Source: a virus
Lineage: Duplodnaviria > Heunggongvirae > Uroviricota > Caudoviricetes
Length of the DNA: 64,000 nucleotides
IMG/VR virus record: IMGVR_UViG_3300050011_000047
Location: 14,132-78,131 of that record
Strand: one strand, 5' to 3'
A model generated the notes under the pieces. That model ran no database searches. It saw only the letters and a program-made list of their open reading frames with translations, and was not told the origin of the DNA. This document shows positions 1-64,000 of this stretch, piece by piece. The position numbers and the translations under genes were made by a program. The number at the start of each line of letters is the position of its first letter. Position 1 is the first letter of the stretch.

Positions 1-419
1 GCGCCGTCCACAACGCGCTCGACGTGCTGCTCGCGCCGTCGATGGGCGAAGGGTTCGGCGTCCCGCTCATCGAGGCGCAGGCGTGCGGCACCCCCGCCAT
101 CGTGACGAACTTCTCGGCCATGCCCGAGGTCGCACCCGCGAGCGCGGGCAACTGGAACGTGGACGGGCAGTTGCAGTGGACGGGATTCAAGTCCTGGCAG
201 ATGACACCGAACATCGAGCACATCGTGGCCTCGCTCGAAGAAGCGTATGCCGACTCCGCCGAGCAGCGGCAGGCGCGGCGTGTGTCTACCTTCCAGCACG
301 CACACAGGTACTACCGCTCGGACGACATCGTGCGTGACCACTGGAAACCCACTATCGAGGCCGCGCGTGCGGAGCGCGCGTGGCGCGGGCAGAAGATGCG
401 GAGGTTCGCTGATGCTTAA
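1..419 (+). CDS. glycosyltransferase family 1 (GT4-like), C-terminal part; 5' end lies upstream of the window
   Basis: Frame starts at nt 3. Translation ...LLAPSMGEGFGVPLIEAQACGTPAIVTNFSAMPEV matches the GT1/GT4 C-terminal EX7E-type motif. Stop TAA at 417-419. Confidence 0.6.
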   Translation, partial: AVHNALDVLLAPSMGEGFGVPLIEAQACGTPAIVTNFSAMPEVAPASAGNWNVDGQLQWTGFKSWQMTPNIEHIVASLEEAYADSAEQRQARRVSTFQHAHRYYRSDDIVRDHWKPTIEAARAERAWRGQKMRRFADA

Positions 420-864
420 AGTTTGTGCCGCTCAGGGATGTATGAACACCTTTCAACCATTCAGACGAAAAATATACTGCACCCCTGAATGTAGAGGACG
501 TGAATCAAGACTCCGCAATGCAACGTACATCCGTGAGTGGAAGCGAGACAATCGCCCTAGGTTAAATACCTATGCTCGCACATGGGGTTCCAAAAATCGA
601 GACAAACTTTCACAGTACAATCGGAATGCTCGTTTCCGCCGATATGGGATAACGCACGAGCAGTTTCTTGAGATGCTTGATGCGCAGCAAGGATTGTGTG
701 CTATCTGCCATACAAATGATACAGGGAAGAAGGATTGGAGGATAGACCACGATCATCAAACAGGAGCGATTCGTGGTCTATTGTGTGGGCCTTGTAATGG
801 TGCACTTGGGTTTCTAGAGCGAAGCGGCTGGTTAATCTCGGCGCAGAGGTACTTAGATGGGTAG
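412..864 (+). CDS. HNH (endonuclease VII-like) homing endonuclease in a low-GC island
   Basis: ATG 412 overlaps the upstream stop (ATGCTTAA). Translation has CxxC plus ...CAICHTNDTGKKDWRIDHDHQTGAIRGLLCGPCNGALG (H-N-H, Zn-binding Cys pairs). GC content drops sharply over 420-900. Confidence 0.6.
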   Translation: MLKVCAAQGCMNTFQPFRRKIYCTPECRGRESRLRNATYIREWKRDNRPRLNTYARTWGSKNRDKLSQYNRNARFRRYGITHEQFLEMLDAQQGLCAICHTNDTGKKDWRIDHDHQTGAIRGLLCGPCNGALGFLERSGWLISAQRYLDG

Positions 865-1882
865 GGTGCTTCTTTGTCTCGCACATTCAATAGAAGAACA
901 TGACCAACTCCGCCTCCTTCATGGGCTCGGTTACGATGTCGCCTCGCTCGGCGGCTACATTGATCCACGAGTCCCGCATGATGACAAACGCCCGGCACTC
1001 GACATCCCGCAAGTCGATGTCGTGCGCGAGTCCGTCGATGCGCTCGGCGTCGATGACAATATCGGCGCGGCGCAGGCGCACATCCCGGAGCCGATCCTCG
1101 AATGGCTCGGTGCCGACGGCATCATCATCTACCACCACTACCTCGAACGACTGTTCGCGCAGTGGCCGCACTTGGGCGATTGGCGCTCGGGCGGCGGGCG
1201 TGTCGTGTGGCGTACCGTCGGGCAGTCCGTCGAACCAAACGAGCGGCGAGCCAAGCCATTCGTCCATGACGGGCTAGAAGTTGTCCGCTACTCCCCGAAG
1301 GAGCGGAACATCCCCTCGTACTCCGGCGAGTCCGCGCTCATCCGCTTCTACAAAGACCCCGAGGAGTGGACGGGGTGGACGGGTACCGCCGAGGGTGTAA
1401 TCAACTTCACGCAGGACATGCTTGCGCGCGAGTCCTTCTGCAACTACGGGTTTTGGAAGACGGCGACGGCGGCGCTCCCGGCGAAGGTTCTTGGGCCGGG
1501 CTCCGAGCAGATTGGTGGGCCGGGCAAGGTGAGCGAACCCGAGATGCAGTCGTGGCTACGGCAGGCGCGGTGCTACCTCTACACCGGCACGCAGCCTGCC
1601 TCGTACACGCTCGGCCTGCTCGAAGCGATGATGACCGGCTGCCCCGTCGTGAGCATCGGCCCCAAGTGGATGACGCACTTCCCCTACGGGCCTGACATGT
1701 TCGAGGGCCACGAACTCGCGGGCCTATGGGACGAGAGCCCGACGAATGCTCGCAGCATGCTGCGCGCGCTCCTCGAAGATCACGACCTTGCGCGCGAAGT
1801 CTCCGAGCGGCAGCAGTCACGCACACGCGCCGAGTTCGGCATGGAGCCGGTCGGACGCGCGTGGGCGGCGTTCCTCGGTTGA
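857..1882 (+). CDS. glycosyltransferase family 1
   Basis: 341 aa. C-terminal ...QPASYTLGLLEAMMTGCPVVSIGP... is typical of GT1/GT4 nucleotide-sugar binding. ATG 857 overlaps the HNH stop. Confidence 0.6.
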   Translation: MGRVLLCLAHSIEEHDQLRLLHGLGYDVASLGGYIDPRVPHDDKRPALDIPQVDVVRESVDALGVDDNIGAAQAHIPEPILEWLGADGIIIYHHYLERLFAQWPHLGDWRSGGGRVVWRTVGQSVEPNERRAKPFVHDGLEVVRYSPKERNIPSYSGESALIRFYKDPEEWTGWTGTAEGVINFTQDMLARESFCNYGFWKTATAALPAKVLGPGSEQIGGPGKVSEPEMQSWLRQARCYLYTGTQPASYTLGLLEAMMTGCPVVSIGPKWMTHFPYGPDMFEGHELAGLWDESPTNARSMLRALLEDHDLAREVSERQQSRTRAEFGMEPVGRAWAAFLG

Positions 1883-2565
1883 GCGTCGCGCCGTTCACCG
1901 AAGGCGGGCCACCGCCCGTCGGCCCGCCGCATGAACTGCGGGCTATCCCTCCCGCACCGTATCGCACGGAGCCCCTGTTCCCCGGCCCCGAGCGCGGGCA
2001 GAAGGCGCTCCTGCTCGTAGCGCACCCGGACGACGAGACGTTGTTCGCGGGCGGCGCGCTCCTGCATTACCCCGGTTGGGATTGGCATATCGTCTGCATG
2101 ACCGGCGTCGAGGAGCGGCGCACGCAGTTCGACGCAGCGATGCAGATGTACCGGGACTCGGGAGTCAACATCGCGTACACGCGCAACCACGAGTTCATCG
2201 ACCGAGCGCATCTCCCTGACCGGCGACTGTGGCTCGCGGCGCTCGCGAAGGAGAACTGCTCGTGGGACATCGTGCTCACGCACGGCGCGCGAGGCGAGTA
2301 CGGCCACCATCATCACATTTGGCTCAACCACATCGCGCATCTCCTCTACGAGAACGTGTGGGACTTCTTCAACCCCGGCGCGAAGGTTGAGCAGATAGTC
2401 AAGACGAACACTGTGATGGTGCCGACCGAGCGGCGCAAGTCCCTCATCTTTGACACGGCATACGCGGGGATTGCTCGTGGCATCCGCGAGAACGCGCCGT
2501 ACCTTGCACAGTCGCAGTTGTCGGGCGAGCCCGAGTTCTTCACGCAAGCGGTGCTCGGGTTGTGA
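1861..2565 (+). CDS. PIG-L/LmbE family N-acetylglucosaminyl deacetylase
   Basis: ALLLVAHPDDETLFAGGALL is the PIG-L signature, with His-rich motifs downstream (HGARGEYGHHHH). Start uncertain: GTG 1861 or TTG 1879 (TTGA overlap with the upstream stop). Confidence 0.6.
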   Translation: MGGVPRLSVAPFTEGGPPPVGPPHELRAIPPAPYRTEPLFPGPERGQKALLLVAHPDDETLFAGGALLHYPGWDWHIVCMTGVEERRTQFDAAMQMYRDSGVNIAYTRNHEFIDRAHLPDRRLWLAALAKENCSWDIVLTHGARGEYGHHHHIWLNHIAHLLYENVWDFFNPGAKVEQIVKTNTVMVPTERRKSLIFDTAYAGIARGIRENAPYLAQSQLSGEPEFFTQAVLGL

Positions 2566-3383
2566 GTCGCGCAGTCTTCCTCCCGACTCCGGGCGATCCG
2601 TTCCTTGTCTCGTATTGGCTGCGTGAGTATGCGGCATGGAAGCAGCACACGGATCGGCTCTACGTCCACATGTCATTCCCTCAGGAGCCGGAAGTAGCCG
2701 AACGTCTCCGCGCGGACATCGAGGCCGCAGGCGGCGTGTGTGTTCTTCCGCCCGACGTTGTGCCTCGCGAGCACGGTCAGGCGCTCAACGCGCTGCTCGA
2801 TCAGTGCGAGGAGGATGTCGTGTTCATGTGCGAGGACGACCTCTACATCCGCAATCCCGAGATGGTGCGTCGATACTTCGAGCGCGTCGAGGCGCAAAGC
2901 ACAGTGATCGGGCGTCCTCGTGGCTCGATGTCGATGGAGATTGTCAACGCGCTGCACAGTCAGTACCCACAGGGTGCGGGCCTGTGGCCGTTCTTATTCG
3001 CACGTGTCGAAGACCTCCGCCGACTGAGTGAGCCGTTCGGTGCTCGTTGGTGGGCCGCAGGCGAGACGATCAAGGGCGTGAACTACACGTGCATCGAGGC
3101 GTGCAATGCAGACACGTTCGGCGCGGCGTCGATGGAACTTCGCGGGCTTGTGCCGGTCGAGGTCGGAGAGAGCGAGCAGCGCGGTGGGTGGCATCACGCG
3201 GGCAGTCTCTCCTCCGGGCCGTACACAAAGGACTACGAGCATGTGCGCGCGGCGGCATTCTCGTGGCGAGTCCGAGTCGGGTGGTGGGAGAAGTTCCACG
3301 CCACATGGCCGGGAGGACTCCCGGAGCAGTACGCGGCCTACGGTCAGGCGCTCGACCGCCTCCATGCTACTCTCCGGTCATGA
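2562..3383 (+). CDS. hypothetical protein of the glycosylation cassette (possible DxD-type sugar transferase)
   Basis: GTG start overlaps the upstream TGA (GTGA). Translation has VVFMCEDDLYI (DxD-like). No firm family assignment. Confidence 0.4.
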   Translation: MSRAVFLPTPGDPFLVSYWLREYAAWKQHTDRLYVHMSFPQEPEVAERLRADIEAAGGVCVLPPDVVPREHGQALNALLDQCEEDVVFMCEDDLYIRNPEMVRRYFERVEAQSTVIGRPRGSMSMEIVNALHSQYPQGAGLWPFLFARVEDLRRLSEPFGARWWAAGETIKGVNYTCIEACNADTFGAASMELRGLVPVEVGESEQRGGWHHAGSLSSGPYTKDYEHVRAAAFSWRVRVGWWEKFHATWPGGLPEQYAAYGQALDRLHATLRS

Positions 3384-4021
3384 GCATCGTCACCTTCCCG
3401 TCCGGGCTCAAGTGGGATGTCCGGGATGACACGACTGATTGGAACACCGTCTACGCTGCCGGTGCCGACGGCGATGAGTACGGGCTCACCGGGGTGAATG
3501 TAAACGAGGCGCTCGTCTTCGACATTGGATCACACATCGGCGGGTGTGGGGTGTGGCTCGCTACTCGGAATGCGCGAGTCGTGTTCGTGGAGCCGATCCC
3601 GGAGAACGTCGAGGGGATCAGGCGCAACCTCTATCTCAACGGAGCGCATGCGCTTGGCATCGTGGAAGCAGCCGTCGGGACGGATCGCATCTGTCTCGGC
3701 CCGCCGGGAGATGCGCACGAGTACATCGGCGGTATGACCGGCGTATCTGACGACGACTCCCGTTGGCTCAATGTCGGGCGCACGACGTTCGACAAACTCG
3801 CTCAACGCTATGGCGTGCCGGACATCGTGAAGATCGACTGCGAGGGAGGCGAATGGGAAGTGCTGCGTAGCGTGAACATCCGCGCCGTTCCGCTCATCGT
3901 GGGCGAGTATCACCCGCTCGACGCCTATCGCGGCCCGAACATCGCGGTCATGCTTCCCGATCACGACGTGACCATCGGAGAGAGTCCCGATCTTGGCGGC
4001 TTCCGCGCGGTGCGCCGATGA
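3380..4021 (+). CDS. FkbM-family SAM-dependent methyltransferase
   Basis: ATGA overlap with the upstream gene. VFDIGSHIGGCGVWLA ... VKIDCEGGEWEVL are hallmark FkbM motifs. Confidence 0.6.
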   Translation: MSIVTFPSGLKWDVRDDTTDWNTVYAAGADGDEYGLTGVNVNEALVFDIGSHIGGCGVWLATRNARVVFVEPIPENVEGIRRNLYLNGAHALGIVEAAVGTDRICLGPPGDAHEYIGGMTGVSDDDSRWLNVGRTTFDKLAQRYGVPDIVKIDCEGGEWEVLRSVNIRAVPLIVGEYHPLDAYRGPNIAVMLPDHDVTIGESPDLGGFRAVRR

Positions 4022-4563
4022 GCCCGGAGGAGCAGATCGCTTACTTCAAGGTTGCGAAGACTTGTGAGGTTGACGGCGACATCGTAGAGTGCGGCGTCTA
4101 CAACGGGGACTCTCTTTGCGCGATCACGTCGGCGCTCCCCGGACGCAGGGTGTGGGCATACGACTCCTTCGAGGGCTTCCCGCCGGGCAATCCTCTGCAT
4201 GATGACCCCGTGGCGCTCGGGCTCGCGGGTGCGGTAGTCGGGCATCCGTCGCAGGTAGCGCGGCAACTCCACGGGCTCGCAGGAGAACTACAGATTCGCG
4301 CCGGGTGGTTCGCGGAGACGTTCCTACTTCCGCTACCCGAGCGCATCGCGATACTGAGTGTGGATTGCGACCTCTACGACTCCGTGCTCCTGACGCTGCG
4401 CACGATGGCAAACCGCGTCGTGTCCGGCGGCATCATCACCGTGGATGATTGGACGTGCTTCGAGGGTTGCCGTGCGGCGGTTTACGATTGGGTGATCGAA
4501 AGCGGCGAGCGTCCGCTACTCACGACGTTCGGTACCGGGCAAGCGTACTGGCGTGTGTCATGA
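4018..4563 (+). CDS. TylF/MycF-like (macrocin-O-methyltransferase family) O-methyltransferase
   Basis: 181 aa. ...DIVECGVYNGDSL... and ...LSVDCDLYDSV...GGIITVDDW resemble class I SAM O-MTs of the TylF family. ATGA translational coupling. Confidence 0.55.
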   Translation: MSPEEQIAYFKVAKTCEVDGDIVECGVYNGDSLCAITSALPGRRVWAYDSFEGFPPGNPLHDDPVALGLAGAVVGHPSQVARQLHGLAGELQIRAGWFAETFLLPLPERIAILSVDCDLYDSVLLTLRTMANRVVSGGIITVDDWTCFEGCRAAVYDWVIESGERPLLTTFGTGQAYWRVS

Positions 4564-5636
4564 ACGTTCTTGTGGACAGGCATCATGCCGGTCTTTTGTA
4601 CTCCCTTCAACTTCTCTTTGAGGATAGGTTGGGTCTAGACTTGTATATTCCGATTGGCTCGCAGTGGTGGGACTTGGGCGTGTGGCAGTTCGGCAAGGGC
4701 TACGGTGATGACCGGCTCGCGCAGCAGTATCTCTCGATCAACAATGCCGAACTCATCCTCGGGCTAGATGAGGCCACACCTGCACGCGAGGCCGTCGAGG
4801 GTGACGGGCATTACGTGCTGCGCGACATGGCCGAGTATCCCGAGCGGGACATCCGCTGCGTCACGATGGAGCAGTACAAGAACCTCGGAGAGTGGGCCTA
4901 CGTCGTCGCCACCGTGCCGGACAACGCGCCCGGCTTCGCAACACTCGCGAAGTACAGCGGCGCGAAGTTCGTCTATCAGGTGGGCAACCACAATCAGTTC
5001 ATCGACTGGACTCTTAACCCCATCGTGCTCTCGTCATCCGAGGCCGACCTCCGAGGCTCGACCAAGGCCGTAGCGATCCACCAAGAGTTCGAGAAGGACA
5101 CCGTGTTCCGCTACCGGCCCCCGTCGTACACGTACCAAGACCGCTGCTCGACCGGCTCGTTCGTCAACTGCTTCAACCGCATCCCACGCGAGTTGGGCTA
5201 CTGGACGGAGACGCGCGACATCCTCGACCCCTATGGGTGGTGCTTCGCGATGCACGGCTCCGACGGCGACGACGGCAAGGTGGGGCCGTGCGCGACGCTC
5301 GCGGACAAGATCGCAGAGTTCGGGTTCGGGTGGCACGACAAACCACACGGCGACGGCTTCGGCCACGTGATCCACTACCTCGCGTCCGTGGGCCGTCCGC
5401 TCGTCGGCAACGCGGCGAACTACAAGGGCCTGTTCGCGGAGGGCTTGTGGGAGGACGGCGTGACGGCAGTCGATACCGGCAAGCGCAGCCCGGCGGAGAC
5501 GGCGGAGATTCTCCGCGACATCGCGAGCGATCCCGACATCCACAACGAGATGTGTAAGGCCATCCGCGAGCGCGTGGACACCCTCTGCGACTTCGACGCC
5601 GAGGAACTCCTCGTGCGCGACGTGCTCGGGCTCTAA
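4560..5636 (+). CDS. hypothetical protein, last gene of the glycosylation cassette
   Basis: ATG 4560 (ATGA overlap). 358 aa. C-terminal ...GHVIHYLASVGRPLVGNAANYKGLF... is faintly GT-like. High GC3. Confidence 0.4.
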   Translation: MNVLVDRHHAGLLYSLQLLFEDRLGLDLYIPIGSQWWDLGVWQFGKGYGDDRLAQQYLSINNAELILGLDEATPAREAVEGDGHYVLRDMAEYPERDIRCVTMEQYKNLGEWAYVVATVPDNAPGFATLAKYSGAKFVYQVGNHNQFIDWTLNPIVLSSSEADLRGSTKAVAIHQEFEKDTVFRYRPPSYTYQDRCSTGSFVNCFNRIPRELGYWTETRDILDPYGWCFAMHGSDGDDGKVGPCATLADKIAEFGFGWHDKPHGDGFGHVIHYLASVGRPLVGNAANYKGLFAEGLWEDGVTAVDTGKRSPAETAEILRDIASDPDIHNEMCKAIRERVDTLCDFDAEELLVRDVLGL

Positions 5637-5687
5637 TCCCTCGAACGAGGGAGAGACAACTCCCGGCTCCTGCCCGATACTGAGGGC
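5637..5687 (+). promoter_or_regulatory. palindrome TCCCTCG-AA-CGAGGGA (5637-5652), then -10-like GATACT (5676-5681) 6 nt before ATG 5688: probable leaderless promoter with an operator
   Basis: The same architecture is found in reverse orientation at 30949-30998 (palindrome, 22-23 nt, GATACT, 6 nt, ATGGAC). Confidence 0.4.
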
Positions 5688-5867
5688 ATGGACAACTTCG
5701 ATACACCCGAGAGCGCGTGGGATTCCGAGTCACGGCGCTCACCCTTCTGCACCGTGTGGTCACCCGAGCAGGACGACGACGCCGAGTGGCAGCGCAACTA
5801 CGACAAGGCGATGTCGATATGGGGTCAGGAAGACCTCGCAGACGAGTACGCGGACGCGAGGGCATAA
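5688..5867 (+). CDS. small acidic hypothetical protein (59 aa)
   Basis: MDNFDTPESAWDSESRR... High GC3. TAATG overlap with the next gene. Below the ORF-track size cutoff. Confidence 0.35.
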   Translation: MDNFDTPESAWDSESRRSPFCTVWSPEQDDDAEWQRNYDKAMSIWGQEDLADEYADARA

Positions 5868-6076
5868 TGATCGAGGTCAAGGTTTACGCGGGCGCGGCAC
5901 TGCTCTCGCAGGTCTTCGACATCGAAGACCCCGAGACGGCAGTGTTCGCGGCGCAGACGATGTGGGACGACGCGCTCCGCGCGACGTGCTGCCAGGGCTA
6001 CGAGAAGACGATGCGTGCGACGTTCGCAGTGGACGGCGCTCTCGTGCGGATGATCGAAGGGCGGCGTCCCCGATGA
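5867..6076 (+). CDS. hypothetical protein
   Basis: MIEVKVYAGAALLSQVFDIEDPETAVFAAQTMWDDALRATCCQGYEK... Translationally coupled to its neighbours. Confidence 0.4.
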   Translation: MIEVKVYAGAALLSQVFDIEDPETAVFAAQTMWDDALRATCCQGYEKTMRATFAVDGALVRMIEGRRPR

Positions 6077-6240
6077 TCGAGCGCACTTGCTTCTCAGACA
6101 CCGGGTGCGGCGAGACGCCGTGCGTGTGCAGGCCCGAGCGCGAGCAGGAGTGGCCCGATCACGGACTCGAAGACACGCACGACTTCACCCCCGCCGATTG
6201 GGACTGCGGACTCGGGGAGGTTGACTGTGGCGGCGAGTGA
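6073..6240 (+). CDS. small Cys-rich hypothetical protein
   Basis: ATGA overlap. MIERTCFSDTGCGETPCVCRPE...DWDCGLGEVDCGGE. Confidence 0.35.
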   Translation: MIERTCFSDTGCGETPCVCRPEREQEWPDHGLEDTHDFTPADWDCGLGEVDCGGE

Positions 6241-6346
6241 TAAGCCCCGGCCCGAGATTGGCTCGGACGCTTGGATCGCGGCGGAGATTGCCGCCGGGCG
6301 ACCGCCCGAGGAGAAGGATCGGCCTCCCGTTCGCTAGAATACGGGC

Positions 6347-6577
6347 ATGAGCGGATTCTCCACGAAGGTAGTCGAACTCGACAACGCCGGACACGGCAGC
6401 GTCACCGTCGGCCCCGCGCTGTACTACGGGCAGCAGGGTGCGACCGGCGTCACGAACGACGGCGACGACCTCGGGACGGTGCTGCTCACGCAGGCCACTG
6501 CGCGGTTCGTCGTGGGCGAGGTCGATGTGTCCGGCCCGGCGAACACCGAAGCAGCCCTGTACTTCGCGTTCGGCTAG
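6347..6577 (+). CDS. hypothetical protein
   Basis: 76-aa ORF with high GC3, in the gene-dense plus-strand block. Confidence 0.35.
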   Translation: MSGFSTKVVELDNAGHGSVTVGPALYYGQQGATGVTNDGDDLGTVLLTQATARFVVGEVDVSGPANTEAALYFAFG

Positions 6578-6595
6578 GCTGCTACCCTCCGGGGT

Positions 6596-7126
6596 ATGGC
6601 TTGGCTCGTAGTCCTCGGCACCGGCACATGGAGTGCGCCGGGCCTTACGAAGACCACGTTCAAGGCGAGCGTCTGTAAGTCCTCAGGACGTGCCTACGAG
6701 GTAGACGACGCGGTGGCTGCCGAGGCCACCGGGACGGGCTACGATTGGCTGCTCGTCTTCGACACGGAGCCCGTGCTCGATGTGAGCGATCCCACCGGCC
6801 CGCTCGAACCGGACGACATCAAGGTAGGCGTCTCCGGCGGCGTCCGGCTCGCGGTGCTCGACGGCGGGGCCGAGCCCGAGGAGGAGGACTACCCCGATCC
6901 CGAGGCCCCCGAGATGGCGCACGGCTGCTCGTGGTGCGTCCGCTCGTTCCCCTCGTCCGGCGCACTCGGGCGGCACATCGAGTTCGAGCACACCTACCGG
7001 CACGACGCCGACGTGGCGGCGAGCATCGCGGAGCACGAGGCCCGGCAGTCCGAGCGTGCGGCGCTCCGCCGGTTGAAGGACGCCGAGGAGCCGCTGCCCC
7101 CGTGGGAGCGCGAGGTAGACTCATAG
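6596..7126 (+). CDS. hypothetical protein with a C2H2-like zinc finger
   Basis: ...HGCSWCVRSFPSSGALGRHIEFEH fits C-X2-C-X12-H-X4-H. Confidence 0.4.
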   Translation: MAWLVVLGTGTWSAPGLTKTTFKASVCKSSGRAYEVDDAVAAEATGTGYDWLLVFDTEPVLDVSDPTGPLEPDDIKVGVSGGVRLAVLDGGAEPEEEDYPDPEAPEMAHGCSWCVRSFPSSGALGRHIEFEHTYRHDADVAASIAEHEARQSERAALRRLKDAEEPLPPWEREVDS

Positions 7127-7127
7127 C

Positions 7128-7778
7128 ATGGCGCTCTCGTCGCTCGAAGAAGTCAACCGCATCCTCGGCTTCACGACCGGGGACAACCCGACGCGAGACG
7201 CCAAGGTGCGGGCCGAACTCTCAGCCGTCGAGTCGTGGGCCGAGACGGCCCTGTGGAAGATCAGCGTCGAGGGGCCGAACGTCGAGGTCTACTATGACGT
7301 GGTGGAGGACGCCACTCTGTTCCTCCCGGCGGGCGACATCACCGTGACCAAGGTCAAGATCGTTCCCTACGTCGCGGGCGACGACGGCTTCTACTTCATC
7401 TACATCAACTCCTCCTCCTCGACCGGCCAGGGCTACGACCTCGATGACCAAGGGCGGCTCATGCTGCGCCCGATGAAGACGTTTGCGCCGTTCGATGGCG
7501 CACGCGCGAACCGGCTGCTCATCACCTACGCGCGAGTCGAGGTTCACTACGAGGGCACGGGCGTCGTACCGCGTGCCGTCTCCGAGGGGATCGCGTTCCT
7601 CACGGCGGGCTATCACGCCTACGGGCCGAAGGCGCTCGCGGCGATCAAGTCGGAGCGCATCGGTGACTACAACTACACGCTCGGCGGCATCGGGCCGGGC
7701 GAGGAGTTGCCGTACATGCAACAAGCCATGTTCTTCCTCAAGAGGTTCATCAAGACTCAGCGCGTCCGGGTGATCTAA
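7128..7778 (+). CDS. putative head-tail adaptor/connector protein
   Basis: First of four consecutive small structural-type genes before the major tail protein. Call is by position only. Confidence 0.35.
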   Translation: MALSSLEEVNRILGFTTGDNPTRDAKVRAELSAVESWAETALWKISVEGPNVEVYYDVVEDATLFLPAGDITVTKVKIVPYVAGDDGFYFIYINSSSSTGQGYDLDDQGRLMLRPMKTFAPFDGARANRLLITYARVEVHYEGTGVVPRAVSEGIAFLTAGYHAYGPKALAAIKSERIGDYNYTLGGIGPGEELPYMQQAMFFLKRFIKTQRVRVI

Positions 7779-7779
7779 C

Positions 7780-8178
7780 GTGGGCTTCGAGGCCCTGCTC
7801 ATCCACGAGTTGCAGGTGTACCGGCGCACGGGCGAGGTAGACAACTTCGGGCAGCCGAAGTCGATCAACCCCCGGCAGCACGAGATTGACGGCGAGACGC
7901 TCGTCCACACGTACCCGTGTCGCGCGTTCATGAGCGCGGGCGGGCTCCGCATGAACGAGCGGATGATCGACACGTTCGAGCGGCAGTTCACGGTCTTCAC
8001 GAGCATCGACGTGGACATCAACGAGGACGATGCGCTGCGTGCTATCGGCGTGGACGGCCATCTCATCTTCGGGCTCTCCAAGATCAAGGACTCCGAGACG
8101 AAGTACGACTCGACCGGCCCGCATCACTGCGAGTACACGATTTGGGAGCAGGCCGGGCCGGGCAAGGCGGCGGGCTAG
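7780..8178 (+). CDS. putative head closure / head-tail joining protein
   Basis: 132 aa, GTG start directly after the upstream stop. Call is by position and size. Confidence 0.4.
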   Translation: MGFEALLIHELQVYRRTGEVDNFGQPKSINPRQHEIDGETLVHTYPCRAFMSAGGLRMNERMIDTFERQFTVFTSIDVDINEDDALRAIGVDGHLIFGLSKIKDSETKYDSTGPHHCEYTIWEQAGPGKAAG

Positions 8179-8179
8179 G

Positions 8180-8596
8180 ATGGCGATGGTATCCCGCACG
8201 TGGAACGGCCTCACGATCCAATCGAAGATCGACCGCGCAGCCGGGCGGGCCATCGTCGGCGTCGGCGTGCTCGCGTCCGTCGAGACGAAGCGCGTCACGC
8301 ACAAGATCACCGGCACGCTCGCCCGCTCCGTCCACGCGGCGGAGCCGATGGAGTACCATGAGTTGGATGAACAAGATGCCGCAGGAGGCGCTGACCTCAT
8401 GGAGAACGTAGGCGAGTTGCACGCCGGGAAGATTCCCTTCGGGCGCGTCATCGAAGTGGGCTCGTGGATCAGTTACGCATGCGCCGAGTGGGTTGGGCGC
8501 GGGCACCCCGGCGTCACGCAGGGGCTCGAAGTCACGCGCGGCGCACGCACGGACGCCATCGTCAAACAGGCGTTCATCGAGGAGGGGCTCGCGTAA
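8180..8596 (+). CDS. HK97 gp10-like tail completion (neck) protein
   Basis: MAMVSRTWNGL...ITGTLARSVH... resembles the HK97 gp10 family N-terminal pattern. ATG 8180. Confidence 0.45.
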   Translation: MAMVSRTWNGLTIQSKIDRAAGRAIVGVGVLASVETKRVTHKITGTLARSVHAAEPMEYHELDEQDAAGGADLMENVGELHAGKIPFGRVIEVGSWISYACAEWVGRGHPGVTQGLEVTRGARTDAIVKQAFIEEGLA

Positions 8597-9075
8597 TGCC
8601 GTCCGGGCTCCCGCCGATCAGCCCCGCCGAGTTGACTGCCGACCTCATCCGCCGGTACGGCTCCGCCATCACGAACGAGGGCTATGCCCTCGTGGTAGGC
8701 CCGGCCACGGACGCGCAACAACAACAGGGCGTCGTAACGCTCATGGCGGCGGGCTTGCCGTTGATCGAGAAGTACGCGCCGTTGCAGTGGCACCGCTCGC
8801 AGGCGCGGTGCATCGCGGGCGACCTCATCACCGCCGACATCATCGCGCAGTTGGTGCAGCGCGACACGCACGGAGTCATCCGCAAGTTGTGCTTCCAGAA
8901 GCCGAAGGCCGAGTACCCCGAGGACACGGGGCGGTGGTTCCTCGTGCACATGGCGAACGTCACCGCCGGGCCGTCGCACCACTACGACTCACCCGAGACG
9001 TGGGAGTCGCTCCTGTTCATCGAGATGATGATTGGCACGGACGCCGTGGCGACCGGGCCTGACTTCCCCCAATAG
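8596..9075 (+). CDS. putative tail terminator protein
   Basis: ATGA-coupled to the gp10-like gene. Call is by position before the major tail protein. Confidence 0.35.
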   Translation: MPSGLPPISPAELTADLIRRYGSAITNEGYALVVGPATDAQQQQGVVTLMAAGLPLIEKYAPLQWHRSQARCIAGDLITADIIAQLVQRDTHGVIRKLCFQKPKAEYPEDTGRWFLVHMANVTAGPSHHYDSPETWESLLFIEMMIGTDAVATGPDFPQ

Positions 9076-9108
9076 GGGGTTGCGTTCGGCAGCGCCCGGC
9101 CCGATAAT

Positions 9109-9315
9109 GTGGGCATGCAAGCATACGGAATCTTCGAGCACCATCGCGAGCGCACGCCGACCGGCGGCGGGCTCGTCGCGCGGGCCGTGTACGACGACGG
9201 CTCGGCGCACGATCAGTTCAACTATGGCGGGCTCGTGCCGATCAAGGTCTACAAGACTGAACGCGGCGCAGACGCCTACGTGGATCGCAAGTACCGGGAG
9301 CGTGTAGGCTCCTAA
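9109..9315 (+). CDS. hypothetical protein
   Basis: GTG 9109 or ATG 9115. 66-68 aa. Confidence 0.3.
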   Translation: MGMQAYGIFEHHRERTPTGGGLVARAVYDDGSAHDQFNYGGLVPIKVYKTERGADAYVDRKYRERVGS

Positions 9316-9386
9316 TCGTTCGCAGCGTCCGCTACGGCGGGCCGACTGCCACGGAAGTGCCGACGGCCCTACGGGGCCGTTCGCGT

Positions 9387-9416
9387 GTCAAGTTTTTGGC
9401 ACAAAAACTTGTCAAG
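9387..9416. promoter_or_regulatory. perfect 10-3-10 inverted repeat CAAGTTTTTG-GCA-CAAAAACTTG (operator-like site, family member a)
   Basis: Read directly. No U-tract follows on either strand, so an intrinsic terminator is unlikely. Related sites at 31445, 59506, 60281 and 60725-60770. Confidence 0.45.
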
Positions 9417-9582
9417 CACGCGGGCGACCGACTGGCCGCATCTCGACTCCGGCGGCGCGCAGGTGACGGAGCACCGTCCCGCGCGAGCAGCGCAGGTACT
9501 TGGCCGTCTTCCGCGTGCTGCCGTGGATCGCATACCACTTCACGACGAGCGCGGTGTCCTTCGGCTTGAGTGTGCGGGCCAT
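9412..9582 (-). CDS. small helix-turn-helix DNA-binding protein (56 aa), antisense within the structural operon
   Basis: Reverse-complement translation: MARTLKPKDTALVVKWYAIHGSTRKTAKYLRCSRGTVLRHLRAAGVEMRPVGRPRA. HTH at TRKTAKYLRCSRGTVLRHL. Its stop codon lies inside the palindrome at 9387-9416. Below the ORF-track cutoff. Confidence 0.4.
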   Translation of the reverse strand: MARTLKPKDTALVVKWYAIHGSTRKTAKYLRCSRGTVLRHLRAAGVEMRPVGRPRA

Positions 9583-9597
9583 CTCGCAATGGTACCA

Positions 9598-9612
9598 CTT
9601 TGATAGAATGCT
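9598..9612 (+). promoter_or_regulatory. extended -10 promoter TTTGATAGAAT upstream of gene 9640
   Basis: TGATAGAAT (TGn plus TAGAAT) lies about 30 nt before ATG 9640, with GGAGGGG in between. An identical TGATAGAAT occurs at 63340-63348. Confidence 0.3.
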
Positions 9613-9639
9613 GCGCGGAGGGGTACAGTCCTGATTGCG

Positions 9640-10086
9640 ATGGCATCCCCTTACGAGTATCCGGTCTACTTCGACTCCGACGCGGTTGCGGACGCGGGTT
9701 CGCCCGATCCGGGCACCGCTCTCCTGTTCCCGCCGCTTGCGGGCATCGCGGCGTACGACGTGTCGAGTCCTGACCTCTCGCGTGCAGCGTCGGCCATCTA
9801 CTTCAACGATGTCTCCCGCTGGCCCGCAACTGACGCGGGTACCGCGATTGCGCTTGCGACGACGATGGTGGACTCACCCGACGGCGCGGCGCTCGCCAAC
9901 TGGCTTGCTTCTGAGCACGGTCTTCTCCCCGGCATCCCGGTCGCAGTTCCGACCGGCCCGGATCAGGTGACCGACGACGAAGGTGAAGGGCGCACGGACA
10001 ACGAGGGCACGATCCCGTATGTCAATCCGGCGAACACGTCGAACCCGGATGCGATCTACGCTCTCAACTGGCTTCTGGACAACTAG
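9640..10086 (+). CDS. hypothetical (probable virion) protein
   Basis: 148-aa ORF between the neck genes and the major tail protein. Confidence 0.4.
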   Translation: MASPYEYPVYFDSDAVADAGSPDPGTALLFPPLAGIAAYDVSSPDLSRAASAIYFNDVSRWPATDAGTAIALATTMVDSPDGAALANWLASEHGLLPGIPVAVPTGPDQVTDDEGEGRTDNEGTIPYVNPANTSNPDAIYALNWLLDN

Positions 10087-10089
10087 GTC

Positions 10090-10674
10090 ATGGCAAACAC
10101 TCAGCCTTACGAGATTCTCGCAGGGCCGCTCTCGGTCTACTTCGCGCCGACGGAGACTCCGTTCCCGGCGATCACGGACACGGACGAGACGATCACGGAC
10201 GGCGGCACTTGGACGCCCATCGGATTCACGGAGGGCGGCATCAAGGTGGCGCACCCGCAGACGGTTGTCGAACTCCGCGCCGATCAGGTGACCGGCGTCA
10301 TCAAGGCCGTGCGCTCCGAGGAGGGTCTCGAAATCACGTTCGACATCGCCTCCTTGACTTTGGAGAATTACGCGCTCGCGCTGAATCAGGCGATCACCGG
10401 CCCCGGCACGGGTGCAGGCAAGAAGTACGTCAAGTTGTATAGGGGTGGATTTCAGGTTGAAACTTTCAGTCTCCTGTGTCGTCAGGGCCATCTTTCACCC
10501 TACGGTGATAAGCCCCTGAGTTTCGAGGTTCCGGTTGTCTTCGAGGCAGGCTCGCCGGAAGATACCCATTCGAAAGACAATAAAGCAGTGCTGGCCGTGT
10601 CACTTCACGCGATGGTTGACCCCAACCGGGCCGACGATTCTGAGTCCTTCGGTCGAGTCAACGCAGGCGACTGA
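10090..10674 (+). CDS. major tail protein
   Basis: 194 aa, directly upstream of the tail assembly chaperone/tape measure genes. The 3' portion (from ~10435) has markedly lower GC. Confidence 0.5.
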   Translation: MANTQPYEILAGPLSVYFAPTETPFPAITDTDETITDGGTWTPIGFTEGGIKVAHPQTVVELRADQVTGVIKAVRSEEGLEITFDIASLTLENYALALNQAITGPGTGAGKKYVKLYRGGFQVETFSLLCRQGHLSPYGDKPLSFEVPVVFEAGSPEDTHSKDNKAVLAVSLHAMVDPNRADDSESFGRVNAGD

Positions 10675-10740
10675 CTAACCCCTTAGCGCCACGCGGCGCA
10701 CACGACGGAGGCACAGCCATTTTGGCACAGCCCGATGAGA

Positions 10741-11202
10741 CTACTTACCACGCATACGACGAGCATTGTGACGCCAACGGCAGTTGTCACACCCTTCGGT
10801 TATGTAGTCGAGTGGCCCACCGCATCCGACGCACTCCGTCTTCAACGGCCCGACGACCGCTATGGATCGCACGGATTCCGCTTGCTCCTTCTTCACATCC
10901 GAAAGGTATGGCCACAGGATGCGGAGCACCTTCTCACCTTCCTCACGGTATGCATGAAACACGTAGTGCGGCTTGGTGCCCGGTGTCTTTCCGCTCGTGT
11001 GCGAGATGTACGGCCCGTATGGCCCGCCGACCTTGCCAGCGCCAACGGCAGCACAAAACCGGTCAAGCACGCGCCGATCAATCTGTCCGACCTGTACTCG
11101 CAAGTATGGGCGAGTGTGTTTTCCATCAACGGTCATTGCACCCGTGTGCCCCTCCCCATCGAAGAAGCCTGCGGCCCACGCGATTTCTGTTTTGTTCTCC
11201 AT
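10741..11202 (-). CDS. LAGLIDADG-family homing endonuclease (paralogue 1)
   Basis: MENKTEIAWAAGFFDGEGHTGAM... Low-GC island inserted between the major tail protein and chaperone genes. Paralogous to the genes at 35409-35819 and 49171-49518. Confidence 0.6.
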   Translation of the reverse strand: MENKTEIAWAAGFFDGEGHTGAMTVDGKHTRPYLRVQVGQIDRRVLDRFCAAVGAGKVGGPYGPYISHTSGKTPGTKPHYVFHAYREEGEKVLRILWPYLSDVKKEQAESVRSIAVVGPLKTECVGCGGPLDYITEGCDNCRWRHNARRMRGK

Positions 11203-11387
11203 AACAAGGAAGTCTAGCAGATGGAACCCGATCACATCGACGTTGACTTCTCCCCCACCCGCAGGCTCGTGAAGCGAGCGATCCGCGACTTGGAGGATGC
11301 CAACAAGGAACTCGCGCGGCTCGAAGAACGGTGCCTCGCGCTCGAAGCACGTCTCCTAGCCGAATACGGAATCGAAAGGAAGATCAC

Positions 11388-11765
11388 ATGACCGAGGAGT
11401 TCGCACTCAGTTTCACCACCGCACTCAAGCCGACCCGCAAGTTTCAGGTCGATGGCAACGTCTACGAGATTCTCGGCTTCGAGCATCTCACGCCCGAGCA
11501 GGAGGCCGAGGTCATCGCGCAGTTCGCGCGGTTCGGTGTCTTGCAGGCCGAGTTGGAGATGACGGCCAAGACCGCTCGCGGCGCAGTGCTAGCAGCGCAG
11601 GTGCGCGAGGTTCGCCTCTCGATCCTTACCCGGCTCACCACGATGCCGAAGGAAGTCGCGGCGTCTCTGCATCTCGTGCAGCAGGTCAAGTTGTTCGAGG
11701 CCGTAGACGCGGAGCCCGATGACGACGACGACGACGCGAGTGGCACCGAGCCCGCCACGAGTTAA
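11388..11765 (+). CDS. tail assembly chaperone (G-like)
   Basis: ATG 11388 after GAAAGGAAG. Acidic C-terminus DAEPDDDDDDASG. Located directly upstream of the tape measure gene. Confidence 0.5.
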   Translation: MTEEFALSFTTALKPTRKFQVDGNVYEILGFEHLTPEQEAEVIAQFARFGVLQAELEMTAKTARGAVLAAQVREVRLSILTRLTTMPKEVAASLHLVQQVKLFEAVDAEPDDDDDDASGTEPATS

Positions 11766-12108
11766 GGTCGAGGACTGGCCTCGGCTCACGCGGTTCTACG
11801 GCATCTCCCCGGCGGAGTTGCTTCGCACCCCGCACGCCATCCTCGAAGTCTACGCGGCGCAACTCATGGAGTTGCAGGCGGAGGAGACGCTCATGGCGAT
11901 GGTCGTGTCCGATATGCCGTACATGTCTGACTCCGACCGGAAGAAGGCTCGTCGCCCACTCGCACGTGTGGTGGGCGGCGGCGAGCAGGTGCAGAAGATC
12001 GACCACACGACCGAAGGCGGCAGGGCAACGGCAGCGCAACTCGGGATCGGCGTCCGGGGCGCGATAGAGTCAACAGAAGAATCCGATCCACGAAAGGAAC
12101 TCAAGTAG
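11388..12108 (+). CDS. putative G-T tail assembly chaperone fusion via programmed +1 frameshift near the G stop (AGU UAA G) or within the GAC repeats
   Basis: ORF 11719-12108 is in the +1 frame, overlaps G by 47 nt and ends 2 nt before the tape measure start. Confidence 0.3.
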
Positions 12109-12109
12109 C

Positions 12110-14353
12110 ATGGGCACCGGCACTCTAGGCGCAGCAGTTTACGAACTCGTCTTCGACACCCGTCAGGTGGCGAAGATGACGACTGCCGAGGGCAAGGTCG
12201 TAGCGGCGACCGACGGCATGGAGGCGGCGACCCTCAAGGCCGACGAGTCCGTGATGAAACTGGCATCGGACACGGGGCTCGCTGCCGGGCGCATCTCCGC
12301 ATCGTACAAAGAGGCAGCCGCAGGCGCGGCGCAGGGCGCGGATGAGATTTCGGCAGCGGCAGCGAAGGGTGCGGCTGCGACCTCAGCGGGCGCGGCGAAG
12401 TCCGAGAGCGCGCTCATGCGCTTCGGGAAGATCGGCGGCGGCATGGGGCAGATGCTCGGGCTCGGTGCGGCGTACTTCGCCATCAAGGGCGGGTTCGGGT
12501 GGATGGAGTCGGCGCAGTCCGGGATGCTCGCAGTCAATCAGACGCTCAAGGCCACCGGCAACGTCGCAGGTGTCACGCGCAAGGACGTATCGAGCCTCTC
12601 GGATACGTTCACGAAGTGGACGGGCGACTCTCGCGGGACGAACCTGCAACTCTTGCAGTTGCTCCTTACGTTCAAGAACCTCCGCAACGTCGGCGCAGGT
12701 AACCTCGCCATCTTCGACCGCTCGGCCAAGTTGGTCGAGGACATCGCAGTCGGCACCCATCGCTCGACGCGCATGATCGCACTCGCGATGGGCAAGGTCA
12801 TGAACGACCCGGCGAACAACCTACAGTCCCTCGGACGCGCGGGTATCCGCTTCAACAAGGTGCAGCAACAGATGGTCAAAGACATTCAGGCCGGGAACAA
12901 GGCGTTCCAGGGGCAGAAGGGTCTTGTCGGCGCGCAGTTGTACGTGTTCTCGCAGTTGTCCGCGTGGACAGGCAAGGCGGCGGCGCAGACGAACTCGCTC
13001 TCGACGCGCCTACACGTGGCGAAGGATGCCATCGACGCGGCCTCCGCGAAGATCATTCAGGCACTCCTCCCGGCGTTCGTCTCGTTGACGCACATCATCG
13101 GCACAGTGGCAGAGTTCCTCGCGCGCCACACGACGGCGCTCAAGCGTCTCGTCGTTGCATTCATCGCGGCGAAGACGGCAGCGTTCGCGTTCAACCGCGT
13201 GATGACGCTCATGAAGTTGGGCTCGTGGGCCGCAGGTATGATGGGGCTCACGACTGCAACGGAGGCAGAGGCGGGCGCTGCTAGTGCAGCGGCTACATCT
13301 ACCGGCGCGTTCTCGGCGGCGGCGCTCGCGGGACTCGCACCTATCGCGGCAATCGCGCTCGCGGTGGGCGGGCTCATCCTCGAATGGCAGTCGTTGACCA
13401 AGGCGCAGAATGAAGCGGTGGCTGCGTGGAACAAGGTCGGTACCCCTCAGCGGAACGCCAACGCCTTCTACGCGCAGCGTGTGGCCGTGTACGAGAAGCA
13501 GGGCATGTCCCCCGCCGACGCGAAGAAGAAGGCGGCAGCCGAGACGCTCAAGGTTACCGGGCTCCCCGGCGGCAAGGCGGGTATCGCGGCAGCACAGGCG
13601 GAGACGCAAAAGTACGGCAAGCCGGGCACCGTGCCGGAAGGCGCGGCGAAGTTCGGCAAGGGCGGCGGCATCCTTCCGCTCGCGATGCAGATTCAACTCG
13701 CCATCTCTCAGCGGATGGGTGCGAAGGTGCAGATTGCACAACTCAAGAAGGAGCAGACGTACCTCTACGACTTGCTCAAGAAGACCAAAGACCCGAACAA
13801 GGTGCTCGCGATTCAGCAGGAACTCACGTCCATTTGGTCGAACATGACCGGCTTGCAAACAAGCCTGACCAACAAGGCCAACAAGAACAAATACTCGGGC
13901 GTAGTGCCTATCGCGATGGCATTGGCGTATCAGAAGGCACTGCGCACGAAGGGACTTGCAGACGACATCAAGGTGCTCAAGGAGGAGGAGGGCTACTTCG
14001 CTGCGCTCGTGAAGCAGCACAAGGGATCGGCTGCGAAGCAGTTGGCATACTCGACCGAACTCACACGGGTACAGACGAAGTTGCAGGCCGACCTCAAGAA
14101 GCAGGCGGCTGCTCGCGCGGCGGCGAAGCACAACTTCGACATTCAGATGCAGGCGTTCGTTGATACGCGCGGCTCCTTCTTCTCGCAGTTCGCATCCTCG
14201 ATTTTCCAGGCAGGGCCGGGCGGGCTCACGATGGGCGCGACGCCGGGCGGCGGCGACAAGACGGTCAATCAGCACAACACGTTTAACGAGATTCCGAAGG
14301 ATCGGTACAAACTCTCCCGTAACATGCAGGCGCAGATGGCGCACTCGATGTAA
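12110..14353 (+). CDS. tape measure protein
   Basis: 747 aa, Ala/Gly/Gln-rich with hydrophobic segments. In the canonical position after the chaperones. Confidence 0.75.
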   Translation: MGTGTLGAAVYELVFDTRQVAKMTTAEGKVVAATDGMEAATLKADESVMKLASDTGLAAGRISASYKEAAAGAAQGADEISAAAAKGAAATSAGAAKSESALMRFGKIGGGMGQMLGLGAAYFAIKGGFGWMESAQSGMLAVNQTLKATGNVAGVTRKDVSSLSDTFTKWTGDSRGTNLQLLQLLLTFKNLRNVGAGNLAIFDRSAKLVEDIAVGTHRSTRMIALAMGKVMNDPANNLQSLGRAGIRFNKVQQQMVKDIQAGNKAFQGQKGLVGAQLYVFSQLSAWTGKAAAQTNSLSTRLHVAKDAIDAASAKIIQALLPAFVSLTHIIGTVAEFLARHTTALKRLVVAFIAAKTAAFAFNRVMTLMKLGSWAAGMMGLTTATEAEAGAASAAATSTGAFSAAALAGLAPIAAIALAVGGLILEWQSLTKAQNEAVAAWNKVGTPQRNANAFYAQRVAVYEKQGMSPADAKKKAAAETLKVTGLPGGKAGIAAAQAETQKYGKPGTVPEGAAKFGKGGGILPLAMQIQLAISQRMGAKVQIAQLKKEQTYLYDLLKKTKDPNKVLAIQQELTSIWSNMTGLQTSLTNKANKNKYSGVVPIAMALAYQKALRTKGLADDIKVLKEEEGYFAALVKQHKGSAAKQLAYSTELTRVQTKLQADLKKQAAARAAAKHNFDIQMQAFVDTRGSFFSQFASSIFQAGPGGLTMGATPGGGDKTVNQHNTFNEIPKDRYKLSRNMQAQMAHSM

Positions 14354-14355
14354 GT

Positions 14356-15297
14356 ATGGACTCAGGAATCCCTCATAGCCTTCTGACCTCCCTCGGGGAG
14401 ATTGTCTTCAACGACCTGACCGGCGACGCGACGGTAACGGCATCGGGGCTCTCCGATGTAGCAACCGGCTCGGTGTGGCCCGGCCCCGGTGTTGTGCCTG
14501 CGTCGATCAATGCAGAGTTCAATGCAGTCGGACTCCCGCCGGGCAACGGATACCTCATGCAGTTCGTCGGCGGCACACACGGTGCTCCTGTGCGTGCGAC
14601 GATTGATAACCGACCCCATAAGCCGGGCGGCATCGCACACAAGTTCTTCTCGGGGCCGAAGTACATGACGCTCACGGGCCACATCATCGGAGACACCCTC
14701 GAAATCCGGCAGGTGCTCTATGACTACCTCGCGATGCACTTGTACGCAGCACAGAATGCAGACTCACGCCACTTCTTCAAGCCGAACGGTGCGAACTCCC
14801 CGACGCGCTTCCACACTGTCAAGTGCTACGACCTCGGTGACATCATCGGGCCGTCTACCGCTCAGGGCACATCACCCGCAGGCATCGCCGGGCCGAAACT
14901 GTTTGACTTTGAGTTCGTTGCAGTCAACCCGTTCTCATACACATACACCGAGCGCGACACGCCGATCATCGGCACCGCGTCTGCGCACGTGGACAACGAC
15001 GGCACCGTGGAGACGTGGCCCGTCATCGAATGCTACGCAGGCGGCAGTGCGATGACCTTCTTCGAGATTGGCAATGGCACCTTCCAGGTGATTTGGACGG
15101 GCAACTGCCCGGCGGGCCATTACATCGAGGTCAACATGTTCGAGGAGACGATGTTCCAAGACCGTAACGGTTCAAACAAGATCGGCGGCTTGGACGACCA
15201 ATCCGACTTTTGGAGCATCCCACCGCAGGGCGGCGCACTCATTAACTCGAACGGCCCGGATAACATCCTCATCAAGTCCAACGACGCTTGGATTTAG
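14356..15297 (+). CDS. minor tail protein (distal tail protein-like)
   Basis: 313 aa, directly after the tape measure gene. Confidence 0.45.
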   Translation: MDSGIPHSLLTSLGEIVFNDLTGDATVTASGLSDVATGSVWPGPGVVPASINAEFNAVGLPPGNGYLMQFVGGTHGAPVRATIDNRPHKPGGIAHKFFSGPKYMTLTGHIIGDTLEIRQVLYDYLAMHLYAAQNADSRHFFKPNGANSPTRFHTVKCYDLGDIIGPSTAQGTSPAGIAGPKLFDFEFVAVNPFSYTYTERDTPIIGTASAHVDNDGTVETWPVIECYAGGSAMTFFEIGNGTFQVIWTGNCPAGHYIEVNMFEETMFQDRNGSNKIGGLDDQSDFWSIPPQGGALINSNGPDNILIKSNDAWI

Positions 15298-15300
15298 CGC

Positions 15301-16482
15301 GTGAGCCTGTACGCGCCCGTAGATTGGCGGTTCGTAATCCTAGCCCCTGTGGGCGTCGCACGCGCGTGGAAGAAGATCGCGATACTGACGCACGTCGCGC
15401 AGGATGTCGAGTTGCTCTACCAACTCAACCGCTCGACCATGCTCACGTTCTCCGTGCCGTCGGACAACCCGCTCGTCAACATCCTGCACACGGATGGACT
15501 GCCGTTCCTCTCCGTCGGCCCGCGCTGGATTCTCGGGTGGCGTAAGGCCCCGGCCACACTTGAACCGACTCCGGGGCAGTGGGTGTTGCAGTACGCCGGG
15601 CGCGTGTGGACGTTGCAGGACACGGGCGACGGCGACAACTGCCGCACGATGGTCACGTGCTTCGACACGCTCAAGCACTTGGAGAAGCGGATCGTTCGCG
15701 CTGCCGACGGCACGTTCCGTAAGCAGGTCGCATGGTGGGCGACTCCGGGCTCGACCGTGGTCAAGAACATGATCGACCGCACGCAGTCGTTCGTCGGCAC
15801 GTGCCGTATCGACACGGGCGGGCATTGGGTTGACTCGGCGCTCATGGGCGCGATCAAGGTGGATCAGGCGATGGTCATGCCTACGCTCCTGCGCGTCACA
15901 GACACCGGCACGTTCGACCTCGATCCCGCACCCCTCGACGGCTCCGATGGTAACTTCATGCTGCTCGGCGGACGCCCGCGCCTCGGTGGCGACAAGCCCA
16001 ACGTCGTGATCGGGTACGCAGCGCCTCCGCGTCGCGCCGTCGGCTACGACCGCACGCAGTCGCTCGACAACCTCACGAACTCGGTGGACTTCTTCGGCAA
16101 GTCGAGTAAGGGGCGGCACGTGCACTCCGAAGACCTCGACTCGCAGGCGACCTTCGACGTCTTCGAGGATGTGTCCGTTATCCCGGACGTGCAGACGGAC
16201 GAACTCTTGCAGTTGCTCGCGGACGAGGAGGTCTTCCTTCGCAAGAGTCCGAACGACCTCATCTCGATCATCCCGACGCCGGAGGATTCGCCGCGCTTCT
16301 TCAACGAGTATTTCATCGGGGACACGATCAAGTTGAGCGCAGCGGTCAACCCGCTCCCCGTGACGCGGCAGGCGATCAACGGATTGCAGCGCGTCTACGG
16401 CGTGCGCCTCAAGGTGGACAACGAGTACGGTGAGGCGGTCACTGAGATGATCGCGAGCGCGAACGCGGAGTCTGCACTGTAA
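15301..16482 (+). CDS. minor tail protein (tip/Tal-like)
   Basis: 393 aa, follows the Dit-like gene. Confidence 0.4.
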
Positions 16483-19016
16483 TGGCGAAGCATCTCAAGC
16501 GCGAGACAGTACACACCCAACTCGGGGAAGGCGCGAAGGCGCAGAAGCGGCTTGAGCACCGTATCGACGGCGATTGGATTTACGTCGGCACGTACCCCAC
16601 CGATCCGAATACGAACCCGGACTCGCCTCCGTTCGAGAACGGGTGGAAGAACACGGACTCCGGCGTGCTGCCGATGCGCTTCCGTTGGCTGCTCTCCGGC
16701 GACATTGATATTGAATGGGACGTGACGAACGACATCCTGACCGGCGGTGCGGAGATTGGCACCGTGGTCTTCACGTTGCCCGTCGGCTACCGGCCCGACT
16801 TCGTGACCCCGCTCGTCGGCTCCTCGACGCTGCTCCTCATCCAACTTCTCGTCGCGCACCCGGACGGTACGGTCACGTTCGGTGGCGGCGGTTCGACCGG
16901 CCCCACAGGTGTCCCCGGTGCGACCGGCGGCACGGGGCCTCCGGGTACGACCGGCCCGAGCGGCGGAACAGGTGGGACGGGCGGTACCGGCGGAGTAGGC
17001 GCGAGCGGCACGAGCGGCGCGAGCGGGGCAGCCGGAGAGACGGGTGCGACCGGCCCCGCAGGAGGCCCCACAGGGCCGACCGGGCCTACTGGCCCCGCAG
17101 GAGGCCCGACTGGCCCCTCAGGGCCTACCGGCCCCACAGGGCCGACCGGCGCGACGGGCGGCTTGGGCTCGACCAACATCATCTTCAACGAGGTTCCCGC
17201 AGGCACCATCGACGGCTCGAACGACACGTTCACGTTGGCGAACGCTCCCGATCCTGCCGGACATCTCGCGCTCTACAAGAACGGGCTCCTCATGCAGCCC
17301 GGCGGTGTTGACTACACACTCACTAGCGATACCATCGTGTTCGCGACGGCGCAGATTCCGCTGACCGGAGAAGTGCTCGAAGCGATCTATCAGTACGGTG
17401 CAGGCCCCGCAGGTGCTACCGGCCCCGTAGGCGCAACTGGCGCGGGCGGAACTGGCACGACCGGCGGCACAGGTGGAACCGGAGGCACGGGCGGTGTTGG
17501 TGCAACCGGCGCGAGCGGTACCTTCGACTACTACACTGCCAACTTCGAGGGCGAGGAAGCCGTCACGTCTACGTCGTATGCGACGTACACAGGGGCTCCA
17601 TCACTGACCGGACTTGACGACGGCGATTGGTTCGTCATTTGGGGATGCGGCGGTAAAGGTGACGACAACGCGAACGGATCGGAACTCCGACTCGCGGTGC
17701 AAATCAACGGCGGCGGCGAGACGAACTACGTCGAGTCACAGGAGCAGTTGTACTACACCGGCATCGCGCGGCACGAGAAGGTCACACTCTCCGCAGGCGC
17801 AGGTGCCAACACTCTCGCGCTCGTTGCACTGACGACCATCGGCGGGCACACGAGCAAGGTGCGTGAGTCATGGATCGCAGCGTTCCGTGGCGGCGGCGTC
17901 GGCGGTACAGGAGGCACAGGCGGCACCGGCCCCTCAGGCGGGCCGACGGGCGCTACCGGGCCGACTGGCCCGACTGGCCCCTCGGGCGGGCCTACCGGCC
18001 CGACGGGAGCCACCGGCCCGACGGGAGCCACTGGCGCTATCGGTGTGCGCGGCGTCGGCGCGATTGACGTGCAGGTGTTTACGACTGCGACTGCGGGCGC
18101 AACTGGCGCGGGCGCGACATGGACGGCAGCAGCGGGCACGACGTGGGCCGAGGTCTTCCTCATCGGAGGCGGCGGAGGCGGTGGCGGCGGCGCAGGCGGT
18201 GCGAACGGCGGCAGCGGCAACGGCGGCGGTGGCGGCGGTGGCGGCGGCGAAGACGAGCAGATGTTTCGCATCTCCGACATCGGGACTTCGATCACGGTCA
18301 AGGTTGGCGCGGGCGGCGCATCCGGTGCGGCTCAGACGACGGCGAACACGACCGGCAACCCCGGTACAGCAGGAACCGAATCAAGTTTCGGCTCGCTCCT
18401 CAAGGCGGGCGGCGGCGGGCATGGGGCAGGTGGCGTAATCTTTGGTGCAACCGGCCAAGCACCCGCAGGTGGTGGCGGCGGCGCGGGCTTGTTGCTTACA
18501 ACGAACGATGCGACTGTATCGAGCACGGGCGGCGGCGCAGCATTCACGGACTACAAGGGCGGTAACGCAGGCACCCCCGGTGTGCACGGCGGCGGCGGCG
18601 GCGGGCTCGGGACTGACGACTCCCATGCGAGCCCCGGAGACGGCGGCGGCTCTCGGTATGGCGGCGGCGGAGGCGGCGGCGGCGGTGTGGGTACGAACAA
18701 CACGGCGGGCTCGGGCGGGGGCGGTGGCTTGGAGACGGGCGGCGGCGGCTCTAACGGCGGTATCCCTCCCCTCAACGGGACGCCTCCGGCGGGCAATGTC
18801 GGCGGCTCCGTCGGCCTACGCGGTGCGGGCGGTGGCGGTGGCGCGGGTGCTCGGCATAACGACGGCATCGCGACGGCAGGCGCGGTGGGCGGAGCCGGAG
18901 CCAACTACGGCGGCGGCGGTGGTGGCGGTGGCGGCGGCGGCGCGGGTGGCGGCGGCGGTCATGGTGGTGCGGGCGGCGCAGGTGCCGATGGCATCGTCGT
19001 GGTCGTGTCCTACTAG
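16482..19016 (+). CDS. collagen-like glycine-rich minor tail/fibre protein
   Basis: Long [26 protein letters not shown] Gly-X-Y arrays (~16900-17160, 17400-17520, 17900-18050). Poly-Gly tract [28 protein letters not shown] (~18160-18250). Gly-rich C-terminus. Confidence 0.6.
16900..17170 (+). repeat. nucleotide triplet-repeat array encoding collagen-like Gly-Pro-Thr repeats
   Basis: ggccccaca gggccgacc gggcctact ggccccgca... Periodic 9-nt units inside the fibre gene. Confidence 0.5.
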
Positions 19017-19033
19017 ATTGCTACGCTTACGCG

Positions 19034-20158
19034 ATGCGCCTGCATCTTGTCTCGCTCCCACACACTGAAACGACCTCGGAGTACATGACCTGCGCCTACA
19101 CGCAGAAGGTGGTCAAGTTCTCGAAGATGATGGTCGAACAGGGGCACGAGGTCTTCCTCTACGCGGGCACGCGCAACGAAGCCATCTGCTCGGAGCACAT
19201 CGAGGTCATCACCGAGGAGGAGCGGCTCGGGTGGTACGGCAAGTGGGACACGAACAAACCACCGGACGTGGATTGGTCACCCGATCAACTTCCATGGGGC
19301 GTCATGGCTGCACGCACTGTTCGCTCGATCAAGAAGCGCCGTGAACCGGGCGACATTCTCTGTATGGTCGCAGGTTGGTCGCAGCAGGCTATTTCCAAGG
19401 CGCTCCCGCAGTTGCTTCCTCTTGAGTGGGCTGTCGGCTACGAGGGCATCCACCACCAATACCGCGTGTTCGAGTCGTATGCGTGGATGCACCACGTCTA
19501 CGGACTCACCGGCAACAAGGGATGGGACTACAACACAATCGCCTATGACACGGTGATCCCCAACTTCTTCGACCCCGTGGACTTCCACACCGCGCCGGAC
19601 AAGGACGACTACCTCCTGTTCATCGGCAGGCTTGTTCGACGCAAGGGGCCAGACGCAGCCGCACGCATCGCTGCGCTCACAGGACGCAAACTCATCGTGG
19701 CCGGGCCGGGTGCGAAGGCGCTCATGCCGGGGCGGATCATTGCCGAGGATGTCGTCATCGAGGGCGATGTTGAGTACGTGGGTGCAGTAGGCGCGGACGA
19801 ACGTGCCGAACTCATGTCCCGCGCGGCAGCGTGCATTGTGCCGACGCTGTACGTCGAACCGTTCGGCGGCGTGGCGGTCGAGGCGATGATGTGCGGCACG
19901 CCCGTCGTCGCGACTGATTGGGGCGCGTTCCCGGAGACGGTGCAGACGGGCATCTCGGGCTACCGCTTCCGCACGCTGCGCGAGGGCGCACGCGCAGTCG
20001 AGAAGGCAGTCCTCCTCGATACACAGGCCGTGTCGGACTACGCCCATCGGCGGTACAGCATCGACGCCGTAGGCCCGATGTTCTCGGAGCACTTCGAGCG
20101 CCTTCAAGAACTGTGGGACGAAGGCGGGTGGTTCGCATCGCGGTCTTTGACGGACTGA
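19034..20158 (+). CDS. glycosyltransferase family 1 (GT4-like) embedded among tail-fibre genes
   Basis: ...FIGRLVRRKGPD...LIVAGPG...EPFGGVAVEAMMCGTPVVATDWGAFPETVQTGISGYRF is a GT4 C-terminal signature. Confidence 0.6.
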   Translation: MRLHLVSLPHTETTSEYMTCAYTQKVVKFSKMMVEQGHEVFLYAGTRNEAICSEHIEVITEEERLGWYGKWDTNKPPDVDWSPDQLPWGVMAARTVRSIKKRREPGDILCMVAGWSQQAISKALPQLLPLEWAVGYEGIHHQYRVFESYAWMHHVYGLTGNKGWDYNTIAYDTVIPNFFDPVDFHTAPDKDDYLLFIGRLVRRKGPDAAARIAALTGRKLIVAGPGAKALMPGRIIAEDVVIEGDVEYVGAVGADERAELMSRAAACIVPTLYVEPFGGVAVEAMMCGTPVVATDWGAFPETVQTGISGYRFRTLREGARAVEKAVLLDTQAVSDYAHRRYSIDAVGPMFSEHFERLQELWDEGGWFASRSLTD

Positions 20159-21624
20159 TTGATTGGTGGGCATTCGGTGACGCTGCCGACGTGCTCGCCG
20201 CTGCACCGGACAACGGAGGATTCCCCGGATCGGATGCGGTGTTCTCCGATAACATCGCTCGCTTCGGCCTGACCCCACACGACGGGCTCTACACGAACGG
20301 CGGGTTCGGGTACCAAGGCGATCAAATCATCGGTATCAATGATGTCGAGCCCGGAGCGCCGTGGGCCTGCCGGTACGACAAGAAGGCGCTCGTGCAGAAT
20401 CTTGCACCAACTGGCCCTGCGTGGGACTCCGCAATACACTACGTCTTTGGCGATCTTGTGACCTACCTCAGTATCGTCTATCGTTGCATCGCAGCGAACA
20501 CAAACGTTGTACCAACGAACGCGGCCTACTGGCGCAGGATGCCGAGCGCCGGAAGCATCGACCCCGCCTCAGGTTGGGGCGGATTCTCCGGCCTCGTTGA
20601 TACGACGACGCCGACGGAGTTCTCGTTCAACATTTGGGCGAAGCCTACACCGAACGGCTACTTCATATCGCGCTCGGGTGCATTGATGTTGACGTACCTC
20701 TGCGGTGATGTGCAAGCAACTCCGGGCTCGGAGCGCGGATGGGCGATCACTGCCAACTACACCGGCACACCGCTCGGTTTCAACCCCAATAGTGGGTTCT
20801 TCCAACTGCGCTCCAAGAGTGGTGCGACGATCATGCCGAACTTGAGTCTCGGCTCCTTTCGCTATCTCGGTGATGGTTCGACAGATTGGGTGATGCTGAC
20901 CATCACGTATGACAGTACGACGGTCAAGTGCTATCAGTCATTCACAGTCGCGGGCTTCGGCTTCGTCACCACGCTCACGGACTCGTTGGTGACGGACTTC
21001 CATATCAACTCGCAGATTTGCTTCGGAGCACGGAACAACACCGGGCCTGACGACGGCTTGTTCTCCTCGCCATTCAACGGCGCGTTCGATGAGGCGCTCA
21101 TGTGGAATCGCGCACTCACTGCCGATGAGGTCAACGCGATCCCTACGGCGTGCAACGGGAGCACGAAAGGTAAGGCCCGCTTCACCGCAGTGCAGCCCGA
21201 AACACACAAGTTGTTCACGCACGCGAAGGTGATGCGCGGGGCGCTCGGTACGACCGTCGCGTGGGATGTCGCGGGGCTCTACACCGAGCCCGGCGAGCCG
21301 GTGGGCAGCGCGGTCACGGGTGGCCTGTTCCAAACCGTGTGGTTCAAGTGGACGGCCCCGGCCTCCGGCCCGATCACGTTCATCACGGCGGACTCCTCCC
21401 CCGGCGATGTCTACTCGCAGTCCCCCGGCGAGGCATCGAAACTGTGGAGCACCCTCACCGTGTGGACGGGCACTTCGCTCGGGGGCCTCACCGAAATCGT
21501 CTCCGTGGATGACTCTGCCGTCCACCCGGCGACCTTCACGGCGGTGGCCGGGACGGAGTATCTGATTCAGATCGGAACGGGCAAGACCGGCGAGAACGGC
21601 AAGGCATCTCTCGCATGGGGCTAA
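20128..21624 (+). CDS. LamG/concanavalin-like lectin-fold minor tail protein
   Basis: Ser/Thr/Gly-rich beta-rich sequence typical of phage LamG-like minor tail proteins (inference). Start GTG 20128 is inferred and overlaps the GT 3' end. Confidence 0.4.
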   Translation: MVRIAVFDGLIDWWAFGDAADVLAAAPDNGGFPGSDAVFSDNIARFGLTPHDGLYTNGGFGYQGDQIIGINDVEPGAPWACRYDKKALVQNLAPTGPAWDSAIHYVFGDLVTYLSIVYRCIAANTNVVPTNAAYWRRMPSAGSIDPASGWGGFSGLVDTTTPTEFSFNIWAKPTPNGYFISRSGALMLTYLCGDVQATPGSERGWAITANYTGTPLGFNPNSGFFQLRSKSGATIMPNLSLGSFRYLGDGSTDWVMLTITYDSTTVKCYQSFTVAGFGFVTTLTDSLVTDFHINSQICFGARNNTGPDDGLFSSPFNGAFDEALMWNRALTADEVNAIPTACNGSTKGKARFTAVQPETHKLFTHAKVMRGALGTTVAWDVAGLYTEPGEPVGSAVTGGLFQTVWFKWTAPASGPITFITADSSPGDVYSQSPGEASKLWSTLTVWTGTSLGGLTEIVSVDDSAVHPATFTAVAGTEYLIQIGTGKTGENGKASLAWG

Positions 21625-21709
21625 ATCAGCCCGCCCGGCACGTCCTGTAAGCCCCTCTAGCCCTCATAGCGCCGACGCGGGCGCTCACACCCGCGTGGAT
21701 GCTCCGGGC

Positions 21710-21976
21710 TTAGGAGGGCTCCTGTGGCCTCGCAGCGATTCCGACGATCAGGCCGTTCGGCCCGTCCGCGATGCCCTCGACCACGACGTATCGGCTCACG
21801 CCGTCCTCACGCACGGCGAGCACGTCCCCGGCGGAGATGCGCGAGCCCGTGAGCGGCTGCTCGGCCTCCGGCGGAATGAACCTCAGGTTGTGAAGGGCGA
21901 TCATACGCAGGCTCCCCGAGATGCTCCACACGCCCCAGGCGAGGAAGAACAGGAGGGCGAAGAACGCAGTAGTCAT
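21710..21976 (-). CDS. small membrane protein (single N-terminal TM helix)
   Basis: MTTAFFALLFFLAWGVWSISG... followed by a soluble ~60-aa domain. Opposite strand, between the LamG gene and portal gene. Confidence 0.4.
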   Translation of the reverse strand: MTTAFFALLFFLAWGVWSISGSLRMIALHNLRFIPPEAEQPLTGSRISAGDVLAVREDGVSRYVVVEGIADGPNGLIVGIAARPQEPS

Positions 21977-22022
21977 GTCGTGAAGACTAGCACGTCGCGA
22001 TATAGGAAAAGGCGACGGCAGG

Positions 22023-22037
22023 TATACTCGTAGGGTG
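22023..22037 (+). promoter_or_regulatory. leaderless promoter: -10 TATACT, 6 nt, then GTG start of the portal gene
   Basis: ggTATACTcgtaggGTGgac has the same spacing and the same second codon (GAC) as the GATACT-N6-ATGGAC elements at 5676 and 30955. Confidence 0.35.
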
Positions 22038-23756
22038 GACGCACCCGATCCTAAGAAGGTACGCGCAGCCGTCGAAAAGGCCAAGGAGGGCTCCGACGGC
22101 AAGGTGCTCAAGGTACTCTACCTCGACGCGCAGGGTGAGCCCGCAGGCGATTGGGCCTCGACGCAGTTGCCCGAGAATCCGTGGGAGACTGTGCAGGCCA
22201 CCACGCAGTTGATCGAGCCCCCGTTCCCTATGGGGCAGTTGACCTTCCTCGCGGAGATGCACCCGGTGCATTCATCGGCGCTCGAACAGAAGGCAGCGGA
22301 CGTGTGCGGCAAGGGATGGGAATGGATCGCGGATGATCCCGATGTAGCAGACGAAGACCTCCGTGACGAGATGGAGGACTGGTTCCAGTCGCTTGCACCG
22401 GACGAGTTCGACATGCGCGAACTCGTCAACACCGCGTGGCTCGATGAGGAGACGACCGGGTGGGGACTGCTCGAATGCGCACGTGATCCGCAGGGAGTCG
22501 TGCAGCGGCTCTACCACGTGCCCGCGCACACGGTCAAGACGCACAAGAACGGGTTTGCTCTCTGCCAGGTGCGCGACTCGCGCAAGATGTGGTTCCGTAG
22601 GTGGGGCTCCACTGACATCGCCGGGAAGCCGGTCGAGGTCAACATGCGCAACGGCTCAATCACGAACGTGCCGGAGGATCAGCGCGCGAACGACCTTCTC
22701 GTCATCAAGCGCCCGTCGCGGCGATCCACGTGGTACGGCATCCCCGGCTACATCTCCGCAATCGGATGGATCACGCTCGCGCTCGCAGCACGCGATGACA
22801 ACCTGTACTTCTTCTCCAACCGCCGCGAGCCCCGTTGGGCGATCATCCTCACCGGTATGGCCGAGGATACCGAGATTGAGGAAGATCTCCGGCGCGCGTT
22901 CACCGTGGACATGAAGCAGCCGTACCGAAATGTCATGGTACCGGTCGCAGGCAAGGACGCGAAGGTCACCTTCCAAGAGTTGTCGTCCACGGCGAAGGAC
23001 GGCTCGTTCGGGAACCTCGGGGATCGCGCCGACAAGGCCATCATGGTCGCACACCGCGTGCCCGCCGAGCGTCTTGCGAACTCCCAGGTTGGCGCTCTCG
23101 GCGGCAACGTCGCGTCCGAGTCGAACCGCGTCTACAAGGAAGGCGTCGTCGCTCCCGCGCAGGAGGTTCTCAACTCGCGCCTCAATCGCTTCATCGCGGT
23201 CGAGTTTGCCAAGTACAAGAATCAGGAGTACAAGAAGGGCGACAAGTCGATGTGGCTTCTCAAGATGGATGACCTCGACATCCGCTCCGACCGCGAGGAC
23301 ATGGATCAGGCGCTCATCCTGTTCCACGGCGATATGATTACGCTCCGGGAAGCGCGTCATCGGCTCGGCCTCGGCCCACTCATGAAGCCGAAGCCGGTCG
23401 CACAGAAGAACCCGGATGGTACGCCGAAGACGAACCCTGACCCGATCACGGGTGAGCCGACGCAGGTCTTCGGCCCGCCGATCCCCGGCGTAGACGACGA
23501 GGAGAACCCGGCAGTGGACATCAACGGCAACCCCGTACCGCCTGAGGAAGTCGAGTCCGAGTTCAATGACATGTTGTTCTCGCAGTTGCCGGGCGCGAGC
23601 GGTCAGGCCGGGCTCCCCGGTGGCGCTCCGCCTACCGGCACCGGCAAGTTGACGCCGGAAGTGAACAAGGCGCTCGCGTCTGACGTGCGTGAACTGCTCC
23701 GTTCATCCTACGCGACACATGATCGTATCGCGCGGATGGCCGGAGATGACGGCTAG
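22035..23756 (+). CDS. portal protein
   Basis: 573 aa with an acidic C-terminus, immediately upstream of and overlapping a MuF-like gene (canonical portal-MuF pairing). Assignment is by size and context. Confidence 0.55.
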   Translation: MDAPDPKKVRAAVEKAKEGSDGKVLKVLYLDAQGEPAGDWASTQLPENPWETVQATTQLIEPPFPMGQLTFLAEMHPVHSSALEQKAADVCGKGWEWIADDPDVADEDLRDEMEDWFQSLAPDEFDMRELVNTAWLDEETTGWGLLECARDPQGVVQRLYHVPAHTVKTHKNGFALCQVRDSRKMWFRRWGSTDIAGKPVEVNMRNGSITNVPEDQRANDLLVIKRPSRRSTWYGIPGYISAIGWITLALAARDDNLYFFSNRREPRWAIILTGMAEDTEIEEDLRRAFTVDMKQPYRNVMVPVAGKDAKVTFQELSSTAKDGSFGNLGDRADKAIMVAHRVPAERLANSQVGALGGNVASESNRVYKEGVVAPAQEVLNSRLNRFIAVEFAKYKNQEYKKGDKSMWLLKMDDLDIRSDREDMDQALILFHGDMITLREARHRLGLGPLMKPKPVAQKNPDGTPKTNPDPITGEPTQVFGPPIPGVDDEENPAVDINGNPVPPEEVESEFNDMLFSQLPGASGQAGLPGGAPPTGTGKLTPEVNKALASDVRELLRSSYATHDRIARMAGDDG

Positions 23757-26700
23757 CGCACTAGACCTCTCCGCCGAGCATCTCCGTCAGGTCGAGGAGT
23801 TGTACCTTCGCATCCGCGAGGCGGGGATCGAAGCCGACGCAGGCAGTGATGATCTTCTCGCACTCTCGCGCGAGCACAAGCGGCGCGTGAAGCATCTGTT
23901 CCTCGCGGTCGAGAAGATGCGGCGCAGCCCGCACCGGCAGGCCGTCCATGAGAAGTCGCACGCGCAGCGGCTCGCGCTTGAGCAGGTGTGGACGCAGCGG
24001 CTCCGGCTCCTCTCCGACCATCTCGTCAACGGCTTCGACATCGACGGGGCCTACGAGGTAGCCCGGCGGGCGTGGGTCACCCCGGCGGACGAGCCCCACG
24101 ACGGCATCTACGTGGACGAGCATGCGCCGGGGCGGCTCAAGAAGGCTCTCACGCCGCCGAAGAAGTCTGACCTCTCGGTGGTCGAGCACTGGCCCGGCAA
24201 GCGCGGGACGGCGGCTCGACTTGCGCTCAAGAGGGCGGCGACTACCGAGGGCGTCGAGGCGCTCGTGCTCCGCGACTCGACCGGCAACCCGATTGCCGTC
24301 GCAGCGGTCAAGGCGAGCCCCGGCGACCTGCACGTGGAGTTCCTTGCATCCGAGCCCGGCAAGGGCGCACAGATGATGCAGGAGTTGGCGAAGGTGGCGA
24401 AGAAGACCGGCTCCGGGCTCTCCCTGTTCTCTGTCCCCGAGGCGGCGCAGTTCTACGATGGGATCGGGATGGCGGCAGGCGACCGCGCCGGGCAGTACAT
24501 CATGACCCCTGCGCAGACGGCGGCATTCGCGGTGACCGGCGGCATTCTTCCTCCGGCGGGCTCGAAGGCGGCGGGTATGACCAAAACCGAGCAGGCAGGT
24601 GTGCAGCAGTTGATGCTCAACGCGATCCAGTCGAGCGGGACACCTGGCAGCGCCGACGTGAAGCGGGCACTCTCATCGGTCGAGAATCAGGCAGCATGGG
24701 AGCGCGGCGCGGCGACGCAGTACCTCGGGCTCGCGGTGCAGACGGCGGAGCAGGCCGGGCAGGTGGCGCTCGATCATCTCGGACTCCACAAGACGTTCGA
24801 GTTCGCGAACCCGCAGACGATGGTGGGCGACGCGACGGCGGTGCGCGGCTCGAAGGTGATTCAGTCCATGTACGGGGCGCACGTCGATGCGCTTACGAAC
24901 ATCATCACGGACGCCACTAACCCGGCAGCGCCGCAAACCATCGCGCAAGTCAAGGCGTCGATCCGCGAGCAGTGGCCGAAGTTGCAGACGTATCAGGTCG
25001 AGCGGATCGCACGCACGGAGACGGCGGCGGTGTGGATGTCCACGAGCGCGAACGCCTACGCGGCGAACGGCATCTCGCAGTTCGAGACTATCGTCGCCAC
25101 CGGCCCAAGCATCGGCGTCGAGAGCGAAGACCCGTGCGACGAGTGTGTGGCGGCGGCAGAGGACGTGCACTCGCTCGATGACGACCTCCCGCCGTGGCAC
25201 CCAAATGCGGTGCTTGGAGGTTCTACGTTTCTATCTTACGGTGAACCGCTCGAAGCGGTTCGTGCGCGCTACCGTGGCCTTTCCGTACTCATCCGTGCGG
25301 GGGAGCACGTGCTTACCATCGGGCCTAACCACCCGGTGATGACCCGGCGCGGGATGGTGCCTGCAAATCAGATTCGCGAAGGTGACGAGTTGGTCTACGA
25401 CAGACGCGCTAATCGGCAGGAAGGCGCGATACGCGCTATCACATCGGACATCGAAGACGTGCCACTCGTCGAGGATGCGTTCACGGCGCTCCTGTCTACG
25501 GGCACGTATGCGACCGTTCCCGTGACCCCCGATGATCTCCACTGCGACGGGGTATTCTGCGAGGGCGAAGTCGATGTTGTAAGGCCCGACGGCAACCTGC
25601 TGGCGGTACTCGATCCCCGAGGCATCAAGGAGATGCGCGAAGTCGCGTTCGAGGCTTCCAGCGCCGAGTACCCTCAACTCTCTCGTTTTCGCGCGAGCCT
25701 CACGCCGAGAGAGCGGGTCGATGTTTCCACGTCGAGCCTCGTGGCAGGCCATGAATCGCTTAGGTTTATTCGAGTCATTCATGTGGACTTTGTGGACTTC
25801 GAGGGATGGGCGTTCGATTTCTCGGTACAGGGTGGGATGTATCTCAGTAATGGCTTTATGGTATCAAACTGTCGATGCGAGGCCGTGCCGGTACTGGAGG
25901 ACACGGACGGCACGCCATGGCTTCCGCCGGACGAACCGTGGACGGGCGGCGGCGACGGCTCCGGTGACATGGCACCGGGCACATTGTTCGAGCCGATGCC
26001 TCCACCGGAGCAACTCGCGATGGAGTTTGCGCCGGGCACGGTTGCGCCGTCGGCGGACATCTTGCTCAAAGGCTCGCTTGCGCAGCAGACGGTGCAGGAA
26101 GAACTCGGCAACATCGGGCGCGTGCATCAAATCCCCGATCACGTTGATGTGCCTTCGGTCAAGGGCGCGGTACACAACTCCTACTCACCCGATGAGAACC
26201 GCATCTTCCTCAATCCTCGTCCCGCCGAAGGCGAGTATCTCAAGGGCACGAGCGTTGTTCACGAGTACGGGCACTTCGTGCAAGAGCAGCGTGTCGTCTC
26301 AATGAACGATCAGATTGCCGTGTCCGATATGGCCGAGGCCACGCCGGAGTGGGCGTCGTTCGAGCGGTACGACCAACAACCGAACGAGTTGTTCTCCCGC
26401 GTGTATCAGCAGTGGATCGCAACCAAGAACGCGGACGAAGTGAAGTTGGCGTTCTACAAGGCGCAAGGCAAGTTTTGGTCACCCGAGTCGTTCAAGCCTC
26501 TCGGCGCGAAGATGGATGAGGTCTTCGCTCCGCTCATGAAGCCGAAGTTCCCGGACGGCTCACCCAAACTCCCGGAGAAGACGCCCGACGCAGCGCCCGC
26601 ACCGAAGGCGGAGGAGTTCCCCGCACCACTCGTGATCGACGCTGCGACGTGGACTGAGAAGAAGGTAATCGAGACACTCGCGCCGTTCGAGGGACGCACC

Positions 26701-29700
26701 GTTCGCCTGACGGGCCAGGGGTTCAAGGGGCACGAGTACACGATGGAGGGCGAGTACAAGTTCGACAAGGAATCAGGCTACCCGCTCGTTGGGGATCGCA
26801 CCATCGGCACCGGCACGGACATGGTGCACGTCGAAGTGCAAGACTCCGGCGGCGCGTGGCACACGATTGCGGAGAAGCCGTTGTCCGAGCGTGCGCCGGT
26901 CGAGCCCGAGCCGACGTTCTCGAAGCCCGACGCACTCCCCACGTATTCGGGCAAGACCGTGGAACTGTCCGAGCGGTACAAACTCAAGGTGCCGAACAAG
27001 GAGTTGAAGGCGTCGGTCACGACGGCGCTCGATGACATCGCGAGCCGGATTAAACTCCCGGAGGAAGCACGCCCTGTGGACGTTACGCCGGGCTCCGGCA
27101 TGTCGTCAAACTTCACGCCCGCAGGTGTGCAGCGCGGTGTTGTCAAGGGTGCACGCATTCGTATCTCCACGAATCGCGGTACGCAATCGCATTTCGACCG
27201 CATCGACTCGACCTATCATGAATACGGGCACTACCTCGATTGGACGGGCCTTGGCGGCGCGGATGGTTGGGCGGGCACGCGGTACGGCTCCGAGTACGCA
27301 GCCGACATGAAACCGCTCATGCAGGCGTTCTTCGACTCGCCCGAGTACAAGCAGTGGCGCGACATCTACTCCGGTAAGTTCAAGCCCGGTGAGGGTGTCT
27401 ACGCGCCCAAGAGTCATGCTCGCTACATGAAGTCGAACGTCGAGTTGTTCGCTCGCGGCTTCGCGCAGTACATGTCCGAGGTCACTGGCAACGCGGAGTA
27501 CCGCGCGTTCGTGGCCGATCACGTCCCGCTTGAGAAGGGCGGGTGGTATTGGACGCCGGAGAACTTCGCGCCGATCAAGGACGAGTTCGACAGGTTGTTT
27601 GAGAAGCGAGGTCTACTCAAGGAGACGCCACCCGCGCCCGAGCCGTTGCCCGCACCTACACCCGAGCCCCTCGCGCCGGAGACGCCCGCGTTCGCGCCCA
27701 AGGAGCCGCTCACGCAAGATCAGCAGTTGGCCGTCAACGACTACACCGGCAGAGGCGGCGAGGGGCAGGAGGGCTACCTACGCACGAACCGTTGGCTCCG
27801 TGGGCTCAAGCAGACACACGGCGACCCGCTCGCGACGATCAAGAACCGCGTCGAGCATCTCGATGCAGCCATCGAGAGCGCGGCCCCGCTCGCGACGCCG
27901 ACGACCGTGTGGCGCGGTATCGGTAACTCTGAGTTCTATGGTGGCGGCGGCACGCTCAAGGTCGGTCAAGTGATCGAAGACCCGGCCTACCTCTCGACCT
28001 CTTCGACGCCGAAACTTCCGACCTCGTGGGCGGGCACTCACGGCGACCTGTGGGAAATCAAACTGCCGAAGGGGATGAAGGGCCTCGACGTGAACGCGGC
28101 CCTCAAGGACACACCCTACGGCCCACACGGGCTCGATCCGGCCACGACCAAGGAGGGCGAGATTATCCTCCCACGCAACACGCGCCTCGTGGTGGACGCG
28201 ATCAAGGAGCGTGTCACGACATACCCGAACGGGAACCGCGTGGTCGCACACGACGTTACAGCGCACGTGGAGAGCATCCCCGAGTTGCGCCCGCCGACGC
28301 CGGTCAAGGAGAACATCCCCGATCCGAACCCGGCAACTCCGCCACCGCCCCCGCCTCCGCCCCCGCCTCCGCCACCGGCACCCACTCCGGTGCATCCGAC
28401 GACTCCCGAGGCAACACCGGCCTCCACGACGAACAACCCGCCCCTCCCCGAGTGGCACGACTTCACGACGCCCTCCGGGCTCGAAGCCGGGCTCGCACAC
28501 TACGAGGGCAAGCAGGTGCGTCTGACGTTCACGTTCCCGAGCGGAGCAACTAAGAAGTTCACCGGGCTCGTTGAGCGCAACTCACGCGGGCAGATGATGG
28601 TGGATCGTTCGACGTTCCGCGAGTCAGCCGTCCCGAACATCACGGGCGTCGAGGTCAAGGTCGGCAGTCGCTTCAAGCCGTGGAAGGAATACGAGCGTAT
28701 GACGCCCGAGCAGCAGAATCCCGCGCCTCCGAAGCAGCGCACGGCATCCGGTTCGTCAGAGAAGCCGGTACCCGAGGGCGGTTACACGTTCCCGGACAAC
28801 GTACCGAGCGGTGTCCTCGGTGACGTACCGGCAACGCCGATCTTCGAGAACGTCGCGCATGCACAGGCGTTCGCAGAGAGGTACCTCGCACGTGAGGTCT
28901 ACCTCGGAAAGAACCCGGAACTCAAGGGCGTGCAAGAGGCGCTCGATGCGATGGCGCAAGTGCTGCGCCCGTTCGACTTGAAGATCGAGCGGTTGCAGGT
29001 CGAGCATGATCCGCGCTCCTCGGGGCTCGCGTACTACTCCTCGAATGCCACGAAGAAGATGCTCATTGACGGCAAGAAGCAGTATTGGTCAGGCGAACTC
29101 ATCCGCGCGCAGGCGCAGTTGTTCTCGAAGTCCAAGGCGGCGGCGGTGGGTGACAACCAAGCAGTGTTCGAGGCGAACAAGGCGAAGGAGATTCGCACGC
29201 GCGAGGACTGGATCGCACAGGCGGAAGAACGCCACACGTCACCCGAGAAGATCGCGCAGTACCGTCGTGAGATTGCCAACTTGGAAGCGGCGAAGCGGTG
29301 GTACATCGCGGCGGTTGATGGCGGTGCTGACGCCACCAAGGCGTTCATGTCGCACGAGGCTGCGCACATGCTCTCGCGTAACTTCGGACATGAAATCGCC
29401 GGAGTCAGCATCACGGAGGCGGGGCTCGCGCCGATCTTCACCACGCGACTTGAGTTGCACGGCGTCACGCAGGAGGAGCGTTGGTCAGTCTCGCAATACG
29501 GCGCGAGCGGCGACAAGGCGCGACAGGCTCAAAACTCGGAGTTGTTCGCAGAGGTTACGGCGGCGAAGATCAGCGGGCACTATGACCTCGTGCCCCTCAA
29601 CATCCGCGAGGCATACGAGGAGACGCTCGGCTACATCACGCAGGCTGACATCGAGGCGAAGGCAGCGGCGAACAAGGCCCGAGATGCGGCGGTCGAGGCG

Positions 29701-29757
29701 AAGCGCGTACAGAAGGCCGGGCTCGAATCGGTGCGCAAGCGGGTTGGGCTACACTAG
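23746..29757 (+). CDS. giant MuF-like virion protein: MuF domain interrupted by an intein, two HEYGH zincin-like motifs, an ADP-ribosyltransferase-like domain, a poly-Pro linker and a C-terminal domain
   Basis: ATG 23746 after CCGGAG. Translation has ERIARTETAAVW...DLPPWHPN[221 aa]CRCE (Mu F signature PPxHPNCRC split); TSVVHEYGHF and STYHEYGHY; ...TTVWRGIGN...AYLSTSS...KEGEIILPR (R/STS/ExE); [14 protein letters not shown]. Confidence 0.7.
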   Translation: MTASALDLSAEHLRQVEELYLRIREAGIEADAGSDDLLALSREHKRRVKHLFLAVEKMRRSPHRQAVHEKSHAQRLALEQVWTQRLRLLSDHLVNGFDIDGAYEVARRAWVTPADEPHDGIYVDEHAPGRLKKALTPPKKSDLSVVEHWPGKRGTAARLALKRAATTEGVEALVLRDSTGNPIAVAAVKASPGDLHVEFLASEPGKGAQMMQELAKVAKKTGSGLSLFSVPEAAQFYDGIGMAAGDRAGQYIMTPAQTAAFAVTGGILPPAGSKAAGMTKTEQAGVQQLMLNAIQSSGTPGSADVKRALSSVENQAAWERGAATQYLGLAVQTAEQAGQVALDHLGLHKTFEFANPQTMVGDATAVRGSKVIQSMYGAHVDALTNIITDATNPAAPQTIAQVKASIREQWPKLQTYQVERIARTETAAVWMSTSANAYAANGISQFETIVATGPSIGVESEDPCDECVAAAEDVHSLDDDLPPWHPNAVLGGSTFLSYGEPLEAVRARYRGLSVLIRAGEHVLTIGPNHPVMTRRGMVPANQIREGDELVYDRRANRQEGAIRAITSDIEDVPLVEDAFTALLSTGTYATVPVTPDDLHCDGVFCEGEVDVVRPDGNLLAVLDPRGIKEMREVAFEASSAEYPQLSRFRASLTPRERVDVSTSSLVAGHESLRFIRVIHVDFVDFEGWAFDFSVQGGMYLSNGFMVSNCRCEAVPVLEDTDGTPWLPPDEPWTGGGDGSGDMAPGTLFEPMPPPEQLAMEFAPGTVAPSADILLKGSLAQQTVQEELGNIGRVHQIPDHVDVPSVKGAVHNSYSPDENRIFLNPRPAEGEYLKGTSVVHEYGHFVQEQRVVSMNDQIAVSDMAEATPEWASFERYDQQPNELFSRVYQQWIATKNADEVKLAFYKAQGKFWSPESFKPLGAKMDEVFAPLMKPKFPDGSPKLPEKTPDAAPAPKAEEFPAPLVIDAATWTEKKVIETLAPFEGRTVRLTGQGFKGHEYTMEGEYKFDKESGYPLVGDRTIGTGTDMVHVEVQDSGGAWHTIAEKPLSERAPVEPEPTFSKPDALPTYSGKTVELSERYKLKVPNKELKASVTTALDDIASRIKLPEEARPVDVTPGSGMSSNFTPAGVQRGVVKGARIRISTNRGTQSHFDRIDSTYHEYGHYLDWTGLGGADGWAGTRYGSEYAADMKPLMQAFFDSPEYKQWRDIYSGKFKPGEGVYAPKSHARYMKSNVELFARGFAQYMSEVTGNAEYRAFVADHVPLEKGGWYWTPENFAPIKDEFDRLFEKRGLLKETPPAPEPLPAPTPEPLAPETPAFAPKEPLTQDQQLAVNDYTGRGGEGQEGYLRTNRWLRGLKQTHGDPLATIKNRVEHLDAAIESAAPLATPTTVWRGIGNSEFYGGGGTLKVGQVIEDPAYLSTSSTPKLPTSWAGTHGDLWEIKLPKGMKGLDVNAALKDTPYGPHGLDPATTKEGEIILPRNTRLVVDAIKERVTTYPNGNRVVAHDVTAHVESIPELRPPTPVKENIPDPNPATPPPPPPPPPPPPPAPTPVHPTTPEATPASTTNNPPLPEWHDFTTPSGLEAGLAHYEGKQVRLTFTFPSGATKKFTGLVERNSRGQMMVDRSTFRESAVPNITGVEVKVGSRFKPWKEYERMTPEQQNPAPPKQRTASGSSEKPVPEGGYTFPDNVPSGVLGDVPATPIFENVAHAQAFAERYLAREVYLGKNPELKGVQEALDAMAQVLRPFDLKIERLQVEHDPRSSGLAYYSSNATKKMLIDGKKQYWSGELIRAQAQLFSKSKAAAVGDNQAVFEANKAKEIRTREDWIAQAEERHTSPEKIAQYRREIANLEAAKRWYIAAVDGGADATKAFMSHEAAHMLSRNFGHEIAGVSITEAGLAPIFTTRLELHGVTQEERWSVSQYGASGDKARQAQNSELFAEVTAAKISGHYDLVPLNIREAYEETLGYITQADIEAKAAANKARDAAVEAKRVQKAGLESVRKRVGLH
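25207..25869 (+). other. putative mini-intein (221 aa) inserted between N and C of the MuF HPN/CRC motif
   Basis: Begins AVLGGSTFLSYGE (Ala1). Block B-like LTIGPNHPV (TxxH). C-terminal ...GMYLSNGFMVSN followed by Cys +1. Local GC is lower than the flanking extein. Confidence 0.5.
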
Positions 29758-29761
29758 CGCC

Positions 29762-29980
29762 ATGCCAGGAATCTCCGACCTCTGCCTGCGCTGCGCCCGC
29801 TTCCGGGGCGACGGCACGTGCGCGGCGTTCCCGGACGGCATCCCCGAGGAAGTCTTCGGCGGCGAGCATGACCACCACGAGCCCTTCGAGGGCGACGGCG
29901 GGCTCACGTTCACGCCGACGACGACGCCGGATGCTGACCGACTTCTCGCGTACCCGCCCGACGGCTTCCCCACAGACTGA
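29762..29980 (+). CDS. hypothetical Cys-containing small protein
   Basis: MPGISDLCLRCARFRGDGTCAAFPDG... Last plus-strand gene before the strand switch. Confidence 0.35.
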   Translation: MPGISDLCLRCARFRGDGTCAAFPDGIPEEVFGGEHDHHEPFEGDGGLTFTPTTTPDADRLLAYPPDGFPTD

Positions 29981-30022
29981 GAGCCGCTCGCGCGGCTCCC
30001 GGTCTAACGCTTCTTTCGTTAG
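29981..30022. terminator. two hairpins between convergent genes (bidirectional terminator region)
   Basis: GAGCCGC-tcgc-GCGGCTC (29981-29998) and CTAACG-cttcttt-CGTTAG (30004-30022). Confidence 0.35.
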
Positions 30023-30027
30023 ATGCG

Positions 30028-30948
30028 TTACGCAGTGGCGACCTCCTTCTCGATGACCCGTGCGCCGGAGGGGCGCTTGTAGAAGCCGAAGTGCTCGTCA
30101 TTCTGCGACCGCTCGATGGTGGCCTTGAAGATGACCGTCTCGCCCTTGAGGCCGTCGAGGTCGAAGCCCTGCGAGAAGATCGACTCTGCGACCGTGCCCC
30201 ACACCTTGTTGCCGTCGGCCTCCTTGACGAGCATCTTCGGCTGCGATCCGAAGCCGCGATCCTCAGTCCACTTGGTCGAGAGGACGATGCCGGTGACATC
30301 GCGGCGACCCTCGATGAGTGCGACCTCAGGAGTCGCCTCCGTCTCGCGCTCGGCCTGCGCGGCTGCGAACTTCGCTGCGCCCGCGATGAACTTGCGGACT
30401 GCCTCGCTCTGCCGCTCGGAGAGGTTGCCCCACTTGTCGAAGGTGTTTTTCATGTTGATGAGGAAGTGATGTGTCTGCGGCGGCATTAGGAACAGGATGA
30501 TGTCTCCGTTGGCCTCGCGCCATGCGGTGTTGGCCTCGTGGCGCTTGATGCGGTCGGCCTCGATGGCCGCTGCCTTCTCGGCGGTGCGCTTGATGACCGC
30601 TGCGCATGAGGGAAGACCAATCGTGTCCCCGGCGCAGATGTGGCCGACGGAGATGTACTCGCCGGTCGGAGTGTGAAGGAAGCAGACACCGTGCGCGAAG
30701 ACCGCGCCGCAGTGGTCACACGTCATCTTGGCCTCGTAGTTGCCGCCCTTGAACCGGCGAGCGTTCGTGCGCTGAATCTCGGAGCGGAGTTCCGTCTCCT
30801 CCTGCACGTATGACTGCGCCATCGCGTCATTCGAACCCTGATAGAAACAACCGAGGAACTCGTACTCGGAAGGGTCGAGAAGCGAAGGGCGGTGAATGTC
30901 AGTGCGCTGCGTGGTGCTCATCTTGGGGCTCCTTGTAGTCGTGTCCAT
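30028..30948 (-). CDS. hypothetical zinc-finger-containing protein
   Basis: ...CDHCGAVFAHGVCFLH...HICAGD... Start ATG 30948 is aligned with the leaderless-promoter copy; an alternative is ATG 30921, which has an AAGGAG SD. Confidence 0.45.
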   Translation of the reverse strand: MDTTTRSPKMSTTQRTDIHRPSLLDPSEYEFLGCFYQGSNDAMAQSYVQEETELRSEIQRTNARRFKGGNYEAKMTCDHCGAVFAHGVCFLHTPTGEYISVGHICAGDTIGLPSCAAVIKRTAEKAAAIEADRIKRHEANTAWREANGDIILFLMPPQTHHFLINMKNTFDKWGNLSERQSEAVRKFIAGAAKFAAAQAERETEATPEVALIEGRRDVTGIVLSTKWTEDRGFGSQPKMLVKEADGNKVWGTVAESIFSQGFDLDGLKGETVIFKATIERSQNDEHFGFYKRPSGARVIEKEVATA

Positions 30949-30998
30949 GTACTCAGTATCGGACACCCGGCCCTGCCTGTCATCCCTCGAACGAGGGA
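30949..30998 (-). promoter_or_regulatory. second copy of the palindrome (30983-30998) plus GATACT (rc of 30955-30960) leaderless promoter
   Basis: The minus-strand reading tccctcgTTcgaggga...ccGATACTgagtacATGGAC matches the 5637-5690 element. Confidence 0.4.
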
Positions 30999-31004
30999 AC
31001 CTAC

Positions 31005-31208
31005 CTACGGAGTCGGCTCGCCGTCCCGAGGCACGAGCACGAACTGCTCGGCGTTGTTGTGTGGTTGGAGCCGAGAGGCGACGACGGCGCAGTCCAACTC
31101 ATCCTTGTGCTCGGGGCAGATGACTTGGTACGTGCGGCGGTCGGAGGGGTCTTCCACGTAGTCGCCCGTGTGGTACTCCGCGCCCTCGACCCAAGGACGG
31201 ATAATCAC
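31005..31208 (-). CDS. hypothetical protein
   Basis: 67 aa, ATGA-coupled to the upstream gene. Confidence 0.35.
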   Translation of the reverse strand: MIIRPWVEGAEYHTGDYVEDPSDRRTYQVICPEHKDELDCAVVASRLQPHNNAEQFVLVPRDGEPTP

Positions 31209-31444
31209 GCCACACCCATGAGCCGGTCGAGTTCACGCTCGCGGAGCGCGCGCTTGATGGCCTTCTTGCGGAGCGCCGGAGTGCCGTGGCTTGCGGCTGC
31301 CATCCGCTTCTCCTCGTAGAGCGCGTCGATCTTCGCGGAGAGGGACTCGACTTCGGCCTTGTTCGTGGCGGTTGCGGGATCGGCCCACAACGCGCGGCGC
31401 TCCTCGGAGAGCCGCTCAATCTCAGATGCAATGTCTTTGGCCAT
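31205..31444 (-). CDS. small coiled-coil hypothetical protein
   Basis: MAKDIASEIERLSEERRALWADPATATNKAEVESLSAKIDALYEEKRMAAAS... Start codon lies directly downstream of the palindromic site at 31445-31474. Confidence 0.4.
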   Translation of the reverse strand: MAKDIASEIERLSEERRALWADPATATNKAEVESLSAKIDALYEEKRMAAASHGTPALRKKAIKRALRERELDRLMGVA

Positions 31445-31474
31445 GTCAAGTTTTCTCGCACAAAAACTTATCAC
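31445..31474. promoter_or_regulatory. operator-like site (family member b): GTCAAGTTTTCTCGCACAAAAACTTATCAC
   Basis: Imperfect inverted repeat CAAGTTTT / AAAACTT around a GCA centre, closely matching 9387-9416. Confidence 0.4.
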
Positions 31475-31507
31475 ACCGGAGCCCCTTTTTACGCGGGGGC
31501 TCCGGTG
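31474..31507 (-). terminator. rho-independent terminator for the ftsH-SPFH transcript
   Basis: 12-bp perfect stem CACCGGAGCCCC / GGGGCTCCGGTG. On the minus-strand RNA it is followed by UGAUAAGUUUUUG. Confidence 0.5.
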
Positions 31508-31520
31508 CAAAAAGCATTGG

Positions 31521-32465
31521 TTACGGGTATGTAGAACTCCCCGGCGTGGATGGGACATTGAGGAACGGGATAACGCCTGTGCTAGAGCCGACAAGCGTGC
31601 TCGGCAGGATGCCGTTCCACCTGACGTAGTACTGCCATGACAGGAGTAGAGCCGTCACGGATGCGGCGACTAGTTTGTTCGCCTTGGCCTGCGCCGTTGC
31701 TTTGATGAGCACCGAGCGAGCCGTCGCCTCAGCGTTGATGATAGTCTGCGCCTTGAGAGCGCGCTTGGCGGCGATCAGGTTCTCTTGCTGTAACGCCTGT
31801 TGATGCGCGATGATCTTGGCCTTGACGGCTGCGACGAACGCCGGATCGAAGATCGCGTCCTCGATGTTGACGTAATCGACCACGATGCCGTAGCCCTTGA
31901 GTTGATCGGTCAACTGACCCTGAATCGTCAGTGCGAGCGCGTCCCGCTCCTTGGCGAAGTCGATGGCCTGAATCTGACCAACCGCCGCCTTGGTGCGCTG
32001 GTAGAGCGCAGGCTGAATGACCGTGCTCGCGTACTGCAAGCCGATGCGCTGGTACAGGAACGGGGCCTTGGCCGGATCAACGTGGTAGTTGACCGAGGCC
32101 ACGACGGTGATTTCCTGCAAGTCTGCGGACTGCGCGAACACCTTGTCCGAGTACAACTTCTGCGTTCGCACGGACATCACCGTGAGATGCTGTAGCCACG
32201 GCAGAAGAAATGAGACACCCTCGCCACGCGGCGTCTGTTGGACGCCGCCGTTCCACTGGAAGATCACGCCCCTGTATCCTGCGGGGACGACGCCGATGGC
32301 AGGCACGATCAGGAAGGACGCGAGCACGGACACCGCTGCCCTCCGTAGTGCGCGCTTAACGACGGGTGCATCCTTGCGATGCCGGAATGCCTGCACCAAG
32401 AAGAAGACGGCGACGCCTCCGAACATGGCCCAAATCACCGGCTGTATGAGAGCCGCGTAAGTCAT
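31521..32465 (-). CDS. SPFH/band-7 (stomatin/prohibitin/HflK/C-like) membrane protein
   Basis: N-terminal TM, then ...GYRGVIFQWNGGV...LTVMSVRTQ...EITVVASVNYHV... (SPFH core) and a coiled-coil AEATARSVLIKATAQAKANKL. Strong AAGGAGG SD. Confidence 0.65.
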   Translation of the reverse strand: MTYAALIQPVIWAMFGGVAVFFLVQAFRHRKDAPVVKRALRRAAVSVLASFLIVPAIGVVPAGYRGVIFQWNGGVQQTPRGEGVSFLLPWLQHLTVMSVRTQKLYSDKVFAQSADLQEITVVASVNYHVDPAKAPFLYQRIGLQYASTVIQPALYQRTKAAVGQIQAIDFAKERDALALTIQGQLTDQLKGYGIVVDYVNIEDAIFDPAFVAAVKAKIIAHQQALQQENLIAAKRALKAQTIINAEATARSVLIKATAQAKANKLVAASVTALLLSWQYYVRWNGILPSTLVGSSTGVIPFLNVPSTPGSSTYP

Positions 32466-32477
32466 ACTGCCTCCTTC

Positions 32478-32993
32478 TTAGTTTCCATAGCGAGGAACGC
32501 TATGGGTTGGATTGTTGGTGCGAGAGTTACCACCGTGGCCTCCGGTGCGTGAGTTACCACCGCTGTTAGTGCCGGTACCGGAGAGTGCAAAAGTGTTCGG
32601 GTACGGACGCGCACGATTCCATGCGTTCGTGATGTTGCCGTCGTATGTCGGCCAATACTCGTTCGTCTGCAAGATGCCGATGCACGCAACCTTGGTGCCC
32701 TGCCATCCGTTGTCCACGACGGCCTGACAGAAGGAGCCCTGCACGACACCCATGTCCGGCTTGTCGGACATCACCTTGGCGCGCTGCACGCGGCACATCG
32801 CCGCGAGGTTTGCATCTCCCACTCCTTGCGACTTCATGAAGGAGTCGCCTGAGCAATACCCTTGGAGTTGACTATCAGCAAGCCGCACAAGATTCGCGTC
32901 GTATGGTGGGATGAAGCCGACCGGCATCGCGATATAGACGAACCCGAGGATGATCGTAAGGGCTCCTGCGAGCCCGAGTAACTTACGGCTCAT
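32478..32993 (-). CDS. membrane-anchored/secreted hypothetical protein between ftsH and the SPFH gene
   Basis: MSRKLLGLAGALTIILGFVYIAMPVGF... (TM), Cys-containing ectodomain, Gly/Asn/Ser-rich tail. ATGA overlap with the ftsH stop. Confidence 0.45.
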   Translation of the reverse strand: MSRKLLGLAGALTIILGFVYIAMPVGFIPPYDANLVRLADSQLQGYCSGDSFMKSQGVGDANLAAMCRVQRAKVMSDKPDMGVVQGSFCQAVVDNGWQGTKVACIGILQTNEYWPTYDGNITNAWNRARPYPNTFALSGTGTNSGGNSRTGGHGGNSRTNNPTHSVPRYGN

Positions 32994-34978
32994 GACTCGA
33001 AGCCCCCGAGTAGGTTGTGAATCTCGTCGCCGGTCACAGTGCCCTCATCGTACAGGAGCCGGGCGACGGCCTCGATGTCGTCCTTGTGCGCCGTGAGCAG
33101 CGTGCGGCAGGCTTCGAGCGCCTCAGCGAGAATACCCTCGGCCTGCTTCTGCACCAAGCGGTTGTCCGCAGGGTAGACGCCAATCTGAGAAGCGAGCCCG
33201 TAGCCGACCATGCGCACCGCGTCCTGTGTGGCACTTGCGGCGTCTCCGCCATGCCCGTTGGTTGTGGTACCGATAAGGAGTTGCTCGGCCACGCGGGAGG
33301 CAAGACTCACCTGAATGTCGGCAAGCAACTCGGCGCGTGTCATAAGCCAATCCTCATGCAACGGGGTCGGCGCAACCATGCCGCCCGTCTCCCCTCGGCG
33401 CTCGATGCTCGCGAACCAAATGTGCTGCCTCGTGCGGCAGAGGAGATGGAAGGCTACTGCGTGCCCGGCCTCGTGGACGGCGACGTTCCAGCGGGCTTCC
33501 TCGCGCTCGAAGGGGCCATCGGACTCCCCGAAGCGTGTCCACAGCATCGCGTGCATTAGGTCGTAGAAGCGCACAATGCCGGGGTCATCCCGTTCGTCCC
33601 GGAAACTAACGAGCAACGCCTCGTTCACGATGTCCTGAATCTCGGCTCCGGTGCCTCGCGCGTGGTTGCGCGCGGCCCATTCGATGTTCGCAGGGGTGAG
33701 GTCATTCGTGACCTTACGAAGGTAGCCCTCATACGTCCGGCGGCGACCATCGACCTTCGGGAAGGTGACGTGAATCTTGCGCCCGAACCGCCCGGCGCGG
33801 AGCAGCGCGGGGTCGAGGCGATCCATCATGTTCGTTGCGCCGATCATGAGATACTTGTACTCATACGGAGCCATAGGCTTGAACCCGGCAAAGACGAGAA
33901 GACGATTCAACGGGCCACGCGGCTCCTCCATCCCGTCCATCGCGGAGAGGAACGCTTCGAGGGTACCCATGCCGCCGCCACCGCCGCCGACCACGATGCT
34001 GCGCGTATCGTCAGACGCGGCAGGACGACTAAACGGCACGCATCCGGGCGCTCGACATTCTGCCGGAGCGGCCCCGAGTACATCCCCGCCACGTGAGCCG
34101 AGAGAGTCAATCTCGTCAATGAACACGATGACGCCACCGTAGCGCCGAGCCAACTTGCGAATCTCGCGGAACAGAGTCCACACCTTGAGCAAGTTGATGC
34201 CGACGAACGTCGCTTGGAACGCGCCCGGAGGCACGAGGATGAGCGGCTTCGAGGAGTAGTTCGCCGCTGCCTTCGCGAGATACGTCTTTCCGGTACCCGG
34301 CGGCCCGTAGAGAAGTAGGCCCTTCGGCATGTACCCGCCAGCCGCCTCGATGTGGTCGGAGTCTTCAAGCAGTTTCACCTGTTCCATAACCTTCTGCTTG
34401 GCGTCGTCCTGACCCCACACGTCATCGAACGTGACATTGACTGTGCCGGGCATGACGACCTTGTATGAGCCGACCTTGACCATCGCATAGAACATGATCC
34501 CGAGTTGGAATAATGTCAGCGCAACCATCACGGCGAACTGTATGAACATCGGGAGGTTCTCGACCGCGAGACGGGGCGCGAGGATGACGCACTGTATCGC
34601 GCTTGAGCAGCGCGTGGTGAGTGCGTTGACCATCATGCCAAAGACGTAGAGGGCTAGCAGCCAAGTTGCCACACGCTGCACCTTCAACCACGATTGCTTC
34701 GAGACTACAGCCGCACGCAATCGGGCTCGCTTTTCAACCCTTGCGGTCTTCGCTACCCAACTCTCATCGACTTCCAAGCGCGCGTGGTGGAACTCGCGCA
34801 GCACGAGGAAGGCGAGAGCGAAGATGGCTAGGCGTGCAGGGAACGAAATGGAGAACGGGAACGGTGATGCCCACTCGCTCGCGGCCACATACGCGATGAT
34901 GATGACCGGAAGTTTGACCCGCTCGAAGAACGGCTTAGGTGGGCGTAGCGCTATGGGGCGCTTCTCAACTTCACTCAT
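32990..34978 (-). CDS. ftsH: FtsH-like membrane AAA+ zinc metalloprotease
   Basis: N-terminal TM segments. Walker A LLYGPPGTGKT, Walker B VIVFIDEIDS, second region of homology ATNMMDRLDPALLRAGRFGRKIHV, zinc site HEAGHAVAFH. Start ATG 34978 preferred over TTG 35014. Confidence 0.75.
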   Translation of the reverse strand: MSEVEKRPIALRPPKPFFERVKLPVIIIAYVAASEWASPFPFSISFPARLAIFALAFLVLREFHHARLEVDESWVAKTARVEKRARLRAAVVSKQSWLKVQRVATWLLALYVFGMMVNALTTRCSSAIQCVILAPRLAVENLPMFIQFAVMVALTLFQLGIMFYAMVKVGSYKVVMPGTVNVTFDDVWGQDDAKQKVMEQVKLLEDSDHIEAAGGYMPKGLLLYGPPGTGKTYLAKAAANYSSKPLILVPPGAFQATFVGINLLKVWTLFREIRKLARRYGGVIVFIDEIDSLGSRGGDVLGAAPAECRAPGCVPFSRPAASDDTRSIVVGGGGGGMGTLEAFLSAMDGMEEPRGPLNRLLVFAGFKPMAPYEYKYLMIGATNMMDRLDPALLRAGRFGRKIHVTFPKVDGRRRTYEGYLRKVTNDLTPANIEWAARNHARGTGAEIQDIVNEALLVSFRDERDDPGIVRFYDLMHAMLWTRFGESDGPFEREEARWNVAVHEAGHAVAFHLLCRTRQHIWFASIERRGETGGMVAPTPLHEDWLMTRAELLADIQVSLASRVAEQLLIGTTTNGHGGDAASATQDAVRMVGYGLASQIGVYPADNRLVQKQAEGILAEALEACRTLLTAHKDDIEAVARLLYDEGTVTGDEIHNLLGGFES

Positions 34979-35000
34979 GAGTCGCAGTGTAGCGGAAGTT

Positions 35001-35027
35001 GCGGCCCCCTGCAAGGCAAGGGGCCGC
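35001..35027. other. 8-bp GC hairpin GCGGCCCC...GGGGCCGC between the holin-like gene and ftsH
   Basis: Read directly. No U-tract follows. Confidence 0.3.
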
Positions 35028-35041
35028 GTGGCTCCGGCTGG

Positions 35042-35395
35042 TTACGGGGCCTGTATTTCGGGGGCCGCAACCGGGGCGGGTGCCTCGGCAGCAGGTACGG
35101 CAGCAGGTACGACAAGAACCTTGGCCGTATCGACGCCTGCCTTGTTGGCCGACGTGAGCGCCTCGACTGCCTTCACGATGTCGGCAACCGACGGCTGCAC
35201 GGGCTCGGGTGTGTTGAGGAACCCGTTGGCCTTCACGAGCAGGAACTTACCGACGGCAAGTGCGCCCGCAGTGAGGCCCGTGTAGAGTGCCGTCTTCTCA
35301 TTCGCGGAGCCATGCTGCGCGATGAGCACGGCAAGGAATCCCTGCGCGAACGTGGCGAAGGTGCGCTCCACGAGGTCGATGAGGTACTTCTTCAT
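35042..35395 (-). CDS. putative holin-like small membrane protein
   Basis: MKKYLIDLVERTFATFAQGFLAVLIAQHG...LTAGALAVGKFLLV... has two hydrophobic segments and an Ala/Pro-rich tail. Holin assignment is tentative. Confidence 0.35.
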   Translation of the reverse strand: MKKYLIDLVERTFATFAQGFLAVLIAQHGSANEKTALYTGLTAGALAVGKFLLVKANGFLNTPEPVQPSVADIVKAVEALTSANKAGVDTAKVLVVPAAVPAAEAPAPVAAPEIQAP

Positions 35396-35408
35396 GTGTG
35401 TCCTCCTC

Positions 35409-35819
35409 TCAAGAATCGGAGTGTTCGTTCCGTCGGGCCATCTTACCACGCCCGCTTCTCGTGTGGCGCAAACACTTACACTTAGGTGGGCATTTCCTAC
35501 TGCGAGAATGTGGCAAGTCCTTAGGGAAGGCTTCGAGTTGCTTCTTTCGTTCCGGGTGGCAGACGAATCTGAGAAGAAGAAGTGCGGCTTGGGATGCCTC
35601 CTTGCCCCGTACAGCGTAGTCCCACCTAGGACTTCGTTTGTAGCGGTCATGCCCGTAACTGTCCGGCACAAATGGGCCACGGACTTCTCCGCCCAAAATA
35701 GCCTTTAGACGAAGGAGCGGCTTCTCATGTATTTGAGATACACGCAACCGATTTCCTTGGAGGTCAACACTTCCCTCACCATCGAAGAAGCCTGCGGCCC
35801 AAGCGATTTCAGTGTCCAC
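35409..35819 (-). CDS. LAGLIDADG-family homing endonuclease (paralogue 2)
   Basis: MDTEIAWAAGFFDGEGSVDL... In a low-GC island (~35400-35850). Confidence 0.6.
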   Translation of the reverse strand: MDTEIAWAAGFFDGEGSVDLQGNRLRVSQIHEKPLLRLKAILGGEVRGPFVPDSYGHDRYKRSPRWDYAVRGKEASQAALLLLRFVCHPERKKQLEAFPKDLPHSRSRKCPPKCKCLRHTRSGRGKMARRNEHSDS

Positions 35820-36462
35820 GATTTACAATCTTTGCGCGTAGAGATTCGTCACGAACATGAAGGTAGACCTCCGTCGTGGCAATGTTGGCGTGCCGGAGGA
35901 GCCGCTGTACCTCGTGGAGAGGGAAGCCGTCCTCGATCAGTTCGGTGGCGTATGTATGGCGAAAGACATGTGGCGTCACGATGCCATATATCTTAGCAGA
36001 TTTCTTGAGCCGGAGCACGAGCCGCTGCACGTAGCGCACGGTGACCGGCGTGCCGTCGGGGTTGACGATCAGCGGCAGCGTCGGGTCAGCGTCCGGCCCG
36101 AGCCACTCCTTGCGCTGCGCGAGGTAGGCGTCGAGTGTCGGGAGGATGGCGTCCGGCGTGAAGTACGCGGTGCCGTCGCCTCCCTTCGCATCGTACAGGT
36201 GGATCACGCCATCGCGCTCAACGTCGCGCGGGCGTGTGGCTACCGCCTCAGATACTCGGAGTCCTGCTCGGTACATGAGCAAGAGGAGAAGCACGTTGCG
36301 CTTCGCCTCGCGCGTTCCGTTGTCCGCGAGTGCGAGCAGTTCGGTGGCTTCTCGCCGCGAGAGGACTTTCGGTAACTTCTTCTTTTTGCGCTTCTTTGTA
36401 GGGCTTGGCTCGTCGCCTTGGGCTGGCATGACATGTCCTGGGCTGGCATGTAAATCGATCAC
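35809..36462 (-). CDS. short tyrosine recombinase (integrase/Xer-like catalytic domain only)
   Basis: ...GLRVSE... (box I Arg), HVFRHTYAT (HxxR), LLRHANI, TTEVYLHV (Tyr). Lys-rich N-terminus PTKKRKKKKLP. Start region carries the tandem duplication GGGCTGGCATG...GGGCTGGCATG. Confidence 0.55.
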   Translation of the reverse strand: MIDLHASPGHVMPAQGDEPSPTKKRKKKKLPKVLSRREATELLALADNGTREAKRNVLLLLLMYRAGLRVSEAVATRPRDVERDGVIHLYDAKGGDGTAYFTPDAILPTLDAYLAQRKEWLGPDADPTLPLIVNPDGTPVTVRYVQRLVLRLKKSAKIYGIVTPHVFRHTYATELIEDGFPLHEVQRLLRHANIATTEVYLHVRDESLRAKIVNRGH

Positions 36463-36478
36463 ACCCTCATTGTACGTG

Positions 36479-37123
36479 CTAACGGTCGGCGGTGACGCGC
36501 TTGGCGAGTGCCTTCTCGTCCGCCGTGTAGCGCACCGTCTTGACCGACGAAATCTTGCCGCCGACGAACGGAGTCATCTCCGTCGCAGCGGTGATCGCGC
36601 GAGTGGCGATGCCTACCAAGTCCTTGTCCGGGATCGGCAGACGTGCTTCGCGCTTCGATTTCCCTGCGGTGAGTTCACCGTGCATCGAGCCCGTTGCAGT
36701 TTCCCCGCCCGAGCCGATGGAGTCGAACGGGTAGATGTGCTCGTCCACACCGAAGTCCGACCACACGGTGAACAAGCGCCCACGCACCGCGAGCATGAAC
36801 GCACTCGGGCCGAACTCCTCGACGTTGTGGTAGATGTGCAGGTGGCCGTGATCCTCCATCAACTGCCGGATGTACGGGATGAAGTCACGCACGATCCACC
36901 GATGCTCGTCCATTCCGAGCGGCGGATCATCGAGCGAGTCCATCAAGTGATGTTGAAGAATCTGCCCGAACCGACCTGAGCCGCAGTAGCCGACGGCAAG
37001 CACATCCGAAAGTTGAAAGACCTTGGGCGAGACATCTTCGCGCTTCGTCCACTCCGTCGATCCTTGCGCATCCCCTGCGATGAGGACACCCTTTTCACCA
37101 ACGAGTCCGACGATGCATGTCAT
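36479..37123 (-). CDS. HslV/20S-proteasome-beta-like Ntn-hydrolase peptidase
   Basis: MTCIVGLVGEKGVLIAGDAQGS (HslV: MTTIVSV...IAGDGQ, Thr at position 2) and ...SIGSGGETATGSMHG (HslV GSGG). Confidence 0.55.
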   Translation of the reverse strand: MTCIVGLVGEKGVLIAGDAQGSTEWTKREDVSPKVFQLSDVLAVGYCGSGRFGQILQHHLMDSLDDPPLGMDEHRWIVRDFIPYIRQLMEDHGHLHIYHNVEEFGPSAFMLAVRGRLFTVWSDFGVDEHIYPFDSIGSGGETATGSMHGELTAGKSKREARLPIPDKDLVGIATRAITAATEMTPFVGGKISSVKTVRYTADEKALAKRVTADR

Positions 37124-37611
37124 GAGCCCACGATAGCAGAGTACGCGGCACGAGCGAGGAGCCTGTTTTGCAAGTTATGAATGTCCCGCACCGTCTCCTC
37201 GTTGTCCGAGGAGTGGAGCACCGGCAGCCGGAACATCGCGTTCGCTGCGTCCGCGATCAGGAGCCATGCTTCCTCCTCCTCGCGCGTCATCCACTGCGTG
37301 CGCGGCTCGATCACAGCGTTGCCTCTGCGCTCCTCGCGGCGGGCTATGACCTTCTCCGAACACGTGCAGTGCGAGACGGGATAGCCCTTGCATTTAGGGC
37401 ATGCCTCCTCCGACCACGAACGCGGCTCAGGCGGCGCGTTGATGCAGCCCGGCCCACAGGGCTCGCAGCATCCCTCGGCCATGTCCGGGCAGTACCCGCA
37501 GGTGCATGCGAGTGTCGTAGATGACTCAGAAGACGACACGAGCGCGCGCTCGTCGGCGGTCACCTGCTCGCGCTCGTTGAGCGGAGCCCCGAAGACGAAC
37601 CGTTGCCTCAC
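37120..37611 (-). CDS. Cys-rich hypothetical protein
   Basis: ACTCGYCPDMAEGCCEPCGPGCINAPPEP...CPKCKGYPVSHCTCSEK. Confidence 0.4.
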   Translation of the reverse strand: MRQRFVFGAPLNEREQVTADERALVSSSESSTTLACTCGYCPDMAEGCCEPCGPGCINAPPEPRSWSEEACPKCKGYPVSHCTCSEKVIARREERRGNAVIEPRTQWMTREEEEAWLLIADAANAMFRLPVLHSSDNEETVRDIHNLQNRLLARAAYSAIVGS

Positions 37612-37835
37612 TCGGGTGCTTCGAGCGTAAGGGTGAGCATCCCGGCGGCGACGGCAGCCTCCGCCGTCTGCACATTCGCGAGTTCGTCAGGGATGTCGAG
37701 CACCACGCGGACGATGAGAGCGCCGGGTAGCGGCTGCCGGGGGCACTTCGAGGTCACACGGGCGATGGAGGCACGCCGGGCCACACCGCTCGGTGTGCGC
37801 TCGGGGATCACCTGCACGAATCCGATTGCCTTCAT
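37608..37835 (-). CDS. hypothetical small protein
   Basis: 75 aa, ATGA-coupled. Confidence 0.35.
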   Translation of the reverse strand: MKAIGFVQVIPERTPSGVARRASIARVTSKCPRQPLPGALIVRVVLDIPDELANVQTAEAAVAAGMLTLTLEAPE

Positions 37836-37921
37836 CTGCGCCTCCTTGGAGGTCGGCCCCCGCCCGGTGAAGGGCGGGGCCGTTTGGGTGGGTGGAACCT
37901 TAGTGTAGCGGACGAGCCGGG

Positions 37922-39049
37922 CTACGTCCAGCCGTCATCGGCGGCGCGAACGTCCTGCAAGTTGAGTTGGTGCTGCCCCGTCCACCCTCGCGTCGGGTGG
38001 AACGAGAGGAGCGTCTGCTCGGCGGGACGGCCTGAGCCGAACGCCTGCAAGCCGTACTCGTCAACACCCTTGGTCGAGCCGTTGACGAATGTGCGAGCGT
38101 GGATGCCGTCGAGTGAGTTCGCGGTGTGAAAATGACCCATGAACACGAAGTCGAGCGGCTGCCGGGCCTGCGCGAACTGCGCTTCGAGCGTCGTGACGCG
38201 GCGGATGACTCCACCCCACGGCACGCCCGGCATGGTCGAGCGGATGCCGTCGCCGTGCATTAGCAGCGCACGCCATTTGTTCGCAATCATCTGCGTGGAG
38301 TACCCACCGGTCGAGATGTCGAAGGAGAACTGTGGATGCTTCTCCAAGAAAATCTCCATCACCTTGTACGCGATGAAGTCGGCGTTGTTGTGGATCAACT
38401 TGGCCTGCGTCTTCTTCGCGAAGCGCGGGTGGTTGCCCGGCACGCCTGCGACGTGGATCGCGGGGAAGTCCTTGGCGAGTTCTTCGAGCCACGCAATCGT
38501 GTCACGGGCGAACTGCACCGTGGCCTCGGAGAGCGTGCGGTCGTTGGTCACCATCAACTCCTCATGAATCTGCCCGGAGAGCATGTCCCCGAGCATGAAC
38601 ACGTTGAGGCGGGAGACTTCGTAACCGAAGTGCTCCTTGTGCGATAGGATCGACTGCCGAATCGTGTCCATCCGATCCAGCATGATCGTCCAGTTGTATT
38701 CGTTGATGCCGCGCGTCCCTTCGAGCGTGACGACCTCGGCGGCGTGGGTGTCTGAGAACAGGAGCACCAACTCCTGCGCCGAGCGCCCGTTCTTCGAGGG
38801 CTTGAATGCCGTCGGTTCGTAGCGCGGGCGGACGACCTCGATGGCGTCCTCCATGCGCTGCACGAGCATCTCAAGTTGCATCTCGCCCTTCTCATTCTTC
38901 TTGACGGCGCGGGCGAGTTCGCGGCGCTGCTCCGCGAGGTACTCCTTCTCCTTGTCCAAATCCGCCTGCGTGATCGGCGGTGGAATCTCCTTTACCTGCG
39001 GAGCCTTGACACGGCGCTGCGTTGACGCCTTAATGCGTGAACTAGCCAC
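37922..39049 (-). CDS. calcineurin-like metallophosphoesterase (Mre11/SbcD-like)
   Basis: GTG 39049 with an AAGGAGG SD. Motifs LLFSDTHA (DxH), MLGDMLSG (GD), GNHPRF (GNH), GHFH. N-terminal basic coiled-coil. Confidence 0.6.
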   Translation of the reverse strand: MASSRIKASTQRRVKAPQVKEIPPPITQADLDKEKEYLAEQRRELARAVKKNEKGEMQLEMLVQRMEDAIEVVRPRYEPTAFKPSKNGRSAQELVLLFSDTHAAEVVTLEGTRGINEYNWTIMLDRMDTIRQSILSHKEHFGYEVSRLNVFMLGDMLSGQIHEELMVTNDRTLSEATVQFARDTIAWLEELAKDFPAIHVAGVPGNHPRFAKKTQAKLIHNNADFIAYKVMEIFLEKHPQFSFDISTGGYSTQMIANKWRALLMHGDGIRSTMPGVPWGGVIRRVTTLEAQFAQARQPLDFVFMGHFHTANSLDGIHARTFVNGSTKGVDEYGLQAFGSGRPAEQTLLSFHPTRGWTGQHQLNLQDVRAADDGWT

Positions 39050-39746
39050 ACTTGACCTCCTTGACGATGAATCGACCGAAGCCCTGTGCGCGGTTTGCAC
39101 CAAGCGCGGAGAACTCCTCTGCATATTCGAGGCAGTCCCGGAGCCGCTCCTCGTTGAGCGTCTGCTCCTTCGCAACACCGCCACGGAGAATCTTCACCAT
39201 AAAGGTGATCGTAGCACCCGTGGCTTCTCCGTCGATGTACTCGTTCATGGCGATGGACGAGCGCGGCCCCTGCGCGGTCATGACGTGGATGGGGCGCTCC
39301 TCGATGCCGGTGATGTCATCGACGCCGAAGGTGAGGAAGTCTCCGTTGTCGAGCGCACGCACCACGAGGTCATGCTGAATGACCTGCTTCATGCGTCCGT
39401 CTGCGTTGTTGAGGAAGAAGCCGAGACGCTGCATCGACTCGCGCAGCATCGCCTTCACCTGCCGAGTCTCGATGGCGGGAACGCCCTTGACGCGGCGGAA
39501 GCCGTTGCACGCCGTCTCCGTGTCATCCGAGAGCGGCATCGTGTCGTCGGCTGCGAGGTCGGCTGCGAGTCCTTCTGCATCCGTGTCGCCCTGCAAGTCC
39601 TTCGGAACACCTGCGGCTTGTTTGGCGATCCACGGTGCGTACTTCGCGGCACGCTCCTCCTCGGTCAAGTCCTCGGGGAGTATCGGGATGCCACCGTGGA
39701 TGTGGTTGATGAATCCGAGCGTGACTGTGTACTTGTCGATCTTCAT
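39042..39746 (-). CDS. hypothetical protein
   Basis: 234 aa. Strong SD (GAAGGAGGA). Acidic middle region. Confidence 0.45.
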   Translation of the reverse strand: MKIDKYTVTLGFINHIHGGIPILPEDLTEEERAAKYAPWIAKQAAGVPKDLQGDTDAEGLAADLAADDTMPLSDDTETACNGFRRVKGVPAIETRQVKAMLRESMQRLGFFLNNADGRMKQVIQHDLVVRALDNGDFLTFGVDDITGIEERPIHVMTAQGPRSSIAMNEYIDGEATGATITFMVKILRGGVAKEQTLNEERLRDCLEYAEEFSALGANRAQGFGRFIVKEVKCG

Positions 39747-39944
39747 ATCTCCTCCTTCATTGGTGAGTCACATTGATGGGATTAGGCGCGGTAAGTCTCG
39801 TTGGATGGGAACGGCAGAGTTGGGTACGTCGCGTTGGCCTGGTCCGGAACGGTTGGGAAAGTCGAGTTGGTGAGGGCTGACGTGGCGAGTAGTTACTTCG
39901 ATGTTAGTGTATCGGGCGGACTCTTTCAAGTTCGCCCGATACCC

Positions 39945-40832
39945 TTAGAAGGTCGGCTCGGGCGCAACCACCACTGCGCCGGGAGTCGGAGCCGGTGCCG
40001 GTGCCGGAGCAGCGGGGGCCGGAACGACCGCAGGAGCCGCTGCGACGGGCGGTGCGGCCTGCGCAGCCGTCAGGGCGGCGAGTTGCGCCTGCAACTCCTC
40101 GACCGTGGCAGCCGGTGCGGCAGCGGCGGGCTCAGGCGCGAGCGCGAGAGGAGCCGGTGCCACGGGCGGCACAACCGCCGTAGGCGGAAGCACTGCGGGT
40201 GCCGGGAGCGCAGCCGGGGCGGGTGCCTCGGCGGCAACGGGCGGCAGGGGTGCCGGAGCCGGAGCGGCGGCAGCCGGAGCCGGAGCGGCGGCAGCCGGGG
40301 CCGGTGCAGGCAGGGCCGGAGCCCCACCGATGGCGGCGACCGGCGGTGCGCCCACGAGGGACAGTTTGCCGATGCTTGCCTGCATGTCCGTCGTCTCGCC
40401 GTTCTTGCCCTTGTACGTGTTTTGCACGAGATGCGCCTGCACGATGCGCCCCTCGATCATCACGGTGACCGCCGTGTAGAGCGGTTCGAGATTGGCAGCC
40501 GTCGCGCCAACCTGCCGGGCGACCGCGTTCAACTCCTCGGGGCCAAGGCCGATGGCGGCGAGGTTCGTCAGGGACACGCCCTTCTGATTGCCCCGCTTGG
40601 TCGTGTTCGAGTCGAGGACGACGGAGAAGACCTTGACGTTCTTCCCGGCCTCCGGCCCGGCCTGCACTTTGCCCTCCACGAAAATGTACCCGCCGTCCTT
40701 CTTGTTGAAGCGAGCCGAGAGTGCGAGCGTGTACTCGCCGTTCTCGATCACGTCCGACGAGAAGCCGGTGGACATGTCTGCCTGCGAGAACAAGTCTCCG
40801 GCGAGTGCTGCGTTCGGATCAGGTACCGACAT
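39945..40832 (-). CDS. hypothetical protein with an Ala/Pro-rich C-terminal tail; possible ssDNA-binding partner of Sak4
   Basis: ~170-aa globular N-terminal domain, then ...PAPAAAAPAPAAAAPAPAPLPP... Located downstream of the Sak4-like and Cas4-like genes. SD AAGGAGGG. Confidence 0.35.
   Translation of the reverse strand: MSVPDPNAALAGDLFSQADMSTGFSSDVIENGEYTLALSARFNKKDGGYIFVEGKVQAGPEAGKNVKVFSVVLDSNTTKRGNQKGVSLTNLAAIGLGPEELNAVARQVGATAANLEPLYTAVTVMIEGRIVQAHLVQNTYKGKNGETTDMQASIGKLSLVGAPPVAAIGGAPALPAPAPAAAAPAPAAAAPAPAPLPPVAAEAPAPAALPAPAVLPPTAVVPPVAPAPLALAPEPAAAAPAATVEELQAQLAALTAAQAAPPVAAAPAVVPAPAAPAPAPAPTPGAVVVAPEPTF
40256..40312. repeat. tandem 27-nt repeat (gccggagccggagcggcggcagccgga x2) encoding the PAPAAAAPA repeats
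   Basis: Read directly, inside gene 39945-40832. Confidence 0.4.
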
Positions 40833-40834
40833 TG

Positions 40835-41590
40835 CTAGTTCCCTCCTTTGTTGTTGAGCAAGTTCATGAACGATTCGATGTACTGCTCGCCCGTGTCAGG
40901 CAACGGGATGATCGGGCCGTAGTGCGCCTTCAACTCGTTGGTGCCGTCCTTGGCGACGAAGCCCGGCGTCTCGTCCACAAGCAGATGCCGGATGAAGTTC
41001 CCGTTGGCGTCGGCCTTCTTGAACATATAACCAACGACATCGAGATAGTAGGCGAGTTGCTCGCGCAACGCGCCGACAAGCAAGGGTTGGTTCGTCTCCC
41101 CGTGCGAGCCGGTGATAAAAAGCATCGTCTTGATGCCATTCTCCGGGATGAGCGTCAAGTCGCGGAACTCGCGCACCGTCTTCTCAAGTTCCCGCAGGAG
41201 GATCGAGTAGTGCTCGCGCTCCAACGCAGCAGTGCCCGGCACTTGTTGGTCGATGCACCGCTTCTGCGCTTCCATGAGCGAGTCCAAGCGGCACGAGACG
41301 AAATCGTGGTACTGACGCCCGGCGCGAAGGTATTGCTTCGCCTTGTCGAGCGTCTGATAGTCCGGCACCGCTGCGATGCACGTTGTCCACGTGCCGTCGT
41401 AACGCGGCGGCGGCTCGGCGTTGATGTTCCACACCTTCTTCGGCAGCCCGTGCGCGTCCGGCGTGTACCGAGCGCGGCCTTCGAGGTCGAGAGCGAGTAG
41501 CGGCTTCGGCGCAGTGTCCGAGAGCCACGACTTGCCCACACCCGAGGGGCCGTGAATGAGTGCGGTAAGAGTTGCGTCAATCGTTGTCAT
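40835..41590 (-). CDS. Sak4-like RecA-fold ATPase (AAA_24 family)
   Basis: Walker A IHGPSGVGKSWL. ~250 aa. SD AAGGAGGA. Confidence 0.5.
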   Translation of the reverse strand: MTTIDATLTALIHGPSGVGKSWLSDTAPKPLLALDLEGRARYTPDAHGLPKKVWNINAEPPPRYDGTWTTCIAAVPDYQTLDKAKQYLRAGRQYHDFVSCRLDSLMEAQKRCIDQQVPGTAALEREHYSILLRELEKTVREFRDLTLIPENGIKTMLFITGSHGETNQPLLVGALREQLAYYLDVVGYMFKKADANGNFIRHLLVDETPGFVAKDGTNELKAHYGPIIPLPDTGEQYIESFMNLLNNKGGN

Positions 41591-41626
41591 ACGTCTCCTC
41601 CTTCGAGCGGTAAGTCTAGCACAGTG

Positions 41627-42586
41627 CTAGAACTCATCCGCGCCGTCGTAGCGTTCGAGCGGATCGCGCTCCTCGTAGATCGCATTGAGTGCACCCTCTG
41701 CATCGGAGCCGTCATCGAACAACGGGCAGATGCGGAAGAACTCGCACTCCCACTTGCACCGATCCGGTATCGGAGTCGGCGGTGCGACCGAGTGATGATC
41801 CTCCCCCGCGTCGAGCCGTGCTTCGGTCGCAGCGATTTCGCGTCCGATGGCGACGACATGTTTCCAGTGGTTCCGCAACTCGTAAATGTTGTGCGGAACC
41901 TCCACGCGAGCATAGAACGGTGGCTTGGCCGTACCGCTGCGCTTCACCTTCTTGAGCAGGTTGACGAGAATGCCGGAGCAGTCGCGGTGCGCCTCCTCGG
42001 GCGTCATGCCCTGCTCGATGGAGTGCAGGAACCGTGCGAGATGCTCGGTCAAGAACTGCGCGTCGATGCGGTAGCCAATCTGCGGCGCGTCGAGCGAGCC
42101 GGTGGTCTTGTGTTCGAGCGCGAGACGCTGCCCGTCCGACTTCCGTTCGACCGGCGCGTCCAACTTCGAGAGAAGCGTGATGCCGATGAGCCCGGACGAA
42201 TCACGCAGCGGTACCTTGACCGTCTGCTCGGAGCCGAGAATAGTGAGGTCGGCGTCTGCACCTTCGGCTTCGAGCCACTCCATGTAGCCCGTGAGCATCG
42301 CCTCCACGAGTGTGAACTCCTTGCGGCGTGCCGTCTCCTCGGATGGGTGCTCCGCGATGGCGAGTTCGAGCGCCGTCTGCGCGTACTCCACGGGGTCGAT
42401 GCGGTTCTCCGTGTTGTACCACGCAGCAAGCGCGTCGTGGACAAAGTTGCCGACGGAGAGTGCGGTGCCTGCGGCGGGGTCTACGCGCGGCTTCATGCGG
42501 CGGTAGTGGCCGAGGTACCAACGGCGACGGCAGCGCCGGAACGCCGCCATCTCCGAGTTCGAGAGTCCGAGCGAGTCCTTCCTCAC
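41627..42586 (-). CDS. Cas4/RecB-like PD-(D/E)XK exonuclease with Fe-S Cys cluster
   Basis: N-terminal ...FRRCRRRWYLGHY... and C-terminal ...CKWECEFFRICPLF give the four Cys typical of Cas4/DUF2800 nucleases. GTG start in GTGA overlap. Confidence 0.5.
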   Translation of the reverse strand: MRKDSLGLSNSEMAAFRRCRRRWYLGHYRRMKPRVDPAAGTALSVGNFVHDALAAWYNTENRIDPVEYAQTALELAIAEHPSEETARRKEFTLVEAMLTGYMEWLEAEGADADLTILGSEQTVKVPLRDSSGLIGITLLSKLDAPVERKSDGQRLALEHKTTGSLDAPQIGYRIDAQFLTEHLARFLHSIEQGMTPEEAHRDCSGILVNLLKKVKRSGTAKPPFYARVEVPHNIYELRNHWKHVVAIGREIAATEARLDAGEDHHSVAPPTPIPDRCKWECEFFRICPLFDDGSDAEGALNAIYEERDPLERYDGADEF

Positions 42587-42825
42587 GACTTACTCTCGAC
42601 TTCGAGCGGGAAGCCTTCCGGTATCACCGGGTTCGGTGGGCCGGGCTCACCGATCAGGAACACGAACTCGGGGTACACGACCACGGGCTCGCCGTCGTTG
42701 CGCACGAGCGTCGCGCCTCGGCCCGCCGAGCGGGCGGCGTCGAGTGCGTCCTTGACTTCCTCGATGTCGTCGGCGCGAACGAGAGCGCGGCCCCCGTAAG
42801 GCGACTCGACTGAAAAGATCGTCAT
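42583..42825 (-). CDS. hypothetical protein
   Basis: 80 aa, ATGA-coupled. Confidence 0.35.
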   Translation of the reverse strand: MTIFSVESPYGGRALVRADDIEEVKDALDAARSAGRGATLVRNDGEPVVVYPEFVFLIGEPGPPNPVIPEGFPLEVESKS

Positions 42826-43382
42826 GCGTCCTCCTTGAGTGCGAGCAGTTCGGTGTGCCGAGCGAGGAACTTAGCCTCGGCATTCTCGGGGCTCCACTTC
42901 TTGATTTCGATGTCCGCCGCTTGGATGTCGTGGTAGTAGCCCCAATGATCCCGGCCATGCACTAATTGCTCGGCCTCCGCGATGAGCATGGAGATGTCGG
43001 CGTACTTGACCAGCGGAGGGAAAGGGAACGTGACGCCGAGCGCGTCACGGATAACTCGTTCGATCCGCTGCTCCGCACCCCGATACGCCTGGCCGAGCGT
43101 CTCGTGGTTCTTGAGCGGCTTCGCCATGTCTTGCAGGTACGTCTCGGCGTCATCGTGGTGGAGCGCGTCATACGCCTGCTCCGGCGGCACGAGGAGCGAG
43201 CAGTAGTAGGCGTGCTGCGCGACGGAGTAGTGCCACTTGGTAGCACCTGACCACCGGCACTGCAATGCCAAGTGGTGCGCGATATCTTCGAGCAGGATGT
43301 CCTCCACTTGAAGGTCGAGCGGATTGATGTGCGCGCCCGAGAACATGGTGATGTAACTCGGGATGTGCTCGATCTTAGCCAC
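42822..43382 (-). CDS. HD-domain phosphohydrolase
   Basis: ...IAHHLALQCRW... and ...LHHDDAETYLQD (H...HD...D pattern). Confidence 0.5.
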   Translation of the reverse strand: MAKIEHIPSYITMFSGAHINPLDLQVEDILLEDIAHHLALQCRWSGATKWHYSVAQHAYYCSLLVPPEQAYDALHHDDAETYLQDMAKPLKNHETLGQAYRGAEQRIERVIRDALGVTFPFPPLVKYADISMLIAEAEQLVHGRDHWGYYHDIQAADIEIKKWSPENAEAKFLARHTELLALKEDA

Positions 43383-43641
43383 GTCGGCCTCCCGTCGGGC
43401 GCAAGCCCCGGTTCACCTTCCGCGCCTGCTTGGCGACCTTGCCGAGCGCGCGGCGGCGGCGCAGTTCTTTCGAGGCGTAGGGCGTCTTGACGATTGTGTC
43501 GAGCGGCCCGAGCATGTACCACCGCTTGATCCCAACTTGGTTCTTCGGGATGTAGCGCAAGCGGCGCACGCCTGCACGAGTTGGCGGACGCTCCGGGCGC
43601 TTGCCGAGGATGTTGTCGAACAATCTCATTTGGCGAGCCAT
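43375..43641 (-). CDS. small basic hypothetical protein
   Basis: MARQMRLFDNILGKRPERPP...RRRRALGKVAKQARKVNRG. Start overlaps the helicase stop. Only the 3' 89 codons of ORF 43375-43989 are used. Confidence 0.35.
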   Translation of the reverse strand: MARQMRLFDNILGKRPERPPTRAGVRRLRYIPKNQVGIKRWYMLGPLDTIVKTPYASKELRRRRALGKVAKQARKVNRGLRPTGGRRG

Positions 43642-45404
43642 GCCTTCACATTGGCCTCGTCTCTTGCGATTTCTTCGAGCATCCCCGCCTTGGTCACGAG
43701 TACGTCGCGGACACGCTCCTCGATGGTGCCTTCGGTAATCACGTCGATGATCGTCACCGAGTCGGCGTCCTGGCCGATGCGGTGGATGCGATCCTCCGCC
43801 TGCGCATTCTGCACGGCGTTGAAACTCCGCTGCAAGAAGACGGCAGTCGAGGCGGCGGTGAGCGTGAGCCCTTCGCCACCGGCTGCGAGCGTCAGGAGGA
43901 GCACCTTGATTTCTCCATTCTGGAACAGGCGCACGTTCTCGGTGCGTTGGTAGTCCGGGATGTCGCCCGTGATGAGCCCCAACTTCCACCCGAACATCGG
44001 GCCGTCCTTCTTGCCTGTCTCCGCAACCAGCCGGTTATAACAAAGGTTGATCAACTGCTTAGATTCTGCGAAGACGACGACCTGCTCGTCGCCTACTTCG
44101 AGGAGAATCTCCTCAAGCGCGTCGGCCTTGCACGACGGATCGGAGAGCACGAGCGCCGTCTTCGGTACACCCATGTCGTCCAGTTCGGCAGTCGGCACGA
44201 GTTCGCCGTAGGCGCTCGCGAACTGACACAGGCGCGTAGCCTGCACGAGCGGCGACGACGCCATGAGCACGCCCGCGTCGAGCGAGGCTAGCATCTCCTT
44301 GCGCATCGAGTCGTAGGCGACACCCTGCTTGGTCTTCGATCCGCCGGGCGTCTCCATCTTGACATAGCGCGTGGCGTAAATCTTCGGAGGCAACTGCGGG
44401 AGCACGACTGACTTGATGCGCCGGATGAAGCGGGAGTCGAGGATGCGGAACAACTCCTCCGCCATCTCCGACTTGATCCCGGCGACCTGCTCGAAGCCGA
44501 AGACGTTGTAAACCGTGAGCGCATACCGCTCGATGAACTTCGACTTGTATGGGTACTCACGCGGCGACACGAAGCGCATGAGCGCCCAAATGTCCTCGGG
44601 CGAGTTGGCGATAGGTGTGCCGGTGAGCGCGAAGCGGTGGCGGGCGCGATCCCCGACGTACCACAGTGCGCGCGTCTGCTTCGAGCGCGGGTCTTTGACC
44701 TTGTGCGCCTCATCTGCCACGACCGCCCCGAGCACGATGGCGTTCAACTCCTTGTCTTCCTTCTCCTTGTCGGAGAGGTTGAGTTGCCCGTAACCCGCGA
44801 GCCGCGTGTGCGACCGGAGCGCCTCATAGTTGATGATGCCAACCTCGGCAGCGCCCGAGGCGAGCGCCTCGATGGCGGCGGCTCGCTTCTTCGGGGTGCC
44901 GGTGATGATGACCGTCGGGCGTCCGCTCCACTTCTCCCACTCGTTCGCCCACGTGCCCTTCATCGAGTTCGGGCAGACAATGAGCGCGGGGAACGCCGCG
45001 TCACCGATCAGTTCGAGGGTGGCGATGGCCTGCACGGACTTGCCGAGCCCCATCTCGTCCGCGTTGAGCGCGGAGCCTGCCGTCGCCATGAAGCCGACGC
45101 CCGCGCGCTGGAACGGGTAGAGGTTGCCGAACATCGGAAGGTCGCAGTCTTCTGCGGTGCGGAGCGCGAGCGCGGGCACGATGCGGGTGGCCTGCTCGTT
45201 CGCGGCCCACGCGTTCAATTCCTGGCCGATTTCAAGTGCTGCGCCGAACACCCCGCGCAGTTGGATGCAGCCCGCCCACGAGAGCGGGACGTGCCACACC
45301 TGCGCGTCGTTGTCCCACCGAGCACCGGGAATCTTCTTGATTAGTTCCTTTTCGCGGAACTGTGCGTAGACGTTGATCCGTCCGTTTTCCAACTCAGCGA
45401 TCAT
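43626..45404 (-). CDS. SNF2-family DNA helicase/translocase
   Basis: ...DEMGLGKS... (motif I), VVADEAHKVK (DEAH), ...LLLTLAAGGEGLTL..., ...QAEDRIHRIGQ... (motif VI). Confidence 0.7.
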   Translation of the reverse strand: MIAELENGRINVYAQFREKELIKKIPGARWDNDAQVWHVPLSWAGCIQLRGVFGAALEIGQELNAWAANEQATRIVPALALRTAEDCDLPMFGNLYPFQRAGVGFMATAGSALNADEMGLGKSVQAIATLELIGDAAFPALIVCPNSMKGTWANEWEKWSGRPTVIITGTPKKRAAAIEALASGAAEVGIINYEALRSHTRLAGYGQLNLSDKEKEDKELNAIVLGAVVADEAHKVKDPRSKQTRALWYVGDRARHRFALTGTPIANSPEDIWALMRFVSPREYPYKSKFIERYALTVYNVFGFEQVAGIKSEMAEELFRILDSRFIRRIKSVVLPQLPPKIYATRYVKMETPGGSKTKQGVAYDSMRKEMLASLDAGVLMASSPLVQATRLCQFASAYGELVPTAELDDMGVPKTALVLSDPSCKADALEEILLEVGDEQVVVFAESKQLINLCYNRLVAETGKKDGPMFGWKLGLITGDIPDYQRTENVRLFQNGEIKVLLLTLAAGGEGLTLTAASTAVFLQRSFNAVQNAQAEDRIHRIGQDADSVTIIDVITEGTIEERVRDVLVTKAGMLEEIARDEANVKAWLAK

Positions 45405-45426
45405 GCCGAATCCCTCCTTCTAGCGA

Positions 45427-45861
45427 TCATGGTAGCAGACGTTGGAGGTCTATGAGCCCCGCGCCTGCGAGGTACTTGACGAGATGCCCCGAGGCCGAGC
45501 GTGCGTGGTCACTCCCCTTCGTGTACCATCCGAGCCGCTTCAACTTGTCGGAGCCCGCGAACTTGTACGCACCGGGGTCTTGCAACACGAACTTCACCTT
45601 GTGCGCAGTCGTGAGATAGCGCAGTGCGCCGATCATCTCGATGGTCGTATTGCCCTCCTTCGCGCGTGGGCCGGAGATGCGGAAGTCCTCGCAGACAACC
45701 ACGTCCGACGCCATGACCCACGCCTTGACCTCGGCGTAGAACTGCTCCGGCGTCCACTCCCACGCAGAGAACCACTCGGTGCCTTCGGATTCCCGTGGAT
45801 CGTTGTCCGTCCAAGATGCGACGCCAATGTGCGGCCCCGGATCGACCGCTAAGACTCTCAC
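45427..45861 (-). CDS. RuvC-like Holliday junction resolvase
   Basis: GTG start (GTGA overlap), then VRVLAVDPGPHIGVASW (compare RuvC MRVLGIDPG). Confidence 0.5.
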   Translation of the reverse strand: MRVLAVDPGPHIGVASWTDNDPRESEGTEWFSAWEWTPEQFYAEVKAWVMASDVVVCEDFRISGPRAKEGNTTIEMIGALRYLTTAHKVKFVLQDPGAYKFAGSDKLKRLGWYTKGSDHARSASGHLVKYLAGAGLIDLQRLLP

Positions 45862-46256
45862 TGTGCAGCCGTCATGTTGTCGAGCGTGCGCAGTTCGTTG
45901 AGGCGGCGCACGAATGCCATGTACCGCGCCTTGGTGGCCGGATAGCCGAGCACGTACTCCCGCGTGCGCTCCTCCCACGGGCCGAACGTCGTGCCCTCGG
46001 GGAACTGCACGGCAGTGAGGTCGTACTCCACGTCATTGTCGAGGAGGTTGGCGTAGTGCGACTCCTCGGTGCCGTCCGGCAGCACTGCCACCGTGCGGAT
46101 CAGGCGACCGCCGATGCAGTCCTGAATGATGCACGCGGTGATCGCGCACTGTCCGCGCGAGCGGTTCTTCGTCGTCCACTTATCCGGGCTCGCGCTCGTC
46201 TCCTTGCTCCACGCGCGCCGGATGATCCCTACGTCGAGTGCCTCAGGTGCGCTCAT
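45858..46256 (-). CDS. hypothetical protein
   Basis: 132 aa, ATGA-coupled on both sides. Confidence 0.4.
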   Translation of the reverse strand: MSAPEALDVGIIRRAWSKETSASPDKWTTKNRSRGQCAITACIIQDCIGGRLIRTVAVLPDGTEESHYANLLDNDVEYDLTAVQFPEGTTFGPWEERTREYVLGYPATKARYMAFVRRLNELRTLDNMTAAQ

Positions 46257-46822
46257 GACTGTGCTCCCGCCGCGCCGTGGAACCGCTCATAGCCACCGGG
46301 TATGCAACACCCGTCGCAGCCGTGCACGCTGTAGTCCTGACCACGCGAGAGATGGAACTCCAAGTCATCGGGATCGGGGTGGCCGATGCCGTGCGGGCAG
46401 ATACGCTCCATGTGTGGCCCCTTGATGTCGAACATGCCGCCGTCGCGCCAGTTCGTAGACCACGAGCGCATGTGGTGGTCGGACGGGCGGTGGATCGTGC
46501 AGGCTCTCCCTTCGCAGTCGGCCTCCGAATGCACGTTCGTGATGACCTGGCCGACGCCGGTCGTATAGACCTGCACGGCCTCGTACTCCTGCTCGGGGTA
46601 CCAACCGGCGTCCGTATCGAAGATGACCTCGCCCGACTTGTTGAGCACCTGCACGCGCACAGGCTCGATTGCTTCGGGGCCGAGCACGCCGAGCACGAGC
46701 GCCTCGATGTCGGCCTTGTCCATGTACGAGTACCACCCGTTGTCGTAGTACCCACCTGCGCGCGCCTTCTTGAACTCCTGCCGGAGCCGAAGTGCGGCCC
46801 TCTTTGCAGCGTCCGTTGTCAT
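46253..46822 (-). CDS. hypothetical protein (His/Cys-rich C-terminus)
   Basis: Start ATG (MTTDAAKRAALRL...) with an AAGGAG SD, overlapping the HNH stop. Confidence 0.4.
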   Translation of the reverse strand: MTTDAAKRAALRLRQEFKKARAGGYYDNGWYSYMDKADIEALVLGVLGPEAIEPVRVQVLNKSGEVIFDTDAGWYPEQEYEAVQVYTTGVGQVITNVHSEADCEGRACTIHRPSDHHMRSWSTNWRDGGMFDIKGPHMERICPHGIGHPDPDDLEFHLSRGQDYSVHGCDGCCIPGGYERFHGAAGAQS

Positions 46823-47292
46823 TTCTTTCTCCTTGTCTTGGCGGCAGCACTCATCCTTGCTCGCTGCTCCGGGGTTCTTTTTTGTCCACGGCATTTTTCA
46901 GCACGCTTACGGTTGTTCTCTGCCGACTCCTCCGGGTGTTCTTTGTGCCATCTTCGCAAGGATGCGCTGCGCTTAGCATTGGCTTCGGGTGTATGGGCAA
47001 ACTTGATACCAATTTTGTGAACACGCTTACCTGCCTCTAGCATGTGCGGCTTGGTTATCCCTTGATGATGGTGACGAATATGACAACTAGCATGTGTAGG
47101 GGAGAGGTTCTCCTTCGTGTTGTTATCTTTGTCTTCATCACAGTGGTGGATGTGTAATCGAGTTCTTGGGCTTTCGTCATCAATCTTAATCGCAGCACCA
47201 CAGAACACGCACTCCCAAGGACCGAGCCCATAAGACGCAAAGAACACTGCTTCACACTTTCTCCTTCTATTCATCGCGAAGCCAATCTGCAT
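46819..47292 (-). CDS. HNH homing endonuclease in a low-GC island
   Basis: ...CVFCGAAIKIDDESPRTRLHIHHCDEDKDNNTKENLSPTHASCHIRHH... GC drops over 46880-47620. Start uncertain (47328, 47292 or 47274). Confidence 0.55.
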   Translation of the reverse strand: MQIGFAMNRRRKCEAVFFASYGLGPWECVFCGAAIKIDDESPRTRLHIHHCDEDKDNNTKENLSPTHASCHIRHHHQGITKPHMLEAGKRVHKIGIKFAHTPEANAKRSASLRRWHKEHPEESAENNRKRAEKCRGQKRTPEQRARMSAAAKTRRKK

Positions 47293-49114
47293 CTTCCGTA
47301 TCAATGAACTTCGGAAAATCTGCGGCATAGTGTTGTCCCCAGCGGTGCACGATGTCTGTTTCTATTTCAAGAGTGACGCCGGGATATGTTTTACGCTCGG
47401 GCATCACATCCTCAATTATCCGACGAACCTCGTGACGGAGTTCGATAGGAACCTCGAATAGAAGTTCATCGTGGACTGCAAGACGGAAGAATGGGCCAAG
47501 CCCGGCATGGTCTAATTCTATCATTTTCGTTTTAAGAGTTACAGCACAAGACCCCTGAATACGGAAGTTGACGCCCTTGTATGCCTTGTCCGCCTCGACC
47601 GGCAGCCACCGTCCGTCGATCAGCGTGACGTGGCCGTAGCCCTTGCGCTTACCGCCTGCGGCCTCGATGACCTCACCTACGACCTGCCCGGCGAACTGCT
47701 TGATGCCGGGGAACATGTCGTCGTACAACTTGCGGAACTCACGAGCCATGCCCACGTCGATACCGGCGGTGACGGCGAACTTCTCCACACCTGCGCCGTA
47801 GATGTTGGCGAATGCGCCGTTCTTACAGAGGGTGCGTTGCGGCTTGGTGAAGTCGGCCCCGTAGATTTTCGAGGCAGCGAAGTTGTGCAAGTCCTCTCCA
47901 CGTGCGAACGCGGCTAGCATCTCGGGCTCCTGTGCGAACGACGCGAGCACGCGCAACTCCATGCCCGAGAAGTCAGCCATCACGAAGACGTGGCCGTCGC
48001 GCGGGATGATCGCATCGCGCACGACGCGCCCGCGCGGGAGCGTCTGTAGCGCAGGCTGCGTGACCGACATGCGGCCCGTGCGTGCGGCGACCGGCTTGGT
48101 ACTCGCATGCAGTTCGCCATACACACCTAGCCCGACGGCCTCGCCCTTGGGGTTGATGCCCTTACCCACATCTGCGAACTTGCGGATGTAGCCATTGAGC
48201 AACCGCTCGTCCTTGCGCCACCGCGAGAGCACTTCGGCCATCGGGAACGATCCACCGGGCTCGGAGCCTAGCCACTTGAGCACGTCCTTGTCCACGGAGA
48301 GGTTGCCGTTCTCTGTGTAGACTTCCCACACTGCGCCCTGCTCGTGCAGCGCGTCGATGACTTGCTTATCCGAGCCGGGATTGAGGCCCGGCGCGAGCGC
48401 CTGCAACGCGGCTTCGGTAGCAGCGACGGCGTACGCGAGTTTGTCCTCCGCGAGTTGCCGGTACCCTTCGTCCACCCGGAGCCCGGCCAACTCGGCTTCG
48501 CGCAGGCAATGGATCGTGGCGAGTTCTACCTCGTACGGAACCTTGCGCGTCTCGGGGTACAACTTCCCGGCGAGCAGCGCGGAGAGACATGTGTCGAAGG
48601 CGGCGTACTGCCAGTATGCGGGCACCCACGTCGGGATCGTCTCCCATGTCCACCCGCCCTGCGCCATCGCCTTCTTGAGCAACTCCTCGCCCGCCTGCGC
48701 GCGCTTGTCGATGTGCCGACCGGCGGCAGGCTTGAGCCCCATGTACGCAGCGGGGTCGGCCAGGTGCGTCATAATCATGGAGTCGTGCGCCTGCGCCTGC
48801 GGGATGACGATGCCGTCGAACTTGAGCATCTTCGAGTCGAACAGGAGGTTGTGGCACACGATCTTGCCGGTGTACCGTTCGACTGCATCGCGCACCGCAC
48901 CCTTCCACTCGTCGTACGGGAGCGCCCACCCGACGTTCTCATCCCCGAACTGCGCAAGCCGAATGTAGTCGTAGCCGACGAGCAGCCCCGTCGTCTCGAC
49001 ATCGACCGCGAGGAACTCGCGCCGCTGCCCGAGCCATTGGAAGAACTCGGTCACGTGATCCATCGACGCCACGCGGCGCAATGAGATGTTCGCGATGTTG
49101 TCGAGCCCGCTCAC
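47267..49114 (-). CDS. family A DNA polymerase (3'-5' exonuclease plus polymerase domains)
   Basis: Exo I LAVDVETTGL. Motif A DFSGMELRVLA. Motif B RTLCKNGAFANIYGAG. Motif C VHDELLFEVP. Confidence 0.75.
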   Translation of the reverse strand: MSGLDNIANISLRRVASMDHVTEFFQWLGQRREFLAVDVETTGLLVGYDYIRLAQFGDENVGWALPYDEWKGAVRDAVERYTGKIVCHNLLFDSKMLKFDGIVIPQAQAHDSMIMTHLADPAAYMGLKPAAGRHIDKRAQAGEELLKKAMAQGGWTWETIPTWVPAYWQYAAFDTCLSALLAGKLYPETRKVPYEVELATIHCLREAELAGLRVDEGYRQLAEDKLAYAVAATEAALQALAPGLNPGSDKQVIDALHEQGAVWEVYTENGNLSVDKDVLKWLGSEPGGSFPMAEVLSRWRKDERLLNGYIRKFADVGKGINPKGEAVGLGVYGELHASTKPVAARTGRMSVTQPALQTLPRGRVVRDAIIPRDGHVFVMADFSGMELRVLASFAQEPEMLAAFARGEDLHNFAASKIYGADFTKPQRTLCKNGAFANIYGAGVEKFAVTAGIDVGMAREFRKLYDDMFPGIKQFAGQVVGEVIEAAGGKRKGYGHVTLIDGRWLPVEADKAYKGVNFRIQGSCAVTLKTKMIELDHAGLGPFFRLAVHDELLFEVPIELRHEVRRIIEDVMPERKTYPGVTLEIETDIVHRWGQHYAADFPKFIDTEDADWLRDE

Positions 49115-49170
49115 CTATTCATCACTCGGGTAGAGAAACTCTTTTACGTGTAAGATTGCGCGGTAGTCGC

Positions 49171-49518
49171 TCATGCGAACCGTCCGTTGATTCGTGCTTG
49201 CGGCTCGGGCTCGATGATCGAAGCGAAGACGGCTTGCGCTTGCTCGCGCTTGGGTGCAGAGAGATACGGAAACAGCGCCTCGATGACGGCGCGAGCGGTC
49301 ATACCTCCGTAAGTCAGACGGTACGCCTCGTTCCCTTGCTTGTCTCGGTATGGCCCACCCACTCGACCACCGAGCACAGCAGCGAAACGGTCGAGCGGGC
49401 GGCGATCCTTCTGTCCGAGTTGAACTTGAAGATCGCAGGGCCGAGACTTCTCCGGGTTGGCTAGGTTGGTGCTGCCTTCACCATCGAAGAAGCCTGCGGC
49501 CCATGCGAGTTCGCTCAT
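49171..49518 (-). CDS. LAGLIDADG-family homing endonuclease (paralogue 3)
   Basis: MSELAWAAGFFDGEGSTNL...LGGRVGGPY... closely parallels 10741-11202 and 35409-35819. Confidence 0.6.
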   Translation of the reverse strand: MSELAWAAGFFDGEGSTNLANPEKSRPCDLQVQLGQKDRRPLDRFAAVLGGRVGGPYRDKQGNEAYRLTYGGMTARAVIEALFPYLSAPKREQAQAVFASIIEPEPQARINGRFA

Positions 49519-49640
49519 CGGTATCGCGTTGGCGTGGTGAGCATGGTGACGATGATCGGCACGGCGGCGAGCGCGAAGAACCACGGGCTCACTGCGATAC
49601 CGAGCACGATCCCAAGCACGAACAGAAATATCCCTGCCAT
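49515..49640 (-). CDS. 41-aa hydrophobic membrane peptide
   Basis: MAGIFLFVLGIVLGIAVSPWFFALAAVPIIVTMLTTPTRYR. Strong SD CTAGGAGGACAC. ATGA overlap with the homing endonuclease start. Below the ORF-track cutoff. Confidence 0.35.
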   Translation of the reverse strand: MAGIFLFVLGIVLGIAVSPWFFALAAVPIIVTMLTTPTRYR

Positions 49641-49648
49641 GTGTCCTC

Positions 49649-50278
49649 CTAGCGGTCGAGGTCGAGCGCCTCGATGCCGCCGGAGCGCAGCGCACCCGCG
49701 ACGAGCATGTAAGCGTCGAGCGTTTTGTAGAGGTCTTCGATGCTGCCATTGTTGTAGAGCACGGTGTCCACGAGTTCCTTCGGCAAGGAATCCTCGCTCG
49801 CGTGCGCATCGGCAGTGTCCGATGAGTCGCGCACGATTTCGATGATGGTGCCGCCCGCGTCACGCACGGCGGAGCACTCGTTCACGAATCGCGAGTCCGT
49901 GATGACGTAGTTCTCGTTGGCGTCGAGCGCCTCGATGAGTTGTCGCGTCCAAAAGTCCGCGCCGAACACATCGCGGTGTCCTTCGGTGCCGTAGAACTGT
50001 AGGTACTCGCGCACCGAGATGTCCACGACTACCTCGGCGTCATCCTCACTGTGCTCGTCACCCGCGTAGATGAGCAACTGCACCCGCGCGCACGGATCGT
50101 TCTTCCACTCCTCGAACGTCTCCGGGTCAGGAGGGAGCCCGAGCGATGCGGCGGCACTCACCTTGAGTGGCACTGCGAATGACACACGAGTGTAGCCACA
50201 CCTCTCTACGAGGTACGCACCTGCGGTGTCCTTGCCCGAGTCCTTCTTGCCGTTGAGGCCGATGATGCGGTAAGCCAT
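49649..50278 (-). CDS. deoxynucleoside monophosphate kinase (T4 gp1-like P-loop kinase)
   Basis: MAYRIIGLNGKKDSGKDT... (P-loop, T4 Dnk-like SGKDT). SD GAGGAGGA. Confidence 0.5.
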   Translation of the reverse strand: MAYRIIGLNGKKDSGKDTAGAYLVERCGYTRVSFAVPLKVSAAASLGLPPDPETFEEWKNDPCARVQLLIYAGDEHSEDDAEVVVDISVREYLQFYGTEGHRDVFGADFWTRQLIEALDANENYVITDSRFVNECSAVRDAGGTIIEIVRDSSDTADAHASEDSLPKELVDTVLYNNGSIEDLYKTLDAYMLVAGALRSGGIEALDLDR

Positions 50279-50455
50279 GTCTCCTCCTCAGAAGTTGGGC
50301 ACACCCTAGCACACGAATCACTCGCGCGGGGGATCAAGTTGTAGATGAGATTGGGGGGCGCTCCGGGAAGACCGGAAGGAGGATAACGGTTCTTCGCTTA
50401 TGGCGAAGCGCCCGCCCACAATCTCTAAGTCTGCCCGGAGTGTAGCAGGTTCGGG

Positions 50456-51304
50456 CTAGCGGTGATGTGAGAGCCGGGCTTCGAGGAAGCGGAGCCCCTC
50501 GACCTGCCGGGTCTTCACCGTGTTCACCGTGATGCCGAGGCGCTTGGCGATGTCATCGACGCCGAGTGGCGTCCGCCCGTAGAGCCCGAAGTGGAGTTCG
50601 AGCACCCGGCGGCTCATGCGTCCGCGTGAGCGGTCGGCGCTCTCCTTCTCCAACGCCACGAGCGCGGTGTAGAGTTCGTCCGAGATGTCGTCCTCCACGT
50701 CGGAGGGATCGACTGCGTTCGGGTCGGCCTGCGCATCGAGGAGCGTGTGCGTGTGTTCGTCCGAAGTCATCTCGCGGTCGAGGGACGCGGTGACCTCTGC
50801 GGCCCCCACGGCGCGCTCAACCTCGCGCGGGTCGAGGTCGAGGAGGTCGGCCAGGAACTCGATGTCGGCCTCGGGATACTTGACCTTGACGGCGAGAATC
50901 TTGGCGCGAGAGGCGGCGACCGACGACGGCAGCCGGATGGCGCTCCCGCCGGACGTGAGCCCGCGTTGGATGGCCTGCTTGATCCACAGGGTTGCGTACG
51001 TCGAGAAGCGGATGTTGCGCTCAGGATCGAACTTCTCGGCGGCGCGGTGTAGCCCCTTGATGCCCTCCTGCACCACGTCGGCCATTGAGATGCCCCGGTT
51101 GCGGTAGTAGCGTGCGACGGAGACGACGAGCCGGATGTTGCAGAGGACGAGTTCGTTCCGCGCGTCGAGCGCATCCCGCGTGAGCCCCTTCGCGTTCGTG
51201 CCTGCGCGCACGCGCCGACCGAGCGCCTTCTCCTCGTGCGCGGTGAGCAGCCGGTGGTCAGCGGCAGCCGCGAGGAACTTTTGTAGGCCGTGATCGTCTG
51301 TCAT
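50456..51304 (-). CDS. sigma-70 family RNA polymerase sigma factor
   Basis: Region 2 ...YATLWIKQAIQRGL..., region 4.2 ...LDDIAKRLGITVNTVKTRQVEGLRFL. Confidence 0.7.
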   Translation of the reverse strand: MTDDHGLQKFLAAAADHRLLTAHEEKALGRRVRAGTNAKGLTRDALDARNELVLCNIRLVVSVARYYRNRGISMADVVQEGIKGLHRAAEKFDPERNIRFSTYATLWIKQAIQRGLTSGGSAIRLPSSVAASRAKILAVKVKYPEADIEFLADLLDLDPREVERAVGAAEVTASLDREMTSDEHTHTLLDAQADPNAVDPSDVEDDISDELYTALVALEKESADRSRGRMSRRVLELHFGLYGRTPLGVDDIAKRLGITVNTVKTRQVEGLRFLEARLSHHR

Positions 51305-51364
51305 AGCAACGAAAAGAGGGCTCCCGTGGGGAGCCCTCCTTCGCTGCCGAGTGTAGCACGAGGG

Positions 51365-51835
51365 CTACGCGGCGGCGCGATATATCCGCTTGTGGTACTC
51401 CTTCATGGACTCGCCCGGCTTGAGTTGTACTACTGTAGCCGGAGCCGGAGCCGGAGCCGGAGTCGAAGTTTCCAAACGCTCGCGGGCGGCGCGTGCTGCT
51501 TCACGTTCACCTATGAAAGTGCCGTCTCTTTCGAGCGCGAGCAGTTTAGTGATGCGTGCATCATGCTCGGTTACATCAAGCCTGCGATCCCATGAGGCAC
51601 AGGCACGATCAAGCCCCTCCTTGAGTGCGAGAATCTCCTCCCGGACTTCAAGCATCTGCTCCTTAGTAAAGCGCGTATCGGATACCACACGATCCATTGC
51701 ACCGCCGACGAGAAGTATGTCAATCATCTCTAGCACACGGCCCCGAGAGCGGATGGCGTTGTCCTTACTTTGGGCGAGCACTTCTGCGTTGACCTGAGCA
51801 GTGTAAGCCTCAGGGTCGAGCGGTGTGCTGGTCAT
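51365..51835 (-). CDS. hypothetical protein
   Basis: Start at MTSTPLDPEAY with an AAGGAGATGG SD. Contains an APAPAPA tract encoded by a (GCCGGA)n repeat. Confidence 0.4.
   Translation of the reverse strand: MTSTPLDPEAYTAQVNAEVLAQSKDNAIRSRGRVLEMIDILLVGGAMDRVVSDTRFTKEQMLEVREEILALKEGLDRACASWDRRLDVTEHDARITKLLALERDGTFIGEREAARAARERLETSTPAPAPAPATVVQLKPGESMKEYHKRIYRAAA
51441..51470. repeat. hexanucleotide tandem repeat (GCCGGA)x4-5
   Basis: gccggagccggagccggagccggag read directly. Confidence 0.4.
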
Positions 51836-51995
51836 GGAGCACCATCTCCTTCTGTCCGAGGGAAGCCCGTGGCTCGTGATTGAGGCAGCGGGGTGCTCTC
51901 GAACTTGACTCAGCATACAGACAAGTTGTATCCCGTGTCAAGGTAAATAAAAAGGCTCCCTCGAAGGGGAGCCTTTTTGGGGGGTTTTTGGGGGT

Positions 51996-53123
51996 TTACG
52001 CGGCGACCTTGGCGACCTCCCGGATGAGCGGGATGATGACGTTCTTCGCTGCGTTCGGCTTGAGCAGTGTGCGGTTGACGTACGAGGTCAGGTTCGCCTC
52101 GACGGGGGAACCGCCACGACCGGGGCGCAGGTGATCGAGGTACTCGGTGGCGGCGTTGAACGCGCCCCACCCGGTGAAGCGATGCGCCTCGGGGATCGAC
52201 TTCGAGCGGAGCGCGCCGTAGACTGCGGCCCGCGCCTCCTCGATGTTCCGGGCGACACGATCCGACACCTGCATCGAAGCGTCGAGCGCCGAGGACGGAT
52301 ACGGGATGAACGTCTCCACGAACTCCTTGCGCTGCGTCTCGGTGAGTTCGATCTTCGCGAGCGATTCCGCGAGGGCCTGAAACTCCGAGTGCTCGATCAT
52401 GATGCCCTTGAGCGCCATCTTCGCGTCCTTGATGCGATCCGCGACGTTCCGTGTGTGCTTGAAGGTGAATAGGCGACCCATGCGGGCAGCCTCGCCCTCC
52501 GCCGCTGCGACCGTGTTGGCGCAGACTTCGCGGACGCTCGTGCCGCCGACGTTGAGTGCACCGGCACCATCGTGGCGCCAGTTGGCGAACAGGTACGGGT
52601 AGACCTTAGAGTCGTCGCCGTCGATCATGAACGGGTGATCGAGGTACGCGGTGACGAAGCAGGATGCGCCACCTTCGAGCACGCCACCCGTTTCGTAGTT
52701 GAGCCGGAGCCCCTTGTTGATCGACTCGTCCGAGAGGATCGTGTCGAGGATGTCCCACGGTACCGTATTCTGAATCGGCTCGTAGGACTTGTTCACCATC
52801 TTGATCGACTTGCCGTGCAGCGGGCCGGGTGCGCCATCGCGCAGTTGCGAGAGGCGGAGCCCCTTCTCCCGTGTCGAGCGCCGATACGAGCGCCACTCGA
52901 TGAGGTTCGTATCCTCGTTCCGCACGCGAACCATCGGGCCGGTGTACGTCTGCGGGTCAACGAGCCCGCCCTCGTCACCTGCCATCGTCTCCACGAGCGT
53001 GAAGTCGTGGCCCGCCGCCATGAAGGCGACCTCGCGACCGGGGTACTCGTCAAACACTACGTTTTCGAGGCGATGCCAACTCGGAACGCGGGTGCAAAAA
53101 CCTTGGTCATAGAGAGCGCTCAT
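51996..53123 (-). CDS. conserved hypothetical protein (375 aa)
   Basis: Strong SD GAAGGAGG. High GC3. No family recognised with confidence. Confidence 0.45.
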   Translation of the reverse strand: MSALYDQGFCTRVPSWHRLENVVFDEYPGREVAFMAAGHDFTLVETMAGDEGGLVDPQTYTGPMVRVRNEDTNLIEWRSYRRSTREKGLRLSQLRDGAPGPLHGKSIKMVNKSYEPIQNTVPWDILDTILSDESINKGLRLNYETGGVLEGGASCFVTAYLDHPFMIDGDDSKVYPYLFANWRHDGAGALNVGGTSVREVCANTVAAAEGEAARMGRLFTFKHTRNVADRIKDAKMALKGIMIEHSEFQALAESLAKIELTETQRKEFVETFIPYPSSALDASMQVSDRVARNIEEARAAVYGALRSKSIPEAHRFTGWGAFNAATEYLDHLRPGRGGSPVEANLTSYVNRTLLKPNAAKNVIIPLIREVAKVAA

Positions 53124-53202
53124 GCTGCCTTGCCTCCTTCGATTGGGGATTCCATGCGCATACGGTACCCCTACTATAACGCGCTGTCAAGGGGTGCGCG
53201 GC

Positions 53203-53694
53203 TTAGGAGTGTCGAAATCTGTCGCTCTCCGGGATATCCACCATTCGCCGAACACGATGTCCCTGCTTACGGCGCTTTTCCGGCGGAATAGCCTTCGCCA
53301 CGGTGGCATGATGGCAGCCTAGAATGTCGCCCACCTCTCGGCATGTGAAGCCCTCCTCATAAAGCCGAAGCGCTTCTGTCCTGTCGATCACGTGGCCCTT
53401 ACCACCGCCGCCTCCATTGGTGTTCCACGGTGGTGTGAGGCGCTCGATACACTCGCGTTCGGCCTCCATGACGTCCTCCCGTGACCCGGCCCACAGGATA
53501 ACGTAGCGTACGTCTGCGCGGGGTACAGGATGGTGGTAGTTCGTGGTGAGCCGCGCGGCGGGGTGCATGGTCGTCGCACCCACATAGACGATGCGCTCGG
53601 GATCGAATGTCGTCACGAGCCCATAGACGACGGCCTCGCCCTCAACCGGACGATTCGGGTCAAAATGTGTCGCACTTTGTATGTTATCGGACAT
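53203..53694 (-). CDS. GIY-YIG-like endonuclease with C-terminal HTH
   Basis: ...VVYGLVTTFDPERIVYVGATT...R... is GIY-YIG-like. HTH EALRLYEEGFTCREVGDILGCHHATVAKAI. Preceded by TATAAT 8 nt before the ATG (leaderless). Confidence 0.4.
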   Translation of the reverse strand: MSDNIQSATHFDPNRPVEGEAVVYGLVTTFDPERIVYVGATTMHPAARLTTNYHHPVPRADVRYVILWAGSREDVMEAERECIERLTPPWNTNGGGGGKGHVIDRTEALRLYEEGFTCREVGDILGCHHATVAKAIPPEKRRKQGHRVRRMVDIPESDRFRHS

Positions 53695-53730
53695 CGAGCG
53701 ACATTATAGCGACATTCATGAACCGGGATC
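53695..53730 (-). promoter_or_regulatory. leaderless promoter: perfect -10 TATAAT, 8 nt, then ATG 53694; embedded direct repeat ATGTCGCT x2
   Basis: Minus-strand reading gaATGTCGCTATAATGTCGCTcgATGtcc. Confidence 0.35.
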
Positions 53731-54642
53731 GCGATGCGAGAGTACGCCGACGGCCCACTCGGCGGCGTCCGCGAGCACGTCGCCGTGGCACGCCTGCGGC
53801 GCGCACCAACACCCGAGCCGCTGCCCGTGGAGCGCGGCGAGCGCCTCGATCAGTCCGGGCTCGCTCGCGCGGATTCGTGCCTTTAGCCACAAGCGGTAGT
53901 GCTCGATGGCCTCCTCGCGCGTGGCGACCACGTGCTGCGCGTTCGTGCCCTGCTCGTGCGAGTACGGGTTGCCCCACGGGCCGGGCCTGCCGATGTAGAT
54001 GTCGTAGGGCTCGCGCTGCGAGTGCACGACCGTGGCCCGCACCGGCTCGCGGGGCTCCGTCCACACCTGGCCCGTCTCGTCATCGCGGAGCGCCACGCCC
54101 GGCGGCAGCGGGAAGCACTGCGCCGACGCCTCCTCCCACGTATCCCACGAGGTCACGTATGACTCGTAGGCATCCTCGGCCTCGCCCGCGCGGATGCGCT
54201 CGAACAGCACGAAGCGCCCGGCCTTGAGGCCCTGCTCGGGTGGCATGTCCGTCTCGCACTGCGTCGGCGTGCAGCCATCGGTCTTCGATCCGCAGATGAG
54301 GCAGCCGTAGTGCTCGTGCGAGCAGTTGCCGCACTCGCAGCCGACGGGGTGCGGGGCCGGGATGCGGGCGGCGATGCGCTCGTCCACGGAGAGCGCGTGC
54401 TGCGCCAACTGCTCGGCGTCGCGCTTACCCTTCGCGGTGGCCTTGTGCTTGCGCACGGGGATCGGTGCGTCGGCGGGAATCGAGAGCCCGGCGGGCGCGA
54501 GGTAGGCGACGGGGCGCACGGTGATCGCTTTGCCGTCGGCGGAGCGGCAGTCCACGTAGGCATCGGAGCAGACGCGCGAGAGCCCCTCGATGTGCCATTC
54601 GATGCCTGCGGCGTCCGTGAAGGAGTGCGGGCCGGTCTTCAT
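53716..54642 (-). CDS. DUF4326-domain protein with N-terminal Cys-rich region
   Basis: ...YDIYIGRPGPWGNPY...LGCWCAPQACHGDVL matches the DUF4326 pattern. N-terminal ...CECGNCSHEHYGCLICGSKTDGCTPTQCE. Confidence 0.45.
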   Translation of the reverse strand: MKTGPHSFTDAAGIEWHIEGLSRVCSDAYVDCRSADGKAITVRPVAYLAPAGLSIPADAPIPVRKHKATAKGKRDAEQLAQHALSVDERIAARIPAPHPVGCECGNCSHEHYGCLICGSKTDGCTPTQCETDMPPEQGLKAGRFVLFERIRAGEAEDAYESYVTSWDTWEEASAQCFPLPPGVALRDDETGQVWTEPREPVRATVVHSQREPYDIYIGRPGPWGNPYSHEQGTNAQHVVATREEAIEHYRLWLKARIRASEPGLIEALAALHGQRLGCWCAPQACHGDVLADAAEWAVGVLSHRDPGS

Positions 54643-54827
54643 AGGGACACCTGCCACGGGTTACCATCATTCGTTATGCCTACGTGCCAAGCCGCGATGC
54701 GGAAGCACTTGAAGCACGCCTGTACCGGGCCGAGTCCGACTTGCTCCCACAACTCATCCGAGACGTGGAAGTTGTCAGCCGTCGCATTGCAGAGTCCGCA
54801 GTTCGCGCCTTCCAAGGGATCAATCAT
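54639..54827 (-). CDS. small zinc-ribbon-like protein
   Basis: ...CGLCNATADNFHVSDELWEQVGLGPVQACFKCF... has two CxxC pairs. Confidence 0.35.
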   Translation of the reverse strand: MIDPLEGANCGLCNATADNFHVSDELWEQVGLGPVQACFKCFRIAAWHVGITNDGNPWQVSL

Positions 54828-55009
54828 CTCGCAGCCCGACGCATCACGCGGTTGGCCGGGAGGATGCGCGTGTGCTGCTTACGTCCGCACTTGCACGTGT
54901 AGACCACAACTTGCACGCCATCGAGCCATGCGGTGTAGCGCGTCGGTGCGTGTCGCGTGAGCGTCAGGCACCACAGGTACATGAGCCACTGTGGGATAAA
55001 CCGTCTCAC
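54824..55009 (-). CDS. small hypothetical protein
   Basis: GTG start in GTGA overlap with the upstream stop. Contains CKCGRK. Confidence 0.3.
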   Translation of the reverse strand: MRRFIPQWLMYLWCLTLTRHAPTRYTAWLDGVQVVVYTCKCGRKQHTRILPANRVMRRAAR

Positions 55010-55362
55010 TCGGCGTATATCTCCTCCGCACGTCGAGTCGAGATGAACGTCCACTCGCCGTCGTAGTACATCGGGATAACTTCTCCTCGCTGCACGAGCA
55101 CCGCAACGGCATACTGCGCGTAATACAGATTGGCATTCGTCGTGTACTCGTGGATGATGTTCTCGACTGCTTGCTCGTCATCGGCATCCACGTCGATGAG
55201 CCCTTTCCCAATAGATTTCGCACACGCCATAACTTGCCTCTCGAACGCGCGCGGACTCACAAGTGTATCGTGGTCGATGCCGTCCTCAAGTTCAAAATCG
55301 CGCACGCCTTCGCGCTCGAAGAACTGTAGAATCAGCGCATCAAGGTAGGGGTCGTTATTCAT
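55006..55362 (-). CDS. hypothetical acidic protein
   Basis: 118 aa, ATGA-coupled. Confidence 0.4.
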   Translation of the reverse strand: MNNDPYLDALILQFFEREGVRDFELEDGIDHDTLVSPRAFERQVMACAKSIGKGLIDVDADDEQAVENIIHEYTTNANLYYAQYAVAVLVQRGEVIPMYYDGEWTFISTRRAEEIYAE

Positions 55363-55841
55363 CTGTCCCTCCCTCGGATCATGGGCTTGAGCAACTCCTC
55401 GAACACGAAGATCATGGTCGGCGCTGCACCGATCTTACGCTGCCCTCCGCTCGCGCAGTTGAACTCCACATACGCGGTTGCGAACTCGGCGTACATGCCG
55501 GGATCGCTGCCGTAGCGGTAGAAGTCGGCGGGCACTGCGTACTTGCCGTCGAGCGGCCCACCGATGATCGGCCACGCGAGCGGCGGTGCCTCCTTGCGCC
55601 GGTTCAACTGCGCCTCATCGTACTTCGCGCGGCGCTCGGTGACGGTGAGCCCGAGGCACTCAGCGATGCAGTAGCGCGGGCTCCACGTCGGCACCCTGCC
55701 GGTGAGCGCGTCGCGTGACACCGCCACGTCGATCTTGCACAGGCGTCGCTTCCGGCAGGCCGAGCACGTCTCAGTGACGGGCTCGTTCCGTTGCGTCGTG
55801 CAGTCGCGGCAGTTGCAATCGTCGGCGTGCTTGATGCTCAC
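55359..55841 (-). CDS. Cys-containing hypothetical protein
   Basis: GTG start overlapping the tiny peptide stop. ...DDCNCRDCTTQRNEPVTETCSACRKRRLCK... Confidence 0.35.
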   Translation of the reverse strand: MSIKHADDCNCRDCTTQRNEPVTETCSACRKRRLCKIDVAVSRDALTGRVPTWSPRYCIAECLGLTVTERRAKYDEAQLNRRKEAPPLAWPIIGGPLDGKYAVPADFYRYGSDPGMYAEFATAYVEFNCASGGQRKIGAAPTMIFVFEELLKPMIRGRDR

Positions 55842-55915
55842 TTCGGACGGTTCCTCCGCGTGAGCACCGTGAATGCGATGATGAAGACGATGCAGAAGAA
55901 GACGAACGCGCTCAT
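55838..55915 (-). CDS. 25-aa hydrophobic peptide
   Basis: MSAFVFFCIVFIIAFTVLTRRNRPK, ATGA/GTGA-coupled on both sides. Confidence 0.25.
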   Translation of the reverse strand: MSAFVFFCIVFIIAFTVLTRRNRPK

Positions 55916-56238
55916 CGCGTGTCGCCGTCCCCGCGCAGCGTGCCCCGCTCCATGCGGTCGAGCAACTTGGCCGCGTTCTCATCCGCGAGGACTCCGAGCG
56001 CGAGCCCGAACTCCGTGCACATCTGCGCGACGTGCCACAACACGTCTCCGAGTTCGGAGATGATGGCATCCTGCGCCTCGTCGCTCGTGCCCTCGGTGAG
56101 CAACTTCTTCACCTTGTTGGCGACCTCGCCCGCCTCGCCTGCGAGCCCGAGCGTGACGTAGAGCAGCCCGGCGTTGGAACCCTGGCCGGGATAGATCGCC
56201 GTGGCATTTGCCTTGGCCTGATATTCCTCGAAGGTCAT
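55912..56238 (-). CDS. mazG: MazG-like nucleoside triphosphate pyrophosphohydrolase
   Basis: ...LGLAGEAGEVANKVKKLL...ELGDVLWHVAQM... (EAGE motif). Confidence 0.6.
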   Translation of the reverse strand: MTFEEYQAKANATAIYPGQGSNAGLLYVTLGLAGEAGEVANKVKKLLTEGTSDEAQDAIISELGDVLWHVAQMCTEFGLALGVLADENAAKLLDRMERGTLRGDGDTR

Positions 56239-56273
56239 GATGCTCCGATCCTAGTTGAAAGTTGAGAGATTGT

Positions 56274-56558
56274 CTAGTCCTTGCGTGGGCGTCCGCGCAG
56301 AGGCGCGGGGAGCCCGGCGGCTGCGCAGGCGTTGGCCCACGAGCCGAAGTGGCGCTCGGCTGCGCTGCGCAATGCGGCGCTCGCAGTGTTGTAGCCGTTG
56401 CCGTGCTCCTTGAGCGCGGCGATGACGCGGGTGCCGACGGCGGCGCGACGTGCTACGCGACGCTCGGCCTTGACTTGTTCCTTTGAGCCTGCGAGATGGT
56501 CGATGCTCTCATCGCGTAGGCGTGCGTCGAGGCGTGCGCCTCTTGAACTAAACAACAT
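56274..56558 (-). CDS. hypothetical basic protein
   Basis: Start ATG (MLFSSRGARLD...) with a perfect GAAGGAGGAG SD inside the primase 3' end. Ends ...RGRPRKD. Confidence 0.4.
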   Translation of the reverse strand: MLFSSRGARLDARLRDESIDHLAGSKEQVKAERRVARRAAVGTRVIAALKEHGNGYNTASAALRSAAERHFGSWANACAAAGLPAPLRGRPRKD

Positions 56559-59157
56559 CTCCTCCTTCGGGTTCGTCAATCAGGTGTAGGTCTTTGATGA
56601 GCGCGGCGTAGAGCGGTTGGTTCGTCGTCGGGCTCGTGAGATGGATGTGCTCGATGGGGTACCGTTCCCGGAAGTACGCGAGCATGGCGCGCGATCCGCC
56701 CGGCATCTTGATGTCCGTGCCCTTGGTCACGAGCGTGACGAGATGCTTCGAGCGCACGAACGTGCCGCGTTCATCGTTCCACGCAACCGGGTTGCCGGAC
56801 GCATCCTTCATCGACATGCCTGCCTTGAGCGCGGACTCGTACACGTTCTCGCGCTCGTCCTCGGTGACCTCGCGCGTGAAGCACGAGAGGTCAGGATAGA
56901 TCGGCAGGTCAGGTGCGGACTCGTCGCCGTTCACGAGCGCGTGCGAGCACATCGCGCGGAGTGTCTGCCACCCTGCATGGAGGAGGCGCTCGTTGTACTC
57001 GGGGCGCGTGAGCGCAGTCTCGCCCTCAGCATCGAGATAGTCGAGGCGCGGGATGTCCTCACCCACGACGGCGGTGAGTAGGTAATCGTGCAGCGCAGCC
57101 GCGAACCCTTCGAGCGGCTTCGATTGGATGGCCTGCAACGCTGCGCGATTCTGCGCGTTGCGGCGCGGGTGGATGGAGACGGTGCGGTCACGTTCGCGAT
57201 CCAACTCGAACGTGTCCTCGCCTGCGACGATGACGGGCGCGGTGATGTGGTACGAGACGCTCGTCAGGTCGGCCTGCCCTCGCTCGGCCATACCACCGAA
57301 GTACAGGTTGGGGATCGCACCTTGGAATGCCTCGCGCGTGTCCGGGCGCGACATGCGTGTCCACTCGTCCACGAACACCGGGATCGTGGTAGTAGCGGCG
57401 AGAGTACGAAGGAGGATGAAGGGAGTAACGCTGCCGAGGTCGATGGAGATGTCCGAACCCATGAGCCGGAGCGCCAACTGCGCGAGCGTGGACTTGCCGA
57501 CGCCGGATGATCCGCCGATGAACAGGAGCGGGAAGTTCATGACCTCGTGGCGGCGCGCGCTCGCAACGAGCCACGCGAGAAGCGGGTGCGTGATGTCCGT
57601 GTCGGAGAGCGCGAGGAAGTGCTCGATCCACTCCCACTCGAACGGTTCGGTGTCTGCTTCGAGCGGAAGCAGCACGCGCTTGGTGACGTTCGACGCGGAC
57701 TTGCCGGTCGGCGCGTAGCGCCACGGCAGGTCACCAATGTAGCCCTCGGGGTAGACGACGCTCGGGCCTGCGAAGTGGTACTCGGGCGGCGGAAGATGCA
57801 CGCCCACCTGTTCCGTCTGGAAGACCTCAGGCACGATGGCACCCTCAGCCTCGATGTATTCCGCGATCTTCTTGCGGTCAGCATCGGAGCCGGTGAAGAT
57901 GCCCTCCAACTTGTTCGCCCACTTGTTGAGCGTCTGCGTGCTCGCGAGGTCGGAGAGGCGCAAGATCACCTGCTTGCTCGTGGCCCGCGTGTGGAGGATC
58001 GCATCGTAGCCGGGGTCTTCTCCGCCGATCAGACGCGCGAGTGGTTCGACGTACCAACTCGTGACGGTGCGCCAAATCGCGTTGCCGTTGTCGTCCTGCT
58101 TGCCGGTGTCACAGATGTAACCGCCGGGCGCTTGTTGGATGCGATCCGGGTATGCGAGCGGCTTCTTCGCGTGGTCGAGCAGGTGCCGAATCGTCGGACG
58201 CGCACTGCGCAGGTCGCGTGTGTGTGGGAGCGCGCAGACACGGATGTCGGAATGGCCGTAGGCCACGAGCGCGTCGATCCACCGCCGTGTCGCGGCGACG
58301 CCTGCGCGGTCAGGATCGAACGCGAGGTAGATCGTGCCGCCTGTGCCGAGGAAGTCGAGTTGCTCCTGTGATGGCGGGCGCATCGCACCGCTCGGGAGAG
58401 CGAACACGTCGAGCGGGATGCCCTCCTTCGCTGCGTTGAACGCGGCGTACACGTTGTCCGACTCGCCCTCGGTGAGCAGGCAGTCACGGTACCGTCGCCC
58501 GAGCCATGAGCCGTAGAGCGCCGTGTACTTGGAGCCCGGCAGGCTCTCCTTGTGCTCGCCCGTGCGTACCTTGCAGCCGGTAAGGTCACCCGCTGCGTTC
58601 CAGTGCGGCATGAGGATCGCGCCGGAGTCGGGGTCGAGGCCCCATCCGAACGTCGTGCGCAGCATCAAGTCCCACTCGTGCGCGAGCGGCATCGCGTCGG
58701 CGTCGTTCGGGACGAACCCGAGCCGCACTGCGAGCAGGCCGTCCTTCTCTGCGGCTCGACCACGTGCGACGTTGACGCGGTTGATCCAATCGTCCACCTG
58801 TGGTGCGCGGGTCTTGGGCTCGACCGCAGGCGGGGAGTAGCCGGGCGGGAGCGTGGCGTGAATCTTCTGCGCGAACTCGATGGCCTGCGGGAAGTTGTAG
58901 CCGTAGGTGCGCCGGATCAGGTCGAAGATGTCTCCACCGAATCCGCACACCTGGCACCACCAACGTTCAATGCCGTCATCACCATCCCACAGATAGAACG
59001 ACTCGTTCGTGTCAGGATGGAAGGGGCACAACGCCGTACCGTCGGCAAGGATGTGTGGGCCATGTGCTCCTTGATCCGTTAGATAACGAGCCACCACACG
59101 GATAGGAAGCGCGGCCCGAAGTGAATCCTTGTCCGGCCCGAACAAATCCCCGCTCAT
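56548..59157 (-). CDS. bifunctional DNA primase (CHC2 zinc finger/Toprim-like) and P-loop helicase/NTPase
   Basis: ...CPFHPDTNESF...WWCQVCGFGGDIFD (CHC2 Zn finger). C-terminal Walker A FIGGSSGVGKSTL and Walker B VFVDEW. Confidence 0.65.
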   Translation of the reverse strand: MSGDLFGPDKDSLRAALPIRVVARYLTDQGAHGPHILADGTALCPFHPDTNESFYLWDGDDGIERWWCQVCGFGGDIFDLIRRTYGYNFPQAIEFAQKIHATLPPGYSPPAVEPKTRAPQVDDWINRVNVARGRAAEKDGLLAVRLGFVPNDADAMPLAHEWDLMLRTTFGWGLDPDSGAILMPHWNAAGDLTGCKVRTGEHKESLPGSKYTALYGSWLGRRYRDCLLTEGESDNVYAAFNAAKEGIPLDVFALPSGAMRPPSQEQLDFLGTGGTIYLAFDPDRAGVAATRRWIDALVAYGHSDIRVCALPHTRDLRSARPTIRHLLDHAKKPLAYPDRIQQAPGGYICDTGKQDDNGNAIWRTVTSWYVEPLARLIGGEDPGYDAILHTRATSKQVILRLSDLASTQTLNKWANKLEGIFTGSDADRKKIAEYIEAEGAIVPEVFQTEQVGVHLPPPEYHFAGPSVVYPEGYIGDLPWRYAPTGKSASNVTKRVLLPLEADTEPFEWEWIEHFLALSDTDITHPLLAWLVASARRHEVMNFPLLFIGGSSGVGKSTLAQLALRLMGSDISIDLGSVTPFILLRTLAATTTIPVFVDEWTRMSRPDTREAFQGAIPNLYFGGMAERGQADLTSVSYHITAPVIVAGEDTFELDRERDRTVSIHPRRNAQNRAALQAIQSKPLEGFAAALHDYLLTAVVGEDIPRLDYLDAEGETALTRPEYNERLLHAGWQTLRAMCSHALVNGDESAPDLPIYPDLSCFTREVTEDERENVYESALKAGMSMKDASGNPVAWNDERGTFVRSKHLVTLVTKGTDIKMPGGSRAMLAYFRERYPIEHIHLTSPTTNQPLYAALIKDLHLIDEPEGGDVV

Positions 59158-59513
59158 GCGAGCGCCTTGCGGATCGCTTCTTGACGCCGAACACCCATGT
59201 AGGGGTAGATACTCTCCATGAGATCGCGAGCCTTTGAGTATGCGAGGCGAACACGGAACACGGGCTTATGTGTAGGACGATCCTTCCGCACACCCTTGGC
59301 GTCAACCTTCGAGCCGAGGAGATGCGCGATACGCTCGGCAACGTCTTCGTCTGTCGTCTCGCAGACGACGAGCGGGTATGTACGCCCGTGCGGGGAACAG
59401 GTGATGAATGATCCCTCACCTTCAAGATACCCTGCCAAGTAGATGAGCCGCTCGTGCTCGGTAGCAGCGCGAAGCGCGTCCTTATCATGGCCGAACAGGT
59501 CATCCGTGCTCAA
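59154..59513 (-). CDS. LAGLIDADG-like homing endonuclease whose N-terminus copies the primase N-terminus
   Basis: TTG start after an AGAGGAG SD. MSTDDLFGHDKDALRAA (primase: MSGDLFGPDKDSLRAA), then LAGYLEGEGSF. ATGA overlap with the primase start. Confidence 0.5.
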   Translation of the reverse strand: MSTDDLFGHDKDALRAATEHERLIYLAGYLEGEGSFITCSPHGRTYPLVVCETTDEDVAERIAHLLGSKVDAKGVRKDRPTHKPVFRVRLAYSKARDLMESIYPYMGVRRQEAIRKALA

Positions 59514-59570
59514 GTTTTCTCCTCTTTCGTTGGCGAGAGTGTAGCAGAAGTTTAGAACTTGGGAGACGCG

Positions 59571-59663
59571 CTAGCGTGAGACGATGCCGTCCGGGTCGAT
59601 GATGCCGAGCCCCATGCTCCCGCCCGAGAGCGATGCGAGCAGGACACTAACCCACAGTGGCAT
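59571..59663 (-). CDS. 30-aa hydrophobic peptide
   Basis: MPLWVSVLLASLSGGSMGLGIIDPDGIVSR with SD AGGAGGACACCC. Confidence 0.25.
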   Translation of the reverse strand: MPLWVSVLLASLSGGSMGLGIIDPDGIVSR

Positions 59664-59810
59664 TGCGGGTGTCCTCCTGTACGTGGATGCGGCTCGCAGC
59701 CGCGAGGATGGTGGGCTTGATCGACTTGTGCGAGAGCGCGGCGACCGCGTTGTCTGCGTCGATCAGGAACGTGTGGAGCGTGCCCGCGTAGATCGTGATG
59801 AAGTACCGCT

Positions 59811-59993
59811 TCACAGTGGCACAACTTCGCGATGCGCACGACGATGCACCGGCTTGTCCTTGCGCGGACGGCTCGTGATGCCGCCGGGATTCTGCTCGTG
59901 CACGTGCCGAGCCATCTCGGCTTGGGCGTGCAGTAGTTCCTTGACCGTCGCTTCGAGCGCGGCGATGCGCTGCTTGGTGCGGCGGCGGATCAC
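59811..59993 (-). CDS. small coiled-coil hypothetical protein
   Basis: GTG start in GTGA overlap. ...KQRIAALEATVKELLHAQAEMARHVHEQ... Confidence 0.3.
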   Translation of the reverse strand: MIRRRTKQRIAALEATVKELLHAQAEMARHVHEQNPGGITSRPRKDKPVHRRAHREVVPL

Positions 59994-60211
59994 GTGAACG
60001 CCGGGCCTCTGCCCCGAGTGTGCTCGTCCTCAATCTCGGGAGCGGTGCGTACCTGGGTCGGCTCATCTGCCGGGACGTACTCGGCACGGACGCGCTCGAT
60101 GTCGTAGGTGATGCCGTCGTGTACTCGGTTGGCCGTGATGCGGACGTAGCCCACGCCAGTTGCGTCGGCGTCCTGTGTCGCTTCGGTGAGCGCGGTGACC
60201 GCTGCGGGCAT
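59990..60211 (-). CDS. small hypothetical protein
   Basis: MPAAVTALTEATQDADATGVGYVRITANRVHDGITYDIERVRAEYV... is the distal part of ORF 59990-60511. Confidence 0.3.
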   Translation of the reverse strand: MPAAVTALTEATQDADATGVGYVRITANRVHDGITYDIERVRAEYVPADEPTQVRTAPEIEDEHTRGRGPAFT

Positions 60212-60288
60212 GAGTGCCTCATTGCTCACTGCTTCTCCTTCGTTGGTTTGATCGCACCGTAGTAGGATGGCGGGGCGGATGCAAGTTT

Positions 60289-60702
60289 TTAGACTTGGGG
60301 CGTCTTCCGGGCTCGCATGTAGTGCATCATGCACAGGCCCTTGGCCTTGTATGGGCGGTCGCAGCCGGGCAAGGAGCAGTGTTCCGGCGCTTCTCTCGCT
60401 GCGACTCGTGAGGAGAAGGTCGCTCGTATCTGCCGGGCTTCTTCCTGACGTGCTTCCACCCACAGGCGAATCTCCTCGATGATGGCCGGGGTGAACGTGA
60501 GGTCGAACCACTCACCGTGCGAATGGTAGTCGGCATACTGCTCGTGCAACGCATGCTCAATGCGCCACGTACCGGGGAACGTGCCGATGAGTTTGAGCGG
60601 TACCGGCGAGTTAGCGCGGAGCGTGGTAAGACGTAAGAGCGGTGCCTCCGACAAACCAATCTTGGTCTTGCCTCCGCCTGTGATGAAGTAGACGTGCTTC
60701 AT
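60289..60702 (-). CDS. GIY-YIG (T5orf172-type) endonuclease with C-terminal zinc finger
   Basis: MKHVYFITGGGKTKIGLSEAPLLRLTTLRANSPV... C-terminal CSLPGCDRPYKAKGLCMMH. SD GGAGG. Stop codon lies inside the CAAGTTTTT site at 60281-60300. Confidence 0.5.
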   Translation of the reverse strand: MKHVYFITGGGKTKIGLSEAPLLRLTTLRANSPVPLKLIGTFPGTWRIEHALHEQYADYHSHGEWFDLTFTPAIIEEIRLWVEARQEEARQIRATFSSRVAAREAPEHCSLPGCDRPYKAKGLCMMHYMRARKTPQV

Positions 60703-60704
60703 GT

Positions 60705-60840
60705 TACCTCCGTGTCGTGGGTCACCAAGTTTCCAAGTCTCACTAAGTTTAGCAAAAACGAAACTTATCGTGTGTGACGTTCTTGCGTCCTGTGTTTCTT
60801 CTATCATATCTCTTTCATCTTCATTTCTAAGTCTCAGAAT
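60705..60840. promoter_or_regulatory. AT-rich non-coding region with three AAGTTT / AAACTT motif copies (operator-like family)
   Basis: ccAAGTTTcCAAGTctcactAAGTTTagcAAAAACgAAACTTatcgtgtg. GC is far below the genome average. Confidence 0.35.
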
Positions 60841-61312
60841 GGGTATAGAGGTCTACGTAGAGCGACTCATATTGTTTCATTTGGCACATAATCCGCGATT
60901 TAGTCCGGGAGGTACCTATTTCAAACTGCGAGACTTGGAGACTGTAAAGTGCCTGCAAATCGAGCACTGTGTTCTCAGGTTTGGGCGGATCGCCCAAGTC
61001 TCGAAACTGCGCCCGCTGCGTCCATGCCTTCACCCACCGGCAACGACGCATCCGCGCACGCTCACGGCGCTCGAACAGGCGTTCGCCTAGCGGGAACGTG
61101 CGTTCGCCCCTGGCACGGCGCGGCGCACGCTGCTATGCTTCGCAGGCGCTCGGGTAACCGCTAACCCCCGCTTCCTGTAGAGCGGCAGGTGGCGGCAACC
61201 CCGAGCACCGCACGCCGGGCTTGGCGTTACGATCCGGTGGGGCGAAGCAGGCCGATGCCCCCGGCCAGCGCCAGGGGGCGGCGGGTGCCACGGTATCCGT
61301 CGCCCGAGGCGC

Positions 61313-62275
61313 TCAGACGCGGGCGACGACCGGGCCGAACTGCTCGAACGCCTTGACGAAGGTACGCTGCTTCGTGCCGAGGTAGACGAACACGGAACCA
61401 ATGGTGGCCGATGATGCCTTGCCGGTGGGATTGTCCCACTTTATTCGGCCTTCGAGGAAGCACAGGGTTCCGTCCCACAGAGGCTTGAACCACTGCGTGT
61501 CCGTCGAGTAGGCGCTCACGAGCGCGATGGCCTCGGTGACGTTCCCGGCCTCGTACTCCTCGATCAGTTTGGCGACGAATGGCGCTTGAGCCCCGCCATA
61601 GGGCGGGTTCATGAACACACGCCCGGCCCATCGCTTCGAGAGCCCGTCCTGCTCCTCGGTGAAGAACCGCGCGGCTCCGATGGTGCGGTTGGCCTGCGCG
61701 CACGAGGCGGGATCGAGGTCGATGTCTCCGAGCACCTTCCGTACCGCGTCGAGGTAGACGGCGGGCGTGTACCACTCCTGCGAGTCCGAGGTCTTGAGTG
61801 ATCCGACCTCGCCGGAGCGCGCAGTGCGAAGGATAGTCTCATGTGTTACAAGCAACTCCTCCTCAGCGGCGGCGGCTCCATCGAGCGCGGCCCGCACCTT
61901 CTCGACGGCTCCGGTCTTCGCGATCAGACGGCCCTCGGCTACAGCCTGCGAAGTAGTACCAACTGCATCAAGGGTTTGTGGAGAGTAATCCCCTGATTCA
62001 AGGGATTTCTTCGGTTGCCCTTTCCCGGCAATCTCGCCCCGAGCCTGCCCCTCATCTACGAGTGCGGCTAGGCGTTGGAGGGCCTCGGCGCGGTAGAGAG
62101 CGGCCTCGGATTGGATCGGCACAGGCAACTTGGCGCGCTTGGACAGGTCAGCAATGGCGGCGGCGCGGCGCGTCTCCGTGTGCGCTTCGGCGGGTGTGAT
62201 GATGTAGGCGAGGTCGGCACGGCCCTGCGCGATGAGCGCGGGAACGGCCTCGATCTTGGCGAGGGATGTGCTCAA
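61313..62275 (-). CDS. DNA N6-adenine (amino-) methyltransferase
   Basis: ...GDIDLDPASC...RVFMNPPYGG... (NPPY motif IV). TTG start with a GAAGGAGGA SD. Confidence 0.6.
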   Translation of the reverse strand: MSTSLAKIEAVPALIAQGRADLAYIITPAEAHTETRRAAAIADLSKRAKLPVPIQSEAALYRAEALQRLAALVDEGQARGEIAGKGQPKKSLESGDYSPQTLDAVGTTSQAVAEGRLIAKTGAVEKVRAALDGAAAAEEELLVTHETILRTARSGEVGSLKTSDSQEWYTPAVYLDAVRKVLGDIDLDPASCAQANRTIGAARFFTEEQDGLSKRWAGRVFMNPPYGGAQAPFVAKLIEEYEAGNVTEAIALVSAYSTDTQWFKPLWDGTLCFLEGRIKWDNPTGKASSATIGSVFVYLGTKQRTFVKAFEQFGPVVARV

Positions 62276-62383
62276 GGAAATCCTCCTTCTCGGGAGCCTT
62301 CATGGTAGCAAAGTTGTGCTACCGTTTGCTTGTAATCGACCGGCCTTCGTCGCCTCCACCACCCCGCGTTCTCTATCGCGCGC

Positions 62384-62560
62384 ATGTCAGACGCGATGCA
62401 GTCCTCGGGACTCATCCCTCAGACGGTTCTCGCGCAAGCGCGGTCGCAGATGCACAAGGCCGGACGAGTTGGGCAGCAGGACAACCTCGACGGCGCAGTC
62501 CGTGACGTGCTCGTGGACTACGTGTTCAATCGCTCCAAGGGCCGCAAGATCATTCTCTGA
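62384..62560 (+). CDS. small plus-strand hypothetical protein (58 aa), divergent from the methyltransferase gene
   Basis: MSDAMQSSGLIPQTVLAQARSQMHKAGRVGQQDNLDGAVRDVLVDYVFNRSKGRKIIL. GC3 ~80%. Below the ORF-track cutoff. Confidence 0.3.
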   Translation: MSDAMQSSGLIPQTVLAQARSQMHKAGRVGQQDNLDGAVRDVLVDYVFNRSKGRKIIL

Positions 62561-62562
62561 GA

Positions 62563-62617
62563 AACGTGTGTTCGTGCCCGGCCCTCGCCTGAGGAGCCGG
62601 GCGCGAACGTGTGTTCG
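62563..62617. terminator. hairpin GCCCGGC...GCCGGGC (62576-62602) flanked by direct repeats AACGTGTGTTCG (62563-62574 and 62606-62617)
   Basis: Read directly, between convergent genes. Confidence 0.35.
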
Positions 62618-62618
62618 C

Positions 62619-63296
62619 CTAGACGGCGGGTGCGTCGGCGGGCGCGGGCGCTGTCGGAGCAGCGTCCTCGACGGGCGGCGCTGCGTCCGGGGCCGGAGCC
62701 TCGGGAGCAGGCGTCTCTGCCGGTGCGGCTTCTGCGGGCGCGGCGTCCGGTGCGGGCGTCTCGACCACAGGGGCGTCTGCGAGCGTGGGCTCGCCTGCGA
62801 CCTCGGTGCCTGCCTCGACGGCGGGCGTCTCGACCGGCTGACCGGGGATGCCCTCCGATGACACGCCATCGGCTGCGAGAGCAGCATCGACGGCGACCGT
62901 CTCAGGTGCGGGCTCGCCTTCGGCTACCGGGGCAGCCTCGACGGGTGCAGCCTCGGCCGGGGCCTGTGCGGCCTCGGGGGCGGCGGCGGGCTCAGGTGCC
63001 GTCTGTGCCTCGGCGGGCACTGCGGGCGTTCCCTCGTCGGCTGCCGTCTCGATGGCAGGAGCGTCCTCGGTCTTCTCGACCTCGGGCGTCTCGGTTGCCT
63101 CCTCGGCGTCCGATCCTTCGGCGGGTGCGTCGTTCTCGCCTTCGATCAAGTCCACGACCTCATCGACCGCCTCCTCGGCGGCTGCGAGCGCGTCCTTCGC
63201 GGCTGCCTCGGCGGCTGCGAGTTCGGCCTTGATGCGGGACTTGGTGCCCGCTCCTCCGGTGCCGTAAGACTCACCGGGTGTTGTGTTGTCGCCCAT
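62619..63296 (-). CDS. acidic Ala/Pro/Glu-rich low-complexity protein
   Basis: 225 aa. SD GAAGGGAGCC. Confidence 0.45.
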   Translation of the reverse strand: MGDNTTPGESYGTGGAGTKSRIKAELAAAEAAAKDALAAAEEAVDEVVDLIEGENDAPAEGSDAEEATETPEVEKTEDAPAIETAADEGTPAVPAEAQTAPEPAAAPEAAQAPAEAAPVEAAPVAEGEPAPETVAVDAALAADGVSSEGIPGQPVETPAVEAGTEVAGEPTLADAPVVETPAPDAAPAEAAPAETPAPEAPAPDAAPPVEDAAPTAPAPADAPAV

Positions 63297-63334
63297 TGCG
63301 GGCTCCCTTCTTGTGGTGGGTACCTACCACTAGC

Positions 63335-63348
63335 ATCATATCAAACTT
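63335..63348 (+). promoter_or_regulatory. extended -10 promoter TTGTGATAGAAT for rightward transcription
   Basis: TGATAGAAT is identical to the 9601-9609 element. Confidence 0.3.
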
Positions 63349-63555
63349 GTGATAGAATCCTCAGGCTCGGCAAAGACCACCGCATCGCGGCAAGCGCCGG
63401 AATCGCCTTGGTCGGCAGTTTCGGGCTGACTACCGCCACGCGCGATGTCGAGCGAAGCCGGGACGGGTAGCGCGGTATAACGGGCCTCGGCCCTCAAGGC
63501 CGCGTCCGTCCTGGCCCAACTTGCAGGTGGGCTCGCGCTCGTGTACAGTGCGTGC

Positions 63556-64000
63556 ATGAGTGCTCAGGGATTCCAAGGCCCACAGAGGATCGACCTCCGC
63601 GTGCTCGGCTCGCGCTCGGCTACGGCGCTCTCAGAGGAGCAGCGGCTCATCCTGCGCGGCGCGACTGAGGTAGACATCCCTCGGTGGGTCGAGAAGGTCA
63701 AGGGCAACCCTAGAAAACCGTGCCATCGCGGTAGCGGAGACGGACTACGGCTCGCGGTCGAACGCGCGAGAGGCGCTTGGACTTATTGCGCAGGCCGAAC
63801 TCGCGCTCAAATGCGCCGGCCTTCTTCGCAGGCGTGCGAGGGCGTTCGAGTGATGTTCCGGTTCCTGTTCAATCATCGCGGCGAGACGGGCTTGGTCGGC
63901 ACGTTTGAGCAATGGCTTTACTATCGCGGCATCCCGTGCGGCCTCTACCACCGCTTCTACTGGCGCGAGATACGGCGTGAGCAGAAGGTCGGACGGTTCC
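63556..64000 (+). CDS. possible plus-strand CDS running off the window end
   Basis: Open frame from ATG 63556 (also ATG 63853) with no stop before the window end. High GC3 in the distal part. Absent from the ORF track for lack of a stop. Confidence 0.2.
   Translation, partial: MSAQGFQGPQRIDLRVLGSRSATALSEEQRLILRGATEVDIPRWVEKVKGNPRKPCHRGSGDGLRLAVERARGAWTYCAGRTRAQMRRPSSQACEGVRVMFRFLFNHRGETGLVGTFEQWLYYRGIPCGLYHRFYWREIRREQKVGRF

Follow-up and report, generated by a model that had tools for sequence, protein, structure and literature searches.

Three adjacent genes encoding an FtsH-like AAA+/M41 zinc protease, a small membrane protein named here TM171 and a prohibitin-like SPFH/Band-7 protein probably constitute an accessory cassette that is passed between tailed phages as a whole and builds a caged membrane protease. 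They were read in a window of 64,000 nt from an uncultured tailed phage (positions 14,132-78,131 of IMG/VR record IMGVR_UViG_3300050011_000047). This window also carries genes for a portal, a siphovirus Dit, tail proteins, a DNA polymerase, a helicase, a primase and an exonuclease, and a near-identity DNA search of GenBank phages gave no match to it. A preliminary description had grouped four genes lying on one strand within 5.6 kb, namely an HslV-like peptidase, an FtsH, a membrane protein and an SPFH protein, and all four ORFs are indeed present on the minus strand. The pairing of FtsH with SPFH is upheld, since the two genes are genetically linked, and the membrane protein turns out to be their conserved third partner. 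Sequence comparison identifies FtsH-like, TM171 and SPFH as a real three-gene unit, to which the HslV-like peptidase does not belong.

On the minus strand, the FtsH-like gene (32990..34978) is followed by the TM171 gene (32478..32993), the stop codon of the former and the start codon of the latter overlapping by 4 nt, and the SPFH gene (31521..32465) starts 12 nt past the end of TM171. About 27 independent phage loci from metagenomes keep this order and strand, with flanks that are otherwise unrelated and FtsH identity as low as 38%. These include the IMG/VR loci L001-L003, the 146-kb contig L084, and L086, L087 and L088, where FtsH identity is 50, 38 and 46%, respectively. Stop/start codon overlaps are frequent within the cassette loci: FtsH and TM171 overlap by 4 nt in L084, and the gene calls of L088 give overlaps of 35 nt between FtsH and TM171 and of 4 nt between TM171 and SPFH. 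In a set of 20 metagenome loci seeded with TM171, all 15 with room for SPFH have it downstream. Upstream sequence exceeds about 300 nt in 14, and 12 of these have FtsH there. In the short contigs L170 and L173, the 270-670 nt preceding TM171 contain no FtsH, which may be due to small inserted ORFs such as those of L002, L086, L087 and L178.

Pairwise-identity matrices of the three cassette proteins are correlated (r = 0.75-0.88). The family spans 35-100% identity, with a phage-like context wherever context was read. An HMM able to pick up E. coli HflC found no SPFH gene beside 159 other FtsH loci, viral and cellular, in the flanks fetched for them (≤10 kb per side). A conserved fourth gene was looked for across the loci, and none was found upstream or downstream. 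Strict synteny and co-inheritance indicate that the three proteins serve a common function, which need not mean that they form one complex. The trio is present in none of the cultured phage records, and the literature searched for a phage FtsH-SPFH pairing gave single-gene annotations and the MIJ3 report only. The preliminary description knew of no such phage module; in the records and papers searched, this holds for the trio but not for the HslV-like genes, which are already annotated. Each of the FtsH, SPFH and HslV-like genes is known singly from phages, and the trio is a new variation on the SPFH-caged AAA protease.

The FtsH-like ORF (32990-35014) matches AAA (6.4e-23) and Peptidase_M41 (6.8e-23) in Pfam. 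The ORF runs to a TTG at 35014; the ATG at 34978 is most likely the start, because it gives a 662-aa product that agrees with the family alignment and is identical to a database protein (P0001). In an alignment with 43 homologues of 37-87% identity, the AAA motifs are invariant, i.e., the Walker A G225-P-x-G-x-G-K231 (canonical GPPGTGK), the Walker B D288-E289, the sensor-1 N383, the SRH arginine fingers R394 and R397, and F258 of pore-1, whose glycine (G260) is kept in at least 90% of the sequences. H502, E503, H506 and D579 are invariant too, and D579 corresponds in the alignment to the Asp in "NDIERAT" of T. maritima, which we take to be the third zinc ligand. The HEAGH motif noticed earlier thus stands in a genuine M41 context. 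Sequence matches in the PDB are FtsH and AFG3L2. The AF2 model (pLDDT 83) was compared by Foldseek with FtsH, AFG3L2 and YME1, giving E-values of 1e-29 to 1e-25 and target-normalised TM-scores of 0.75-0.80, which confirms an FtsH fold for the cytosolic region. The protein is accordingly predicted to be a bona fide M41 AAA+ protease with intact catalytic residues.

The membrane part is atypical. The gene had been described as a full FtsH with two TM helices; the Walker A/B, SRH and HEAGH motifs are as reported, but about four N-terminal TM helices are predicted and a periplasmic domain is lacking. The outer loops comprise only about 8 and about 20 residues, and Pfam gives no FtsH_ext match, which differs from the canonical two-TM anchor with its folded periplasmic domain. 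A single short outer loop carries two Cys that are invariant in the 43-sequence alignment. The AAA module is also interrupted by two insertions, and the score against the FtsH equivalog TIGR01241 is 242 bits for a cut-off of 600. By these measures, the protein represents a divergent and atypical FtsH subfamily.

The SPFH protein (314 aa) matches Band_7 (5e-33) and belongs to phrog_200. Two N-terminal TM helices are predicted, separated by a strongly basic loop, and by the positive-inside rule the SPFH domain and the following coiled coil are predicted outside the cytoplasm. It therefore shows the layout of HflK/HflC-type proteins, with an N-terminal anchor and an SPFH/Band-7 domain preceding a coiled coil, the last two predicted to face outward. 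Its best PDB matches are PHB2 (5.9e-24, residues 52-258) and PHB1 (1.4e-21), to which it is closest across both SPFH domain and coiled coil, followed by stomatin (3e-5); no HflK/C chain is among the PDB matches. Against cut-offs of 159.4 and 134.4, the scores with the HflK and HflC equivalogs are 24.7 and 20.7 bits. Thus, the SPFH assignment of the preliminary description is right, whereas its qualification as HflK/C-like has to be replaced by prohibitin-like. Each cassette holds one SPFH gene in all loci read, instead of the two paralogues of a hetero-oligomer.

TM171 (171 aa) has one strong N-terminal TM helix and a predicted N-in/C-out single-pass topology. It has no match in Pfam, PHROG, NCBIfam or PADLOC, nor in 50,697 cultured-phage records, and appears to define a new protein family without known family or fold. 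In a 34-sequence alignment, four Cys are invariant and the motifs PPYDANLVRLAE, YWPTYDG and WNRARPYP are recognised, while RTG is invariant in the disordered tail and SRTG is found there in at least 90% of sequences. The AF2 model shows a core with pLDDT above 90 and a compact, all-helical extracytoplasmic domain. The four Cys and the N-in TM helix, together with the two Cys of the FtsH outer loop, fit the oxidising extracytoplasmic side. A profile search of 1.84 billion representatives gave 84 clusters at 50% identity, nearly all of 150-190 aa, the remainder being shorter fragments. Every cassette locus with room has TM171 placed between FtsH and SPFH, and no family member was found outside the trio where context was available. 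Fused "Rosetta-stone" proteins were also looked for and none was credible, the lone match of 398 aa covering only a short repeated stretch.

The HslV-like peptidase (36479..37123, minus strand, 214 aa) was correctly recognised as an HslV/proteasome-beta-like Ntn hydrolase. It matches Pfam Proteasome PF00227 (E=6.6e-6, 26.3 bits for a cut-off of 22.4) and phrog_1040 "peptidase HslV family" (E=1.2e-18), with Thr1 (after Met removal) and a G-S-G loop, and with Asp17 and Lys33 at their canonical positions. Of 33 homologues, 29 have Thr at position 2 and 3 have Ser, which answers the question whether this Thr is conserved; D18, K34, G137 and G139 are invariant. The ORFs scanned, which are part of those of the window, include no HslU-like gene. 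The idea that this orphan peptidase joins the other three proteins in a four-part proteolysis module is favoured by the vicinity of the four genes, which share a strand and fit within 5.6 kb both in the window and in the near-identical contigs L081-L083, and by catalytic residues that are intact throughout. However, these contigs are the only ones where HslV stands beside the cassette, every other cassette locus having no HslV within 10 kb or within the shorter contig stretch available, and HslV homologues of 65-76% identity occur in contigs without cassette within 10 kb. The order exonuclease-HslV of the window recurs in L191 and in L192, a syntenic relative that has HslV and no cassette, which marks HslV as a backbone gene.

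Moreover, three unrelated genes omitted from the preliminary description separate HslV from FtsH on the minus strand: a short tyrosine recombinase (35809-36462), a LAGLIDADG-like ORF (35409-35819) and a holin-like two-TM protein (35042-35395), all identified by Pfam/PHROG/NCBIfam matches and the gene calls of the identical contig L081. No homologue of these three flanks the cassette in other loci, and the holin-like gene and the LAGLIDADG ORF, considered as cassette members, were rejected for this lack of conservation. HslV-like genes are also annotated, without the cassette, in 203 cultured phage records; homologues that are common and already annotated are what the preliminary description had named as counting against its reading. 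The four-part module is thus very unlikely and largely refuted by gene distribution, and the HslV-like peptidase is best regarded as a separate and already familiar gene of the phage backbone. Parting it from the cassette keeps annotations clear of a misleading "four-part proteolysis module".

SPFH cages on FtsH-type proteases are conserved from bacteria to mitochondria, and their role in substrate recruitment and gating is still debated. In E. coli, HflK/C forms a cage controlling the access of membrane substrates to FtsH (PMC12048511). Like the phage cassette, this system pairs a membrane-anchored AAA+/M41 protease with an outward-facing SPFH partner, and both proteases have catalytic motifs and fold in common. 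They differ in that HflK/C is a heteromer of two SPFH gene products whereas the cassette has one, prohibitin-like and far below HflK/C cut-offs, in that E. coli FtsH lacks the four-TM anchor and possesses a periplasmic domain, and in that the cassette adds an obligate small Cys-rich protein. The E. coli hflK and hflC genes belong to an hfq-hflX-hflK-hflC region, with ftsH located elsewhere, whereas the phage genes are adjacent and phage-borne. Prohibitin complexes also partner FtsH-type (m-AAA) proteases (PMC12624060). The PHB1/PHB2 ring with AFG3L2 or Yta10-12 resembles the cassette in that the phage SPFH protein is most similar to prohibitins and the FtsH-like model superposes best on AFG3L2 and FtsH. 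In contrast to the heteromeric PHB1/PHB2, the cassette, which is prokaryotic-viral and read here as genes only, has only one SPFH paralogue, another type of membrane anchor and the additional TM171.

Prokaryotic stomatin-NfeD (STOPP) operons combine an SPFH gene with that of a membrane protein or protease partner. In the cassette, the partners are instead an FtsH-type protease and a helical, Cys-rich protein, TM171 having no NfeD or other Pfam match and an all-helical model, unlike the SPFH-NfeD operons mentioned in PMC2644673. Among phages, the jumbo Pseudomonas phages MIJ3 and PA5oct encode an FtsH homologue (PMC6892783), which is only about 26% identical to the FtsH-like protein, belongs to a different lineage and stands among ibpB, clpS, sodB and clpP with neither SPFH nor TM171 as neighbour. 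Many cultured phages carry annotated genes of the same domain families, i.e., phrog_200 (SPFH) and phrog_1040 (HslV-like), but singly, and none has the FtsH-TM171-SPFH trio. PaFtsH2, a mobile second-copy FtsH of a P. aeruginosa clone C genomic island, has a narrower substrate range than the housekeeping FtsH (PMC6629908, PMC10850787). It differs from the cassette by its location on a bacterial island and its canonical FtsH architecture, with no dedicated SPFH or TM171 partners reported.

From gene identities, catalytic residues, predicted topologies, synteny, co-inheritance and presence or absence among related phages, we infer how the products may assemble, what TM171 may bridge, which substrates may be taken and what the phage may gain. 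The FtsH-like protein would be an ATP-driven hexameric zinc protease held by a four-TM anchor, with catalytic chambers facing the cytoplasm. The outward-facing SPFH protein would oligomerise as a membrane ring or cage around it, by analogy with HflK/C on E. coli FtsH and prohibitins on mitochondrial m-AAA proteases. E. coli FtsH contacts HflK/C through its periplasmic domain, so the geometry must differ in the phage, whose FtsH has nearly no extracytoplasmic surface. TM171, as a putative disulfide-stabilised outward domain on a single TM helix, probably bridges protease and cage or gates substrate entry. Once assembled, the complex could extract and degrade selected host or phage membrane proteins during infection. 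Host takeover, as the preliminary description suggested, or a part in lysis-lysogeny control would be speculative. A more specific proposal, put forward only tentatively, makes TM171 the obligate adaptor that joins the prohibitin-like cage to an FtsH devoid of periplasmic domain, giving a phage-built and self-contained degradation compartment in the membrane that removes specific host membrane proteins during infection, which might be defence effectors, receptors or transporters. If so, the cassette would be a minimal and portable SPFH-AAA protease supercomplex spread by phages, which would manipulate membrane proteostasis with a machine of their own and not through host FtsH alone. With one SPFH gene, an FtsH without periplasmic domain and a 171-aa partner side by side, the system is tractable for reconstitution and cryo-EM, and the TM171 family receives its first genomic context and thus a testable function.

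The three proteins could also share a task without forming a complex, SPFH and TM171 stabilising or reorganising the membrane during infection and delaying premature lysis in the fashion of flotillin or PspA, while the FtsH-like protease independently clears damaged or unwanted proteins. This reading is fairly unlikely. It agrees with the frequency of phrog_200 SPFH genes without FtsH in cultured phages, with the jumbo-phage FtsH standing alone among chaperone and protease genes (PMC6892783) and with the holin-like gene just upstream of the cassette in the window. However, linkage as tight as that of the trio, kept in order with codon overlaps across about 27 loci down to 38% identity and co-inherited, is typical of the subunits of one machine, and TM171 is seen neither fused nor, where context is available, away from its partners. 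An origin as cellular genes mis-binned as viral, or as a recent host capture with no phage-specific role, is hardly credible. The best species-genome match among the matches listed, a chromosomal FtsH paralogue of Acidimicrobiales MAGs (38% identity), speaks for it as the only other protein with the family-specific AAA insertions. Yet it lies among GroEL, chlorite-dismutase-family and GGDEF genes, with no SPFH or TM171 nearby and no Cys loop, whereas portal, terminase, tail and replication genes surround the cassette in the window and its relatives and the family is deep and phage-like wherever read.

The caged protease model is compatible with a further proposal, which concerns biological role: the cassette would be moron-type cargo, expressed from a prophage, that benefits the lysogen or excludes competitors, through superinfection exclusion or defence, by degrading receptors or the proteins of incoming phages, or that confers stress tolerance in the way of horizontally acquired FtsH xenologues. 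Its presence or absence between syntenic phages, its position at an operon end with a strong hairpin of its own, the tyrosine recombinase nearby in the window and in L182 and the precedent of a mobile genomic-island FtsH xenologue with distinct substrates (PMC6629908, PMC10850787) would suit such cargo. Nevertheless, this role is unlikely: the recombinase is short and reduced to its catalytic domain, no attachment site was found, the cassette stands in line with replication genes, and PADLOC gave no defence match beyond generic AAA similarity. Prophage copies or a host were sought in 185,579 species genomes, where no relative exceeded 38% identity among the 600 candidates listed. An anti-phage defence system was likewise considered and set aside, the only PADLOC similarity being the generic AAA one to IetA.

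The cassette is followed on the minus strand by a G+C-rich hairpin (31474..31507), located directly 3' of the SPFH stop codon and detected from sequence and folding. It had been called a clean intrinsic terminator. The consensus terminator scan does not list it, because of its 10-nt loop and a T5 run that begins 7 nt past the stem, but the structure itself is real and very stable, with a stem of 12-15 bp, a folding energy of -34.1 kcal/mol (z=-5.5) and none of 200 shuffles folding as well. It is probably the 3' end or the terminator of the cassette transcript.

The last three of seven consecutive minus-strand genes form an accessory three-gene insert, hereafter the cassette, encoding an FtsH-like protease (32990-34978), a 171-aa membrane protein named TM171 (32478-32993) and, at the end of the transcription order, an SPFH protein (31521-32465). 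They are preceded, in transcription order, by genes for an HslV-like peptidase (36479-37123), a short tyrosine recombinase (35809-36462), a LAGLIDADG-like ORF (35409-35819; Pfam E=3.7e-4, phrog_5046 E=1e-6) and a holin-like two-TM protein (35042-35395). The HslV-like, recombinase, holin-like, FtsH-like and SPFH products are identified by family matches, and folding places a hairpin of -34.1 kcal/mol (z = -5.5) 3' of the SPFH stop codon. The preliminary description had joined the HslV-like, FtsH, membrane protein and SPFH genes into one proteolytic module. As the gene identities and the hairpin are confirmed, its observation is correct and these genes do lie on the minus strand, but three intervening genes had been overlooked.

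Wherever the context is readable, homologues of TM171 and SPFH stand downstream of FtsH on the same strand. This order is kept in the IMG/VR contigs L001-L003, in the 146-kb contig L084, in L086, where it adjoins a terminase, and in L087 and L088. Twenty further contigs were retrieved independently by TM171 motifs. Of these, 14 extend more than about 300 nt in the upstream direction, and 12 of the 14 have FtsH there; all 15 with room for SPFH downstream have it. FtsH and TM171 overlap by 4 nt in the window and in L084; in the gene calls of L088, this overlap reaches 35 nt and TM171 overlaps SPFH by 4 nt. The pairwise-identity matrices of the three proteins also correlate with each other (r = 0.75-0.88). 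The pairing of FtsH and SPFH with a membrane protein is thus upheld by same-strand synteny, overlapping genes and correlated identities. As a control, FtsH loci other than those of the cassette, 159 in all (77 from viruses, 80 from cells and two from cultured phages), were scanned with an HMM of the cassette-clade SPFH; it detects E. coli HflC but has no match in their fetched flanks (up to 10 kb per side). The flanks of the cassette vary by lineage, with no conserved fourth gene on either side.

Membership of the HslV-like peptidase in the module does not hold. Its gene lies beside the cassette only in the near-identical contigs L081-L083, and contigs L190-L192 carry HslV homologues (65-76% identity) in the absence of the cassette; HslV is therefore a backbone gene. 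The backbone of L192 (ena:ERZ27254036 k141_338951) is that of the window, with exonuclease, HslV and recombinase, then polyvalent protein and portal, without the FtsH, TM171, SPFH, LAGLIDADG and holin-like genes. Since linkage of the three genes is kept amid differing flanks, while this backbone occurs without them, the cassette is a mobile accessory insert. L192 constitutes a natural "deletion" comparator for it. The HslV-like protein has Thr at position 2 and, after Met removal, Asp17 and Lys33 at canonical positions; of 33 homologues, 29 share this Thr and three have Ser instead, and Asp, Lys and G-x-G are invariant. The tyrosine recombinase (206-217 aa) consists of a catalytic domain only, resembles XerC/XerD at 1e-37 while scoring far under the cut-offs, and adjoins the HslV-like gene in L192 too (60% identity). 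The LAGLIDADG-like ORF is free-standing, exactly fills the gap between recombinase and holin-like genes, some 400 nt ahead of the cassette, and is not called as a gene in the annotation of an identical contig. It could aid the spread of the cassette by homing.

The protease is an unorthodox FtsH. Across 43 aligned homologues (identity 37-87%), there is no variation in Walker A (G225...K231) or Walker B (D288, E289), nor at the sensor-1 N383, arginines R394 and R397, the pore-1 Phe F258, H502-E503-x-x-H506 and D579. D579 lines up with an Asp of T. maritima FtsH, which we take to be the third zinc ligand. The catalytic residues thus align in both the FtsH-like and the HslV-like enzymes, as first read. 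Structures of FtsH, AFG3L2 and YME1 match the AF2 model (pLDDT 83), the TM-scores normalised to the target being 0.75-0.80. The FtsH equivalog score is 242 bits against a cut-off of 600, the FtsH_ext domain is absent, and two insertions occur in the AAA module, one of which (residues 298-334, past Walker B) is disordered. About four TM helices, miscounted in the preliminary description, are predicted in the first 170 residues, leaving only about 8 residues for the first outer loop and about 20 for the second, which bears two invariant cysteines. The family, entirely metagenomic, numbers at least 120 clusters at 90% identity; its members range from 35 to 100% identity and bear only generic, automatic names. 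Two homologues, P0007 (999 aa) and P0016 (1005 aa), contain differing intein-like insertions of about 320-340 aa, one with a LAGLIDADG_3 match after the HEAGH region and the other directly before the pore-1 loop TF[VI]G. The most conserved sites of this protease are targets of selfish elements.

The SPFH protein starts with two hydrophobic helices, and the seven basic residues of the loop between them predict that the SPFH domain and coiled coil lie outside the cytoplasm; its orthologues either retain this arrangement or have a single N-in helix, which leads to the same orientation. It had been described as HflK/C-like, whereas its best solved relatives are prohibitin-2 (6e-24) and prohibitin-1 (1e-21), then stomatin. 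Indeed, no HflK/C chain appears among its solved-structure matches and its HflK/C equivalog scores are far under the cut-off. TM171 has a basic N-terminus, one TM helix and a compact, helical predicted domain (pLDDT >90), in which four cysteines and several motifs are invariant. Its tail (32478-32600, minus strand) is disordered, variable and Gly/Ser/Asn-rich, with an invariant RTG, extended to SRTG in at least 90% of sequences, which may be a short linear motif for binding or processing.

By analogy with E. coli HflK/C-FtsH (PMC12048511) and with prohibitin rings and their m-AAA proteases (PMC12624060), the cassette probably encodes a phage-made, SPFH-enclosed membrane AAA protease complex. 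The FtsH-like protease would be enclosed within the membrane by the SPFH protein, and TM171 would connect protease and cage on the extracytoplasmic side, or act there as a gate between them. This role is suggested for TM171 because hardly any part of the phage FtsH protrudes on the outer side of the membrane and because TM171 and the FtsH outer loop both have invariant cysteines on the predicted outer side. The main competing explanation, in which the three conserved neighbours serve a common function without forming a complex, appears rather unlikely. As to what an SPFH-enclosed protease would do, its putative substrates could plausibly be host membrane proteins such as defence effectors or receptors, and control of lysis timing and a benefit to a lysogen are also plausible roles; a moron or exclusion function is an alternative biological role that we regard as improbable.

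The cassette falls among SPFH-associated FtsH proteases, with TM171 as a new third component. The one earlier report of a phage FtsH concerns the jumbo phages MIJ3 and PA5oct and treats it as a curiosity of unknown function (PMC6892783). This FtsH is only about 26% identical to the cassette protease and has no SPFH neighbour. The MIJ3 context also differs, FtsH lying among host-like proteostasis and stress genes (ibpB, clpS, sodB, clpP; LR588166.1 78751-88148). Another FtsH match, in MW495066.1 ("Microcystis phage MaAM05", 197521-206876), is flanked by glgX, proS and lepA; these surroundings look like a bacterial chromosome rather than phage DNA, and the record may be mis-assembled or contaminated. 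Among cultured phages, HslV-like genes are annotated singly in 203 records, and SPFH or prohibitin-like genes singly in 35. The novelty claimed for the whole module is consequently lost for HslV, already known, and retained for the FtsH-SPFH cassette, no description of such a phage pairing being found in the literature searched for it. For specialists, a viral SPFH-FtsH unit that is portable and has a new partner protein is noteworthy and experimentally attractive, although its components are familiar and its function putative.

The window derives from an uncultured siphovirus-type phage. Its G+C content is 62-65%; plus-strand genes up to about 29.8 kb encode tail proteins, a siphovirus Dit, a portal and a 2022-aa polyvalent protein, and minus-strand genes from about 30 kb on encode an exonuclease, a PD-(D/E)XK nuclease, an SNF2 helicase, a DNA polymerase and a primase. 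A search for tRNA genes in the window found none, and no near match exists among 50,697 GenBank phage records; the sequence is also present on a 92-kb metagenomic contig. Names of several source contigs, and names only, point to groundwater (Hainich) samples. The closest cellular relative of the protease among the matches listed is an FtsH paralogue (38% identity) encoded on the chromosome in Acidimicrobiales MAGs, which has both AAA insertions in common with the phage family. The cysteine loop is missing from this paralogue, and neither SPFH nor TM171 is encoded in its vicinity. It is possibly a cellular sister or the source of the phage protease. In one such MAG (JAUJNH010000003.1, locus L089, 9545-12112), it lies between GroEL and chlorite-dismutase-family/GGDEF-EAL genes. 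A link to actinobacteria is hinted at by this paralogue and also by the glycosyltransferase and FkbM-methyltransferase genes of these phages. In the window, such genes and one for a PIG-L deacetylase occupy 857-4021 and 19034-20158 (plus strand); they recur in L084, L086 and L190, phages with the cassette or the HslV-like gene, and may modify virion or cell-surface glycans. The polyvalent protein (23689-29757, plus strand) includes an ADP-ribosyltransferase domain (aa 1338-1509, E=2.8e-14) and an LPD1 domain, and what looks like a mini-intein splits a MuF-type HPNCRC motif ("PPWHPN|AVLGG...MVSN|CRCEAVP").
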